Of a DNA stretch of 64,000 nucleotides, positions 1 through 64,000 are shown one piece after another. Source of the stretch: an uncultured Actinomycetes bacterium (lineage in GTDB: Bacteria > Actinomycetota > Thermoleophilia > UBA2241); the NCBI GenBank assembly GCA_963764225.1, contig CAVXRL010000008.1, positions 255,304-319,303 on the forward strand, read 5' to 3'. The position numbers were made by a program, and so were the translations under genes. The notes beneath the pieces were generated by a model, which had not been told where the DNA came from, made no database searches, and worked only from the letters and a program-made list of their open reading frames with translations. The first letter of the stretch is position 1. Each line of letters opens with the position of its first letter.

Positions 1-326
1 CTGTCGCTGGCGGCGCCGAGCACGCCCACCACGTCGGCGCCGGCCTTGGCCGCGTACTCCACCTCGGTGCGCCCGGCGTCCATGGTCTTCATGTCGGCGA
101 CGATGACCCTGTCCGGGAACTCGGCCCTCAGCGCCCTGACCGCGTTCAGGCCCTCGGCCTTGATCAGCGGCGTACCGGCCTCGACCCAGTCCGCGCCGCC
201 GGCCACCGCCTCGCGCGCGACCTCGAGCGCTCGCGGCAGGTCGACGAAGTCGAGCGCGACCTGGACGAGCGTGCGCTCGCGGGACGGGTCGCAGCCGTCC
301 GTACCCTGGGTTTCGGCGGCCGTCAT
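1..326 (-). CDS. 3-hexulose-6-phosphate synthase-like (HxlA/KGPDC family), N-terminal part only; gene runs off window
   Basis: Reverse translation from ATG at 326 gives [11 protein letters not shown]...[10 protein letters not shown]...[40 protein letters not shown], matching the HPS motifs (AxD..., GTPLIK, ADxKTMD). The ATG overlaps the yjbQ stop as ATGA. Confidence 0.6.
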
Positions 327-796
327 ACGCCCATCACCTGCACCACCACGCGGCGCTCACGCGGGCGCGCGTCGAAGTCGCAGAAGGCGATCTCCTGCCA
401 GGTGCCGAGCGTGAGGTCCGCGTCGACGACGGGGACCGTCACCGACGGTCCGACCAGCGCGGCGCGGATGTGCGAGTGGCCGTTGCCGTCGCCGTTGTTG
501 ATGTTGTGCTGCCAGACGCGGTCGCTCGGCGTGAGCGTCTCGAGCACGTCCTGCACGTCCTCGATGACGCCGGACTCGTACTCGATGGTGGTGACGGCGC
601 CGGTCGCGCCGGGGGCGAACACGGTGACGGAGCCGTTGCGCACGCCGCTCTCGGCGACCCGCTCGCGCACCTGGTCGGTGATCCGGATGATGTCGGCGTT
701 GCCGCGGCTGGAGAACTCCACGGCGCCGGTGAAGACGCGGAGGAGGCCCTCGCTGACCTTGGGCTCGCTTGTACGGGGCGTGACGACTGGGTTCAC
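323..796 (-). CDS. yjbQ: YjbQ/UPF0047 family protein (secondary thiamine-phosphate synthase family)
   Basis: 157-aa track ORF with a YjbQ-like sequence. GTG start overlaps the panC stop (GTGA) and its stop overlaps the HPS start (ATGA). Confidence 0.7.
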
Positions 797-1752
797 GATG
801 TCCTTCCTTCCGTGCTGGTCGCGTCCTGGACGGGGTACGCGCTCGGGGGTGACTGCGCCGGGGAGCCGGCGGCGGCGACCGAGATGGTGTCGATGAGGCG
901 GGTGGAGCCGAGGCGGGCCGCCACGACGAGGCGGCTCCGCGGGCCGAGGTCGCCCTCGGGGACGAAGGTCTCCTCGTCCACGACGGCGAGGTAGTCGATC
1001 TGGAACCGCGGCCGGGCGAGGGCCTCGTCCACCGCGTCGGGGTCGAGGCCGGCGGCGGGGAGGAGCAGGGCGCCGGTGGCCGCCACGACGACGTCCTTGG
1101 CGGCCGCTCCGGGCCCGCCCGCGGCGGCCGCTCCGGCGAGCAGCGCGCGGTAGAGGTCGGGAGCGACCGCGCGCTCGTCCGGCGTGAGGTAGACGTTGCG
1201 CGAGCTCATGGCCAGGCCGTCCGGCTCGCGCAGCGTGGGCACGCTCGCCACCTCGACCGGGAGGTCGAGGTCGCGTGCCAGCCGGCGCACGACGGCCAGC
1301 TGCTGCGCGTCCTTCTCGCCGAGGAACAGCACGTCCGGCTGCACCACGCCGAGCAGCTTGGCGACGATCAGCGCCACCCCGTCGAAGTGGTCGGGGCGCG
1401 CGGCGCCCTCGAAGTCGCGCGTGAGCGGACCGCCGACGTGGACGCTCGTGGCGAAGCCCTGCGGGTACATCTCGTCGGCCGCCGGCGCGAACACGACCGC
1501 GACCCCGGCCTCCTCCAGGAGGCGGAGGTCGCGGGCCTCGTCGCGCGGGTAGGTGTCGAAGTCCTCGCCGCGGCCGAACTGCGCCGGGTTCACGAAGACG
1601 GAGGCGGCGACGCTGGCGCAGCGCGCCCTCGCCGCCTCGACCAGGCTGAGGTGCCCGGCGTGCAGGGCGCCCATGGTCGGCGTCAGGCCGAGGGGGCGCG
1701 GGAGCTCGCGCAGCGCCGCCCGCGCCTCCTTCACCGTGCGCGCGACCTTCAC
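793..1752 (-). CDS. panC: pantoate--beta-alanine ligase
   Basis: PTMGALHAGHLSLV HIGH-type motif, followed by SSRNVYL and FLGEKDAQQL regions. GTG start at 1752 inferred from the frame of ORF 793..2814 (the remainder of that 673-aa ORF is high-GC read-through). Low-complexity C-terminal tail. Confidence 0.85.
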   Translation of the reverse strand: MKVARTVKEARAALRELPRPLGLTPTMGALHAGHLSLVEAARARCASVAASVFVNPAQFGRGEDFDTYPRDEARDLRLLEEAGVAVVFAPAADEMYPQGFATSVHVGGPLTRDFEGAARPDHFDGVALIVAKLLGVVQPDVLFLGEKDAQQLAVVRRLARDLDLPVEVASVPTLREPDGLAMSSRNVYLTPDERAVAPDLYRALLAGAAAAGGPGAAAKDVVVAATGALLLPAAGLDPDAVDEALARPRFQIDYLAVVDEETFVPEGDLGPRSRLVVAARLGSTRLIDTISVAAAGSPAQSPPSAYPVQDATSTEGRTS

Positions 1753-2699
1753 CGCTGCCCTCCGGCCCAGCGCGTGGGCGGTGGAGTCTCGTGCGGGCCG
1801 GCCTGGCCGGCTGCGCCGGCTTCTCCGGCCCCGAGCAGCGTCTGGAGCGTCTCCACCTGTTCGTCGTCGAGCCGCGGCGCGGCCAGCGCGAGCGCCTCGA
1901 GGCTCAGCGCGCGGTACGTCCCGGCGAGGCGCGGGCTCTCGCGGTCGAGCAGCCGGAGGTGCGCGCGCACCGTGCCGATGTCTGCGCGGGCGACGGGCCC
2001 GGTGAGCGCGAACGCCGGCTCGCCGGTCCGCAGCAGGTTCTCCAGCGTCGTCCGGAGCAGCACGCCCAGGTGGTCCAGCCCGCGGGAATCGCCACTGGCC
2101 TCGTCCATCAGGCGCTTGGCCTCGCTCTCGAGCGCGACCAGGAGGTTGCAGCCCACCACGGCCGCGAGGTGGTACAGCGTCTTGTGCTCGTCGGGCAGAG
2201 GGAAGGGCCGCATGCCCAGGCGGACGGCCAACTCCTCGCCGAGCTGCAGGTCGCGCTCCTCCAGCGCCGTGACGGCGCAGGGCGTGTCGCGCAGCAGCTC
2301 CGCGCTGGGCTCGCCGGCGAACGTCTGCAGGGGGTGCAGGCTCAGCACGCGCACGCCCTGCTCGTACAGCGGTTTGAGCAGGTGCACCGAGCCCAGCCCG
2401 CTGGAGTGGATGGCGAGCGGCTGCGGCGCGCCGGGGCGGCGCGTGGCCGGCAGCGCTTCGGCCAGCCGGCCGGCCACCGTGGAGATCTCGTCGTCGGGCA
2501 CCGCCAGCCACCAGGCGTCGGCCTCGAGCGCGGCGTCGCGCACGCGCACGTGCGGGATCGCGTCGAAGAGGCTGGTGTCGTCGTCCCCGTGCACGGCCAC
2601 GGCGGTGACGGTGAGCTCGGCCTCCTGCAGGCCGGCGAGTACGGCCGATCCCAGACGTCCGGGACCGACAACGCAGAAGCGATGCGCGTCGATGGTCAA
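1749..2699 (-). CDS. Rossmann-fold / DUF2520 domain protein (Rv3603c-like; putative pantoate-pathway oxidoreductase)
   Basis: RFCVVGPGRLGSAV dinucleotide-binding motif. Gene sits immediately upstream of panC as in mycobacteria. TTG start at 2699 chosen because GGAGAGGTCGGAGG lies 4-8 nt upstream; ATG at 2771 is an alternative. Stop overlaps the panC GTG (GTGA). Confidence 0.55.
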   Translation of the reverse strand: MTIDAHRFCVVGPGRLGSAVLAGLQEAELTVTAVAVHGDDDTSLFDAIPHVRVRDAALEADAWWLAVPDDEISTVAGRLAEALPATRRPGAPQPLAIHSSGLGSVHLLKPLYEQGVRVLSLHPLQTFAGEPSAELLRDTPCAVTALEERDLQLGEELAVRLGMRPFPLPDEHKTLYHLAAVVGCNLLVALESEAKRLMDEASGDSRGLDHLGVLLRTTLENLLRTGEPAFALTGPVARADIGTVRAHLRLLDRESPRLAGTYRALSLEALALAAPRLDDEQVETLQTLLGAGEAGAAGQAGPHETPPPTRWAGGQR

Positions 2700-2940
2700 G
2701 CCTCCGACCTCTCCGGCTGCGGTCCGCCCGGTGGGGGAGGTACCGCGCCTGCCGTAAGACCTGTGCAGCACAGGCGGTGTCCCGGTCGCCTGCCGAGGCT
2801 CGGCGCCGGGCCATCGATCAAGCGTACGGTCTCACGCGCGCCTGGTCAATCAAGGCGACGTTTGCACAGCGACCTCCGGCGCCCCGCGCGCCGCGCTCTC
2901 CGAGGCTGGCCTCCCCGCCGCTGTGGGGTACACTACCGCC

Positions 2941-3159
2941 ATGCCGATCTACGAATTCTGCTGCAACGAGTGCGGTACCGCGTTCGAAGAGCTCGTCCGC
3001 ACCGGCACCAGGCCCGCGTGCCCGCAGTGCCGGTCGGCCGACGTCTGCCGGCTGCTGTCCACGTTCGCCGTCCACTCCTCGAGTCTCGACATCGGCGGCA
3101 AGGGAGCCAAGAAGAGCTGCTCCACTTGCGCCACCGGCTCCTGTGGCACCTGCCACTGA
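2941..3159 (+). CDS. FmdB-family zinc-ribbon protein
   Basis: MPIYEFCCNECGTAFEEL...CPQCRS...SCSTCATGSCGTCH, with CxxC...CxxC and a Cys-rich tail. Confidence 0.65.
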   Translation: MPIYEFCCNECGTAFEELVRTGTRPACPQCRSADVCRLLSTFAVHSSSLDIGGKGAKKSCSTCATGSCGTCH

Positions 3160-4126
3160 CGACGTCATCGCCGCACTCGACGCCCTCCGCGAGGAAGTCG
3201 AGTGCTGCTCCGGCTGCGTGCTCGGCTCCACGCGCACCAAGGCCGTGTTCGGCGAGGGAGACCCCGGCGCCGACCTGATGTTCGTCGGCGAGGCGCCCGG
3301 CTACCACGAGGACCAGCAGGGCCGGCCGTTCGTCGGCCAGGCCGGCAAGCTGCTCGAGCAGCTGCTCGCGTCCATCGGCATGACGCGCGAGCAGGTCTAC
3401 ATCGCCAACGTCCTCAAGAGCCGCCCGCCCAACAACCGCGACCCGCGGCCGGAGGAGATCGAGGCCTGCCGGCCGTACCTGTTCCGCCAGATCGAGATCA
3501 TCAGGCCCAAGGTCATCTGTACGCTGGGCAACTTCGCGACCAAGCTGCTGACCGGCGACCCCACCGGCATCACCAAGGTGCACGGACGTCCCAGGGCCAC
3601 CGAGATCGCCGGGCACGTGCTCTACCTGTATCCGATCTTCCACCCCGCCGCGGCGCTCTACACGCCGGCCATGCTGACGACGCTCAAAGAAGACTTCTCG
3701 AGGCTGCCCCGGTTGCTGGCGCAGCCGGCCCCCGAGCGGGGCGAAGAGGCGGCCGAGGCGCCGGCCGCGGAGCGACCGGCCTGGCGGCCGCCCGACGACC
3801 TGCGGCGCGACGCGGCGCCGGCCGCCGCGGGGGAACCGGCTCCTCAGCCTGCCCCCGGACCCACGCTCGAGGACAGGGCGCGCGCGGCGCTCGACGCGAC
3901 GCCGATCGACGAAGACCCTCCTGGGGGCCTGCAAGGCGCCCCGGCGCCCGAAGCCGGTCCCGGGGCGCCCGAGCCCGAAGCCGCGCAGCCGGAGGCCGAG
4001 CCTGAGCGGCCCGAGCCCGCGCCCGCCACCGAGTCCCAACGCGCGCCGGTCGCCGCGCCGGCCCCCGAGTCCCCACGCGCGCCGGCCGCCCCGCCGGCCG
4101 AACCGGAGCAGCTCGGCCTCTTCTGA
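3143..4126 (+). CDS. uracil-DNA glycosylase, family 4 (Fe-S type), with a ~110-aa Pro/Ala/Glu-rich C-terminal extension ending in QLGLF
   Basis: ECCSGCVLGSTRTKAVFGEGDPGADLMFVGEAPGYHEDQQGRPFVGQAGKLL...VYIANVLKSRPPNNRDP...EACRPYL family-4 UDG motifs. In-frame GTG at 3143 is the first start after an upstream stop and overlaps the FmdB 3' end by 17 nt. The tail is low complexity. Confidence 0.7.
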   Translation: MAPATDDVIAALDALREEVECCSGCVLGSTRTKAVFGEGDPGADLMFVGEAPGYHEDQQGRPFVGQAGKLLEQLLASIGMTREQVYIANVLKSRPPNNRDPRPEEIEACRPYLFRQIEIIRPKVICTLGNFATKLLTGDPTGITKVHGRPRATEIAGHVLYLYPIFHPAAALYTPAMLTTLKEDFSRLPRLLAQPAPERGEEAAEAPAAERPAWRPPDDLRRDAAPAAAGEPAPQPAPGPTLEDRARAALDATPIDEDPPGGLQGAPAPEAGPGAPEPEAAQPEAEPERPEPAPATESQRAPVAAPAPESPRAPAAPPAEPEQLGLF

Positions 4127-4127
4127 G

Positions 4128-4640
4128 ATGGTCGCGCTCACTCTCGCCTCGCCGGCCCAGACGCGGAAACTCGCGCGTGTGCTGGCCTCCCAGCTGCGTC
4201 CTCCCATGCTGCTGACCGTCGAGGGCGACCTGGGCACGGGCAAGACGACGCTCGTGCGCGAGGTGCTGCGCGCCCGCGGAGTGCGGGGAGCGATCACCAG
4301 CCCGTCGTTCACGCTCGCGCAGAGCTACCACGGGCGTGAGGGAGAGCAGCTGCACCACCTCGACCTGTACCGGCTGAGCCGCGGGGCGGACGCCGAGCTG
4401 TTCGCGTGGGACGACTACCTCGGCCCGGACGCGGTGACGTTCGTCGAGTGGCCGGCGGCCGGCAGCGAGGCGCTCCCTGCGCCGGACGTGCGCGTCGAGC
4501 TGGAGCACCGGACGCCGCGCAGCCGCGCCGCGCGCCTCTCCGGGCCTGATGCACTGGAGGCGGCGGTCGCCGCCGGCGCCGCCGCGGCAGGCATCGCCGT
4601 CACGGCCGCGGAGCCGGGCGCCGGGAGCGCGGGCGGATGA
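4128..4640 (+). CDS. tsaE: tRNA threonylcarbamoyladenosine biosynthesis protein TsaE
   Basis: GDLGTGKTTLVR P-loop, SPSFTL and DLYRL motifs. Confidence 0.85.
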   Translation: MVALTLASPAQTRKLARVLASQLRPPMLLTVEGDLGTGKTTLVREVLRARGVRGAITSPSFTLAQSYHGREGEQLHHLDLYRLSRGADAELFAWDDYLGPDAVTFVEWPAAGSEALPAPDVRVELEHRTPRSRAARLSGPDALEAAVAAGAAAAGIAVTAAEPGAGSAGG

Positions 4641-5359
4641 TCCTCGCGCTCGAGACGGCGACGACGGCGTGCTCGGCGGCGCTGTGCGCCGCGGACGGCT
4701 CGGTCGTCGCGCAGCGCGTCGCCCTCGACGGCCCCGCGCACTCGCGGCTCCTGCTGCCGTTCGTGCGCGAGGTGCTCGAGGAGGCCGGCGCCGGCTGGGA
4801 GGCCGTGGAGACGATCGCGGTCGGCCTCGGCCCCGGCGCCTTCACCGGGCTGCGCATCGGCGTCGCCACCGCGCGGGCGCTCGCGCAGGCGGACGGCGCA
4901 GCCGGCCTGGCCGGCGTGCCGACGCTCGCTGCCGTGGCGCTCGCGCTCACGGAGGCGCCGCAGGCGGCAGGCCGCAGGCTCGTGCCGCTCATCGACGGCC
5001 GCCGCCGTGAGGTGTTCGCGGCCGTCTTCCGGCACGACGGCGGGGTGCTCCGCCAGGTCGAGGACGTCGCCGTCGTGCGCGCCGACGACCTCGGCGCCTG
5101 GCTGGCCGCGCGCGGCGACGTGCTGACCGGCGGCGACGGCGCCGTGCTGTACGACGATCTGCTCCCGGCGTCGGCGCGGCGCGACGGCGACGTCGTCGCG
5201 CCGACGGCGGCGATGGTCGGCCGGGCGGTCGCCTGCGGCGCGCCCGGCCTCGTCCACGGCCCCGACGCCGTGCTGCCCCTCTACGGCCGCGCGCCCGACG
5301 CGCAGCCCCGCGCGGCCAGGTCCGACCCCTCATCCGCGACCGCGGAAGGTGCGGGATGA
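4637..5359 (+). CDS. tsaB: tRNA threonylcarbamoyladenosine biosynthesis protein TsaB
   Basis: MILALETATTACSAAL N-terminus (YeaZ family). ATGA overlap with tsaE. Confidence 0.8.
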   Translation: MILALETATTACSAALCAADGSVVAQRVALDGPAHSRLLLPFVREVLEEAGAGWEAVETIAVGLGPGAFTGLRIGVATARALAQADGAAGLAGVPTLAAVALALTEAPQAAGRRLVPLIDGRRREVFAAVFRHDGGVLRQVEDVAVVRADDLGAWLAARGDVLTGGDGAVLYDDLLPASARRDGDVVAPTAAMVGRAVACGAPGLVHGPDAVLPLYGRAPDAQPRAARSDPSSATAEGAG

Positions 5360-5844
5360 ACCTCGAGCTGGTGCCCGACAGGCCGGTGCACGAGCGCGTC
5401 ATCCGGCCCATGCACTTCACCGACCTCGAGGCGGTCGCCGCACTCGAGGCGCGCAGCTTCACCCTGCCGTGGTCGCTCGCCATCTTCAACGGCCAGCTCG
5501 CGCGCGACACCGGCATCTGTCTGGTCTGCGAGGACGACGGACGGGTCGTCGGCTACCTCATCGCCGACATGTTCGTCGACGTCTGGCACCTCATGAACCT
5601 CTGCGTGGCGGAGGAGGCGCGCCGCGAGCACATCGCTTCGGCCCTGCTCGAGGCCTACTTCGAGATCACGGAGCGCAGGGGGCACCGGGGGCACACCCTC
5701 GAGGTGCGCGTCTCCAACGCCCCGGCCATCGAGCTGTACCGCAGCTTCGGGTTCGTCTCCACCGGCGTCCGCCCCGGCTACTACAGTGACGACCGCGAGG
5801 ATGCCGTCATCATGTGGAAGGACTGGGAAGGGGACTCGGCGTGA
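5356..5844 (+). CDS. rimI: ribosomal-protein-alanine N-acetyltransferase
   Basis: GNAT fold with the RimI-like tail ELYRSFGF. Position between tsaB and tsaD is conserved. ATGA overlap. Confidence 0.8.
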   Translation: MNLELVPDRPVHERVIRPMHFTDLEAVAALEARSFTLPWSLAIFNGQLARDTGICLVCEDDGRVVGYLIADMFVDVWHLMNLCVAEEARREHIASALLEAYFEITERRGHRGHTLEVRVSNAPAIELYRSFGFVSTGVRPGYYSDDREDAVIMWKDWEGDSA

Positions 5845-6929
5845 ACCGCAGCCCCGCCGGCGAGCCGGGCGCCGCGGGCTCACCGCTCAGCAGCGGCGGA
5901 CCCATCCTCGCCCTCGAGACCTCCTGCGACGACACGAGCGCGGCGGTCGTGCGCGGGCGTGAGGTCCTCTCCTCGATCGTCTCGTCGCAGAACGAGCTGC
6001 ACGCGCAGTTCGGCGGCGTGGTGCCGGAGGTGGCCTCGCGCCGCCACACGGAGCTCGCCAACGAGGTGGTCGCCGAGGCGATGAGCCGGGCCGGAGTGAG
6101 CTGGGGCGACCTCAGCGCCGTGGCCGTCACGCAGGGCCCGGGCCTCATCGGGGCGCTGCTGGTCGGGCTGGCGACGGCCAAGTCGCTGGCCTACCGGCGC
6201 GGGCTGCCGCTGATCCCGGTCAACCACCTGCAGGGGCACATCGCCGCCAACTACGCGCTCGGCGTCGAGGCGCCGTTCATCTGCCTGGTCGCCAGCGGCG
6301 GGCACACGCTGCTCGCCGTGGTGGAGGAGGGCGTCCGGTACCGCGTCGCCGCCAAGACCATGGACGACGCCGCCGGTGAGGCGTTCGACAAGGGCGCCCG
6401 GCTGCTGGGCCTCGGCTACCCGGGCGGCAAGGAGCTCGACCAGCTGGCGGCGCGCGGCGACGCGGGCTTCGCCCGGTTCCCGCGCGCCGTGCCCCAGGGC
6501 CGCGGCTTCAGCTTCAGCGGCCTCAAGACGGCGCTGCTCTACGACCTCAGGGACCGCGACGAGGCGGAGGTCGAGGCGCGCCGCGCCGACATCGCCGCCT
6601 CGTACCAGGCGGCCATCGTGCGGCAGCTGGTCGAGAAGACCGTGGCGGGAGCGCGGCGCGAGGGCCTGCGCAGGGTCGCCGTCGCCGGCGGCGTCGCCGC
6701 CAACTCCGGCCTGCGCCGCGCCCTGACGGAGGCCTGTGAGGCCGAGGGCCTGCAGCTCTCGCTGCCGCCGCTCAGCCTCTGCACCGACAACGCCGGCATG
6801 GTCGGCCTGGCGGCCGGCTTCCTGCCGGCGCTCCCGTGCCCCGACTACCTGGGCCTGGACGCGTTCGCCAGCGACGCCGAGGCCAAGGCCGCACGCCCGC
6901 CGCGCAAGCGCCCGCCGCGCCGCGACTGA
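5841..6929 (+). CDS. tsaD: tRNA N6-adenosine threonylcarbamoyltransferase TsaD
   Basis: ILALETSCDDTSAAVV plus the HLxGH metal site (Kae1/Gcp family). GTG at 5841 overlaps the rimI stop (GTGA); an in-frame ATG at 5814 is an alternative. Confidence 0.85.
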   Translation: MNRSPAGEPGAAGSPLSSGGPILALETSCDDTSAAVVRGREVLSSIVSSQNELHAQFGGVVPEVASRRHTELANEVVAEAMSRAGVSWGDLSAVAVTQGPGLIGALLVGLATAKSLAYRRGLPLIPVNHLQGHIAANYALGVEAPFICLVASGGHTLLAVVEEGVRYRVAAKTMDDAAGEAFDKGARLLGLGYPGGKELDQLAARGDAGFARFPRAVPQGRGFSFSGLKTALLYDLRDRDEAEVEARRADIAASYQAAIVRQLVEKTVAGARREGLRRVAVAGGVAANSGLRRALTEACEAEGLQLSLPPLSLCTDNAGMVGLAAGFLPALPCPDYLGLDAFASDAEAKAARPPRKRPPRRD

Positions 6930-7034
6930 CTCTCGCGGCGGCCCGGCCCGCCGCAGGTGTCCGTCCGAACACGCCGGACACCACCGTGCAGCTCACACGG
7001 GGAACAGTACTGGAATGCTAGACTCGAGCGCAGC

Positions 7035-8738
7035 ATGACCCACCGTCCCGACTCCGTCTTTCCTCCCGCGCCCCTCGGCGAGACTTCTCGCACAGCCGCC
7101 GACCTCTTCGTCGACTGTCTGGAGAACGAAGGCGTGGAGTTCGTGTTCGGCATCCCCGGCGAGGAGACGCTGGACCTCAGCGAGGCCCTCGACCGCTCGC
7201 AGCTCATCACCTTCGTGCCCACCCGGCACGAGCAGGGCGCGGCGTTCATGGCCGACGCGTGGGGCCGTCTCACCGGCCGCCCGGGCGTCTGCCTCGCGAC
7301 CCTCGGCCCGGGCGCCAGCAACCTGGCCACCGGCGTCGGCGACGCGACGCTGGACAACGCGCCGCTGGTCGCGCTCACCGGGCAGACCGGGCTCGCCGGC
7401 ATGCACAAGGAGACCACGCACCAGTTCATCGACACCGTCGAGATGCTGCACCCCATGACCAAGTGGAACACGCGCATCCATCACCAGCGCATGGTGCCTG
7501 AGGCCGTGCGCAAGGCGTTCAGCATCGCCTCGGCCGAGAAGCCCGGCGCCACCCACCTGGAGTTGCCCGAGGACATCATGGCCGCGCCCGCGACCGGCGC
7601 GCCGCTGCCCAAGGGCCCGGAGCCGATGATGGAGGCCGACCCCGTCAGCCTGCTGCGCGCGGCGGAGGTCATCCAGGGCGCGCGCCGTCCGGTCATCCTC
7701 GCCGGCAACGGTGTCGCGCGCCAGGAGGCCTCCCCGGCGCTGCGCGCGTTCGTCGAGCAGACCGGCCTCCACGTCATCACCACGTTCATGGGCAAGGGCG
7801 TGGTGGACGCCTCCGACCCCCACTTCCTGTTCACCGCCGGGCTGCGGCGCCAGGACTACCCGCAAGGCCTTCTGGGCCGCGCCGACCTCGTCATCGCCAT
7901 CGGCTACGACATGATCGAGTGGCCGCCCTCCGCCTGGAACCCGGAGGGGCGGCAGCGCATCCTCTGCATCGACACCGTGCCCCCCGAGATCGACGCCCAG
8001 TTCATCCCCGAGGTGGAGCTCATCGGCGACCTCTCGCGGATCCTCTTCCAGCTCACCGGCCTCCTGGAGGGCAAGGAGGTGGCGAGCCTGGAGACGCGGC
8101 CCTACCGCAGGGCGTTCCGCCGCGTGCTCGACGCCGGCACGGACGAGGACTTCCCCATCAAGCCGCAGCGCGTGCTGCACGACCTGCGCGAGTTGATGTC
8201 GCCCGACGACGTCCTGGTGAGCGACGTGGGCGCGCACAAGCTCTGGGTGGCGCGCTTCTGGGAGGCGCGCGAGCCCAACACCGTGCTGATCAGCAACGGG
8301 TTCGCCGCCATGGGCTTCGGGCTGCCGGCGGCGATCGCCGCGGCGCTGGCTCGTCGCGGCCGCAGCAAGGTCGTGTGCATCACCGGCGACGGCGGCTTCC
8401 TCATGAACGTGCAGGAGCTGGAGACGGCTCGCCGCCTCGGCCTGCCGTTCGTCATCGTCGTGTGGAGCGACGGCGGCTACGGCCTCATCGAGATGCACCA
8501 GCGGCGCAAGTTCGGGCGCATCGCCGGCACGCGCTTCGACAACCCCGACCTCGTCACCCTGGCCCGTTCGTTCGGCGTGGAGGGACTCCGCGCCGAGAAG
8601 GCGGGCGACGTCAAACCCCTCCTCGCCAGAGCCCTCCGACATCCCGGCCCCGTTGTAGTGGACGTCCCGATAGATTACGGCGAGAACGACAAGCTGGCGG
8701 TCGACCTCTGGCAACTTGCCCCCGAAGCGCTGTCGTAG
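7035..8738 (+). CDS. acetolactate synthase-like thiamine-diphosphate enzyme (AlsS/IlvB superfamily)
   Basis: FGIPGEE, HEQGAAFMADAWGR and LGPGASNL motifs, plus a GDGGFLMN TPP-binding motif. Start at ATG 7035 is uncertain; GTG 6957 is an alternative. Confidence 0.7.
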   Translation: MTHRPDSVFPPAPLGETSRTAADLFVDCLENEGVEFVFGIPGEETLDLSEALDRSQLITFVPTRHEQGAAFMADAWGRLTGRPGVCLATLGPGASNLATGVGDATLDNAPLVALTGQTGLAGMHKETTHQFIDTVEMLHPMTKWNTRIHHQRMVPEAVRKAFSIASAEKPGATHLELPEDIMAAPATGAPLPKGPEPMMEADPVSLLRAAEVIQGARRPVILAGNGVARQEASPALRAFVEQTGLHVITTFMGKGVVDASDPHFLFTAGLRRQDYPQGLLGRADLVIAIGYDMIEWPPSAWNPEGRQRILCIDTVPPEIDAQFIPEVELIGDLSRILFQLTGLLEGKEVASLETRPYRRAFRRVLDAGTDEDFPIKPQRVLHDLRELMSPDDVLVSDVGAHKLWVARFWEAREPNTVLISNGFAAMGFGLPAAIAAALARRGRSKVVCITGDGGFLMNVQELETARRLGLPFVIVVWSDGGYGLIEMHQRRKFGRIAGTRFDNPDLVTLARSFGVEGLRAEKAGDVKPLLARALRHPGPVVVDVPIDYGENDKLAVDLWQLAPEALS

Positions 8739-8819
8739 AAGTTAAGCAAACTTCAGGGTAGACTGTGCGCGGCGCGACGCGCGGTCGCGCACACGACAAC
8801 GTACTCTGGGGGGGTCCGT

Positions 8820-10244
8820 ATGACGGAGATGCTTCGCAACGAGGGATTGAAGCGCGTACGGATGCGGCTGATCACCGCAGTCGTGTTCGTGTTCACCCTG
8901 ACGTGCTCGGGATCGTTCGGTATGGAGGACGTGGTCTCGTCTTCCGGCCCGGGACTCACGCTGATCATGATCCTCGTGCTTCCGCTGATCTGGAGTGTGC
9001 CGCTCGCCTTCGTCTCCTCGGAGCTTTCGGCGATGATCCCGGAGGCCGGCGGCCTGTACCGCTGGATCCGCCGCGGCATGGGCGAGTACTGGAGCTTCCA
9101 GGCGGGCTGGTGGTGGACGCTTTCGCTCTACGTCGACTCCGCCGTGTACGTCGCCATGGCCCTCGACTACATGCAGAACCAGTGGGGGTTCGGCGCCGCC
9201 GAGCGAGCCGCGATCGGCATCGCCATCGTCGCGGTCTTCACGTTCATCAACATCAGGGGCCTCGACCTCACGGGATGGGCGCTCATCGTCATCCAGGTCG
9301 TGGTCCTGGTGCCGCTCCTCATCTTCACCGTCTATGGGGTGTTCAAGGGGGCGGGCAACTCCTTCTCGCCGGTCATCGCGCCGGGTGAGAGCGTGCTCAC
9401 CTCGCTCAACCTGGGACTCGCGATCATGATGTGGATGTACTCCGGCTGGGAGTCCATCGGCACGCTCGCCGGCGAGATCGAAGAGCCGCAGCGCGTCATC
9501 CCGCGGGCCCTGCTCATCACCACCCCCATCGTCATCTTCGTGTACATCGTCACGGTGTGGGCCTCCATCCGCATCGCGCGCGTGGACGGCCCGGACAACT
9601 GGATGAACATGTGGACCGGCGGCGGCGGGGTGGACTTCGTCCAGGCGGCCAAGCTGGTCGGCGGCAACGTCCTGCTCTACCTGGTGCTGGTCTCCGCCAT
9701 CTTCTCGAACATCGGCCTGTTCGCCGGCTACCTGGCCACCGGCGCCCGGCCGGCGTTCCAGATGGCGCGCGACCGCCTGTTCCCGCGGTTCATCGGCCGG
9801 ACGCACCAGAGCTGGGGCACGCCGTGGGTCTCGATCCTCATCATGGGCATCATCGACGGCGTGCTGATCAACTTCAATTTCAGCGCGCTCATCACCATCG
9901 ACGTGTTCCTGCTCATGTTCCCGTACGTGCTCATCTACCTGACCGCGATGATCCTGCGCATCAAGGAGCCCGACGCGCCCCGGCCGTTCCGCGTGCCGCT
10001 GCCCACCTGGGCGCTGGGGGTGTGGGTCTTCTTCCCGATCGCGATCGCCATCCTCGCCCTGTTCGTCAACGGTACCGACTGGATGATCGGCGGTCTTGCC
10101 GCGGTGCTCACCGGGCCGATCGCCTACCTCATCTTCAAGAGCTTCTACAAGGGCACCACGGACGAGGCGCTCGAGGGGTCGACGATCACGCCTGAGGGCG
10201 AGCTCACCGCCTTCGGCGCCGAGATCGAGGGGAGGATGGCATGA
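8820..10244 (+). CDS. APC-family amino acid permease
   Basis: 474-aa polytopic membrane protein with an APC-like N-terminal region (SELSAMIPEAGGLYRW). Confidence 0.7.
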   Translation: MTEMLRNEGLKRVRMRLITAVVFVFTLTCSGSFGMEDVVSSSGPGLTLIMILVLPLIWSVPLAFVSSELSAMIPEAGGLYRWIRRGMGEYWSFQAGWWWTLSLYVDSAVYVAMALDYMQNQWGFGAAERAAIGIAIVAVFTFINIRGLDLTGWALIVIQVVVLVPLLIFTVYGVFKGAGNSFSPVIAPGESVLTSLNLGLAIMMWMYSGWESIGTLAGEIEEPQRVIPRALLITTPIVIFVYIVTVWASIRIARVDGPDNWMNMWTGGGGVDFVQAAKLVGGNVLLYLVLVSAIFSNIGLFAGYLATGARPAFQMARDRLFPRFIGRTHQSWGTPWVSILIMGIIDGVLINFNFSALITIDVFLLMFPYVLIYLTAMILRIKEPDAPRPFRVPLPTWALGVWVFFPIAIAILALFVNGTDWMIGGLAAVLTGPIAYLIFKSFYKGTTDEALEGSTITPEGELTAFGAEIEGRMA

Positions 10245-10711
10245 GCAGCCGGACCGCTGCGCGCATCGCCGCCGTCGTCGGCATCCTCGCTGGCCTCACC
10301 GCGATCGGCGGCGGCCTCTACGCGCACTTCCAGAGCCCGCAGCCGGTGTTCGGCATCCCGGGCTTCCTGTTCGTGTACAGCGACTACCTCTCCGGCGTGC
10401 ACCAGCTCGTGGGACTCGGCGTCATCATGGTCATCGGCGGCCTGCTGGCCTTCAAGTGGCCGGCGCTGGGCGTCAGCATCGTCTGCGCCGGCGCCATGTT
10501 CGGCCTCATCGCCACCTACGACAAGGGCCGGCCGCCGTTCATGGGCGACGAGCTCCGCACACGCTGGATGCCGTACTTCTACTACTGGGCGGCGCCGTGG
10601 GTGCTCGCCTGGATCTCCGGCATCTTCGGCGGCCTCTCGCTGCAGAAGTCGGTCAAGCAGTACGACTACGCCGCCGACATCGACAACGTGCGCACGCCGC
10701 AGGCGAGCTGA
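10241..10711 (+). CDS. small integral membrane protein (4 predicted TM helices), function unknown
   Basis: ATGA-coupled to the permease. Hydrophobic segments and GC3-biased codons. Confidence 0.5.
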   Translation: MSSRTAARIAAVVGILAGLTAIGGGLYAHFQSPQPVFGIPGFLFVYSDYLSGVHQLVGLGVIMVIGGLLAFKWPALGVSIVCAGAMFGLIATYDKGRPPFMGDELRTRWMPYFYYWAAPWVLAWISGIFGGLSLQKSVKQYDYAADIDNVRTPQAS

Positions 10712-10770
10712 GCGCGGGGCGCCGGCGACGGGGGCGGGACTGCCTGCGGCGGTCCCGCCCCCGTCGCGTA
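10712..10770. terminator. GC-rich nested palindrome between convergent genes (bidirectional terminator candidate)
   Basis: GCGCGGGGCGCCGGCGACGGGGGCGGGAC-tgcctgcggcg-GTCCCGCCCCCGTCGCGTACGCGCCCCGCGC. No U-tract, as is usual for actinobacterial terminators. Confidence 0.45.
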
Positions 10771-10819
10771 CGCGCCCCGCGCGGCTGCGCCCGGTCTCTC
10801 CGCTCCGGGCAGCCGCGGG

Positions 10820-11257
10820 TCAGGTCTCGAGCAGGATCGTCACCGGGCCGTCGTTGACCAGCTCGACCTGCATGTGCGCGCCGAACACGCCGGTCTCGAC
10901 CGGCACGCCTTCGGCGCGCAGCGCGCGGACGTAGGCCTCGTACACGGCGGCGCCGCGCCCCGGCGGGGCGGCGCCGGTGAAGCTCGGCCGGTTGCCGCGC
11001 CGCGTGTCGGCGTACAGCGTGAACTGGGAGACGGCGAGCACGGCGCCGCCGACGTCACCCAGCGCCAGGTTCATGAGCCCGGCGCCGTCGGCGAACACGC
11101 GCAGCCGCGCCGTCTTGGCGGCGAGCTTGCGGGCCGCGGCCTCGTCGTCCTCGTGGCCGACGCCCACGAGGGCGAGGAACCCGTGGCCCACCGCGCCGCG
11201 CTCCACGCCGTCCACGCTGACGGCGGCGCGGCTCACGCGCTGCAGCACCACCCTCAC
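10820..11257 (-). CDS. dtd: D-aminoacyl-tRNA deacylase
   Basis: [11 protein letters not shown]...SQFTLYAD...GNRPSF motifs, 145 aa. Confidence 0.85.
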
Positions 11258-11445
11258 GAGGCGCCGTCCCTGTCCCTGTTCATCGCTGCATTCTAGTCGC
11301 GTGCACTCCCGCCGGCTACTGACGGCGGCACTCGCGTGCCTGGGCTGATAACCTGCTGCCGGCCGCGAATGAGCCGAAAAAGACCTGCAAAAAGGTCACC
11401 TCCTTCTCCTCCGCTCCCGACGAGCGCGGCTTTTGCCTCACTGGT

Positions 11446-11474
11446 TTGACATGACCCGGTAGCGGCCATACCAT
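11446..11474 (+). promoter_or_regulatory. sigma-70-like promoter for groES (TTGACA-17 nt-TACCAT)
   Basis: Perfect -35 hexamer with a 17-nt spacer and a -10-like TACCAT, lying directly upstream of CIRCE. Confidence 0.4.
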
Positions 11475-11489
11475 AGCGAGCTGCGTGGA

Positions 11490-11516
11490 TTAGCACTCTC
11501 TCCCCGAGAGTGCCAG
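11490..11516 (+). promoter_or_regulatory. CIRCE element (HrcA operator) upstream of groES
   Basis: TTAGCACTC-N9-GAGTGCCAG against the consensus TTAGCACTC-N9-GAGTGCTAA: left arm perfect, right arm 7/9. Confidence 0.7.
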
Positions 11517-11565
11517 ATTCAAGTCCGAGAGAAACCACGGTGTACACACCAAGGAGGGTTGCTGC

Positions 11566-11862
11566 ATGAAGCTCAAGCCGCTCGAAGACCGCGTGATCAT
11601 CAAGGCGGTCCAGGAAGAGGAGAAGACCGCCAGCGGCATCGTTCTCCCCGACACGGCCAAAGAGAAGCCGATGATCGGTGAGGTCGTGGCTGCGGGCGAC
11701 GGCAAGTGGGACGAGGCCGGCAAGAGCCGTATTCCCATGGACGTCAAGAAGGGCGACAAGGTCATCTACGGTAAGTACGCGGGCACCGAGTACAAGACCA
11801 CCGATGGTGACGAACTGCTGATTCTGCGCGCCAGTGAGATCCTGGCCGTAGTCGCAAAATAA
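11566..11862 (+). CDS. groES: co-chaperonin GroES
   Basis: [13 protein letters not shown]...[12 protein letters not shown] sequence, with an AAGGAGGG RBS. Confidence 0.95.
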
Positions 11863-11875
11863 GAGGGGAGGCTGA

Positions 11876-13516
<1,641 letters not shown>

Positions 13517-13589
13517 TCCGATCGGCTTGGAGCATCGGCTAGAAGCTTTGCCTTGCGGCGAGCTTTGATCGCCCGACTCTCGCGAGTCA

Positions 13590-13652
13590 TACGAAAGAGC
13601 TAGCCTCTTTCGCGTCCGGCAAGGCCGGCGGTGCGCAAGCGCCGCCGGCCTT
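13590..13652 (+). terminator. two hairpins downstream of groEL (CGAAAGAG-ctagc-CTCTTTCG and AAGGCCGGCGG-N10-CCGCCGGCCTT)
   Basis: Inverted repeats read directly. No U-tract. Confidence 0.3.
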
Positions 13653-13924
13653 CGCCGTTCCCGGCCTCGGCCCGTCGGCCCGGCGCACGGGGGTTCTGCC
13701 GACGCCGGGCCTCATGGGCTTGGGCGCGGACGCCCGAAACGACAGCTCTCCGCCGCACGACGCTGCATTCAGTGTGGGGCAATGAGCGGGACAAGGTCCG
13801 GTGGTGTTCGCGGCGGACTGCTTCTTGACGCCGCCCTCGTTCGCTCGGTAGCGTGCGCGCACACACGGAGCGCCGCCACTAGGGAGATGAGGCGCCGCCG
13901 GACCAAGCGGCGCGGGGGGATCAC

Positions 13925-14761
13925 ATGAGCGGTCCAGGCAACGGCGGCAGAGTGAGCGCGCCCGTCTCTCTGCCGGGCGACTACCACGTCCACACGGAGT
14001 GGTCCGACGGCCGGGGCACGGTCGAGGAGGTCGTGCGCCGGGCGGCGGAGCTCGGCCTCCCCGAGATCGCCGTCACCGAGCACTTCACGCCGTCACCGGG
14101 CGCGGACGAGGACTGGTGGCTGCGGCCCGAGGAGCTCGGCGCCTACGTCGCCGACGTGCGGGCCGCGGCCGAACGGCACGACGACGTCAGGGTGCTGCTC
14201 GGCGTCGAGGCGGAGTACGAGGTGGGGCGCGAGGTCGAGCTGGAGGAGCGCCTCTCGGCCTGGCCGTTCGAGGTGGTCGTGCTCGGTATCCACGTCGTGG
14301 ACGGGTTCACCTTCGACGACCCATCCCTGCGCGAGGACCCGCGCTGGGACGACCCGGACGCCCTGTTCGCCGCCTACTACCGCACCGCGCGGCAGGCGGC
14401 GGAGTGGGGCGGGTTCGACATCCTCGCGCACCTGGACTACATCGGGCTCTGGGGGCACCGGCCCGGCCCGTCCGCGCTCACGGAGATCGAGGAGGCGCTG
14501 GACGCCCTGGCGGCGTCCGGCGCCGCCGTCGAGCTGAACACCGACCGGTTCAGCGACCCGGCCGGCGTGATGTACCCGTCCGTGGACATCCTCCGGAGCA
14601 CGCGCGCCCGTGGGATCCCGCTCACGATCGGCTCCGACGCGCACGAGGTCGAACAGGTCGGGCGCGCCTGGGACGAGGCCATCGCTCACGCCCGCGCGGC
14701 CGGCTACCGCGAGACGTTGCGGTTGTCCGACAGGGAGCTCGTCCCGCTGCCGGAGGTCTGA
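13925..14761 (+). CDS. PHP-domain (histidinol-phosphatase family) metal-dependent phosphoesterase
   Basis: YHVHTEWSDG and EHF motifs with a His/Asp-rich PHP signature. Confidence 0.7.
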   Translation: MSGPGNGGRVSAPVSLPGDYHVHTEWSDGRGTVEEVVRRAAELGLPEIAVTEHFTPSPGADEDWWLRPEELGAYVADVRAAAERHDDVRVLLGVEAEYEVGREVELEERLSAWPFEVVVLGIHVVDGFTFDDPSLREDPRWDDPDALFAAYYRTARQAAEWGGFDILAHLDYIGLWGHRPGPSALTEIEEALDALAASGAAVELNTDRFSDPAGVMYPSVDILRSTRARGIPLTIGSDAHEVEQVGRAWDEAIAHARAAGYRETLRLSDRELVPLPEV

Positions 14762-14833
14762 CGGCCGTGCGCGGCGCGGTCCGTAGTATCGTTGCGCCCA
14801 GGTGAGTCAGGGCATCCGTGACGGGGGTGGACG

Positions 14834-16277
14834 GTGGAGACGTGCAAGATCCTGATCGGCGGCGACTGGGTAGCGGCAAGCGACCACGCCACCTTCGAGA
14901 CGAGGTCCCCGGCCGACCCGGCTGAAGTCCTCGCGGTGTTCCCGTCGGCGACCGCCGCCGACGCGGCGCAGGCGGCCGCCGCCGCCGCCGAGGCGTTCCC
15001 GGCCTGGCGGGCGACGCCGGCGCCGGCCCGCGGCGCCATCCTCTTCAAGGCGGCCGAACTGCTCACCGAGCGCCTGGACGAGGTCGCGCGCACGCTCACG
15101 CGGGAGGAGGGCAAGACGCTCGCCGAGGCCACCGGCGAGGTGCTCCGCGCGCGCGACATCCTCCGGTACTTCGCCGGCGAGGGCTGGCGGATGGGCGGCG
15201 ACGTCCTGCCGCCCAACGCGCCGGACGCGATGCTCTTCAGCCGCCGCGAGCCGCTCGGAGTGGTCGCCGCCATCACCCCGTGGAACTTCCCGATCGCCAT
15301 CCCGGCCTGGAAGCTGGCTCCGGCGCTCGTCTACGGCAACACCGTGGTCTTCAAGCCCGCATCGGACACGCCGCTCACCGCCCTTCGCCTGGTCGAGTGC
15401 CTCGTGGAGGCGGGCCTGCCCGACGGGGTGCTCAACTTCGTCACCGGCTCGGGAGCGGTCGTGGGAGGCGGCGTTCGCCGGCGATCCCGTGGTGCAGGGC
15501 CTCACCTTCACCGGGTCACGAGCCACCGGCTCGGACATCTACCCGCGCGCGGCCGGCCACGCCGCGCGCGTGCAGCTCGAGATGGGCGGCAAGAACCCCA
15601 CGATCGTCCTCGACGACGCCGACGTCGGCCTGGCCGTCAAGCTGGCCGTCCAGGGCGGCTTCGCGCTCACCGGCCAGAGTTGCACCGCCACCAGCCGCGT
15701 GATCGTCGAGGAGGGCATCGCCGACCGCTTCGCCGCCGCGCTGGCCGAGGCCGCCAACGCCCTCAACGTGGGCGACGGCCTCGACCAGGGGGTGCAGATG
15801 GGCCCCGCCGTGAGCGCGGCCCAGCTGGCCACCGACCTGGACTACGTGCGCGTCGGCGAGGAGGAGGGCGCGGACCTGCTGGCCGGAGGCGCCCGGGCCG
15901 GCGAGCGCGGCCACTACCTGCGCCCCACGGTGTTCGACGGCGTAGAGGTGCACAGCCGGCTCGCGCAGGAGGAGATCTTCGGGCCGCTGATCGGGATCAT
16001 CCGCGCCGCCGACGTCGACGACGCGATCTTCAAGGCCAACGCCGTCGGCTACGGGCTCGCGGCGAGCGTCGTGACCAACGACCTGCGCCGCGCGCTCACG
16101 TTCGTCGACCGTATCGAGGCCGGCGTCGTCAAGGTCAACGAGCCGACCACGGGCCTCGCGCTGCAGGCGCCCTTCGGCGGCTTCAAGCAGTCGAGCGCCA
16201 ACACCTTCAAGGAGCAGGGCCCGTCCGCGGTCGACTTCTACACGCGCACCAAGACGGTCTACATCAGCTACGGTTGA
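14834..16277 (+). pseudogene. NAD(P)-dependent aldehyde dehydrogenase, interrupted by a -1 frameshift near 15465 (G-run)
   Basis: N-terminal part reads in the frame of ORF 14834 (…ITPWNFP…VLNFVTGSGAVVG). C-terminal part reads in the frame of ORF 15489 (EAAFAGDPVVQGLTFTGS…EMGGKNP…SCTATSR…EEIFGPL). The two frames meet at gtgggaggcg. Confidence 0.7.
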
Positions 16278-16345
16278 GGCTGCGTGCCCAACCCGGGCTA
16301 CGCGGAGGTCTGTAGCCGCCGCACCCTCGGGGGTACAGTACGACC

Positions 16346-16585
16346 ATGGCCGCCGACCCGGCACAAGGCAAGCACATCCTGTTCGTCACAGGTCCTCAGC
16401 GCGAGGCGCTCTACGAGCACTTCTCCGCGCTGTTCCTCGGACGGGACGACGTGGAGGTCCGGATGGACCGCCGCGTCGCCGAGCGCCGGCGCTCGGCGCG
16501 GTCGCCGGTCGCCGGCGAGCGCCGCCGGCAGGAGCGCCGCCGGCGGCCGCCGGAGTGGATCGTCCCGCCCGGCGGCGGCATCTGA
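16346..16585 (+). CDS. hypothetical small protein with poly-Arg C-terminus
   Basis: 79-aa ORF with GC3-biased codons in an otherwise non-coding gap upstream of the methyltransferase operon. No recognisable domain. Confidence 0.3.
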   Translation: MAADPAQGKHILFVTGPQREALYEHFSALFLGRDDVEVRMDRRVAERRRSARSPVAGERRRQERRRRPPEWIVPPGGGI

Positions 16586-16734
16586 CCGTCTCCAGCGGCG
16601 CCGCCGCGCTGGTTCCTCAGTGCACAAGCCTTCGCAATTACCGGCGTAGCGGGGCCAAGAGGCGGTGCGCCGCAGGCACGCCGCCTATATACTCTGCACG
16701 TCCGTCCCGGGTAATCGTCGTGGAGGTTGTTGAG

Positions 16735-17538
16735 ATGCTGTTGATGGGTGAATCGATCAACGGGACGCGCAAGCAGGTCGCCGAGGCGATCCAGGCGCGT
16801 GATGCCGAGTTCATCAAGACTCTGGCCAAAGATCAGATCGAGGCAGGCGCGGGCCTGATCGACGTCAACGGCGGCGTCGCCGGCGGCGACGAGGTCGCGG
16901 ACCTCCTGTGGCTCATCGAGGTCGTCATGGGCGTCACCGACATCCAGCTCATGGTGGACTCCGCCAACCCCAAGGCGCTCGACGCCGGCGTGCAGGCCAT
17001 CATCGACGCCGGCGGCAAGGTGCCGTTCATCAACTCGATCAGCGGCGAGCAGCCGCGCATCGACGCGGTGCTGCCGCTCGTGGAGAAGCACAAGTGCCCC
17101 GTCGTCGGCCTCTGCCTCAGTGACGAGGGCATCCCGCCGACCGCCGAGGACCGCTTCGCGGTCGCCAAGCAGATCTACGACCTCTGCACCGAGGCCGGCC
17201 TGCCGGCCGAGGACCTCTGGATCGACCCGCTGGTCATGGCCGTCTCGGCCGACCCCAGCGCTCCCGGCGTCACCATGGAGACCCTCAGGCTGGTCAAGGA
17301 CCGCCTGCCCTCGAAGACCACCGGCGGGCTCAGCAACGTCAGCTTCGGCCTGCCGAACCGCGCGCTGCTCAACCGCACCTTCGTGGCCATGTGTGCCGGC
17401 CTCGGCCTCGACGGGCTGATCGTCGACGTGCGCAACAAGCAGATGATGGCCACCATCAAGTCGATCGAGGCGCTCCGCGGCGAGGACAACTTCTGCGGCT
17501 CGTACCTCAAGGCTCACCGCGCCGGCATCCTGGAGTAG
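16735..17538 (+). CDS. pterin-binding methyltransferase, AcsE/MtrH/MtgA-like (methyl-THF:corrinoid or methylcorrinoid:THF methyltransferase)
   Basis: MLLMGESINGTRK...DVNGG...INSISGE...GLSNVSFGLPNR, collinear with Moorella AcsE (MLIIGERINGMF...LGLSNVSQN...). GGAGG RBS. TATATACT -10-like box ~45 nt upstream. Confidence 0.75.
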   Translation: MLLMGESINGTRKQVAEAIQARDAEFIKTLAKDQIEAGAGLIDVNGGVAGGDEVADLLWLIEVVMGVTDIQLMVDSANPKALDAGVQAIIDAGGKVPFINSISGEQPRIDAVLPLVEKHKCPVVGLCLSDEGIPPTAEDRFAVAKQIYDLCTEAGLPAEDLWIDPLVMAVSADPSAPGVTMETLRLVKDRLPSKTTGGLSNVSFGLPNRALLNRTFVAMCAGLGLDGLIVDVRNKQMMATIKSIEALRGEDNFCGSYLKAHRAGILE

Positions 17539-17549
17539 GGAGCGGCAGC

Positions 17550-18662
17550 GTGAGCGCGCCTGAGCGCTGCCGCCTGCGCGACCTCGGAGTCGCCGTCGGC
17601 ACGCTGCCGGCCGGGCCGCTCAACGCCATCACCGACGTGCCGGGCGTGCGCGTCGGTCACTGCACGGTCTCGTGGGGCGGGCCCGATCTGCCGCAGGGCA
17701 GCGGGCCCGCCCGCACGGGAGTCACAGCCCTCTTCCCGCACGACGGCGACCTGTGGAACGGCCGCGTCGTCGCCGGCGCCCACGCCGCCAACGGGGTGGG
17801 CGAGCTCATCGGCATCAGCGCCATCCGGGAGTGGGGCCTCATCGAGACCCCCATCCTGCTCACCAACTCCCAGAGCGCCGGCGCCGTCTACGACGCCACG
17901 GTCCGCTGGCTCCTTGAGCGCAACCCTCGGGCGGGCATCGACGACGCCGTCATGCCCGTGGTGGGCGAGTGCGACGACGGGTCCCTCAACGACCTGCGCG
18001 GCATGCACGTGCAGCCGGAGCACGTGTGGGCCGCTCTCGAGTCTGCCGCGCCCGGTCCCGTGGAAGAGGGCTGCGTCGGGGCCGGCACCGGCATGTCGTG
18101 CTACGAGTTCAAGGCGGGCATCGGCACCTCGTCCCGCCTCGTCACCGCTCACGGCCGGCAGTACACCGTGGGCGTGCTGGCGCTGGCCAACTTCGGCGTG
18201 CGCCACCGCCTGCTGGTGGACGGCGTGCCGGTCGGGCGTGAGATCACGGACCTCCTGCCGGTGGAGGACCGCGAGGGCTCGTGCATCGTGGTGCTGGCCA
18301 CCGACGCTCCGCTCAGCGCGCGCCAGTGCGCGCGCATGGCCAGGCGCTGCTCGCTCGGGCTGGCGGCGACCGGCTCCTACGCCTCGGACGGCAGCGGCGA
18401 GATCATGGTGGCGTTCTCCACGGCCGCGCGCGTCCCGCGCGCTTCGGCGGAGCCGCTCGTGCTGACCACGGTGGGCAACGACCAGATGTACGGACTCTTC
18501 GAGGCCGCGGTGGACGCAACGGCCGAGAGCGTGTGCAACTCGCTCACGGCCGCGACCACCACGGTCGGGCGCGCCGGCAACACGGTCCACGCGCTGCCGC
18601 TGGACCGCCTCGTGGAGGCGCTGCGGCGCGCCGGCCGCCAGGCGCAGCTGCCCGGAGCCTGA
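17550..18662 (+). CDS. P1-family peptidase (DmpA/L-aminopeptidase D-Ala-esterase/amidase-like, S58)
   Basis: GVRVGHCT, LLTNSQSAGAVYDA and GAGTGMSCYEFKAGIGTSSR motifs. GTG start 11 nt after the previous stop. Confidence 0.75.
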   Translation: MSAPERCRLRDLGVAVGTLPAGPLNAITDVPGVRVGHCTVSWGGPDLPQGSGPARTGVTALFPHDGDLWNGRVVAGAHAANGVGELIGISAIREWGLIETPILLTNSQSAGAVYDATVRWLLERNPRAGIDDAVMPVVGECDDGSLNDLRGMHVQPEHVWAALESAAPGPVEEGCVGAGTGMSCYEFKAGIGTSSRLVTAHGRQYTVGVLALANFGVRHRLLVDGVPVGREITDLLPVEDREGSCIVVLATDAPLSARQCARMARRCSLGLAATGSYASDGSGEIMVAFSTAARVPRASAEPLVLTTVGNDQMYGLFEAAVDATAESVCNSLTAATTTVGRAGNTVHALPLDRLVEALRRAGRQAQLPGA

Positions 18663-18928
18663 GCCGCCACGAGCGTGCGAGCCCGCCCGCCCCGAGTCTG
18701 AGCCGCGCGGCGAGCGCTGCTCCGGGCTCGGACGCGCCTTGCCGCGTCAGGCCTTGCCGCATATCCTGACCCTCTCATCGACGGAACCGGGGGCGGCCAC
18801 CGTCTAACCACCCGAGGCTCTCTCCGGAGACGTCCGCCGGCGGCGCCGCCGCCGGCGACATCAGGGGTCCGGCAACCACGGATGCGAGAAGGGGGTAAGG
18901 GTCCGCGAGACGCCCGTCCCGGGCGCCG

Positions 18929-19912
18929 GTGACCCGCCATGCTGTGGACAAACGCAGGTACTTCATTCGCAAGGTGCTGAACGCGGTGCTCACGATCGTC
19001 CTCGTGGCCTCGTTCAACTTCGCGCTCTTCCGCATCCTCCCGGGCGACCCTGCCCGGCTGCTCCTGCCCAAGGGCAAGACCGACCCGTCGGTCATCGAGA
19101 AGCAGCGCAAGGTGTTCAACCTCGACAAGCCGATGTGGCAGCAGTTCATCTTCTACTGGCGCGACACCGTCAAGGGCGAGTTCGGCATGTCGTTCGCCGA
19201 GAAGCGCCCCGTGACCGAGGTCGTCGCCGAGCGTATCTGGCCCACCGTCCTGCTCGTGGGGGTGGGCACTGTCTTCGCCACCGTCATCGGCATGATCACC
19301 GGGGTGTTCGCGGGGTGGAGACGCAACGGCACCTACGACGTCGTCACTACCAACTTAGGGATGATCCTGTACGCCATGCCGACCTTCTGGTTCGGCCTCC
19401 TGATGATCATGTTGTTCGCCACCAAGCTCCGCTGGTTCCCCACGGGGCGCATGGAGGAGCCCGGCGTGGAGCTGAGCGGCTTCGCGGCGTTCCAGTCGCT
19501 GGCGAAGCACCTGTTCCTGCCGGCGTTCACCTTCGCCATCGCCTACGTGGGTGAGTACCACCTCATCATGCGGAGCTCCATCACCGGGGTGATGAAGGAG
19601 GACTTCACGCTCACGGCCCGCGCCAAGGGCCTCAGCGAGAACTCCGTCCTCTGGAAGCACGTCGTGCCCAACGCCATGTTGCCGACGGTCACCATCGTCA
19701 TGATGAACCTCGGCTTCGTGATGTCCGGCGCCATCCTCGCCGAGAGCGTGTTCAACTGGCCGGGGCTGGGGCTGCTGTCCTACGACTCGATGCAGAAGCG
19801 CGACTATCCGGTCATGCAGGCGGTGTTCCTCATCGCCAGCATCGCCGTGATCGTCGCCAACCTCATCGCCGACATCATGTACTACTACCTCGACCCGCGG
19901 GTGCAGGCATGA
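18929..19912 (+). CDS. ABC transporter permease (DppB/OppB family)
   Basis: FRILPGDPAR and the EAA-loop region, six TM helices. Confidence 0.8.
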   Translation: MTRHAVDKRRYFIRKVLNAVLTIVLVASFNFALFRILPGDPARLLLPKGKTDPSVIEKQRKVFNLDKPMWQQFIFYWRDTVKGEFGMSFAEKRPVTEVVAERIWPTVLLVGVGTVFATVIGMITGVFAGWRRNGTYDVVTTNLGMILYAMPTFWFGLLMIMLFATKLRWFPTGRMEEPGVELSGFAAFQSLAKHLFLPAFTFAIAYVGEYHLIMRSSITGVMKEDFTLTARAKGLSENSVLWKHVVPNAMLPTVTIVMMNLGFVMSGAILAESVFNWPGLGLLSYDSMQKRDYPVMQAVFLIASIAVIVANLIADIMYYYLDPRVQA

Positions 19913-21506
19913 GTACCCTGGTGAGTCAAGACATCGAGCGGGGCACCGGCGGCGCGCCCGTCAGCACCTCCGTCCCCCGCAGGTTCCGGAACTGGGTCAT
20001 CTTCTGGACCATCATCATCTGGTGCGTCCTCGAGTTGCTCACGTACCCGAAGGACGTGCCGATCTCGAGCGGCCTCGCGGCCATCTTCAAGGGGTTCTTC
20101 TCCGAGAGCGTCGGCGCGTATCCCGCCTGGCTCATGGTCCTGCTGGCGATCGCCTGCCTCGCCGCCGGCGTCATCGGCCTGGTGCGCAGGGCCAAGGCCA
20201 GGACCCTCAACATCCTGCTCGTGGTCGAGGGCCTCGTGTTCCTCGCGTGGGCCGTGCTGGCCGGCGGCGGGTTCGGCGGCTGGTCCGCCGTCGCCAACGA
20301 GATCAGCTACAACTGGGTCTTGCAGACGGTCGCCGTCGTGCTCGCCGGCGCCTGCGCGTGGGCCTGGGCCGCCGGCAACCCCGAGCGCGCCGAGCTCACC
20401 ACCTGGAACACGCACCAGGTGTGGAAGCTCTACCGCAGCAACTGGCAGGGCATGGTCGGCCTCGGCATCCTCGTCGTGTTCATCGCCATTGCGCTCTTCG
20501 CGCCGTTCCTCGCCGACCACGCGCTGCTCGACCCGAATGCGCAGATCGCGGATCCGGCCACGGGAGAGCTCTACCTCGCCTACCACCCGCCCACCTGGTA
20601 CTACTACAACTGGTTCGGGACCGACCAGGTGGGGCAGAGCGTGCTCGCCCAGTTCATCTGGAGCGCGCGCATCTCGCTCATGGTCGGGCTGCTCGCCGCC
20701 TTCATGTCCACCGTCCTCGGCGCCGGCATCGGCATCGCCGCCGGCTTCTACGGAGGGTGGCAGGGCGAAGGCTGGATGCGGTTAACAGACGCGTTCCTGG
20801 TCATCCCGTGGCTGCCCCTGGCCATGGTCCTCGCGGCAGCCTGGGGCCAGAACTACTGGATGATCATCCTCATCATCGGCATCACCAGCTGGCCGGGCAC
20901 CGCTCGCGTCATCCGCTCGGACACGCTGCGCGTGCGCGAGCTGAGCTTCATCGAACGCGCCAAGGCCATCGGCTCCAAGAACGGCCACATCATGGGCAAG
21001 CACGTGCTGCCCAACGTGATGCCGCTCATCTTCGCCAACCTCGTGCTCGTGGTCGCCATCGCGATCCTCTCCGAGACGACCCTGTCGTTCCTCGGTCTCG
21101 GCGACCCGCTCAACTTCAGCTGGGGCACCATGCTGCACTACGCCTGGGTCAACGGCGCCGCCGGCCTGCCCGCGTGGTGGTACCTGCTGCCGCCGGGCAT
21201 CGCCATCATCCTGGTCGTGCTGGCCTTCACGTTCATCGGCACGGCCTACGACGAGGTGCTCGATCCCAAGCTGCGCAAGCGCGAGGAGAGCACCGGCGAG
21301 AGCCGCTTCAGCGCTCGCGGCGAGCCGGCCGTGGCCGTCGCCGGCGGCGCCGGCGTCGGCGGAGGCGCCGGCGTGTTCACGCCGGGCGTCCAGACCGACG
21401 ACGCCATGCCCGACTTCAACAAGCCGGCCGGTGGCACCATCGGCGACTCACGTGGCGGCGGCTGGGCCAGCGGCCGCATCCAGGACGACGAGGAAGGAGG
21501 CGAGTG

Positions 21507-21507
<1 letters not shown>
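19909..21507 (+). CDS. ABC transporter permease (DppC/OppC family) with a ~170-aa extra N-terminal membrane domain and a Gly/Ala-rich C-terminal tail
   Basis: Core OppC region (SWPGTARVIRSDTLRVRELSFIERAKAIG) is preceded by 3-4 additional hydrophobic helices and followed by ...AVAVAGGAGVGGGAGV...DDEEGGE. ATGA overlap with the upstream permease. Confidence 0.8.
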
Positions 21508-23628
<2,121 letters not shown>

Positions 23629-23701
23629 TCGTGAGGCCGGCCGGGGCGGTGCGCCGCGAAGCGCATCACCGCCCCGGCCGGCCCGCGTGTGGAGCATACG
23701 G

Positions 23702-25544
23702 ATGAGCCGGGACACGAGACGCAGCGACGCCGCGGCAGGGTACCTGCCGGCCACAGCGAGCCTGCTCTTCGCCGCGCTGCTCACGCTCCTGCTCGCGGCG
23801 CCGCTCCCGGCCGCCGCGGCGGCGTCCGCGCCGGCCGCCGCCGGCACGCCGGCCCCGCTCGAGTACAGCATCGGCACCGCCCAGGACTGTGACGGGCTCA
23901 ACCCGTTCCGCTCCTGGAGCTCGGTCTCCTGGGAGTGCTTCCGTCTCGGCTACGACTTCCTCACCTGGTACGACGCCGACTACCGCCCCGTGCCGGACAT
24001 CGCCGCCTCCTGGGAGGTCTCGGAGGACGGTCTCACCTGGACGTTCCACCTGCGCGAGGGCATGGAGTGGCAGGACGGCGTGCCGCTCACGGCGGCGGAC
24101 GTGGTCTTCACGTACGACCTCGTGCTCACCACGCAGCAGCCGGCCTACGTGCAGTACCTCAGCGGCGTCACCGAGGTGCGCGCGCCGGACGAGACGACCG
24201 TGGTCGTCGTCACGCGGCGCCCCAAGGCCGACATGCTGGCCATCGCCATCCCCATCCTGCCCGGAGCACATCTGGAAGAAGGTGGACCCCGACCGCCTGG
24301 CCGACTTCGAGAACCTGCCGTTCGTCGGGTCGGGGCCGTTCCGCGTCACCGGCCTGGAGGAGGGCAAGGAGGTGACGCTCGAGCCCAATCCCGCCTATCC
24401 GCCGGCGCTGGGCGGGGCTCCGGCGCTGACGCGGCTCACGTTCGTCGTGGGCCGCGACGCGTCCTCGCTGCTCGAGGAGTACAGGGCCGGGCAGCTCGAC
24501 GCCGTGGCCGACTTCCCGGCCACCCTGCAGCCGGCCTACGCCGAGGTGACGGGCACGACCACGGTCGCGGCGCCGGCCGTGGGGTTCCACGAGCTGGGCT
24601 TCAACTGCTGGCAGAGCCCACGGAGCAAGGGCGACCCGCTGCTGCGCGACGCCTCCGTCCGCCGGGCCGTGCACTGGGCCATCGACAAGGACAAGATCGT
24701 CGCCTCGGCCATGGCCGGACTCGCCGAGCCCGGCGCGTCGGTGGTCTCGCCGGCCCAGGGGGACTGGCACTGGGAGGCGCCGGACGACGCGTCGTACCGC
24801 TACGACCCCCGGCGCGCCAAGCAGATCCTGGAGGACGCCGGCTACGCCGACCGCGACGCCGACGGCATCCGCGAGGACGCCGCGGGGCACAAGCTCTCGT
24901 TCCGTCTCACCGCGCTCACCGAGTACCCGGCGGACCAGGAGGCGGCGCGGATGATCGTCCGCTGGTGCCGGGACGTGGGCATCGACCTGCGCCTCGAGGT
25001 CGTCGACGAGGCGGAGTTCAGCGACCGCATCTACGACGACGCCGACTACGACCTGTTCGTCTGGAGCTGGGGCGGCGACATCGATCCGAGCTTCATCCTC
25101 AGCACGTTCACCACGCGCCAGATCATGAGCTGGAGCGACAGCCAGTACTCCGACCCGGTGTACGACCGCCTGTACACGCTGCAGGCGCAGGCGGTCGACC
25201 CCGCTCACCCCGAGGACACGGCCCACCGCAAGGACCTGGTCGACGCCATGCAGAAGCTGCTGTACCGCGACGACCCGTACATCGTGCTCTGGTACAACGT
25301 GAACCTGCAGGCGTTCCGCGCGGACCGCTGGGCCGGGTACGTCATGGCGCCCGCCGGAGACGGGGCGCCGTTCTGGAACCAGCTGCGCTCCAGCTACATC
25401 TCGTTGCGCCCGGTGCGCGCCGCACAGCCCGCCGTGGAGGCGTCCAGGGCCTGGGTGTGGGGCCTGGTGGCGGGCGCCGTCGCCCTGGCCGCCGTCGGCC
25501 TCGCCGTGCTCAGGCGACGGCCACGCAGCACTGAGGATGTGTGA
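23702..25544 (+). pseudogene. ABC substrate-binding protein, family 5 (peptide/nickel type), with a +1 frameshift at ~24263; has a signal peptide and a C-terminal TM anchor
   Basis: Frame of ORF 23687 through ...AIAIPILP, then frame of ORF 23889 from EHIWKKVDPDRLADFENLPFVGSGPF. C-terminal WVWGLVAGAVALAAVGLAVLRRRPR is a predicted TM helix. Confidence 0.7.
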
Positions 25545-25584
25545 CGAAGATCGAACCTGGGACGACGACACGGAGGGGACCCGC

Positions 25585-27057
25585 ATGACCGAGCTCGGCG
25601 CACTCTGGCCCGACGAAGCGATCGAGGCCATCCACCTCGCGGCCCTCACGCTCCTTGAGCGCGCCGGGGTGAGGGTGGAGTCTTCCGTCGCGCGCGAGCT
25701 GTTCCTCGCCGGTGGCTGTGAGGCCGCGGGCGAGCGGGTGGCGATCCCGCGAGCGGTGGTCGACGAGGCGCTGGCGAGCTGCCCGCGCGAGTACCTGCTC
25801 GCCGCGCGCGACCCGGAGCGGTCACTCGCCATGGGCCCCGACCCGGCGCAGACCTACGTCCACAACATGGGGGGCGCCCGCGACGTCAGCGACCCCCGCA
25901 CCGGGGCCGGCCGGCGCGCGACGCTCCACGACCAGGTGCTGGCGACGCGGGTCATGCACCAGCTGCACAACCAGCGGCAGATCACGTCGCTCTGGCAGCC
26001 GCAGGACGTGCCCGACCTGCTGGAGCCGCTGTACTCGTACCTGGTGCTCGCCCACGAGACCGACAAGGCCATCGGGGGGCCGGGCATCTCCCACCCCTTC
26101 CAGGCGCTCTACCTCCAGCAGATGGCGGTCGCCGTCACCGGCGCCGACGGGAGTGACGGCACCTACCCCGTGGACCTCGCGTTCTCGCCGGTCAGCCCGC
26201 TCATCCTGGGCGGCGACGTCTCGGACGCGCTCGTGGAGCAGGTGCGGCGCGGCGGCGCGGCGGTGGAGATCCTCCCGTGCCCCGCCGCCGCGACCACCGC
26301 GCCCGGCTCGCTCTCGGCGGCGCTCGCGCAGCAGCACGCCGAGGTGCTGGCCGGCGTCGTGCTCACGCAGACGGCGGCGCCGGGCACGCCCGTGTACTAC
26401 GGGCCGCGGCTCAGCGCCGTGGACCCGCGCAGCGGGGTGGTCGTGAGCGGCACGCCGGAGACCGGCGTCGGCTCCGTGGCCGCGGTCTTGCTGGCGCGCC
26501 GCTGCGGCCTGGCCTGCGACTGCTACGGGCCGTGCAGCGACAGCAAGGTCATGGACACGCAGTTCGGCTACGAGCGCGCGGTCAACGCGCTGCTCGGGCT
26601 CGCGGCGCGGCCGCGCCTGCTCAGCGGCATCGGCGAGATCCAGGCCGGGGTCGCCAGCTGCCTGGAGGTGCTGGTCGTCGACGACGAGGTGCTCAACAAC
26701 GCGCTGTACGCGCTCACGCCTCGCCCCTGGGACCAGGACGCGCTGGACATCGAGGCGATGGTGGACGGGGTGCTCTCCGGACGGGGGTTCCTGGGCACCA
26801 AGCACACGCGCCGCTACATCCGCTCCGACTTCGTGAGCCCGCTGCTCAGCTACCGCGGCGGGCTCGGCGACTGGCTCTCGGCCGGCCGCGCCGGGCTCGT
26901 CGACCTGGCCTCGGACAAGGTCGCGGAGCTGGTCGACCGCGAGCCGGTCGGGCTGCCGGACGACGTGCTGGACGAGCTCGTCCGGCTCATCGACCGGTGC
27001 GCCGCGGAGATCGGCGTGACGGGGCATCCCGACCCCCGCCGGGCCCTCGGGCTGTAG
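25585..27057 (+). CDS. MttB-superfamily methyltransferase, non-pyrrolysine type (glycine-betaine/quaternary-amine:corrinoid methyltransferase-like, MtgB/MtpB/MtcB group)
   Basis: EAIEAIHLAALTLLERAGVRVES...ELF...G...V.IPRAVVDEALASCPREYLLAARDPE aligns with the MtgB N-terminal region. 490 aa with no in-frame TAG. GGAGGGG RBS. Confidence 0.8.
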   Translation: MTELGALWPDEAIEAIHLAALTLLERAGVRVESSVARELFLAGGCEAAGERVAIPRAVVDEALASCPREYLLAARDPERSLAMGPDPAQTYVHNMGGARDVSDPRTGAGRRATLHDQVLATRVMHQLHNQRQITSLWQPQDVPDLLEPLYSYLVLAHETDKAIGGPGISHPFQALYLQQMAVAVTGADGSDGTYPVDLAFSPVSPLILGGDVSDALVEQVRRGGAAVEILPCPAAATTAPGSLSAALAQQHAEVLAGVVLTQTAAPGTPVYYGPRLSAVDPRSGVVVSGTPETGVGSVAAVLLARRCGLACDCYGPCSDSKVMDTQFGYERAVNALLGLAARPRLLSGIGEIQAGVASCLEVLVVDDEVLNNALYALTPRPWDQDALDIEAMVDGVLSGRGFLGTKHTRRYIRSDFVSPLLSYRGGLGDWLSAGRAGLVDLASDKVAELVDREPVGLPDDVLDELVRLIDRCAAEIGVTGHPDPRRALGL

Positions 27058-27064
27058 ACGCGTG

Positions 27065-28220
27065 ATGGCGATGGTCCGGTCCTCCTCCGACGGCCCGCAC
27101 GATGATCCGGCTTCGCCGATCATTCCATTCGTCCACGTCCAGGCGAGGGGCAGCTACCGCGAGCTCGGCCGCGCGGTCGGCGAGTCCGCGCGCGACCAGG
27201 TGCTGGCGTCGGTCGCCTTCTTCCGCGACAACTTCCCCGCGCTCACCGGCGGCCGGCTGACGTTCGCCGAGGCCGAGCGGCGCGCGCCGGCGTTCGCCGA
27301 GCACGCGCGCCGCCGGCTGCCGCAGTACGTGGCCGAGCTCGAGGGGCTCGCGGAGGGCTCCGGCGTGCCGTTCTCGCAGCTGCTCGTGCTCAATTGCGGC
27401 GAGGAGTTCACGGCCGACGAACCCCACGCGCCGGCGGAGGGGCGCTCGCCACACTCCGGCGACCACTGCACGGCAGTCGCGGTCGCCATGGACGGCCGTC
27501 ACGTCGTCGGTCACAACATGGACTGGTACGTCATCGACGCCGTCAACAACGTGCTCTTCGACCTCACGGTCCCGGACGGCACCCGCGTCATGGGCCTGGC
27601 CGGCGCGCCGTACCTGCTCATGCTCGGCATGAACAGCCACGGCGTGGGCAACGTCAGCAACTCCGTCCACTCCACGGACAACCGGGTGGGCGTGCCCAAC
27701 GTGTTCGTGCGCCGGTCGACGCTCGAGGCGCGGACCCTGGAAGAGGCGCGCGACCGCGGGCTCCTGGCCGACCGCGCCCGCGGCACCAACCAGTTCTTCG
27801 CGGACACCGAGCGGGCGGCTCTGGGACGTCGAGACCTCGGCCACCGCGCACGCGCACGCCGACCACACGGCGGCGGGCTTCATGGCCCACACCAACCACT
27901 ACGTCTCTCCCGAGATGCAACCGTACGAGGGCTACGGCGGCGGGGAGTCCGAAGTCCGTCTCTCGACCGCCGAACGCCTGCTGGCCGAGGGTCTCGCCGC
28001 GGGCGGCGACCCGGTGGACCTCGTCGCCCGCGTGCTGCGCACGCACGAGCCGTCACCCGAGGAGGCCATCTGCGGTCATCCGCTGCCGGGCACGTCTCCC
28101 GCCGATCAAGGCATGACCGTGGGCAGCATCATCTGCGACCTCGACGAGCGGCGCATGTACGCCTGCGCGGGACCGCCGTGCGAGAACGCGTACCAGGTGT
28201 TCGAGATGGGGGAGACGTGA
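27065..28220 (+). pseudogene. C45-family NTN hydrolase / acyl-CoA:6-aminopenicillanic-acid acyltransferase-like, with a +1 frameshift at ~27810-27820
   Basis: GDHCTAVAV N-terminal-nucleophile Cys context. Frame of ORF 27062 through ...GTNQFFADTE, then frame of ORF 27882 (LWDVETSATAHAHADHTAAGFMAHTNHYVSPEMQ...). Confidence 0.65.
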
Positions 28221-28238
28221 CCGTGCACGGAGCTGGTC

Positions 28239-29867
28239 GTGGCCGGCGGGCGCGTCGTCGACGGCTGCGGCAACCCGTGGTTCCGCGGCGACGTCGCCGT
28301 CTCCGGCGACCGCATCGCCGCGATCGGCGCGCCGGGCACGCTGCGCGGGCGGCGCGTCGTCGACGCCGGCGACCGCTACGTCACGCCGGGGTTCATCGAC
28401 CCGCACACCCACTCGGACCTCACCATCCTCCTGCACCCGCGGGCCGAGACGGCGGTGCGCCAGGGCGTGACCACCCACGTCACCGGCAACTGCGGCATGT
28501 CGGCCGCGCCGCTCACCGAACAGCACAGGGTCGACGCGGTGCACAACTGGGCGCACTACGCGTGGGGTCTGGAGCGCGTGGCCTGGGACTGGCGCACGTT
28601 CGGCCAGTACCTGGCGGCCGTCCGCCGCGAGGGCCACGCGATCAACATCGCGCCCCTCGTCGGCCACGGCGCGCTGCGCCTCGCCGTGGCCGGCTTCGCC
28701 GAGCGCGCGGTCACCGAGCGCGAACTGGCGCGCATGGAGCGCCTGCTGGACGCGAGCCTGCGCGCCGGCGCGCACGGCATGTCCAGCGGGCTCGTCTACC
28801 CGCCCGGCTGCTTCGCGACCACCGAGGAGCTCCTGCGGCTCTGCCGCGTGGTCGCCCGCCACCACGGCATCTACACCTCGCACGTGCGCGGCGAGCGCGA
28901 GACGATCCTGCAGGCCGTGGCCGAGGCGCTCGAGCTGGGGCGCGCGGCGGGGTGCCCGGTGGAGGTGTCGCACAACGCGCCCAAATGGGGCGCGCCGGAG
29001 GACGCCGAGGCCAACCTCGAGCTCATCGAGGAGGCGCGCCGCGGCGGCCTGGACGCGACCACCGACAACGACGTGCACACCGACCTCGCGCCGCGCCTCT
29101 CGCGGGCGCTGCCGCAGCCGGTGCTCGACCTCGACCACGACGCGCTCATCCGTCTGCTCTCGGACCGCGAGGCGCGCGAGGCCCTGCACCGGGAGGTGCT
29201 GGAGGACACCCTGCCCGGCGCCGGCTATGCGGGCCTGGTGCGGCACGGCCGCTTCGACCGCATCGTGGTGTTCCACGCCGGCCGCCACCCGGGGCTGCGC
29301 GGCCGCTCGATCGCCGACGTCGCCGCGGAGCGCGGCGCCGACCCGTGGGACACCTTCCTCGACCTCATCGTCGAGGAGGACGACGACATCGTCGGGCTCT
29401 TCGACTACATCGAAGAGCGGAACATCCGCGCCCTGCTGCGGAGCCCGATCGCCATGGTCTCCTCGGACGGGCTCGTCATGCAGCCGGCCGAGGAGCTCGA
29501 CGACGCCTCCGTGTACTGGCCGTGCAGCTACGGTGAGTACCCGGGCGTGCTCGAGCGCTACGTGCGCGAGGAGCCGGTGCTGCGCCTCGAGGAGGCGGTG
29601 CGCAAGATGACCTCCTTCCCGGCGCAGCGCTTCGGCCTGTCCGACCGCGGCGTGCTGCGCCCGGGCCTCAAGGCGGACCTCGTCGTCCTCGACCTCGAGC
29701 GCGTGCGCGACCGCGCCACGAACCTGTTCCCGCACGCGTTCCCGTTCGAGAACATCCCGCACGCCTCGCCGGAGGGCATCGACCTCGTGCTCGTCAACGG
29801 GACGCCGGTGCTCGACGAAGGCGAGATCACCGGCGAGCTGCCGGGCCGCGTGCTCAAGCGCTCCTGA
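28239..29867 (+). CDS. N-acyl-D-amino-acid deacylase (D-aminoacylase), amidohydrolase superfamily
   Basis: GRVVDGCGNPWFRGDVAVSGDRIAAIG, GFIDPHTHSD and HVRGE motifs. GTG start at 28239 slightly truncates the usual N-terminus; a rare CTG at 28233 is an alternative. Confidence 0.75.
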   Translation: MAGGRVVDGCGNPWFRGDVAVSGDRIAAIGAPGTLRGRRVVDAGDRYVTPGFIDPHTHSDLTILLHPRAETAVRQGVTTHVTGNCGMSAAPLTEQHRVDAVHNWAHYAWGLERVAWDWRTFGQYLAAVRREGHAINIAPLVGHGALRLAVAGFAERAVTERELARMERLLDASLRAGAHGMSSGLVYPPGCFATTEELLRLCRVVARHHGIYTSHVRGERETILQAVAEALELGRAAGCPVEVSHNAPKWGAPEDAEANLELIEEARRGGLDATTDNDVHTDLAPRLSRALPQPVLDLDHDALIRLLSDREAREALHREVLEDTLPGAGYAGLVRHGRFDRIVVFHAGRHPGLRGRSIADVAAERGADPWDTFLDLIVEEDDDIVGLFDYIEERNIRALLRSPIAMVSSDGLVMQPAEELDDASVYWPCSYGEYPGVLERYVREEPVLRLEEAVRKMTSFPAQRFGLSDRGVLRPGLKADLVVLDLERVRDRATNLFPHAFPFENIPHASPEGIDLVLVNGTPVLDEGEITGELPGRVLKRS

Positions 29868-29954
29868 CCCGCGGCCCGCCCGGGCCCCGCCAGCATGTAC
29901 AAACCGCCCCCATCCAGAACGAGTGGCGTCTTCCCTCTGGATTTGGACATCGTG

Positions 29955-29960
29955 TAGAAT
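29955..29960 (+). promoter_or_regulatory. -10 box TAGAAT located 7 nt upstream of the pucR-family ATG (leaderless transcript candidate)
   Basis: TAGAATcgcggcgATG. Spacing matches typical actinobacterial leaderless mRNAs. Confidence 0.3.
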
Positions 29961-29967
29961 CGCGGCG

Positions 29968-31608
29968 ATGATCACGGTACAGGACATCCTCGAGATCCCG
30001 GAGCTCAACCTCAAGCTCCTCGCCGGGGGCAAGTCCACCAGCAACCCGGTCCGCTGGGTGCACATCAGCGAGGTGCCCGACCCGACCAGGTGGCTCAAGG
30101 GCGGCGAGCTCCTGCTCACCACCGGCTACAGCTTCGTGGGCGGCGAGGAGCAGCAGGTCGCGCAGATCAAGCGGCTCATCGACCACAACATCTCCGGGCT
30201 CGGGTTCGGCACCGGCTTCAGCTACGACAAGGTGCCGCCCGCGCTGGTCAGCGTGGCGCAGGAGTACGACTTCCCGCTGTTCGAGGTGCCCTACCACGTG
30301 CCGTTCATCGCCATCACCGAGGCTGTGGCGAGCAAGATCGTCAACGAGCAGTACTCCCTGCTGCAGCGCAGCCTGGCCGTGCACGAGAAGCTCACCAAGA
30401 TCGTGCTGGAGGAGAAGGGCCTCGAGGCCATCCTGTCCACGCTCTCGGCCCTCGTGGGCTGCTCCGCCGTGCTCTTCGACTTCCACGGCGTCGTGCTCTG
30501 CGAGGCGGCGTACCGCCGCCACCTGGGCGCGGAGCTCATCGCCGACCTGTGGGGCATGATCAGCGAGCGCCGCGCCGACCGCCAGAACTTCGCCCTCAGC
30601 ATGGAGGGCGTCGGCTCGGGCGTGCAGGTGTATCCCGTGGTCGCGTCGCACCGCATCGGGGCGTTCCTCGCGGCGGTCAAGGACAGCGGCGACTTCAGCG
30701 AGTACGACCGCATCATCCTGCACAACGTCGTCACCGTCACCGCGCTCGAGCTCGTCAAGAAGAAGGCGGTCGCCGAGACCGAGAAGCGGCTGGCCGGCGA
30801 CTTCTTCGACGAGCTCATCGCCAGCGACCTCTACGAGGAGGAGATCGCGCGGCGGCTCGCCTTCTTCGGGCTCGACCCGCAGTCGCCGCACCTCATCGTG
30901 CTCGTCGACATCGACGAGGCGGAGGGCGACGGCGGCGCCGCGGTGGCCCAGCAGGACGTCAAGGAACGGCTGCACTGGACCGTGGACGAGTTCATGGCCA
31001 GGCGCGACCTCTTGGGCATCAGCGCGTCGCGCAGCGATTCGGTGGTGGTGCTCGTGCAGCCGGGCAAGATGGACGCGCGCGAGATCATCGGCCTCGCCGG
31101 GGAGCTGCAGGCGGTCATCGCCGAGATGCTGCCCGAGATCTCCGTCAGCCTCGGCATCGGCCGGCCGCACCGCCAGCTCACCGACCTGCGCCAGAGCTAC
31201 TACGAGGCCAGCTACGCCATCAAGATCCGCAAGCTCAAGGGCGAGCCCAGGGTCATCGCGAGCTTCGACGACCTCGGCTCCTACGGCCTCCTGCTCGGGC
31301 TGCAGGACACGCTCTCGCTGGAGGTCTTCTACGACAGCGTGCTCGGCAAGCTCCAGGAGTACGACGAGCAGAACTCGAGCGACCTGGTCAAGAGCCTCGC
31401 CTGCTTCCTCGAGGCCAACGGCCACTGGGGCGACGCGGCGGAGAAGCTGTACGTCCACCGTCACACGCTGCGCTACCGCATGAAGCGCGTGGAGGAGATC
31501 ACCGGTCGCGACCTCGACCAGTCGCAGGACCGCATGGAGTTCTGGCTGGCGCTCAAGGCCAAGGAGCTCATCGACCAGTCGAAGAAGGGCAAGCCCTCCC
31601 CGGCCTGA
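29968..31608 (+). CDS. PucR/CdaR-family transcriptional regulator
   Basis: MITVQDILEIPELNLKLLAGG N-terminus (PucR N-terminal domain) and a C-terminal HTH (LYVHRHTLRYRMKRVEEITGRDL). Confidence 0.75.
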   Translation: MITVQDILEIPELNLKLLAGGKSTSNPVRWVHISEVPDPTRWLKGGELLLTTGYSFVGGEEQQVAQIKRLIDHNISGLGFGTGFSYDKVPPALVSVAQEYDFPLFEVPYHVPFIAITEAVASKIVNEQYSLLQRSLAVHEKLTKIVLEEKGLEAILSTLSALVGCSAVLFDFHGVVLCEAAYRRHLGAELIADLWGMISERRADRQNFALSMEGVGSGVQVYPVVASHRIGAFLAAVKDSGDFSEYDRIILHNVVTVTALELVKKKAVAETEKRLAGDFFDELIASDLYEEEIARRLAFFGLDPQSPHLIVLVDIDEAEGDGGAAVAQQDVKERLHWTVDEFMARRDLLGISASRSDSVVVLVQPGKMDAREIIGLAGELQAVIAEMLPEISVSLGIGRPHRQLTDLRQSYYEASYAIKIRKLKGEPRVIASFDDLGSYGLLLGLQDTLSLEVFYDSVLGKLQEYDEQNSSDLVKSLACFLEANGHWGDAAEKLYVHRHTLRYRMKRVEEITGRDLDQSQDRMEFWLALKAKELIDQSKKGKPSPA

Positions 31609-31678
31609 CCCTCCGCGACCGCCGGGCCGTCCGCCGGACCTCGCCCTCACGACCTCTCGCACGCGCGGGCGCGTCGGT

Positions 31679-32416
31679 TCAGGACATCACCAGCGAGCCG
31701 TTGTCGACGGCGATGTCGACTCCCGTGAGGCCGTCCGTCTCCAGGCAGAAGCGGACGGCCGCCCCGATGTCGCCGGGGGCGACGAGCCGCTCGGCGGCCA
31801 CCCGGGCCGCGGCGCGCAGCGTGGCGTCCCGGTGCTCGTCGTCGTCCAGGTCCACCGGCCCGGGCGCCACCCCGCACACGCGCACCAGGTCCGGGGCCCA
31901 CGCCCGGGCGAGGATCCTGACCAGGTGGATCTGGGCCGCCTTGGCGGCGCTGTGCGCGGCGAAGGTGGCCCAGGGCTGCAGGCCCAGATAGTCGGTGAGG
32001 ACCACGATGGCGCCGCCGGTGGTCAGCCGCTCGTGGGCGGCGACGGCGCTGAAGAAGAAGCCTTTGGCGATGGTGTCCAGCGAGGCGTCCCAGGAGGCCT
32101 CGTCGATCTGCTGCGGCTGCTTGGGCACGAACGGCCCGCTGGCCGCGTAGACGAGGCCGTCCAGGCCGCCGAGCGCCTCCGCGGCGGCGGCCACGAGGCC
32201 CGCCGCGCCGGCGGCGGTGCGCACGTCGCCCTCCACCACGAAGGCGGAGGGCGCTCCCGCCGCGAGCAGCGCCTCAGCCTGCGCGCCGGCCTCTTCCGTC
32301 CAGGCGCGCGTGGAGACGGCGAGTGCGGCGCCGCTCCCGGCGAGGTCGAGCGCCACGGCGCGTCCCAGGCGGCGCACCCCGCCGACCACCAGCAGTCTGG
32401 CGCCGGCGACGTTCAC
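31679..32416 (-). CDS. short-chain dehydrogenase/reductase (SDR)
   Basis: LLVVGGVRRLGRAVA (TGxxxGxG-like) and a YxxxK region. GTG start overlaps the stop of the upstream beta-lactamase-like gene (GTGA). Confidence 0.7.
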   Translation of the reverse strand: MNVAGARLLVVGGVRRLGRAVALDLAGSGAALAVSTRAWTEEAGAQAEALLAAGAPSAFVVEGDVRTAAGAAGLVAAAAEALGGLDGLVYAASGPFVPKQPQQIDEASWDASLDTIAKGFFFSAVAAHERLTTGGAIVVLTDYLGLQPWATFAAHSAAKAAQIHLVRILARAWAPDLVRVCGVAPGPVDLDDDEHRDATLRAAARVAAERLVAPGDIGAAVRFCLETDGLTGVDIAVDNGSLVMS

Positions 32417-33424
32417 GCCGGCTCTCCCAGGTGCTCGTACAGCACGCCGGCGATCTCCGCGATGGCCGCGGACGCCTGCGCCTTGGCCTCGCAGCCCAGG
32501 CCTTTCAAGTAGACGACCATGACCATAGGTGCCCCCCCGGGAGTGTAGACGATCGCGGCGTCGTTGCTCGTGCCGCTCACGCCGCCGGTCTTGTTGGCCA
32601 CGAGGGTCCCGTCCGGCAACCCTGCGGGGATCTTCTCCCGCCACTCCTGGCGCGCCAGCACCTCCACCATCAGACGGCAGGAGGGCGCCGAGGCGCAGCG
32701 GTTCTGGGCGATCATCGCCAGCAGCTCGGCCATGTCGCGAGGGGACCCCCTGTTGTCGAGCGCCTGGTCCACGGCGAACGAGTCCTCGTACGTCGAGCGA
32801 CTCGTCGCGTCCCCAGCGGCGCTCGTACAGGTGCAGGAACTCCGCGCCGCTCAGCCGCGCGTTCTCCTCGAGCACGCGGCGGAACGCCTCCTCGCGCGCG
32901 CCGCGCTCCTCGAGCTCCCGCCAGCGGGCCACGGTCTGCGGCCCGCCCAGGCCGGCCCACTCCTCGCCGGCCCCGCACCCGATGAGGAAGTACTCGCGGT
33001 TGGGCATGGAGCAGTCGATCGTCTCGAGGCCGAGGCGGCGCATCGTCTCGTTGACGGAGGCGAGGCCCACCAGCCTCCAGAGCATGTCGGTGGCCGTGTT
33101 GTCGCTCAGCGTGATCATGAGGTAGAGCAGGTCACGCACGCTCGGCCGCAAGCCCTCGTGGCAGTGGATCAGCGTGCTGCCCGGGCTCTTGTCCCCCTCG
33201 GTGAGCGTGAGGCGGTCGTCGAGGCGCAACACGCCCGCGTCGACCTGGCGCAGCAGCTCGACCATCACCGGGATCTTGAAGCAGCTCGCCATGGGGAAGA
33301 GCTCGTCCGCGTTGACGTACACCTCGGCGCTGCTCGCCAGGTTGCGCGCGGCCACCCCCACGGCGCCTCCGAGCGGCGCGGCGATGGCCGCGACGTTCTC
33401 GTGGACGCCCCTCTCCGTCTGCAC
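32413..33424 (-). pseudogene. class A beta-lactamase-like serine hydrolase without signal peptide, with a -1 frameshift at ~32780-32795
   Basis: SCFK (SxxK), SDN and ANKTGG (KTG) motifs are split between the frame of ORF 31679..34786 (N-terminal part) and ORF 32413..32772 (C-terminal part). GTG start with a GGGAGGGAG RBS. Confidence 0.6.
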
Positions 33425-33572
33425 CTGCTCTCCCTCCCGCGACCTCGCCGCTACGATAGCCGAGAGCGGCTGGTATGGTCCAGAGCGCGGCTCCGGCGGT
33501 AGTTCAGAAGTGGGCGGTTCTTTTGCGTTTTGGGCTTTTATGCGCGCTCTGTTGTTGGTAGACTGCCGAACC

Positions 33573-33590
33573 GTGCACAGGAATGTGCAC
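33573..33590. promoter_or_regulatory. perfect palindrome GTGCACA-ggaa-TGTGCAC in the divergent bla-like/ald intergenic region
   Basis: 7-4-7 inverted repeat read directly from the sequence. Sits between TTGTTG...TAGACT and the ald start. Confidence 0.3.
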
Positions 33591-33637
33591 ATCCGAGCAT
33601 GCGGTCCACCAGGCAGATGAGGAAGCGAGGAGGAGTC

Positions 33638-34759
<1,122 letters not shown>

Positions 34760-34969
34760 GACTGCTTTGCGCTCCGCTGCGGCCACTGGCCGCTGAGAGC
34801 GGCAACTGATTGAATGGAGCCGCGCTCGGACACCGTCCGGGCGCGGCTCCTTCCGTTCGGGGCGCCTCTCCAGGCGCCTCGCCGCGAACGGGCTCCGCCG
34901 ACCAGGGGTGGCCGCGGGTGCAGCGGGAGGATGAGCCGGGGGATCTCACGGCACAGAAGGAGCGACTGA

Positions 34970-36715
34970 ATGGGCGACCTGCTACGCATCGACCTCACCA
35001 CGCGCACGACTTCAGAAGACACCGTGCCGCCCGAGCTCATCAAGGAGCTCATCGGCGGCAAGGGCATCGGCACGCACTATCTCATGCAGGAGGTGGGCCC
35101 TGAGGTAGAGCCGCTGAGCCCCGAGAACAAGCTGATCTTCGTGGTCGGGCCCATGGGCGGCACCACGATGCTCGGCAGCAACCGCTACGCCCTCTACTTC
35201 GCCTCGCCGCTCACCGGCGGCTACGGCGAGTGCTACTCGGGCGGCAACCTCACGCCCCAGTTCGCGAAGACCGGCTACAAGGTGGTCATCGTCGAGGGCA
35301 AGGCCGACGCGCCCGTCTACCTCGAGATCAGCGAGCAGGGCGCGCAGTTCCACGACGCCTCCGACCTGTGGGGCATGGACGCCTTCAAGGCCGAGGACGA
35401 GATCCTGGCGCGCACCGAGCACAACAAGGCCCAGGCCTGCGTCATCGGACCGGCGGGCGAGAAGCTGGTGCGCTTCGCCTGCGTCAACAACAACTACTGG
35501 CACCAGCTCGGCCGCGGCGGCCCGGGCGCGGTGTACGGCTCCAAGAACCTCAAGGGTCTCGTCTGGCACGGAGACAAGAAGGTCGAGGTCGCGCGGCCGG
35601 ACGACTTCAAGGCGGTCGTGCGCGACCTCATCGAACGCACCAAGGACGACGCGGGCGTCGCCGCCTACCAGCGCGGCGGCACGCTCAACATGGTGCGCAT
35701 CATGAACGGGGCCAACGCGTTCCCCACGCGCTACTGGCGCAAGGGCAGGATGGAGAACTTCGAGCGCATCACGGTCGAGACCATGCTCGCGGAGCACGGC
35801 ACCGTCAACCAGACCTGCCCGCCCTGCGTGTTCAAGTGCGTCAAGCGCAACACGGTGTTCGAGGGGCGCCACAAGGGCCTCGTGTGCGAGGGCCCCGAGT
35901 ACGAGACCGCCTACGTCTTCGGCGGCCTCTGCGAGATCGACGACTTCGCCGAGCTCATGTGGCTCAACGACATCTGCGACCGGCTGGGCGTCGACACCAT
36001 GGACGCCGGCAACCTCGCCGCCCTCGGCATCGAGTGCGCCGAGCGCGGGCTCATCGACGAGAAGCTCACGTGGAACGACCCGGTCGGCGTCGGCGCGTTC
36101 CTCGAGAAGATCTGCCTGCGCGAAGGCATCGGCGACCTGTTCGCCGAGGGCGTCGTGGCGGTCGCCGAAGAATACGGCCTCGAGGACGTCGCGGTGCACG
36201 CCAAAGGCATGGCGCCTCCCGGCTACGAGCCGCGCAAGATGAAGGGCATGGGCCTCGGCTTCGCGACCACCGCGCGCGGCGCCTGCCACCTGCGCGCCAC
36301 CATGTACAAGCCCGAGCTCATGGGCGTCACCACCTACGGCGAGGTCGCGGACAAGGCTCCCGTCTACGTGGACTGGGAGGACCGCCTCACCATCATGGAC
36401 ACGCTCGTCTACTGCCGCTTCTACCGCGACCTGGTGCAGTGGCCGTACATCACCGCCGTGGTCAACGCCGTCATCGGCACCGACTACACCGCGGACGACC
36501 TGCACCGCATCGCCAACCGCATCATCACGATGACGCACGAGTTCAACGCGGCGCGGGGCATCGGACGCGAGACCGAGAAGCTCCCGGACTGGGTCACCGA
36601 GAAGCCCATGGAGGACGAGGAGGCGCTCACGTTCCCGCAGGGCGAGATGACGTACATGCTCGGCGAGTATTACAAGCTGCGCGGCTGGGGCGAGCTGCCG
36701 CCGCTGGAGGCCTGA
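34970..36715 (+). CDS. aldehyde:ferredoxin oxidoreductase (tungsten/molybdopterin AOR family)
   Basis: 581 aa. N-terminal LRIDLTTRT...IGGKGIGTHYL and a Cys cluster (CPPCVFKC) for [4Fe-4S], collinear with the AOR family. GAAGGAG RBS. Confidence 0.85.
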   Translation: MGDLLRIDLTTRTTSEDTVPPELIKELIGGKGIGTHYLMQEVGPEVEPLSPENKLIFVVGPMGGTTMLGSNRYALYFASPLTGGYGECYSGGNLTPQFAKTGYKVVIVEGKADAPVYLEISEQGAQFHDASDLWGMDAFKAEDEILARTEHNKAQACVIGPAGEKLVRFACVNNNYWHQLGRGGPGAVYGSKNLKGLVWHGDKKVEVARPDDFKAVVRDLIERTKDDAGVAAYQRGGTLNMVRIMNGANAFPTRYWRKGRMENFERITVETMLAEHGTVNQTCPPCVFKCVKRNTVFEGRHKGLVCEGPEYETAYVFGGLCEIDDFAELMWLNDICDRLGVDTMDAGNLAALGIECAERGLIDEKLTWNDPVGVGAFLEKICLREGIGDLFAEGVVAVAEEYGLEDVAVHAKGMAPPGYEPRKMKGMGLGFATTARGACHLRATMYKPELMGVTTYGEVADKAPVYVDWEDRLTIMDTLVYCRFYRDLVQWPYITAVVNAVIGTDYTADDLHRIANRIITMTHEFNAARGIGRETEKLPDWVTEKPMEDEEALTFPQGEMTYMLGEYYKLRGWGELPPLEA

Positions 36716-36850
36716 GCAGACCCGCCGCCCCTCGGCGATCGCCGAGGGGGACGGCGGACGCGGATGGGCCCGGGACGCTCGCGAGAGAGTCCCGGGCCCA
36801 TCCGCGTCCGGGCGGGAGCGGCAGCGCCGTCCGCCTCGAGTGTCGGCTGC

Positions 36851-37201
36851 TCAGATGCCCAGGCCGCGCCACTCGCGCTCGCCCGAGAGCCACCCCGAGA
36901 TGAGGTAGTACGGGCGCAGCGCCTCGTTGAACGTCGTGGCGATGACCTGCAGCCGGGCCAGCGAGCGCTGCAGGCGCTGCAGGCTGGCGTTGAGCTGCTC
37001 GCCGTCCTCCGTGAGCCGGTCCACCGCCGCGGTGATCTCGTCGCCGCGGCGGGTGAGGCCGTCGACCAGCGGCGTGAGCCGCCCCTCGACGGCGGCCGCG
37101 TGCTTGAAGAGGCGCCAGGCTTTGAGGCCGACCTGGACCAGCACGGCGAGCACGAAGGCGATGCTCGCGAGGGCGATGATGAGGACCACGTACCAAGGCA
37201 T
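36851..37201 (-). CDS. DUF948-family membrane-anchored protein
   Basis: N-terminal TM helix (MPWYVVLIIALASIAFVLAVLV) followed by a coiled-coil-like tail. Convergent with the AOR gene. Confidence 0.55.
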   Translation of the reverse strand: MPWYVVLIIALASIAFVLAVLVQVGLKAWRLFKHAAAVEGRLTPLVDGLTRRGDEITAAVDRLTEDGEQLNASLQRLQRSLARLQVIATTFNEALRPYYLISGWLSGEREWRGLGI

Positions 37202-37275
37202 GCCCGGAGTGTACCCCGTCGCGCCGCCCGGCGACCAGTCCACCGGCCGCGCCGGCCGCGCCGGCCGGGCGCGGG

Positions 37276-38352
37276 TCAGGGCAGCCGCACCGGGTACCGA
37301 CAGATGAGCGAGCAGCCGCGGCCGGCCAGCCGGCTGACCTTGACCACGTCGCCGGTGTGCGGCGCCTCGATGAACAGCCCGTTGCCGATGTAGATGCCGA
37401 CGTGGTGGTAGAAGGCCGGGTACCCGAAGAACACCAGGTCGGCGGGCTGGGCCTGCGAGAGCGGCACCTGATGACCCATGTGCGCCTGCATGGTGGCGCC
37501 GTGGGGGAACTGGATGCCGAACTTGGCGTACACGTAGAGGACGAGGCCGGAGCAGTCGAACCCTCCCCCCGGGGTGGCGCCGGCCCACACGTAGGGGATG
37601 CCGAGGTACTTCATCGTCTCCTTGACCACGGCGACCTGGGCCGGCGTGCCGTGGATGGTGCCAGTCTCCACGCCGGCAGCCCTGGCGAGGCGCGCGGCCG
37701 CCTTCTCTTCGAGGACGGCCTGCCGCGCCAGCATCTTCTTGACCCGGGCATCCAGATCGGTGAGCAACTGCTCGCGGGCGGCGAGCTCGTCCTCGATCGC
37801 CGCCTGCTGGTCGCGCAGCTCCATCTCCCGCTGCAGCGCGTCGGCGCGGTCGCGGTCCATCTGCCGGGTGAGCCGCTGGACCTGCTTCTCCATGGCGGCG
37901 ACCCTGCTCACCGTCGCCTGGTCGGCCTCGTCGATGGAGCGGAAGTAGCCCAGCTGGGTGTCGGCCTCTCCGAGGTCCTGGAGGGTGAAGAGCACATCGA
38001 GCACGCCGTAGCCCCCGCTCTTGTACATCGCGGAGAGCCGCTCGCTGCGCTGGGCCTGGGCGACGTCCAGTTCGGTCTGCACGCGCTCCAGGTCGCGGCG
38101 CGCCTCCTGCAGGCGCACGTTGACGGCGTCCAGGGCGCTGCGGGCCGTGTCGTACTTCTCGGTGAGCACCCCGGCGCGGTGGTCGAGGCGCGCGACCTCG
38201 CGGCGCACGTCGCGCGCCCGCGCCTGCAGGTCGTCGAGGGAGGGGGAGGCCGGCGCGCCGGCGGGCGCGAGGGCCGCGCCCAGCAGCACGACGGCGAGTA
38301 CGGCCGCGGCGAGGCCCGCGGCGAGCGCCGCGTGCCGCGTCGAGTGTCCCAT
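37276..38352 (-). CDS. NlpC/P60-family peptidoglycan endopeptidase with N-terminal coiled-coil (RipA-like)
   Basis: Signal peptide, a long coiled-coil, and a C-terminal YVWAGATPGGGFDCSGLVLYVY...H motif (Cys-His catalytic pair). Confidence 0.75.
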   Translation of the reverse strand: MGHSTRHAALAAGLAAAVLAVVLLGAALAPAGAPASPSLDDLQARARDVRREVARLDHRAGVLTEKYDTARSALDAVNVRLQEARRDLERVQTELDVAQAQRSERLSAMYKSGGYGVLDVLFTLQDLGEADTQLGYFRSIDEADQATVSRVAAMEKQVQRLTRQMDRDRADALQREMELRDQQAAIEDELAAREQLLTDLDARVKKMLARQAVLEEKAAARLARAAGVETGTIHGTPAQVAVVKETMKYLGIPYVWAGATPGGGFDCSGLVLYVYAKFGIQFPHGATMQAHMGHQVPLSQAQPADLVFFGYPAFYHHVGIYIGNGLFIEAPHTGDVVKVSRLAGRGCSLICRYPVRLP

Positions 38353-38491
38353 GCCTGTTTCCCTGAGCCCGGCCATCATCAAAGAAGTGTATCGGAACAT
38401 CCCGCCTGCCCTTTACGCCGCGCCTGAGGCGGGTCCCTGCCGCGTACTTTACAATCCGGCGATCTTTCGTATACAATCCCTAGTCCAACGT

Positions 38492-38568
<77 letters not shown>

Positions 38569-38578
38569 TCACCTTCCT

Positions 38579-38603
38579 GGGCGCCCGTTCGGGCGCCTTT
38601 TTT
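38579..38603 (+). terminator. rho-independent terminator after the tRNA
   Basis: GGGCGCCC-gttc-GGGCGCC followed by TTTTTTG. Confidence 0.6.
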
Positions 38604-38729
38604 GTTGCCCGGACCCCTGTCGCGTGGATGCCGCCGTCTCATCTCGCGAGCCGTGCGTTGTGAATCGCGTCCGGAGGGGTACCACACCGTTTTGATAGTA
38701 GGCAACGTCAAGAAGTGGTGGGAGGGCAA

Positions 38730-39482
38730 ATGAACACAGGCAAAGCCGCGGTCGCCGAATTCTTCGGCACCTTCTGGCTCGTCTTCGGGGGTACCGGCGC
38801 CGCGGTGCTTGCCGCCTCAGTGGGCAACAGCGGTATCGGCTGGCTCGGCGTCGCGCTCGCGTTCGGGCTCACGGTGGTCACCATGGCTTACGCCGTCGGC
38901 CACATCTCCGGGGCGCACTTCAATCCGGCGATCACCATCGGTCTCTGGGCGGGTGGCCGGTTCCCGGGTGGCAAGGTCGCGATCTACCTGGTCGCCCAGG
39001 TGATCGGCGCCATCTGCGCGAGCGCCGTGCTGTACGTGATCGCGAGCGGCAAGGCAGGCTTCAGCCTGTCCGACGGATTCGCCGCCAACGGCTACGGCGC
39101 CCACTCGCCGGCCGGCTACAGCCTGACGGCCGCGATCGTCATCGAGATCCTGCTCACGCTCATGTTCGTGCTCGTCATCCACGGAGTCACAGACCGGCGC
39201 GCGCCCGTGGGGCTCGCGCCGCTGGCCATCGGACTCACGCTGACGCTCATCCACCTGATCGCCATCCCGGTGGACAACACCTCGGTGAACCCGGCTCGCT
39301 CGCTCGCCCCGGCACTGTTCGTCGGCGGCTGGGCGCTCAGCCAGCTCTGGGTGTTCATCGTGTTCCCGATCATCGGCGGGATCGCCGGAGGACTGCTGTA
39401 CCGCTACCTGCTCGAGATCAGGGCGGACCAGCGCGACAAGGTGGAGGGCCCCGGCGAGTCGACGGAGGACGCCCCGGCCTGA
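38730..39482 (+). CDS. aqpZ: aquaporin Z / MIP-family channel
   Basis: Two NPA motifs ([17 protein letters not shown]) and six TM helices. GGGAGGG RBS. Confidence 0.85.
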
Positions 39483-39501
39483 CCGCCGCGCTCTTCCCGG
39501 G

Positions 39502-39546
39502 CCGGGGCGCCGGCGAGCCGCCTGTGGCGGCCGGCCGGCGCCCCGG
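39502..39546 (+). terminator. GC-rich hairpin after aqpZ
   Basis: CCGGGGCGCCGGC...GCCGGCGCCCCGG inverted repeat. Confidence 0.45.
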
Positions 39547-39718
39547 CCTCTGTTATGCTCGCAGCGCGCCCGGCGCACACCGCCGGGCCCGCCGCAAGGA
39601 GGTCGCATGTCCCTGCTGCTCGTCGCCACCACGCCGCCCGGCGGGAGCGAAGCTCCCTGCCGCGCGTCGCGTCATGCCGGGGCACTCACGCACCGCACCT
39701 TCTCCGCCTGAGCGTCCC

Positions 39719-41163
39719 ATGACGCGTCTCCCCGCCGCCTGCCTCCGCCTTGAACGCCGCGTGAGCGACACGCTCGCGCGCACCGAGGCGGTGCGCGCCG
39801 GCGAGCGGGCGCTGCTGCTGCTCTCGGGAGGGGCCGACTCCATGGCCCTGCTCTCCCTGCTGCAGCGCCGCCGACCGCCGGCTCGGGCTCGGTCTGCAGC
39901 TGGCCGCGCTGCACGTGGACTACGGGCTGCGCGGCGCGGACTCGGACCGCGACCGGCGCATCGTGGAGCGTGCCTGCGCCGGCGCGGGCGTGCCGCTGCA
40001 CGTGGAGCTGCTGCGCGGCGCCCTCTCCGGCCCTGACTTCCAGGCGCGCGCCCGCGACGTCCGCTACGGGCGTGCGCGGCAGCTGGCGGCCGAGCACCGC
40101 TACGACGTGGTGGTCACCGCGCACAACCGCGACGACCAGGCGGAGACGGTGCTGTACCGCCTGGTCAAGTACGCCTCACCGCGCGGCCTCGTGGGCATGC
40201 GGGTACGGGACGGCGACCTCGCCCGGCCGCTGCTCTGCGCCGGCGCGACGGAGATCCGGGAGTACTGCCGGCTCGCCGGCGTGGAGTACGGAGAGGACGT
40301 CACCAACGCGGCCCCGCTGTACGCTCGCAACCTGCTGCGTCTCGAGGTCCTGCCCCTGCTCGAAACGCTCAACCCGCGCGTGGCCGAGACGCTGGCGGCC
40401 ACGGCCGAGCAGGCCGCCGCGCGAGGCGGAGGTGCTCGCGACGGTGACGGTCGCGGCGCGGGCGCGCGTGAGCCTGCCGCCCGCCCCGGGCGAACTCGCG
40501 CGCGTCAGCCTCGCCGCGCTCGCCGCCGAGACGCCGGCCGTGCGCGCCCTCGTGCTGCACGACCTGCTGCGCGACGCGCTGGGCGGGTCGGCGCTGGTCG
40601 GGCGCAGTCTCGTGGAGGCGCTTTCGCTGCTGGCGACGCGGCGGGACGACGCCGGCCGCGTCGACCTCGGGCGCGGCCTCGAGGCGGTCCGCGGCGGCGG
40701 CGAACTGCGCCTGCGCGCCGCCTCCTCGCCGCACGACTGCGAGCAGGCCGGAGTGTCCGGCGAGGAGCTCGAGGAGGCCGGGGACGCCGGCCTCCCGCTC
40801 GCCTTCTGCGGTAGGCGCTGGCGGCTCCGGCTGCGGCCCGGCGAGGTCTTCGACCGCGAGGCCGCCCTCGCCGGCGAGGCGTTCGTCGGCCTGCCGTCCG
40901 CGCCGCGGCGTGTGGTCTTGCGGCACCCGCGCCGCGCCGAGCGCTTCGCCCCGTCCGGACTCGGCGGCGAGACCACGGTCGCCCGCTACCTCGCCGCGGC
41001 CCGCGTGCCCGCCGGTCTGCGCGCGCACGCCGTCGTGCTCGACGTGGACGGCGCGGCGGCCTGGGTCGGCGGGCTCGCGGCCTCCCCGGGCAGGGTTGCG
41101 CACGGCTACCGGGTGGCCCACAGTAGAGTCTTCACACTGCACGTCATCCAGGAGGGAACGTGA
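39719..41163 (+). pseudogene. tilS: tRNA(Ile)-lysidine synthetase, interrupted by two single-base frameshifts (~39872-39880 and ~40425-40435)
   Basis: The SGGADSMALLSLL PP-loop, the ...LAALHVDYGLRGADSD part and the C-terminal part lie in three different frames (ORFs 39524, 39915 and 39970). The gene is essential, so the breaks are almost certainly assembly errors. Confidence 0.75.
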
Positions 41164-41726
41164 ACGTGCCGATCGCCGAAGTGCTGGTCGACCGTGAGAC
41201 GCTCGCGCGCCGCATCGACGAGCTCGCCACCGACATCACCCGCGACTACGAGGGCAGAGAGCTCCTCATGGTCGGCGTGCTCAAAGGCGCCGTGTTCTTC
41301 ATGGCCGACCTGGCCCGCCGCGTCGACCTTCCGGTGGCGCTCGACTTCATGGCCGTCTCGAGCTACGGCTCGTCCACCGATTCCTCGGGCGTGGTGCGTA
41401 TCCTCAAGGACCTCGACCTCGAGATCGCCGGGCGGGACGTCCTCATCGTGGAGGACATCATCGACTCGGGTCTCACCCTGAGCTACCTGCTCAAGAACCT
41501 GCGCAGCCGCAAGCCGGCCTCGCTGGAGGTCTGCGCCCTGCTCACCAAGCCCTCGCGGCGGCGCACCGAGATCCCGTGCAGGTACGTCGGCTTCGAGATT
41601 CCCGACAAGTTCGTCGTCGGGTACGGCCTGGACCTCGCCGACCACTTCCGGACGCTCGACTACATCGGCGTCCTCACCCCGGAAGCGGCGGACGAGATCC
41701 TCGACGAGGCGGGTTCTTTGCTGTAA
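41160..41726 (+). CDS. hpt: hypoxanthine phosphoribosyltransferase
   Basis: VGVLKGAVFFMADL and LIVEDIIDSGLTL (PRPP-binding) motifs. GTGA overlap with tilS. Confidence 0.85.
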   Translation: MNVPIAEVLVDRETLARRIDELATDITRDYEGRELLMVGVLKGAVFFMADLARRVDLPVALDFMAVSSYGSSTDSSGVVRILKDLDLEIAGRDVLIVEDIIDSGLTLSYLLKNLRSRKPASLEVCALLTKPSRRRTEIPCRYVGFEIPDKFVVGYGLDLADHFRTLDYIGVLTPEAADEILDEAGSLL

Positions 41727-41818
41727 TCAGCGGGGTATGGTACGTTCACCGGACGTCTGTTTTGCAGGCATAACAGCCATGCAGGCTCCGGCGTCAGTCC
41801 CCATCAAGAAGGGTCACC

Positions 41819-44014
41819 GTGAGCAGATTCATCCGTAGCGCCCTGTTCCCCATCCTCATCGTCATCATCGTGGCGATGTTCATCGAGTGGGTCATCTCGG
41901 GCAACAGGGCCAACACCACGCCGAAGGCCATCTACGCCGCGCCGTTCGTCACCACGCAGACCGTCCTCCAGAGCGACCTGCAGAACGCCGTGGTCAAGTC
42001 GATCATCTTCGACTCCGGTGACTCCTCTGTGGCCAAGGTGACCGAGGTCGGGGGGCTGCAGTACTACGTGACCGGCATCACCGACCAGGCTCTGCAGCCG
42101 CAGGAGATCAAGACGAGCGCTCCCAATGTGGTGGTCTCCGAAGGCACCGTCACGCCACCCAAGCCGGCCGACGTCCAGCCGTCCTTCACCCAGGACGTCG
42201 TCAACGGCAACGTCGCGTCCGTGGTCATGAACGTCAAGGACCAGACCATGGACGTGACGCTCAAGCCGGTCGACGGCAAGCAGGAGCAGTACACCGTCGC
42301 CTACGCCGATCCGGTCGCCACCACCGAGTTCCTGCAGCAGTACAACGTGCCGTTCGACACCACCAGCCCGAAGAGCCCGTGGTGGACGAGTGCGCTGTTC
42401 ACCATCCTGCCGATCCTGCTCATCATCGGCTTCTGGTTCTTCATCATGAACCAGATGCAGGGCGGCGGCTCCAAGGTCATGAGCTTCGGCAAGAGCCGCG
42501 CCAAGCGCGTCAGCGTCGACTCGCCCAAGGTGACGTTCAAGGACGTCGCCGGGGCCGACGAGGCGGTCGAGGAGCTCCACGAGATCAAGGAGTTCCTCGA
42601 GAACCCCAAGAAGTTCCAGCAGCTCGGCGCGCGCATCCCCAAGGGCGTCCTGCTGTACGGCCCGCCCGGCACCGGCAAGACGCTGCTCGCGCGCGCCGTG
42701 GCCGGCGAGGCGGGCGTCCCGTTCTTCAGCATCAGCGGCTCGGACTTCGTCGAGATGTTCGTCGGCGTGGGCGCGTCGCGCGTGCGTGACCTGTTCGACC
42801 AGGCCAAGCAGAACGCGCCCTGCATCATCTTCGTCGACGAGATCGACGCCGTCGGCCGCCACCGCGGCGCCGGCATGGGCGGCGGCCACGACGAGCGCGA
42901 GCAGACGCTCAACCAGCTGCTCGTCGAGATGGACGGCTTCGAGATGAAGGACAACATCATCCTCATCGCCGCCACCAACCGCCCCGACATCCTCGACCCG
43001 GCGCTGCTGCGCCCGGGCCGCTTCGACCGCCAGATCGTCGTCGACCGTCCGGACCGCCCGGGCCGCAAGATGATCCTCGAGGTCCACACGCGGGGCAAGC
43101 CGATCGACAAGGACATCGACCTCGACGCGCTCGCCGCCCAGACGCCGGGCTTCACCGGGGCCGATCTCGCCAACCTGGTGAACGAGGCGGCCCTGCTCGC
43201 GGCTCGGCACGGCAACAAGCTCATCACGACGACCGAGCTCGAAGAGGGCATCATGCGCGTGCTCGCCGGCCCCGAGAAGAAGACGCGCATCATCAGCGAG
43301 AAAGAGAAGGCGATCACCGCCTACCACGAGATGGGCCACGCTCTGGTCGGGCACTTCCTCGAGTACACGGATCCGGTGCACAAGATCTCCGTCGTCAGCC
43401 GCGGCCAGGCGCTGGGCTACACCATCTCGCTGCCGACCGAGGACAAGTTCCTGACCACCAAGCAGGAGCTCATGGACACGCTCTCCATGACGCTCGGCGG
43501 GCGCGCCGCGGAAGAAGTCGTCTTCGGCGAGATCACCACCGGCGCCGCCAACGACCTCGAGAAGGCGACGGCGACCGCCAAGCAGATGATCATGCGCTAC
43601 GGCATGAGCGAAGAGCTCGGCCCGCGGACGCTGGGGCACGACCAGTCCATGCCGTTCCTGGGACGCGAGTTCCAGCAGCAGGCCGACTACTCGGAGGAGA
43701 TCGCCCGTCAGATCGACGACGAGATCCGCCGCATCATCGAGGAGGCGCACCAGCGCGCCAAGGACCTCCTCAGCGAAAAGCGTCACCTGCTCGACGGGAT
43801 CAGCAAGATCCTCATCGTCCGGGAGACCATCGAGGCGCATGAGTTCCAGGCACTGGTCGACGGATTGCCTGAGGACGAGGTCTTCCGCGAGCGCGACGAG
43901 AAGGAGCGCCGGCGCCGGTCCGGCCCGCCGGAGCCCGAGAAGCGCCAGCGCGTCAAGCAGCCGCCGGTGCCCAAGCCCGCCCACGTGAACCCCGTCAACC
44001 CGGAGGCGACGTGA
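41819..44014 (+). CDS. ftsH: ATP-dependent zinc metalloprotease FtsH (with enlarged ~155-aa periplasmic domain and basic C-terminal tail)
   Basis: [16 protein letters not shown]+ motif, SRF second region of homology, and HEMGHA zinc motif. Confidence 0.95.
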
Positions 44015-44044
44015 TCGCTCTCCCCGGCGCCTGCTGACGCCCAC

Positions 44045-44614
44045 GTGGACCACGACAAGATCAAGACCGGGGTACGCCTCATCCTCGAGGGTATCGGCGA
44101 AGACCCGGAGCGCCCGGGGCTGCAGAAGACGCCGCAGCGCGTGGCCGACATGTACGACGACATCTTCGCGGGTATCGGCGCGCCCGACCCGGCGGAGTTG
44201 CTCACGGCCATCCCGGGCGACCACCATCGAGAGATGGTGCTCATCCGGGACATCGACTTCTACTCGATCTGCGAGCATCACCTGCTGCCGTTCCACGGCG
44301 TTGCGCACGTGGCGTACATCCCCAGCGACCACGGGCACATCGCCGGGCTGAGCAAGCTCGCCCGTGTGGTGCGCCAGGTGGCGGCCCGCCCGCAGCTCCA
44401 GGAGCGCATCACGAGTGAGGTCGCCGACGCCATCGAGACCGCGCTCCTGCCCACCGGCGCGGCCGTGCTCATCGAGGCCGAGCACCTGTGCATGAGCATG
44501 CGCGGCGTGCGCACGCCGGGCGCCAAGACGGTCACCAGCGCCGTGCGCGGCCTCATCCAGAGTAACGAGGCTACCAGGGCCGAGGTGTTCGCCCTCATCA
44601 ACGCACCGCGCTGA
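44045..44614 (+). CDS. folE: GTP cyclohydrolase I
   Basis: CEHHLLPFHG motif. Confidence 0.9.
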   Translation: MDHDKIKTGVRLILEGIGEDPERPGLQKTPQRVADMYDDIFAGIGAPDPAELLTAIPGDHHREMVLIRDIDFYSICEHHLLPFHGVAHVAYIPSDHGHIAGLSKLARVVRQVAARPQLQERITSEVADAIETALLPTGAAVLIEAEHLCMSMRGVRTPGAKTVTSAVRGLIQSNEATRAEVFALINAPR

Positions 44615-44625
44615 CGGCGCGCGCC

Positions 44626-45465
44626 ATGCCGGCCGCGCCGACCTTCGCGCTCGAGCTGCAGTTCCCGGCGGTCATGGGGATCGTCAACGTCACGCCCGAC
44701 TCGTTCTCGGACGGCGGGCAGTTCTTCGCCGCCGACGCCGCCCTGGAGCAGGCCCTCACGCTGGTGCGTGAGGGCGCCGCGGTCATCGACATCGGCGGCG
44801 AGTCCACGCGGCCGGGCTCCGAGCTGGTCACCCTGGACGAGGAGCTGCGCCGCGTGCTGCCGGTGGTCGAGGCGCTCGCCGGCAGCGTCGGGGTCCCCAT
44901 CTCCGTCGACACGATGAAGGCCGAGGTCGCCCGGCGCGCGCTCGCGTCCGGCGCGACCATGCTGAACGACGTGAGCGCGTTCCGCTACGACGAGGAGATG
45001 GTGGACGTGGTGGCCGAGTCCGGCGCGCCGGTCTGCCTCATGCACATGCAGGGCATGCCCAAGACCATGCAGGAGGACCCCCGGTACGACGACGTGGTGG
45101 ACGAGGTCCTCGCGTTCCTCGAGGCGCGCCTGGCGTTCGCGCTGGCCCGCGGCGTGCGCGAGGAGCAGGTCATGATCGACCCCGGCATCGGGTTCGGCAA
45201 GACCGTGGCGCACAACCTGGCGCTGCTCGACGGTCTGCACCGGTTCACCGCGCTCGGCCGTCCCGTCCTGCTCGGCGCCTCCCGCAAGCGGTTCCTCGGG
45301 GCGATCCTGGGCGCGGAGCCGTCCGGCCGCGCCACCGGGACGGTGGCGACCACCGTCATCGGCTACCTCGCCGGGGCGCACATCTTCCGCGTCCACGACG
45401 TCAAACCCAACTTTGAGGCGCTGCGCGTAGCCCTCGCGGTGCGCGAGGGCGTCGTCGCCCCCTGA
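44626..45465 (+). CDS. folP: dihydropteroate synthase
   Basis: GIVNVTPDSFSDGG and DIGGESTRPG motifs. Confidence 0.9.
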   Translation: MPAAPTFALELQFPAVMGIVNVTPDSFSDGGQFFAADAALEQALTLVREGAAVIDIGGESTRPGSELVTLDEELRRVLPVVEALAGSVGVPISVDTMKAEVARRALASGATMLNDVSAFRYDEEMVDVVAESGAPVCLMHMQGMPKTMQEDPRYDDVVDEVLAFLEARLAFALARGVREEQVMIDPGIGFGKTVAHNLALLDGLHRFTALGRPVLLGASRKRFLGAILGAEPSGRATGTVATTVIGYLAGAHIFRVHDVKPNFEALRVALAVREGVVAP

Positions 45466-45484
45466 TCGGCAAGGAGACCGCACC

Positions 45485-45851
45485 ATGACGCGAAGCCTGT
45501 CCATCGTCCTCAACGGCATCGAGCTGCGCGGGCGCTGCGGCGTCACCGCCCAGGAGCGGGCCATCGGCCAGACGCTCTCCATCGACGTGCGCCTCGATCC
45601 GCAGCCGCGCGGCGCCGGCCAGAGCGACGAGCTCGAGGACACCGTCAACTACAGCCAGATCGTCAACTACGTGCGCGGCGTGGTGGAGGGCGGCGAGTTC
45701 AAGTTGCTCGAGCGGCTCGCCACCGTGCTCTGCGACGGCCTCTGGGACGAGTTCGACCCAGTGACTCGTCGAGGTGGCCGTCAGCAAGATCGCGCCGCCC
45801 GTGGCGCTGCCCGTGCACGCGGCGCGCGTCGAGGTGGTACGCACCTCTTGA
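45485..45851 (+). pseudogene. folB: dihydroneopterin aldolase, with a +1 frameshift near 45765-45775
   Basis: N-terminal part (GIELRGRCGVTAQERAIGQTLSIDV) in the frame of ORF 45485. The sensible C-terminus (...EVAVSKIAPPVALPVHAARVEVVRTS*) is in another frame and ends with a TGA that overlaps the folK TTG. Confidence 0.6.
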
Positions 45852-46357
45852 CCGGGGCCTCGGGCAAGCGGGCGTTCGTCTCGCTCGGCTCCAACCGCGG
45901 CGACCGGGCCGGGTACCTGGCCGCCGCGCGCGAAGCGCTCTCGGCGCTGCCCGGCACCGTGGTCGTCGCCGCGTCCCGGCTGTACGAGACGGCGCCGCAG
46001 GACCTCGAGGGCCAGGACGCGTTCCTCAACCAGGTGCTCTGCCTGGAGACCGGGCTCCAGCCGCTGGACCTGCTGCACGAGTGCCAGCGCATCGAGCGCG
46101 AGCACGGGCGCACACGGGAGCTCAGATTCGGCCCGCGCACGCTCGATATCGATATACTCCTCTTCCAAGACGCCGAGTCCGACGACCCCGAGCTCACGCT
46201 CCCTCACCCGCGCATGGTCAAGCGGGCGTTCGTGCTCGTGCCGCTCGCCGAGGTGTGGGACCACGCCCGAGGCATGACGGACCTCGACGTCGACGCTCTG
46301 GGCCGGGAGACCTCCCGTGTCCAGCAGGTGAGGCTGTACGACGCCACGGAAGGGTGA
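45848..46357 (+). CDS. folK: 2-amino-4-hydroxy-6-hydroxymethyldihydropteridine diphosphokinase
   Basis: AFVSLGSNRGDR...LYETAP...GPRTLDIDILLF motifs. TTG start overlapping the folB stop (TTGA). Confidence 0.8.
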   Translation: MTGASGKRAFVSLGSNRGDRAGYLAAAREALSALPGTVVVAASRLYETAPQDLEGQDAFLNQVLCLETGLQPLDLLHECQRIEREHGRTRELRFGPRTLDIDILLFQDAESDDPELTLPHPRMVKRAFVLVPLAEVWDHARGMTDLDVDALGRETSRVQQVRLYDATEG

Positions 46358-46395
46358 GCGGTGACCGATGAGCAGACGGCGTTGAGGCGGGTCTC

Positions 46396-48051
46396 GTGAC
46401 TCGCCCTTACGTCGCCATCCGTTCCGGCGAACCACTGCACCGGCGCAGCTTCGACGTGCTCGTGCTGGGCGGCGGCATCGCCGGCCTCACGGCCGCCATC
46501 GGCGCCGCCCGCCGCTGGCGCGTCGGCCTGCTGACCAAGTCCACCTTCGAGGAGACCACCACGTTCCTCGCGCAGGGCGGCATCGCCGCCGCCATCGGCG
46601 AGGGCGACTCGCCGGAACTGCACTTCGCCGACACGCTGCAGGCCGGCGCCGGGCTGTGCGACGAAGAGGCGGTCCGGGTGCTGGTCAGCGAGGGTCCGGA
46701 CCGCGTGCGCGAGCTCATGGAGATCTGCCCGCGGTTCGACAAGGTCGACGGGCAGATCGTGCTCGGGCGCGAGGGCGCGCACTCGCTGCCGCGCATCGTG
46801 CACGCCGGCGGCGACGCCACCGGCAGCGAGGTCTCCAGCGCGCTCGCCGAGGCCGCCCGCCTCGGCAGTCGCGTGCAGCTCTACGAGGACGAGTTCGTCA
46901 TCGACCTGCTCACGGTGGACGGCCGCTGCGTGGGCGCGCTCACCCTCAACCTGGCCGACGGCGGGCTCACGCTCAACGTGGCCATGGTCACCGTGCTGGC
47001 CACCGGCGGCGCCGGGCAGGTCTACGGGCGCACCACCAACCCGCCGGTCGCCACGGGGGACGGCGTGGCCATGGCCTACCGGGCCGGCGCCGCCATCCGC
47101 GACCTCGAGTTCGTGCAGTTCCACCCCACCGGTCTGGCTCTGCCGGGGCAGGAGACCGTGCAGCTCATCACCGAGGCCCTGCGCGGCGAGGGCGCGTACC
47201 TGCGCAACGCCGCCGGCGAGCGTTTCATGTCCCAGTACGACACGCGCGCCGAGCTGGCTTCGCGCGACATCGTGGTGCGCGGCATGGTCGCCGAGATGCG
47301 CAAGGAGGACGCCGACCACGTCTACCTCGACGCCACGCACCTCGAGAGCGCGTGGCTGTACGAGCGGTTCCCGAGCGTGACGGCCGGCCTCCGCGAGCAC
47401 GGCCTCGACCTGGCCACGCAGCTCATCCCGGTGGCTCCCGTGTGCCACTACTTCATCGGCGGCGTCGTCACCGACGTGTGGGGGCGGACCACGGTCCCCG
47501 GCCTGTACGCGAGCGGGGAGGTGGCGAGCACGGGAGTGCACGGCGCCAACCGGCTGGCGAGCAACTCGCTGCTCGAGGGACTCGTGTTCAGCGACCGTGT
47601 GGTGCGCGACCTCGACCGCTACATCGGGCGCCTGGGCGAAGACGTACGGCGCCTGAGCTTCGACATCCCGGAGGCGACACCGGGCGGCGGCAGGAGCGAC
47701 GCAGCCGCCGCCCGCCGCCGGCTCACCGCCGTCATGCAGGAGCAGGTCGGGGTGCTCCGCCGCGCTGCCGACCTGAAGGCCGCGCTGGACGAGCTCAGCG
47801 GCCTGGCCACCTACCTGCGGTTCGGTCACATGGGCGAATCCGAGTACGAGGTGCTCAACATGCTCACGCTGGGCACGCAGATCGCCAAGTGCGCGCTGCT
47901 CCGTGAGGAGTCTCGCGGCGTACACCTCCGGGACGACTTCCCCGAGCTGGACGACGCGAAGTGGCGCAAGCACATCACGCTGCGCCTCCCGAAGCACGAG
48001 CGCTCCGAGGGCGTGGGCAAGGTGACCCCGAGCGGAGGAGGCGGACGATGA
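46396..48051 (+). CDS. nadB: L-aspartate oxidase
   Basis: VLVLGGGIAGLTAA FAD-binding motif. Confidence 0.9.
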   Translation: MTRPYVAIRSGEPLHRRSFDVLVLGGGIAGLTAAIGAARRWRVGLLTKSTFEETTTFLAQGGIAAAIGEGDSPELHFADTLQAGAGLCDEEAVRVLVSEGPDRVRELMEICPRFDKVDGQIVLGREGAHSLPRIVHAGGDATGSEVSSALAEAARLGSRVQLYEDEFVIDLLTVDGRCVGALTLNLADGGLTLNVAMVTVLATGGAGQVYGRTTNPPVATGDGVAMAYRAGAAIRDLEFVQFHPTGLALPGQETVQLITEALRGEGAYLRNAAGERFMSQYDTRAELASRDIVVRGMVAEMRKEDADHVYLDATHLESAWLYERFPSVTAGLREHGLDLATQLIPVAPVCHYFIGGVVTDVWGRTTVPGLYASGEVASTGVHGANRLASNSLLEGLVFSDRVVRDLDRYIGRLGEDVRRLSFDIPEATPGGGRSDAAAARRRLTAVMQEQVGVLRRAADLKAALDELSGLATYLRFGHMGESEYEVLNMLTLGTQIAKCALLREESRGVHLRDDFPELDDAKWRKHITLRLPKHERSEGVGKVTPSGGGGR

Positions 48052-48887
48052 GCGCGCGCAGCTATCGGCTCGCCGCCCGGACCGCCGTGCGCCGCGCCCT
48101 GCGTGAGGACCTCGCCGGCTACGGCGACCTCACCGGCTCGGCGTTCGAGGGCGACGGGGCCGCGCGCGTGGTCGCGCGCGAGGCCGGCGTGCTGTCTGGC
48201 ATCGCGACCCTCGAGGAGACCGCGAGGCAGGTGGACCCGGCGCTCGCCGTGGAGATCCTCATCCACGACGGCGAGCGCTTCGAGGCCGGCGACGCCATCG
48301 CCGAGCTGCGCGGTCCCCTGGCGGCGATCCTCGCCTCCGAGCGCACCGCGCTCAACTTCCTGTGCCGCCTGAGCGGCGTGGCGACGCTGACGGCGACCTA
48401 CGCGGCCGAGACGGCCGGCACCCGGGCGCGCGTCGCCGCGACGCGCAAGACCACGCCCGGGCTGCGCGCCCTCGAGAAGCAGGCCGTGGTGGACGGCGGC
48501 GGCACGCCGCACCGGTTCGGCCTGTTCGACGGCGCCATGATCAAGGACAACCACGTGGCGGCGGCCGGCAGCGTCTCCGCGGCCGTGGAGCGCGTGCGCG
48601 CGGGCGCTGCGCACCTGCACGCGCTGGAGGTCGAGGTCGACACGCTCGAGCAGCTGGACGAGGCGCTCGCGGCCGGCGCGACCATCGTGCTGCTCGACAA
48701 CATGGACACCCCCACCGTGCGCGCGGCCGTGGAGCGTGTGGCCGGCCGCGCCCTCGTGGAGGTCAGCGGCGGCGTGCGGCTCGAGCGCGTGCGCGAGCTC
48801 GCCGAGGCCGGCGTTGACGTCATCTCCGCCGGCGCCCTCACCACGCGCGCGCCCTGGATCGACCTCGCACTCGACCTGGAGGTGTGA
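48048..48887 (+). CDS. nadC: nicotinate-nucleotide diphosphorylase (carboxylating)
   Basis: QPRTase family (...TRKTTPGLR...). ATGA overlap with nadB. GGAGGAGG RBS. Confidence 0.85.
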   Translation: MSARSYRLAARTAVRRALREDLAGYGDLTGSAFEGDGAARVVAREAGVLSGIATLEETARQVDPALAVEILIHDGERFEAGDAIAELRGPLAAILASERTALNFLCRLSGVATLTATYAAETAGTRARVAATRKTTPGLRALEKQAVVDGGGTPHRFGLFDGAMIKDNHVAAAGSVSAAVERVRAGAAHLHALEVEVDTLEQLDEALAAGATIVLLDNMDTPTVRAAVERVAGRALVEVSGGVRLERVRELAEAGVDVISAGALTTRAPWIDLALDLEV

Positions 48888-48888
48888 G

Positions 48889-49662
<774 letters not shown>

Positions 49663-49754
49663 GGCCGCGGGAGTGACGGGCGTGCCCGCGCCCGGAGCGC
49701 CGCGCGACGGGGACGTGCCGCCGCTCGCGAACGACCCGCCGGCGAACGACCCGC

Positions 49755-50708
49755 TTGCGGCGACCCCTGACGCTCGGCGGGCTGCGGCTCGACCGGCGCC
49801 TCTTCATGGCGCCGATGGCCGGTCTCACCACATCCTCGTTCCGGCGCAGCGTGCGCCGCTGGGGCGCCGGGCTGGTGTTCACCGAGATGATCTCGGCCTA
49901 CGGAGTGCACTACGACAACCGGCGCACGCTCGACTACTTCGCCCACGGTGAGGACGAGCACCCCCTGGGCTTCCAGCTGTTCGGCGCCGACGCGGACGTG
50001 CTGGCCGACGCCGCCGGGCGCGCGGTGGAGGCCGGCGCCGACGTGGTCGACCTCAACATGGCGTGCCCGGTGCGCAAGGTCGTCAAGACGGGCGCCGGGG
50101 CGGCGCTGCTGGCGGAGCCGGACCTCGCCGCCGCCGTCGTGGCGGCGGTGGTGCGCGCGGCCGGCGAAGCTTCGCCGCGCCGCCCCGTGCCCGTGACCGT
50201 CAAGATCCGGGCCGGCCTGCGCGAGGGCGACGGCCTGGGAGCGGCGCTCGCGCCGCGGCTGGTCGAGGCGGGGGCCGCGGCGGTGTGCATCCACCCGCGC
50301 ACGGCCGCTCAGCTGTACCGCGGGCTCGCCGACCACCGGGTGACGTTCGCGCTCGCCGCGGCGCTGCCCGTCCCGGTGGTCGCCTCCGGCGACGTGGACG
50401 GGAGGGACGCGGCGCTGCGGCTGCTGGAGGGCGGCGCCGCGGCGGTGATGCTCGCCCGCGGCGCCGTGGGCGCGCCGTGGCTGTTCGCCCAGGTGCTGGG
50501 CGCCGCCGAGCCGGAGGCCGCCGAGAAGCTCGAGGAGGTGCGCCGCTTCGCGGCGGAGGCCTTCGACGAGCTCGGCGGCCGCGCCGTGGGTCACCTGCGC
50601 CAGTTCTGGGGCAAGTTCCGCCGCCACGGCGCCTTCGACAAGGAGCTCTCGGTGGGCCTCATGCGGGCGCGGGACGAGGCTGAGATACGCTCGCTGCTCG
50701 GCCTCTGA
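49755..50708 (+). CDS. dus: tRNA-dihydrouridine synthase
   Basis: LFMAPMAGLT and DLNMACP motifs. TTG start. Confidence 0.75.
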   Translation: MRRPLTLGGLRLDRRLFMAPMAGLTTSSFRRSVRRWGAGLVFTEMISAYGVHYDNRRTLDYFAHGEDEHPLGFQLFGADADVLADAAGRAVEAGADVVDLNMACPVRKVVKTGAGAALLAEPDLAAAVVAAVVRAAGEASPRRPVPVTVKIRAGLREGDGLGAALAPRLVEAGAAAVCIHPRTAAQLYRGLADHRVTFALAAALPVPVVASGDVDGRDAALRLLEGGAAAVMLARGAVGAPWLFAQVLGAAEPEAAEKLEEVRRFAAEAFDELGGRAVGHLRQFWGKFRRHGAFDKELSVGLMRARDEAEIRSLLGL

Positions 50709-50738
50709 CGCCCTCGCGTTGACGGCGCTTTGCTCGGT

Positions 50739-50767
50739 TTGCGCACGGGCCGGGCATGCCCTATACT
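50739..50767 (+). promoter_or_regulatory. candidate promoter for greA (TTGCGC-17 nt-TATACT)
   Basis: Hexamers with a 17-nt spacer, ~65 nt upstream of the greA GTG. Confidence 0.35.
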
Positions 50768-50831
50768 TGCTCGCCACTTCGGCGCGCGGCCTCGAACGGG
50801 GCCGCGTTGCCGCGTTGAAGAGGAGGCTTCA

Positions 50832-51311
50832 GTGGTCGATCGCGAGATCATCCTCACGCCTGAGGGCTTCCAGAGCCTCAAGGAAGAGGTCGAGTATCTC
50901 TCATCCGTCAAGCGCGATGAGGTCGCCGAGCGCATCCGTGCCGCTCGCGACTTCGGCGACATCTCGGAGAACTCGGAGTACGACGACGCCAAGAACGAGC
51001 AGGCCATGCTCGAGGCGCGCATCTACTCCCTCGAAGAGCGTCTGCGCAGCGCCATCGTCATCGACTCCGACAGCATCACCACCGACGTCGTCGGCGTCGG
51101 CACCAAGGTGACGCTTCAGGACATGCAGCGGGGTGACATCGTGCAGTACGCCATCGTCGGCTCGTCCGAGGCCGACCCGGGCGCGCACAAGCTGTCCAAC
51201 GAGTCGCCCGTGGGCCGCGCGATCATCGGTCACAAGCCCGGCGACAAGGTCACCGTGGCCGTCCCCCAGGGGTCCAAGAAGTTCAAGGTCCTGGCCATCG
51301 AGAAGGCCTGA
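50832..51311 (+). CDS. greA: transcription elongation factor GreA
   Basis: ILTPEGFQSLKEEVEYL...ENSEYDDAK sequence. GAGGAGG RBS. Confidence 0.9.
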   Translation: MVDREIILTPEGFQSLKEEVEYLSSVKRDEVAERIRAARDFGDISENSEYDDAKNEQAMLEARIYSLEERLRSAIVIDSDSITTDVVGVGTKVTLQDMQRGDIVQYAIVGSSEADPGAHKLSNESPVGRAIIGHKPGDKVTVAVPQGSKKFKVLAIEKA

Positions 51312-51319
51312 CCCACCCC

Positions 51320-52807
<1,488 letters not shown>

Positions 52808-52821
52808 TCACCGCGCCGGGG

Positions 52822-52868
52822 CCATCCGCCCCATCCGCCGCCGCCCACCAAGCCGCCGCCCACCAAGC
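52822..52868. repeat. two adjacent short tandem duplications (CCATCCGCC x2, then GCCGCCCACCAAGC x2)
   Basis: Read directly from the sequence, just downstream of the lysS stop. Confidence 0.5.
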
Positions 52869-52971
52869 GGTCCTCCCGCTCGTGTTGCCCGTCCGGTATC
52901 CGCTCGGACGTTGACTGCGGCTGACCCGGAGGAGATGCTGTGGCCGAGAGAGGGGTCCGAGCGGGGGGTGA

Positions 52972-53427
52972 GTGGTGGGAGAAGTACGCGCGCTGCGCGG
53001 GCCGGATCGGCGACGCGCGAAGCGCTGGTACGTTCACCACGAGCGGCGCACCGGCTTCGACCGGCGCCGCCGGCGACAGTCCACGGTGGGGGCGGTCTAC
53101 GACGCTACGCTCCTCCATCTCCGCGACCGCCCGGCGAGCCTCGCCGGCCTGCTGTTCCTCGGCAACCTGCTGAGCCTGACCGATCTGCTGCTGACTTGGG
53201 CTTGCCTGAGTCTGGGGGCGGCGGAGGTCAATCCCGTGATGCGCTACCTCCTGGCCGCGGAGCCGGCTACCGCCGCCGCGGCCAAGCTCGCTCTGATCGC
53301 CGCCGCGACGCTCGCGATCTGGGTGTTCCGCCGCTACCGCGTGGTGCTGGCGATCGCGCTGTACCTCACGACGTTCTACTGCCTGGTGGTGCTCTATGAG
53401 ACCGTCGGTCTGGCGCGACTCCTGTAG
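52972..53427 (+). CDS. small membrane protein with polybasic N-terminus (3-4 TM helices), unknown function
   Basis: MVGEVRALRGPDRRRAKRWYVHHERRTGFDRRRRRQ followed by hydrophobic helices that contain an E-V-N-P motif. GC3-biased codons. Confidence 0.5.
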   Translation: MVGEVRALRGPDRRRAKRWYVHHERRTGFDRRRRRQSTVGAVYDATLLHLRDRPASLAGLLFLGNLLSLTDLLLTWACLSLGAAEVNPVMRYLLAAEPATAAAAKLALIAAATLAIWVFRRYRVVLAIALYLTTFYCLVVLYETVGLARLL

Positions 53428-53699
53428 CCGAGACGGGCTGGTCACGCCTGCAGACGGGTGCCCGTTGCCCGTCCTGACCACGCGATATCCTCGTCGGCGT
53501 GTTCCAGTTGCTAAAGGGGAGTACGATGAAGCTGGCGACCGTGTTGAGTGAAGGGGTACAGGTCGCCGGACGCGGGCAACGTTCGTGACGGAGAGTCGCC
53601 GGCCAGGACCAAGGGTCAAGGCGCGGCGACGATAGTCGTTCCGTCATCCCCTTCACACGTGTGTGGGTTCCGGGCTGAGAGACCCGAGGAGGGAAGAGG

Positions 53700-55472
53700 A
53701 TGAGACGAGCACGGGGGGATCGCGGGTTCACGCTCGTTGAACTGCTCATCACCATAGTGCTGGCGGGCATTGTCTTCGCTGCGTTGGTGCCAGTGTTTGT
53801 CTCGGCGTCGCAGCAGGGGAGCACGGATCGCGCGCGCATCATCGCCATCAACACGGCGCAGAGTGCAGTCGAACGCTTGCGTGACCTTCCTTATGACGAT
53901 CTGTACGACACCCATTGGTCCGACCCCACGACAAGGGAGACCGTGCTCGGGCAGACTCTCGAGTGGAAGGGGTCGACCAGCGACCTGACCGTCGATGTTG
54001 AGCCGTATCCTCTGGGCAGCCAGAAGGGGGCTGAAAGATACCTTGTTGCCTCCGTCAAGGCCTCTTGGACCGGCCCTGGGGACCAGTCACACGAAGTTGT
54101 GATGAAGACGGCTATCTACAGGGAGGGTCTGGGAACGGAGACTCTCGTCCTGTACGTGACTCCTCTGACGGGTGGTGTAATCAGGCAGTCGACGGCGATG
54201 GTAACCGGCCGTCTCGGTGGTGTCGATGCCGCCAAGACCGAGAGCATCATCTTCACCGTGTACGCCAACAATGGGACCGTCATCGACAACTGGACCGTGA
54301 CTTCGGCAGAAGCGACCGTTCGCGCTGACGGCTATACGTACTACGAAGACGAGTGGGACGCCACCGCGTTGGAGGATGGCCGGTATTCCTTCGTCGCCAA
54401 GACTGTCCCGATGCACATGGACCCACTACCCCCGTCGGAATGGGCTCGCAAGGAGTACATCCTCGACCGTGAACCACCAAGCGACCAGGTCGTCGATACC
54501 TGTCACTACGGCTTCCAGATGTCGAGTTCCGAGACGGAACCCGAGCCCGAGCCCACGCCCTTCGTCTATCTCGCCTGGCATTCTGAAACGAGTCAGAGCG
54601 ACATTGATCACTTCGAAATTTCTCGTACGGGAGTAGCGGCTGGCGGCACCGCGCTGGCTCCGCTCCTCATCAACGTGCCGAACTGGAGCACCGAATACGT
54701 GGATCGCGATGTGATCGAGGGCGCAACGTACACCTACGCGATCCGTGGATGGGACACGCAGGACCAGCACGGGGAGTGGTCTCCAGAGCCTGGCACGGCC
54801 ATCGTTACAGCTTCGGACGCCGCCATCACTCCCGCCCCGCCCGAATCTCCCATCACCTACACAGTGAATGGACGCAGTGTCACCGTTATTTGGCAGCCCT
54901 CCACCACACCCGAACTGATCGATCACTACCGTATCTATCGTCAAGGCGCGGACGGGACGAGGCTGTTGGTGACCACGGTGGAAGCGGACACCGTCTCGCC
55001 GGACGATGGACTGTTGCGGTACCCTGACCCATTCGTCGACTACGGTGCCACCTACACCTACTTCATCACGTCGGTGGTCCTACTTGGCGCTCCGCCGCAA
55101 TGGGAAAGCCTGTCGCTCAGCGGGGCACCCGTCCGCGTGCCTGAACCACCCAAGGTCGGCATGAGGGTCTCCGTCTCTGTCAAGGCGGGCGTGACTGCCC
55201 CCAAACTCGCCCGCCTCGTCATCCACGATCTTGTCAATGGCGACCTGATTCCGGCAAACCCATGGGACTATGCGTCGATCAACCCCAGCAGCAGCAACGA
55301 GAACCAGAACACCTGGGTGACCGGCGACATCCTTTACCCGGGCAGTTACCAGGTGATTGCAGTCTTCTACGATCAGAACAGGAATGTCATAGCCGAGTAC
55401 CTCTCCGACTCCATTGAGCTCACGCAGTCTGACACACCCGTCACCGTGCCCTATGACGGCCCCAATCGATGA
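53700..55472 (+). CDS. large prepilin-type (type IV pilin-like) protein with FN3-like repeats (minor pilin / pilus-tip adhesin candidate)
   Basis: N-terminal class-III signal MRRARGDRG|FTLVELLITIVLAGIVFAALVPV, then a ~540-aa Thr/Pro-rich domain with Y-x-Y-x-I FN3-like strands. GGAGGGAAGAGG RBS. Region GC is ~55-58%. Confidence 0.65.
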   Translation: MRRARGDRGFTLVELLITIVLAGIVFAALVPVFVSASQQGSTDRARIIAINTAQSAVERLRDLPYDDLYDTHWSDPTTRETVLGQTLEWKGSTSDLTVDVEPYPLGSQKGAERYLVASVKASWTGPGDQSHEVVMKTAIYREGLGTETLVLYVTPLTGGVIRQSTAMVTGRLGGVDAAKTESIIFTVYANNGTVIDNWTVTSAEATVRADGYTYYEDEWDATALEDGRYSFVAKTVPMHMDPLPPSEWARKEYILDREPPSDQVVDTCHYGFQMSSSETEPEPEPTPFVYLAWHSETSQSDIDHFEISRTGVAAGGTALAPLLINVPNWSTEYVDRDVIEGATYTYAIRGWDTQDQHGEWSPEPGTAIVTASDAAITPAPPESPITYTVNGRSVTVIWQPSTTPELIDHYRIYRQGADGTRLLVTTVEADTVSPDDGLLRYPDPFVDYGATYTYFITSVVLLGAPPQWESLSLSGAPVRVPEPPKVGMRVSVSVKAGVTAPKLARLVIHDLVNGDLIPANPWDYASINPSSSNENQNTWVTGDILYPGSYQVIAVFYDQNRNVIAEYLSDSIELTQSDTPVTVPYDGPNR

Positions 55473-55482
55473 GAAGGCAGCC

Positions 55483-56661
55483 ATGAAGCGCGCCGTTTCA
55501 GCTGAGGACATGCGGGTCGGTGGTTCGAGTTCCGGCAGCAGTCTGATCATGCTCATCGGCGTCGTGGCGGCGCTCGCCCTGCTTGCCGCGACGCTGGTCG
55601 CGGTGCTGGCGAATGCGCAGCATGCCACCTCCATGAACCGGGCTAAGACGAGCTCCTTCGACATTGCCGAGGCGGCCGTCGATGTGACGATGGAGAGGTT
55701 GTCGCAGCAGTGGCCGGACGACACCGCCCAGTGGACTCCGGCCACCTTTGCTACCATCGCCCCACAGTTCGCCACGACCTTCGGTGTGACTCCCAACGCG
55801 ACCAGCGGTGATGCCGTCTGGGTGCTCGTACGGGACGATGCGGGCGCGGACATAACCTCGGCTCCCGCCTACGATGAGAACGGCAACGGGTTCCTGTGGG
55901 TCGACGCTCAGGCGCGCGTGAACGACGCCTCATCCCGCATCCGGACAATGATCCAAGCCAAGTTCTACGAGATGAACCTACCGAAGGGCGTGGCCGTTTG
56001 TGCGGACGGCGACCTGCTCAGCAATGCTCCAGGTGGAACGACGTCGTCCGGCAAGAACAAGATCGGTGCCGGCGATGTCTCTGTCGGCGGCCAGCAACCT
56101 GTGTCCATCGCGATCTGGGGGTCCATCCAGAATCCTGAGGTGGCTTGGCCGTACGTCGATCAGAACCCGCCGTACAAGCCCCACGCTCAGGATCTCATCC
56201 CCCCCGACCTTATCGCCGACCTCAGGGCGATCGCCGAGAGCACGGGCAAGCTGTTCACCGGAGGCGCAATGCCCTCACGCGAAGACCTGGAGGGGCTTTG
56301 TGTGGTAGAGGCTGGCCCCGGCATCACGGTGCAACTGGGCCAGAACGGCAGGACGGAAGCCTTCAACAGCCCGACTAAGCCGGGAATTCTGCTCGTCCTC
56401 GGGGGAGCGGGTCTTAAGCTCGCCGGAAACACCGAGTACTACGGGGTGGTCTACACGGAGGGCGACATCGGCGTGGCGCAGGGAAACCCGATCATCTACG
56501 GAATGGTGGTTACGAAGGGCACCTTCGACATGGGTGGAGTGGCGCAGGTTATCTACCGTGAGGACTGTTTGGCGAACCTCAATCGTCAGTTTCAGACATC
56601 CACCCGTATCGTGCCGAACTACTGGCGTGAACTTACGCCGGTCGACTACTCGTTGCCATGA
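55483..56661 (+). CDS. PilX-like pilus assembly/minor pilin protein
   Basis: N-terminal hydrophobic segment (LIMLIGVVAALALLAATLVAV) followed by ...RAKTSSFDIAEAAVDVTMERL, which resembles the PilX_N pattern. ATG at 55513 is an alternative start. Confidence 0.5.
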   Translation: MKRAVSAEDMRVGGSSSGSSLIMLIGVVAALALLAATLVAVLANAQHATSMNRAKTSSFDIAEAAVDVTMERLSQQWPDDTAQWTPATFATIAPQFATTFGVTPNATSGDAVWVLVRDDAGADITSAPAYDENGNGFLWVDAQARVNDASSRIRTMIQAKFYEMNLPKGVAVCADGDLLSNAPGGTTSSGKNKIGAGDVSVGGQQPVSIAIWGSIQNPEVAWPYVDQNPPYKPHAQDLIPPDLIADLRAIAESTGKLFTGGAMPSREDLEGLCVVEAGPGITVQLGQNGRTEAFNSPTKPGILLVLGGAGLKLAGNTEYYGVVYTEGDIGVAQGNPIIYGMVVTKGTFDMGGVAQVIYREDCLANLNRQFQTSTRIVPNYWRELTPVDYSLP

Positions 56662-57287
56662 GCTTGCGCTTCCGTCATCGCGCGTCGGGGCTGACGCTCG
56701 TGGAACTGCTGGTGGTAATGACGATCGGCGTCATTGTTTCGGGGGCGATCCTGCTCACGTGGTCGTCGCTCACCCGCTCGTTCTCGTTTACTACGAAGAG
56801 TAGCGACTCGCAGGATTTCGCGCGCGACGCAGTGGCGCGCATGGGCAGAGAGATCCGCGACATGGAACCACTGGGAGCTGCATCCGCCATACTGCTGGCC
56901 GACAGTGACGAACTCGTCTTCACCACTACGTTCAACGAGGCCGGTAACGACACACCTCTCGTCGATCCGGTCCTAACAAGATACTGGTACTCGTGGGACG
57001 CGGACCGGCATGTAGGCGTCCTTCATCGCGAGCGGGGAGGGGTCTCCCGCGTACTTGTGGACAACGTTCTCAACACGAGGACGGGATCCGACGCTGACAT
57101 CTTCAAGTACACCTATGTTGACGCGGGGAGAAACCTGGTTACTGATGGTCAATCCCCCTCAGAGGTCGAGTACGACAGCATCTCCATGATTCGAATTGAC
57201 CTTTCAGTTGACTTGAATCCAGAGTCAGCCCCGCAGCCCATGACAGTCTCAACTCGGGTGCATCTTCGCAACCAGGGCCGGTACTAA
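56658..57287 (+). CDS. prepilin-type N-terminal cleavage/methylation protein (GspJ/PilW-like minor pseudopilin)
   Basis: MSLRFRHRASG|LTLVELLVVMTIGVIVSGAILL prepilin motif. ATGA overlap with the upstream gene. Confidence 0.6.
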   Translation: MSLRFRHRASGLTLVELLVVMTIGVIVSGAILLTWSSLTRSFSFTTKSSDSQDFARDAVARMGREIRDMEPLGAASAILLADSDELVFTTTFNEAGNDTPLVDPVLTRYWYSWDADRHVGVLHRERGGVSRVLVDNVLNTRTGSDADIFKYTYVDAGRNLVTDGQSPSEVEYDSISMIRIDLSVDLNPESAPQPMTVSTRVHLRNQGRY

Positions 57288-57319
57288 GGTCGTCAATTCC
57301 TCGCTGCTGATTCCGGGCG

Positions 57320-57350
57320 GCCTCAACTCCGGCCCGCCTCAACTCCGGCC
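57320..57350. repeat. tandem duplication GCCTCAACTCCGGCC x2 (15-bp unit, 1-nt spacer)
   Basis: Read directly from the sequence, in the convergent gap between the GspJ-like gene and the MMPL gene. Confidence 0.5.
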
Positions 57351-57365
57351 GCATCACTGCCTCTC

Positions 57366-59510
57366 CTAGGACTCGCCGCCCAGCGGCTCCGTGCCCGCGG
57401 CGAGGGGTTGTGCCTCGCGCAGCGGTTCGTGGGCCGCGCTGCTATTCGTCCACCTCGGCCCCGGCCACCCGGCCTTCGAGCCGACCCACAGCGTGAGCCC
57501 CGGCACCAGCGCCGTGCGCACGAGGAACGTGTCGATGAGCACGCCGAGCGCCACGCCGATGCTGATCTCGGCGAGGTCCTTCACCGGCTGAGACAGCAGG
57601 ATGAGGAAGGTGCCGGCCAGGATGATGCCGGCGCTGGTGAGCACGCCGCCGGTGGCCGAGAGCGCCCTCACCGTGCCGTCGTGCAGGCCGCGCAGCATGG
57701 CCTCGCTGCGGATGCGCGTGGTGATGAAGATGTTGTAGTCGCTGCCCAGCGCCACCAGGAAGATGAACATGTACAGCGGGATGCGGTAGCTGATGTGCTC
57801 CCAGCCGAGGATCTTCTCCGTGATGACGATGGTCGCGCCGAGGGCGGCGAGGTACGAGAGCACGTTGGTCAGCAGCAGGTAGAGCGGCGCGACGACGGCG
57901 CGCAGCAGCAGCATGAGGATCGCGCCGACCACCACCAGGGCGACGACGGCCACGACGATCGTGTCGCGGTTGCTCTGCGCCCAGGTGTCGGCCTGGGTGG
58001 CGGTGGGGCCGCCCACGAGGGCTGTGCCCCCGGCCTGGGCGGCCGCCTTGCGCGCGACCCCCCGGAGCTCGCGCACCTGGTTGAGCGCCTCGCTCGAGTA
58101 CGGGTCGCCCTCGAAGATCACCTGGAAGCTGAGCAGCGTGCCGTCCAGCGCGCTGCCGGTCGGGAACGCCGCGGCCACGCCGGGCGACTCGTTCAGCATC
58201 CCGGTGATCATGCCCACGACGGCCTCCGGCGGGGCCTCCGGCGCCTTGACCAGCACCGTGGTCGGCGCCAGCGCCCCCTTGGGGAAGTGCTTCTCGAGCA
58301 AGGCGTAACCCTCGCTTGAGGGCATGCTGGTGAGGAAGTCCTCGGTGAAGCTGAAGCGCGGGCTGTAGAAGAGGCAGCCGAGGGCGAGCACCACGAGGAT
58401 CGCGATGACGCCCAGCGCCGCGCGCCTGGGCCCGGCGGCGACCCACGCGGCGACGCGCTCCCAGGTGCGGTGGGTCGTGGCCTCGCCCTCCTTGGGCACG
58501 CGCGGCCAGAACGCCTTGCGGCCGAGCAGCGCGAGCAGCGCCGGCATGAGCGTGAGCCCGGCGATGAGGGTGACGAACACGCCGAGCCCGAGCACCGGCG
58601 CGAACGACCGGTAGTCGCCGTACTGCGCGAACAGCAGCGTGAGCACGGCGAGCGTCACGGTGAGACCGCTCGCCGCGATGGCCTCCCACGTCTCGCCGAG
58701 CGCCGTCGCCAGCGCCTCGCGCGCGTCGGCGGTGCGCCGCAGGTCCTCGCGGTAGCGCGAGATGAGCAGCAGGCCGTAGTCGGTGCCGGCGCCGAACAGC
58801 AGGATGACCATGAGCGACGTCGCCTGCCCGGAGAGCGTGAAGTCGAAGGTCTTGGCCAGCAGCGCCAGGATGCCGCCGGCGACGAAGTACCCGAACCCGA
58901 CGGCCACGAGCGGCACGAACGGCAGCACCGGCGAGCGGTAGATGAGCAGCAGCAGGACCAGCACGAGGATGACGGTGCCGACGAGCAGCTTCACGTCGGC
59001 GTTCAGGAAGATCTTGTAGACGTCGGTGATGAGGCCGCCGGGACCGGTGACCCGCACCTCCATGCCCTCGACCGTCTGGCCGAAGTGGTCGCGGATCGCC
59101 TCCACCGAGTCGCGGAACGCCTCGTCGCCGGGATTGCCGTTGAGGCTGGCGAAGATCAGCGCCCCCTTGCCGTCCTCGCTGAACTGCACGCTCGCGCTGT
59201 TGACGGGCTGCTCGCCGCCCAGCAGCCAGTCCTCGCCGCTCGTGACGGCGGCCTTCTGGGCGGCCGTCAGCGGCGCCTCGGAGCTGTAGACGACGATGAC
59301 CGGAGTGCCCTTGGCGTTGGGGAACGACGCCTGGTACAGAGCGTCGGCGCGCTTGCTCTCGACCTTGTCGGAGAGACCTTTGGACGCGTCGTTGGTGGTC
59401 ACGCTCTGCAGCTTGGGGCCCATGGACAGCAGGCCGGCCACGACGATCCAGGCCGCGATGACGATCCACGGATGTTTGCCTCTCACGGACCAGGTGATAA
59501 TGCGTCGCAT
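57366..59510 (-). CDS. MMPL-family (RND superfamily) membrane transporter
   Basis: 714 aa with two 6-TM bundles, each followed by a soluble domain, and MMPL-type signatures (…SRYREDL…, …GSDYNIF…). Confidence 0.85.
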   Translation of the reverse strand: MRRIITWSVRGKHPWIVIAAWIVVAGLLSMGPKLQSVTTNDASKGLSDKVESKRADALYQASFPNAKGTPVIVVYSSEAPLTAAQKAAVTSGEDWLLGGEQPVNSASVQFSEDGKGALIFASLNGNPGDEAFRDSVEAIRDHFGQTVEGMEVRVTGPGGLITDVYKIFLNADVKLLVGTVILVLVLLLLIYRSPVLPFVPLVAVGFGYFVAGGILALLAKTFDFTLSGQATSLMVILLFGAGTDYGLLLISRYREDLRRTADAREALATALGETWEAIAASGLTVTLAVLTLLFAQYGDYRSFAPVLGLGVFVTLIAGLTLMPALLALLGRKAFWPRVPKEGEATTHRTWERVAAWVAAGPRRAALGVIAILVVLALGCLFYSPRFSFTEDFLTSMPSSEGYALLEKHFPKGALAPTTVLVKAPEAPPEAVVGMITGMLNESPGVAAAFPTGSALDGTLLSFQVIFEGDPYSSEALNQVRELRGVARKAAAQAGGTALVGGPTATQADTWAQSNRDTIVVAVVALVVVGAILMLLLRAVVAPLYLLLTNVLSYLAALGATIVITEKILGWEHISYRIPLYMFIFLVALGSDYNIFITTRIRSEAMLRGLHDGTVRALSATGGVLTSAGIILAGTFLILLSQPVKDLAEISIGVALGVLIDTFLVRTALVPGLTLWVGSKAGWPGPRWTNSSAAHEPLREAQPLAAGTEPLGGES

Positions 59511-59620
59511 GCCCGAGTCTCCTCCTCGCCTTGGCGGCGGCTCGCGAGCGTCGTTTCGGAGGCCCCATCATACTGGTCCGGGCAAGGACCCGCCGGGGGC
59601 CGCGGGCGATGCGGCGGCCG

Positions 59621-59632
59621 GGTCGCGCGACC
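59621..59632. promoter_or_regulatory. 12-bp perfect palindrome GGTCGCGCGACC in the divergent MMPL/clpC intergenic region, plus the downstream hairpin GTCTCCGG-N19-CCGGAGAC at 59665-59699
   Basis: Both inverted repeats read directly from the sequence. Confidence 0.25.
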
Positions 59633-59777
59633 GGACGAATCGGGTACCATGTAGATAACGTCGTGTCTCCGGTGGGGCGTGAGCGGGTATGCCGGAGACT
59701 AAGGAGTAAGCACCGGAAGCCGTCTCTGTTCCCCCCCGACGACCCGAGCGGCGTCCGCATCGTGAAGGAGTGGCCGC

Positions 59778-62351
59778 ATGTTCGAACGGTTCACCGAACG
59801 CGCCAGACAAGTCGTGGTCCTCGCGCAAGAAGAGGCCCGATCGCTCAAGCACAACTACATCGGTACTGAACATCTGCTGCTCGGCCTCCTTCGCGAGGAG
59901 GAGGGTGTCGCCGCGCGCGTGCTCGACGGCCTCGAAGTGTCCGTCGAGGAGGTCCGCGCCGCCGTCGTGCGCATCGTCGGCTCCGGCGAGGAGTCGCCCC
60001 AGGGGCAGATCCCGTTCACCCCGCGCGCCAAGAAGGTCCTGGAGCTCGCGCTGCGTGAGGCGCTCAGCCTCGGCCACAACTACATCGGCACGGAGCACAT
60101 CCTGCTCGGTCTGGTGCGCGAGGACGAGGGCGTGGCCGCGCGCATCCTGCTCGACCTGGACGCCGAGCCGGAGAAGATCCGCAATGAGGTCATGCGCGCG
60201 CTCAGCGGGCCCGGGCGGCGCAGTACGCAGGCCGGCCAGTCCGAGGGCGGCAAGCGCGCGGCCAAGGTTCTCGACCAGTTCGGACGCAACCTCACCAAGC
60301 TCGCCGAAGAGGGCAAGCTCGACCCGTGCATCGGCCGCCAGACCGAGATCGAGCGGGTCATGCAGATCCTCAGCCGGCGTACCAAGAACAACCCGGTGCT
60401 CATCGGCGAGCCCGGCGTCGGCAAGACGGCCATCGTCGAGGGCTTCGCCCAGCGCATCGCCAATCACGAGGTCCCCGAGCTGCTCAAGGGCAAGCAGGTG
60501 TGGACGCTCGACCTCGCCGCGCTCGTCGCCGGCAGCAAGTACCGCGGCGAGTTCGAGGAGCGCCTCAAGAAGGTCATGAAGGAGATCCGCGAGACGGGCG
60601 ACATCATCCTGTTCATCGACGAGCTCCACAATCTCGTCGGCGCGGGAGCCGCCGAGGGCGCCATCGACGCGGCCAGCATCCTCAAGCCGGCGCTGGCCCG
60701 CGGCGAGTTGCAGACCGTCGGCGCCACCACGCTGGACGAGTACCGCAAGTACCTCGAGCGTGACGCCGCCCTCGAGCGGCGCTTCATGCAGATCAAGGTG
60801 GCCGAGCCGTCGTCCGAGGAGACCGTCGAGATCCTCAAGGGGCTGCGCGACCGCTACGAGGCCCACCACCGCATCCGCATCACCGACGAGGCGCTCGGCT
60901 CGGCCGCCGAGCTGGCCGACCGCTACATCAGCGACCGGTTCCTGCCCGACAAGGCCATCGACCTCATCGACGAGGCCGCCAGCCGCATGCGCATCCGCAC
61001 CATGACCGCCCCGCCCAGCTACCGCGAGCTCGAGGAGGAGATCGCCTCGGTGCGCAAGGAGAAGGAGGCGGCGATCGAGGCGCAGGAGTTCGAGAAGGCG
61101 GCCAACCTGCGCGACAAGGAGCGCAAGCTCAGCCACAAGAAGCTCGAGCTCGAGGACGCCTGGAAGACCAGCGACGAGGGCATGCGCGCCAGCATCGGCG
61201 AGGACGAGATCGCCGAGATCGTCAGCATGTGGACCGGCATCCCGGTGGTCAAGATCACCGAGGCCGAGACCAAGAAGCTTCTGCGCATGGAGGACGAGCT
61301 GCATGCGAGGCTCGTCGGCCAGGATCCGGCGGTCCGCGCCGTCAGCAAGGCCATACGGCGCAGCCGCGCCGGGCTCAAGGACCCACGGCGGCCCACGGGC
61401 TCGTTCATCTTCCTCGGCCCCTCCGGCGTCGGCAAGACGGAGCTCGCCCGCACGCTCGCCAATTTCCTCTTCGGCGACGAGGACCACCTCGTGCAGATCG
61501 ACATGAGCGAGTACATGGAGAAGCACTCGGTGTCCCGCCTCGTCGGCTCGCCGCCCGGCTACGTGGGGCACGAAGAGGGCGGCCAGCTCACCGAGATCGT
61601 CCGCCGCAAGCCGTACAGCGTCATCCTGTTCGACGAGATCGAGAAGGCCCACCCGGACGTGTTCAACGTCCTCCTGCAGATCCTGGAGGACGGACGGCTC
61701 ACCGACTCGCAGGGTCGCACCGTGGACTTCCGCAACGCGATCCTCATCATGACGAGCAACATCGGCGCCTCGATGATCACCAAGGACACGCCGCTCGGCT
61801 TCACCCAGACGGCCAACAAGGGCATGACGTACGACGACATGAAGGGCCGCATCACCGGCGAGCTCAAGCGCGTCTTCAAGCCCGAGTTCCTCAACCGCGT
61901 CGACGAGGTCATCGTCTTCCACAAGTTGGAACGCAAGGAGATCGGCGCGATCGTCGACCTGATGATCGACCGGCTGCGTCAGCAGCTCAAGGTGAGCGGC
62001 GTCGACATCGCGCTCACCGACGCAGGCCGCGACGTGCTGGTCGAGAAGGGCTACGACCCCATGCTCGGCGCCCGCCCGCTGCGGCGCGCCATCCAGCGGT
62101 ACATCGAGGACAAGCTCAGCGACGCCATGCTCGAGCGGTCGTTCCCCGAGGGGACCGTGGTGCTGGTCGACGGGCAGAACGAGGACACCGTGCTCACGGT
62201 CAACGGAGAGGTCGTCGGCGGCAGCGTCGAGCTGCCCATGGTCGGCCTCGACGAGCCCGTCTCGCAGGGCGTCGGCGGAGGGTCCTCGAGCCCGCCGCCG
62301 GGCGGCGAGAGCGAAGGCCCGGACGCCGGCGGCGCGTCCGCGGGCGTGTGA
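59778..62351 (+). CDS. clpC: ATP-dependent Clp protease ATP-binding subunit ClpC
   Basis: [22 protein letters not shown]-terminal repeats, two AAA+ modules ([21 protein letters not shown]), and a UVR-like coiled coil. Confidence 0.95.
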
Positions 62352-62398
62352 AGGGTCTGTGACGACGCCCGGCGCGCGCGGCCGCGAGGCCCGCTGAC

Positions 62399-63826
62399 GT
62401 GGCGAAGACGCAGACCGTGTTCACGTGCGGCGAGTGCGGCCGCCGGGAGGCCAAGTGGCTCGGCCACTGCCCGGACTGCGGCGCCTGGGACTCGTTCGTC
62501 GAAGAACAGGTGACCCCGGCGGGCGGCGCCGGCTATGCCGGCAGGGCCCGCCGCAAGAAGACCGGTGACGGGGCCGGCGGAGGTACAGCCGCCGGCCCCG
62601 TCCGTCTGTCCGAGGTGCGGTCGTCGGCCGCCGAGCGGTTCTCGAGCGGCATCGACGAACTCGACCGCGTGCTCGGCGGCGGCATCGTCCCGGGCTCGCT
62701 GGTGCTCGTGGGCGGCGAGCCCGGCATCGGCAAGTCCACGCTGCTCCTGCAGGTGCTCGACAACGTCGCCGCCGGGCGCCCCGCCCTGCTCGTCTGCGGC
62801 GAGGAGTCGGCCGCGCAGGTCAAGATGCGCGCCGAGCGCATCTGCAAGGGCGCGGCCAACATCGACGTGCTCGCCGAGACCGAGCTCGAGACGGTGCTCG
62901 AGGCCGTCGCCGCCGCGCGCCCCGCGCTGGTCGTCGTCGACTCGGTCCAGACGCTCTACAGCGACTCGTTCACGTCGGCGCCCGGCAGCGTGAGCCAGGT
63001 GAGGGAAGCGGCGGGCCGCTTCCTCCGCCTGGCCAAGGACACCGGCGCCGCCGTCTTCCTCGTCGGCCACGTCACCAAGGAGGGCGCGATCGCCGGCCCC
63101 CGGGTGCTCGAGCACATGGTCGACACGGTGCTGCAGTTCGAGGGCGACCGCTACCGGTTCTACCGCACGCTCCGCGCCGCCAAGAACCGGTTCGGCTCCA
63201 CCAACGAGCTCGGCATCTTCGAGATGACGGGGTCGGGCCTCAAGACGGTGCCCGACCCCTCCGCCCTGTTCCTCAGCGAGGCGGCGCCGGCCGCCGGCTC
63301 CGCCGTGCACGTCGCCGTCGAGGGTACGCGCTGCTTTCTCGTCGAGGTGCAGGCGCTGGTCAACAAGACCGAGCTGGCGATGCCCCGCCGCGTCGCCGTC
63401 GGCTTCGACCGTAACCGTTTGGCGATGCTGGTCGCGGTGCTCGGCAGGCATGCCGGACTCAAGTTGTCGTCTTCCGACATATTTGTTACAATTGCAGGTG
63501 GAATTCGCATCGACGAGCCTGCGGCGGACCTCGCAGTCGCACTCGCTGTCGCCTCAGCGCAGTACGACGTGCCGCTTCCGTCCGCGGCGGCGGTGTTCGG
63601 GGAGATCAGCCTGACGGGCGCACTTCGATCCTGCAGCCAGAGCGAGCGGCGTGTCGCCGAAGCCCAGCGCACTGGCTTCGACCGGGTCGTCGTACCTTCG
63701 TCCGATGCGCGCCGTGCCGGCAGAGGTGTCACCGGTGCGGCAGACCTGCGTGGAGCGTTCGCCGCCACCCTTGGCGGCGCGCCCCGTTCGGCCTCCGGGG
63801 CCACGAACGACGAGTGGGGGGTTTGA
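62399..63826 (+). CDS. radA: DNA repair protein RadA/Sms
   Basis: CGECGRREAKWLGHCPDCGAW zinc finger, GEPGIGKST Walker A, KNRFGSTNELG, and a Lon-like C-terminal domain. Confidence 0.9.
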   Translation: MAKTQTVFTCGECGRREAKWLGHCPDCGAWDSFVEEQVTPAGGAGYAGRARRKKTGDGAGGGTAAGPVRLSEVRSSAAERFSSGIDELDRVLGGGIVPGSLVLVGGEPGIGKSTLLLQVLDNVAAGRPALLVCGEESAAQVKMRAERICKGAANIDVLAETELETVLEAVAAARPALVVVDSVQTLYSDSFTSAPGSVSQVREAAGRFLRLAKDTGAAVFLVGHVTKEGAIAGPRVLEHMVDTVLQFEGDRYRFYRTLRAAKNRFGSTNELGIFEMTGSGLKTVPDPSALFLSEAAPAAGSAVHVAVEGTRCFLVEVQALVNKTELAMPRRVAVGFDRNRLAMLVAVLGRHAGLKLSSSDIFVTIAGGIRIDEPAADLAVALAVASAQYDVPLPSAAAVFGEISLTGALRSCSQSERRVAEAQRTGFDRVVVPSSDARRAGRGVTGAADLRGAFAATLGGAPRSASGATNDEWGV

Positions 63827-64000
63827 TGTATTCAGTCGGAGACAAGGTGGTCTATCCTCACCACGGTGCTGGCAAGATCATGAAGATCGAGCAGAAGGAA
63901 GTGCTCGGCCAGCAGCGGGACTACCTCACCATCCAGATCCTGCACAACGACATGACCGTCATGGTCCCCGTCGAGAATGCCGATCGCGCCGGCCTGCGCA
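63826..64000 (+). CDS. carD: CarD-family RNAP-binding transcription regulator (N-terminal part; runs off window)
   Basis: MYSVGDKVVYPHHGAGKIMKIEQKEVLG...MTVMVPVENADRAGLR sequence. ATG overlaps the radA stop (TGATG). Confidence 0.8.
   Translation, partial: MYSVGDKVVYPHHGAGKIMKIEQKEVLGQQRDYLTIQILHNDMTVMVPVENADRAGLR

Follow-up and report, generated by a model that had tools for sequence, protein, structure and literature searches.

What are three consecutive genes with type IV pilin signatures doing in the most GC-poor stretch of an uncultured Thermoleophilia genome fragment, among core genes such as lysS and clpC? The stretch of DNA analysed here (64 kb; hereafter the window) had been described in a preliminary way as carrying an orphan minor-pilin set, either acquired horizontally or serving a pilus or competence pseudopilus encoded elsewhere. 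We asked what the three proteins are, how regularly they occur together, how their expression may be controlled, what they could build and whether the DNA that encodes them is foreign.

Three consecutive pilin-type genes

The three genes, here called A, B and C, form a compact cassette preceded by a leader with two conserved blocks (Table 1). In a scan of the window's open reading frames for the class III signal peptide motif, A and C were the sole carriers. The prepilin leader of A reads MRRARGDRG/FTLVELL (a slash marks the processing site; RG/FTLVELLITIVLAGIVFAAL) and that of C reads MSLRFRHRASG/LTLVELL (SG/LTLVELLVVMTIGVIVSG). Protein A scores 28.5 bits against N_methyl (PF07963; gathering cut-off 21.2) and 25.8 bits against TIGR02532 (cut-off 16.3), and protein C scores 27.9 and 17.2 bits against the same cut-offs. 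Gly(-1) and Glu(+5) are invariant across 21 homologues of A and 14 of C. Thus, the class III signal peptides first read by eye, including the canonical one on A, stand up to alignment and to both models. With B belonging to the GspK/PilX class (see below), so does the description of three consecutive pilin-type genes.

Table 1. Positions of the cassette, its genes and the neighbouring sequence features in the window.
Feature	Position	Strand	Details
Putative sigma-70-type promoter	53499..53527	+	-10 TACGAT 53522-53527; weak -35 TGTTCC 53500-53505
Conserved leader block 1	53536..53576	+	Consensus CAGAGGGACTGAAGGGGGTTCGGGTCTCTGCTCGCG; window copy most diverged
Conserved leader block 2	53636..53699	+	GCGTTC...TCCCCTTC
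Three-gene cassette A-B-C	53700-57287	+	Tightly packed; lowest-GC stretch of the 64-kb window
Gene A	53700-55472	+	590 aa
Gene B	55483-56661	+	392 aa
Gene C	56658-57287	+	209 aa
16-nt tandem repeat, 2.4 copies	57312..57350	.	Found by TRF; in the 78-nt spacer between the convergent C and MMPL genes

The AF2 model of A (pLDDT 83) contains an alpha1 helix (residues 12-62) and a three-stranded head (94-139), so that the pilin module spans residues 1 to about 145. It is followed by four predicted beta-sandwich domains at about 150-255, 263-368, 381-470 and 488-585. Foldseek matches this model to FN3 arrays, for example those of gp130 and fibronectin, with E values of about 1e-9 to 4e-11 for the matches named. 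The fn3 HMM is weak on A itself (E 0.0034) and matches 14 of its 21 relatives; FlgD_ig matches 8 of the 21. The FN3-type extension proposed earlier for this Thr- and Pro-rich protein (Thr 10%, Pro 7.5%) is borne out by these matches. On its predicted fold, A is a modular pilin, reportedly the published term for a pilin module carrying a grafted functional module, here an FN3/Ig-like extension.

The start codon of C overlaps the stop codon of B (ATGA, C ATG and B TGA). In the comparisons made, its similarity to named families and to structures was limited to the N-terminal helix. HMM searches returned N_methyl only, with no T2SSJ or PilW match at E <= 1, and alpha1N of pilins was the only part matched when a profile of C was compared with the PDB. 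In hhalign comparisons with single Escherichia coli GspG, GspH, GspI and GspJ sequences, C again aligned through the N-terminal helix only (residues 7-35 in the case of GspJ), and the GspI and GspG scores were similar to that for GspJ. We therefore do not retain the earlier designation of C as GspJ/PilW-like. An attempt to place A and C in the GspH, GspI and GspJ classes was abandoned for the same reason, as hhalign against the E. coli sequences reached the N-terminal helix only.

Gene B most likely starts at ATG 55483, which lies 10 nt past the stop of A, has GAAGG 5 nt upstream and, unlike the alternatives at 55414 and 55453, coincides with the starts of its homologues. Its signal region (SSSG/SSLIMLIG; SG/SSLIMLIGVVAALALLAA) keeps the glycine that is invariant in the family, and Glu5 is missing in all 27-29 B homologues. 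No N_methyl or TIGR02532 match was found by HMM search, as expected for the PilX/GspK class. Neither PilX_N (PF14341) nor T2SSK matches B at E <= 1; PilX_N weakly matches 8 of 29 relatives (best E 4e-4). In the AF2 model (numbered from ATG 55453) a long alpha1 helix (29-85) is followed by a three-stranded sheet, with strands at 121-171 and 381-394, and a beta-solenoid of the ice-binding-protein type (about 175-370) is inserted ahead of the last strand. The predicted pilin core resembles GspK, XcpX and ComZ. Together with the Gly-without-Glu5 pattern, this agrees with the earlier reading of B as PilX-like, and on this model B is a GspK/PilX-class minor pilin without Glu5. Clustered at 50% identity, the close relatives of B make up about 100 groups; at E <= 1e-3 the total rises to about 1,300 clusters. 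Several distant ones are named "Tfp pilus assembly protein PilX" by JGI.

Recurrence of the triad and absence of machinery nearby

In more than 40 loci from Thermoleophilia, genes A, B and C always occur together and closely spaced, in the order A-B-C or A-C-B and at times in tandem arrays. By motif scan and context, each cassette holds three pilin-like open reading frames, in the window as in every related locus. The metagenome-assembled genome MFD09779 carries two cassettes (loci L008 and L010). Several cassettes in one genome would fit alternative tip sets on one shared machine.

The preliminary description found no pilus machinery within 64 kb, and we agree: phmmer of the six-frame translation of the window gave no homologues of GspE/HofB, GspF/HofC, GspO or GspD at E <= 10. 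The surroundings of the more than 40 related cassettes, about 470 kb in all, likewise showed no assembly ATPase, platform protein, prepilin peptidase or major pilin; contig look-ups, a genome scan and a metagenome scan were all without an ATPase, platform or peptidase. In general, operons of minor pilins often lie apart from the machinery that they serve. As the missing machinery is also the rule in this cassette family, its absence from the window is unremarkable by itself. In the literature searched, one study (PMC8325347) was all that bears on pili in Thermoleophilia, and no paper reports a partner machine there. Since no machine was seen near the triads, that they serve one encoded elsewhere is what we infer.

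Promoters and a conserved leader

Upstream of the clade-1 cassettes, the motif TGGTCA-N17-TA(C/G)nAT is conserved (alignment, n = 11). The window cassette keeps the -10 element, and its -35 element is degraded. A simple promoter scan made no call at this site, and we regard it as a putative sigma-70-type promoter on the basis of the alignment. The paralogous cassettes bear a sigma-28/WhiG-type promoter. A WhiG promoter on the window cassette was considered and rejected, as the best site (CCAA-N15-GACGATAG) has four mismatches and is not conserved in L008. A factor of the WhiG/sigma-28 type drives type IV pilus genes in Rubrobacteria, the sister class (PMC8325347), and the promoter of the paralogues thus favours a pilus function.

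Each clade-1 cassette has one match to the nhmmer profile of each leader block, the window copies scoring E 5.8e-5 (block 1) and 2.2e-7 (block 2), and block 1 occurs nowhere else in about 530 kb. The 20-mer CTGAAGGGGKTYSGGKYCTC is found exclusively upstream of clade-1 A genes. Block 2 is complementary both to GAAGGGG of block 1 and to the Shine-Dalgarno region GAGGAGGGAAGAGG, and the minimum free energy folds of 11 leaders alternate between these two block-2 pairings. An RNA switch is nevertheless unsupported: RNAalifold gave weak consensus energies (-5.1 kcal/mol for the whole leader, -3.9 for block 2) and no compensatory changes or covariation in either alignment, and z-scores of single-sequence folds ranged from +1.0 to -3.1. 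An Rfam search of the window and six orthologous loci found nothing in the leader.

A probable tip complex for a pilus encoded elsewhere

Of the functions proposed for the orphan set, the priming complex of a pilus encoded elsewhere remains the best reading, given the pilin signatures, the predicted folds of A and B and the co-occurrence of the triad. We infer that the three proteins are probably the minor pilins of a tip (priming) complex, which would bear an adhesive stalk and work with a type IV filament machine. B would be the apical subunit, because it lacks Glu5 and its bulky beta-solenoid would fit only at the tip. A and C, which carry Glu5, would dock below it through their N-terminal helices, in an arrangement like that of the ternary caps GspK-GspI-GspJ and PilX-PilV-PilW. 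The stalk of A, with its roughly four FN3/Ig-like domains, would extend beyond the tip and act as an adhesin. Once a prepilin peptidase has processed it, the complex would initiate polymerisation of a major pilin by an ATPase/platform machine; remaining at the far end of the fibre, it would then define the binding specificity of the pilus. The genes for peptidase, major pilin and machine would all lie elsewhere in the genome.

Two parallels concern B. ComZ of Thermus thermophilus is a tip pilin with a beta-solenoid inserted in the pilin fold (PMC6561018). In the ComZ-PilA2 tip DNA receptor (ComZ, PDB 6qvi), as predicted for B, this solenoid is of the ice-binding type. All cyanobacterial PilX proteins likewise have an inserted solenoid and are proposed to plug the tip of priming complexes; in PilX_Com and PilX_EPS a triangular, IBP-like beta-solenoid lies between the penultimate and last strands, as in the B model (bioRxiv 10.64898/2026.02.12.705559). 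Cyanobacterial genomes also hold several alternative minor-pilin sets that share one machine and are encoded apart from it (bioRxiv 10.64898/2026.02.12.705559), and the triad resembles them in its multiple sets per genome and its location away from machinery. The cyanobacterial sets comprise four families (FimT, PilW, PilV and PilX), whereas the triad has three genes. They also come from another phylum with another envelope, Actinomycetota being taken as monoderm, and the parallel with the triad is drawn on architecture and gene organisation.

Two further systems can be compared. The modular minor pilins of Streptococcus sanguinis type IV pili (PilB and PilC, with PilA) carry grafted vWA and lectin modules, where the triad has an FN3/Ig array and a beta-solenoid, and they sit inside a pil locus together with the machinery. 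The insert of GspK is alpha-helical, not a solenoid. Compared with the type II secretion tip GspK-GspI-GspJ (PDB 3ci0; XcpVWX, 5vtm), the triad is found outside any secretin or T2SS context, and HMM searches at the family level matched none of GspI, GspJ and GspK. For A and C, the comparison with the I and J classes is one of analogy.

Three observations count against a tip complex. One is the lack of machinery and of a major pilin, both in the window and around the related cassettes. A four-member core (FimT/GspH, PilW/GspJ, PilV/GspI, PilX/GspK) has been described as universal (bioRxiv 10.64898/2026.02.12.705559), whereas every triad locus, like the window as a whole, offers three pilin-like genes. 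B and GspK can be matched structurally over about 100 residues, of which 13% are identical.

The same tip complex could instead act in DNA uptake, with B as a ComZ-like DNA receptor on a short competence pseudopilus and A and C as its partners; ComZ itself binds DNA through two lysines. We consider this role unlikely. Identity between B and ComZ is 12%, nothing in the ComZ/PilA2 pair corresponds to the four-domain FN3 stalk of A, which resembles an adhesin spacer, and neither comEA nor comEC was recognised in the window when the N-terminal sequences of the listed open reading frames were read.

We think it rather improbable that the triad is a stand-alone surface complex, in which the pilin helices, cleaved or not, would act as membrane anchors only and display the solenoid and the FN3 stalk without any filament. 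In favour of such a complex, filament machinery and small major pilins are missing next to every one of the more than 40 cassettes, and the self-contained triad changes its genomic context as one unit. Against this, an invariant Glu5 in A and C with none in B is the pattern of filament-tip subunits, and a plain anchor needs no such residue; the paralogous cassettes stand behind a motility-type sigma promoter; and the lack of linkage is, as noted above, common among minor-pilin operons. In its boldest form, which we hold to be very unlikely, triad-bearing Thermoleophilia would lack a type IV filament machine altogether, and the triad would be a self-sufficient surface adhesin derived from pilins, exchanged between genomes as a unit, present in several variants per cell and subject to two dedicated forms of control, by a WhiG-type promoter in one cassette class and by the conserved leader without an Rfam match in the other.

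Base composition and origin of the cassette

The low GC content of the cassette raised the possibility of a recent island, foreign DNA newly inserted between core genes with its function as incidental cargo. The dip itself is confirmed by windowed GC, although the 55-58% first given is slightly low. In 1-kb windows, GC is 0.604-0.622 across 54001-57000 and at least 0.643 everywhere else in the 64 kb, and the lowest 400-nt window reaches 0.583. The cassette as a whole has a GC of 0.609, against 0.715 and 0.698 in its flanks and a window mean of 0.70. This is mostly a matter of codon usage and lies almost entirely at third codon positions: GC3 is 0.70-0.78 in the cassette and 0.90-0.99 in lysS, greA, MMPL, clpC, groEL and ftsH, with little difference in GC1 and GC2. 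Part of the dip is a trait of the family, since in all genomes examined the cassettes lie 5-6 GC points below their own flanks.

An insertion would suit the position of the cassette inside a conserved core block (hpt-ftsH-fol...lysS...clpC-radA). It would also suit relatedness that ignores context: locus L003 resembles L002 (59-75%), whose context differs, and L006, which shares its site with L003, is just 31-41% identical to it, with flanks at 69-92%. We nevertheless find recent acquisition improbable. L008, from a sister species and the one relative with this synteny that was compared, carries a cassette of equally low GC3 at the corresponding dusB-greA-lysS-DUF5658 ... MMPL position, which speaks against a recent strain-specific insertion. 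Its divergence from the window is only moderately higher in the cassette (68-77% identity) than in the flanks (80-96%). The site is marked neither by a tRNA, integrase or IS element nor by flanking direct repeats; the immediate neighbours are lysS, DUF5658 and MMPL, and the sole tRNA of the window lies at 38492. Searches for plasmid or phage homologues were likewise empty. The bracketing duplications of the preliminary description do exist (52822-52868 and the tandem repeat of Table 1, where no terminator-like site was called), but they are tiny and unrelated to each other, and are neither flanking direct repeats nor insertion scars. The case for horizontal acquisition is thus weakened: GC and GC3 are atypical, but the shared site in L008 and the lack of mobility marks speak against it. 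The cassette-sized contigs of many homologues, considered as a sign of mobility, were judged to be a sampling effect of short metagenome contigs.

Implications for Thermoleophilia

As a type of system, the triad is already known and fairly ordinary; the lineage that carries it is little studied. With the tip-complex reading, a protein family specific to this lineage, for which neither Pfam nor NCBIfam offers a dedicated model, gains a concrete interpretation. The reading also indicates that Thermoleophilia, soil actinobacteria that are abundant yet have hardly been cultivated, probably make type IV filaments whose adhesive tips can be exchanged. The theme of a PilX protein with an ice-binding-type solenoid as tip plug would widen from Thermus and cyanobacteria to Actinomycetota, which suggests that the architecture is ancient or has been repeatedly selected. 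The two regulatory signatures, the WhiG-type promoter and the conserved leader, may offer handles on how these bacteria choose between alternative pilus tips.

A low-GC pilin cassette among housekeeping genes

The low-GC stretch claimed in the preliminary description is borne out by a windowed profile. The whole window has a GC content of 70.2%. The three 1-kb windows over 54001-57000 fall to 0.604, 0.622, and 0.612, and every other 1-kb window in the 64 kb is at or above 0.643. At 400-nt resolution the dip spans ~53400-57400 with a minimum of 0.583, and the cassette as a whole is at 0.609, compared with 0.715 and 0.698 for the two 6-kb flanks; the figure of 55-58% given previously is thus slightly low. 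The difference is carried by third codon positions: GC3 is 0.74, 0.78, and 0.70 for A, B, and C, respectively, and 0.90-0.99 for neighboring genes (lysS, greA, MMPL, clpC, groEL, ftsH), and cassette GC1 and GC2 are near the values of these neighbors.

Three open reading frames (ORFs) occupy this stretch (Table). The start of B is placed at TTG 55414 in the ORF listing and at ATG 55453 by the gene caller. We take it to be ATG 55483 (MKRAVS...) because the starts of homologues align there, GAAGG lies 5 nt upstream, and the position is 10 nt past the TGA of A. With the Pfam N_methyl model and with TIGR02532, A and C both score above the curated cut-offs, and within the window ORFs only these two contain the motif G-x-[TS]-x-x-E. 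The finding is real, and the genes were rightly recognized as a pilin set.

Judged from the ORFs, ten of which were also checked against Pfam, the remainder of the window encodes housekeeping functions. These comprise tsaEBD-type genes, groES/groEL, and peptide ABC transport; hpt, ftsH, folE, folP, folB/K, nadB, nadC, coaX, and dusB; greA, lysS, a DUF5658 membrane protein, and, past the cassette, a convergent MMPL transporter; and clpC and radA. The DUF5658 gene is found directly upstream of the cassette in the window and in L008, a syntenic locus from another species, and does not adjoin cassettes in other contexts. Its product is 56% identical between the two and is evolving faster than its neighbors (GC3 0.88).

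A six-frame phmmer search of the 64-kb window using E. coli HofB, HofC, GspD, GspE, GspF, GspL, GspM, and GspO as queries returned no machinery match at E ≤ 10, in agreement with the earlier statement that no pilus machinery is nearby; matches were limited to the N-terminal pilin helix of A and C. No GspE-family ATPase, GspF-family platform, or GspO-type peptidase occurs in the ~530 kb context that includes the window. Absence of machinery nearby is normal for this cassette family.

Table. Coordinates of the cassette, its surroundings, and related features in homologous loci (L-numbers).
Feature	Source	Position	Strand	Remarks
Gene A	window	53700-55472	+	590 aa
Gene B	window	55483-56661	+	392 aa
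Gene C	window	56658-57287	+	209 aa; ATG overlaps stop of B
Conserved core-gene block, split by cassette	window	41160-52807; 59778-63826		hpt ... lysS; clpC, radA
DUF5658 protein	window	52972-53427		Arg-rich N-terminus
Sole tRNA	window	38492-38565
80-aa ORF	window	16346-16585		high GC3; Arg-rich tail RRVAERRRSARSPVAGERRRQERRRRPPE resembles DUF5658 N-terminus
Identical Logan contig L001 (run ERR11718636)	window	53678-57474		3797 nt, 100% identical
Promoter-like element and leader (clade 1)	window	53499-53699
same	L008	8030-8239
same	L002	9791-10006
same	L003	3934-4135
same	L006	9813-10006
same	L009	7837-8054
same	L025, L026, L028, L029, L032
Leader block 1	window	53536-53576
Leader block 2	window	53636-53704
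Sigma-28/WhiG-type motif (clade 2)	L010	7375-7408
same	L013/L016	7449-7482
same	L017	7356-7389
same	L021	11949-11982
same	L022	11992-12025
same	other clade-2 loci
Tandem triad array	L015	2-6334
same	L017	761-11134
same	L021	8246-15730
same	L052	662-12312
same	one further locus
Cassettes at one site	L003; L006	4145-7801; 10001-13740
Extra gene between C and MMPL	L008	11898-13334		478 aa; putative FAD-dependent oxidoreductase

The three pilin-type proteins

A word-index search recovered only 23 homologues of A, each ~570-620 aa, in which Gly(-1), Glu(+5), and much of the N-terminal helix (alpha1) are invariant. The AF2 model (pLDDT 83) has a helix (12-62), a small three-stranded head (94-139), and then four beta-sandwich domains. 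These domains match tandem FN3 arrays in Foldseek, including gp130 and fibronectin (E ~1e-9 to 4e-11), and Pfam-type matches among relatives include fn3 (14/21) and FlgD_ig (8/21). Together with the pilin module, these matches identify A as a modular pilin, and the description of an FN3-containing pilin holds.

In structure comparisons, the beta-solenoid protein B matched ice-binding proteins (12.7-14.7), GspK (9.6), ComZ (9.3), XcpX (8.6), S. sanguinis PilA (7.0), Tapirin (6.7), and Neisseria PilX (6.1). Independently, Foldseek placed ComZ as the top match (E 2e-5). The published architectures of ComZ (PMC6561018) and of all cyanobacterial PilX (bioRxiv 10.64898/2026.02.12.705559) are the same as that of B. 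A B-profile HMMER search of the full set of 1.84 billion cluster representatives found 1292 relatives at E ≤ 1e-3, of which 401 are retained at ≤ 1e-10 and 99 at ≤ 1e-30; the family is thus sizeable, though unnamed.

Gly(-1) and Glu(+5) are also invariant among 14 homologues of C. Past alpha1N, C matches no PDB chain and no family of Pfam or NCBIfam, and comparison with E. coli GspG/H/I/J fails to separate the classes. The label "GspJ/PilW-like" is plausible by size, though not demonstrated.

Conservation and turnover of the cassette

Contig look-ups, one genome scan, and one metagenome scan yielded more than 40 loci, in all of which homologues of A, B, and C are co-located, making the triad a conserved unit that is self-contained. 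The relatives are from Thermoleophilia MAGs and form two clades. Clade 1, which includes the window, has the gene order A-B-C and occurs in at least three different neighborhoods (lysS/DUF5658 ... MMPL, DAGK ... Zn-ribbon/UvrD, and GAF-HD/YgbA_NO ... Peptidase_C1/MFS). Clade 2 has the order A-C-B, with B ~33% identical to that of the window, and is located 3' of UPF0182 and 5' of a META/HisKA/response-regulator/glycosyltransferase block. It often consists of two or three tandem cassettes, in which A is reduced to ~280 aa or B is expanded to 550-820 aa. Both clades occur together in one MAG (L008 and L010).

Two short contigs deserve mention. L012 (JBLMXT010000212.1; 3983 nt), which has a clade-2 cassette, is from a MAG labelled Deltaproteobacteria and is likely misbinned, since the source is Thermoleophilia or Actinobacteria in every other case where one is named. 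L001 covers only the cassette, ending 22 nt upstream of A and ~100 nt inside the MMPL gene; these breakpoints are probably an assembly effect.

Horizontal acquisition was proposed previously, and several observations speak against it as a recent event. L008 has the same gene order as the window (dusB-greA-lysS-DUF5658-A-B-C), with flanking proteins 80-96% identical (LysS 91%, GreA 96%), so the cassette is older than the split of the two species. No integrase, adjacent tRNA, or flanking direct repeat was found at the window cassette, and searches of plasmids and phages found no cassette relatives. The tandem duplications said to bracket the cassette both exist, but they are small and unrelated to each other. 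The cassette is not a recent island. Between the window and L008, A, B, and C are 68, 76, and 77% identical, and GC3 is depressed equally in L008 (0.77 and 0.82). The window has a 78-nt spacer with a 16-nt tandem repeat between C and MMPL, where L008 has its additional gene.

Over a longer timescale, sequence comparisons suggest relocation or replacement of cassettes. At the chromosomal site common to L003 and L006, identity is 69-92% for the flanking proteins and only 31, 35, and 41% for A, B, and C, respectively. The cassettes of L003 and L002, located in different neighborhoods, are 59-75% identical. This pattern indicates cassette replacement or very rapid divergence. Cassettes are 5-6 GC points below their own flanks in each genome examined; the drop is larger in the lineage of the window and L008, which may stem from an earlier transfer whose donor had lower GC3, or from relaxed codon selection.

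Paired regulatory signatures

In clade 2, CTCA(T/C)G-N13-15-GCCGATA(C/G) lies 5' of A, at a distance of 76-93 nt from the Gly(-1) codon. It precedes 15 of ~19 distinct A genes, with a further site at -148 in L022, and 12 of the 32 occurrences of GCCGATA in 352 kb (both strands) are at these positions 5' of A genes. By sequence, GCCGATA is a sigma-28/WhiG-type -10 element (consensus GCCGATAA). Transcription of type IV pilus genes in Rubrobacter is driven by the sigma factor WhiG (PMC8325347). No clade-1 cassette, including that of the window, has this motif.

Clade-1 cassettes share a sigma-70-like TGGTCA-N17-TAnnAT followed by a ~165-nt leader with two conserved blocks: CAGAGGGACTGAAGGGGGTTCGGGTCTCTGCTCGCG, close to the predicted 5' end, and GCGTTC...TCCCCTTC, immediately 5' of the Shine-Dalgarno region. 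Each block's profile has a single match in every clade-1 cassette and none elsewhere, and the blocks persist even where the proteins are only ~30% identical; the window copy is the most diverged. Within the leader, CCCCTTC can pair alternatively with GAAGGGG or the Shine-Dalgarno region, and minimum free energy folds of orthologues pick either. The leader shows no covariation and weak consensus energies, and an Rfam search of it returned no match. A protein operator would account equally well for its near-palindrome CTGAA-N5-TTCGG.

A putative tip complex for a machine probably encoded elsewhere

The type II secretion cap GspK-GspI-GspJ and PilX-PilV-PilW have the same Glu5 pattern as the triad, in which the residue is missing from B and invariant in A and C. 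The solenoid of B is too bulky for burial in a fibre, which would place B at the tip; the same reasoning has been used to place ComZ there (PMC6561018). From these two features, the triad probably forms an apical priming complex in which the FN3 stalk of A is the adhesive or spacer element.

Alternative tip sets that share one machine have been shown in cyanobacteria (bioRxiv 10.64898/2026.02.12.705559), and this model agrees with the presence of several cassettes in a genome and with the tandem arrays. The filament machine itself is inferred to be encoded elsewhere in Thermoleophilia, by analogy with published observations: T4aP systems are present in Actinobacteria (PMC6668835), and in the sister class, Rubrobacter has a T4P cluster under WhiG control, with WhiG/RsiG also possessed by Thermoleophilia (PMC8325347).

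The triad is best filed as an uncharacterized, lineage-specific member of the known minor-pilin tip complexes, combining a ComZ/PilX-type solenoid pilin with a modular adhesin pilin. More original than the cassette itself are its paired regulatory signatures and its turnover.
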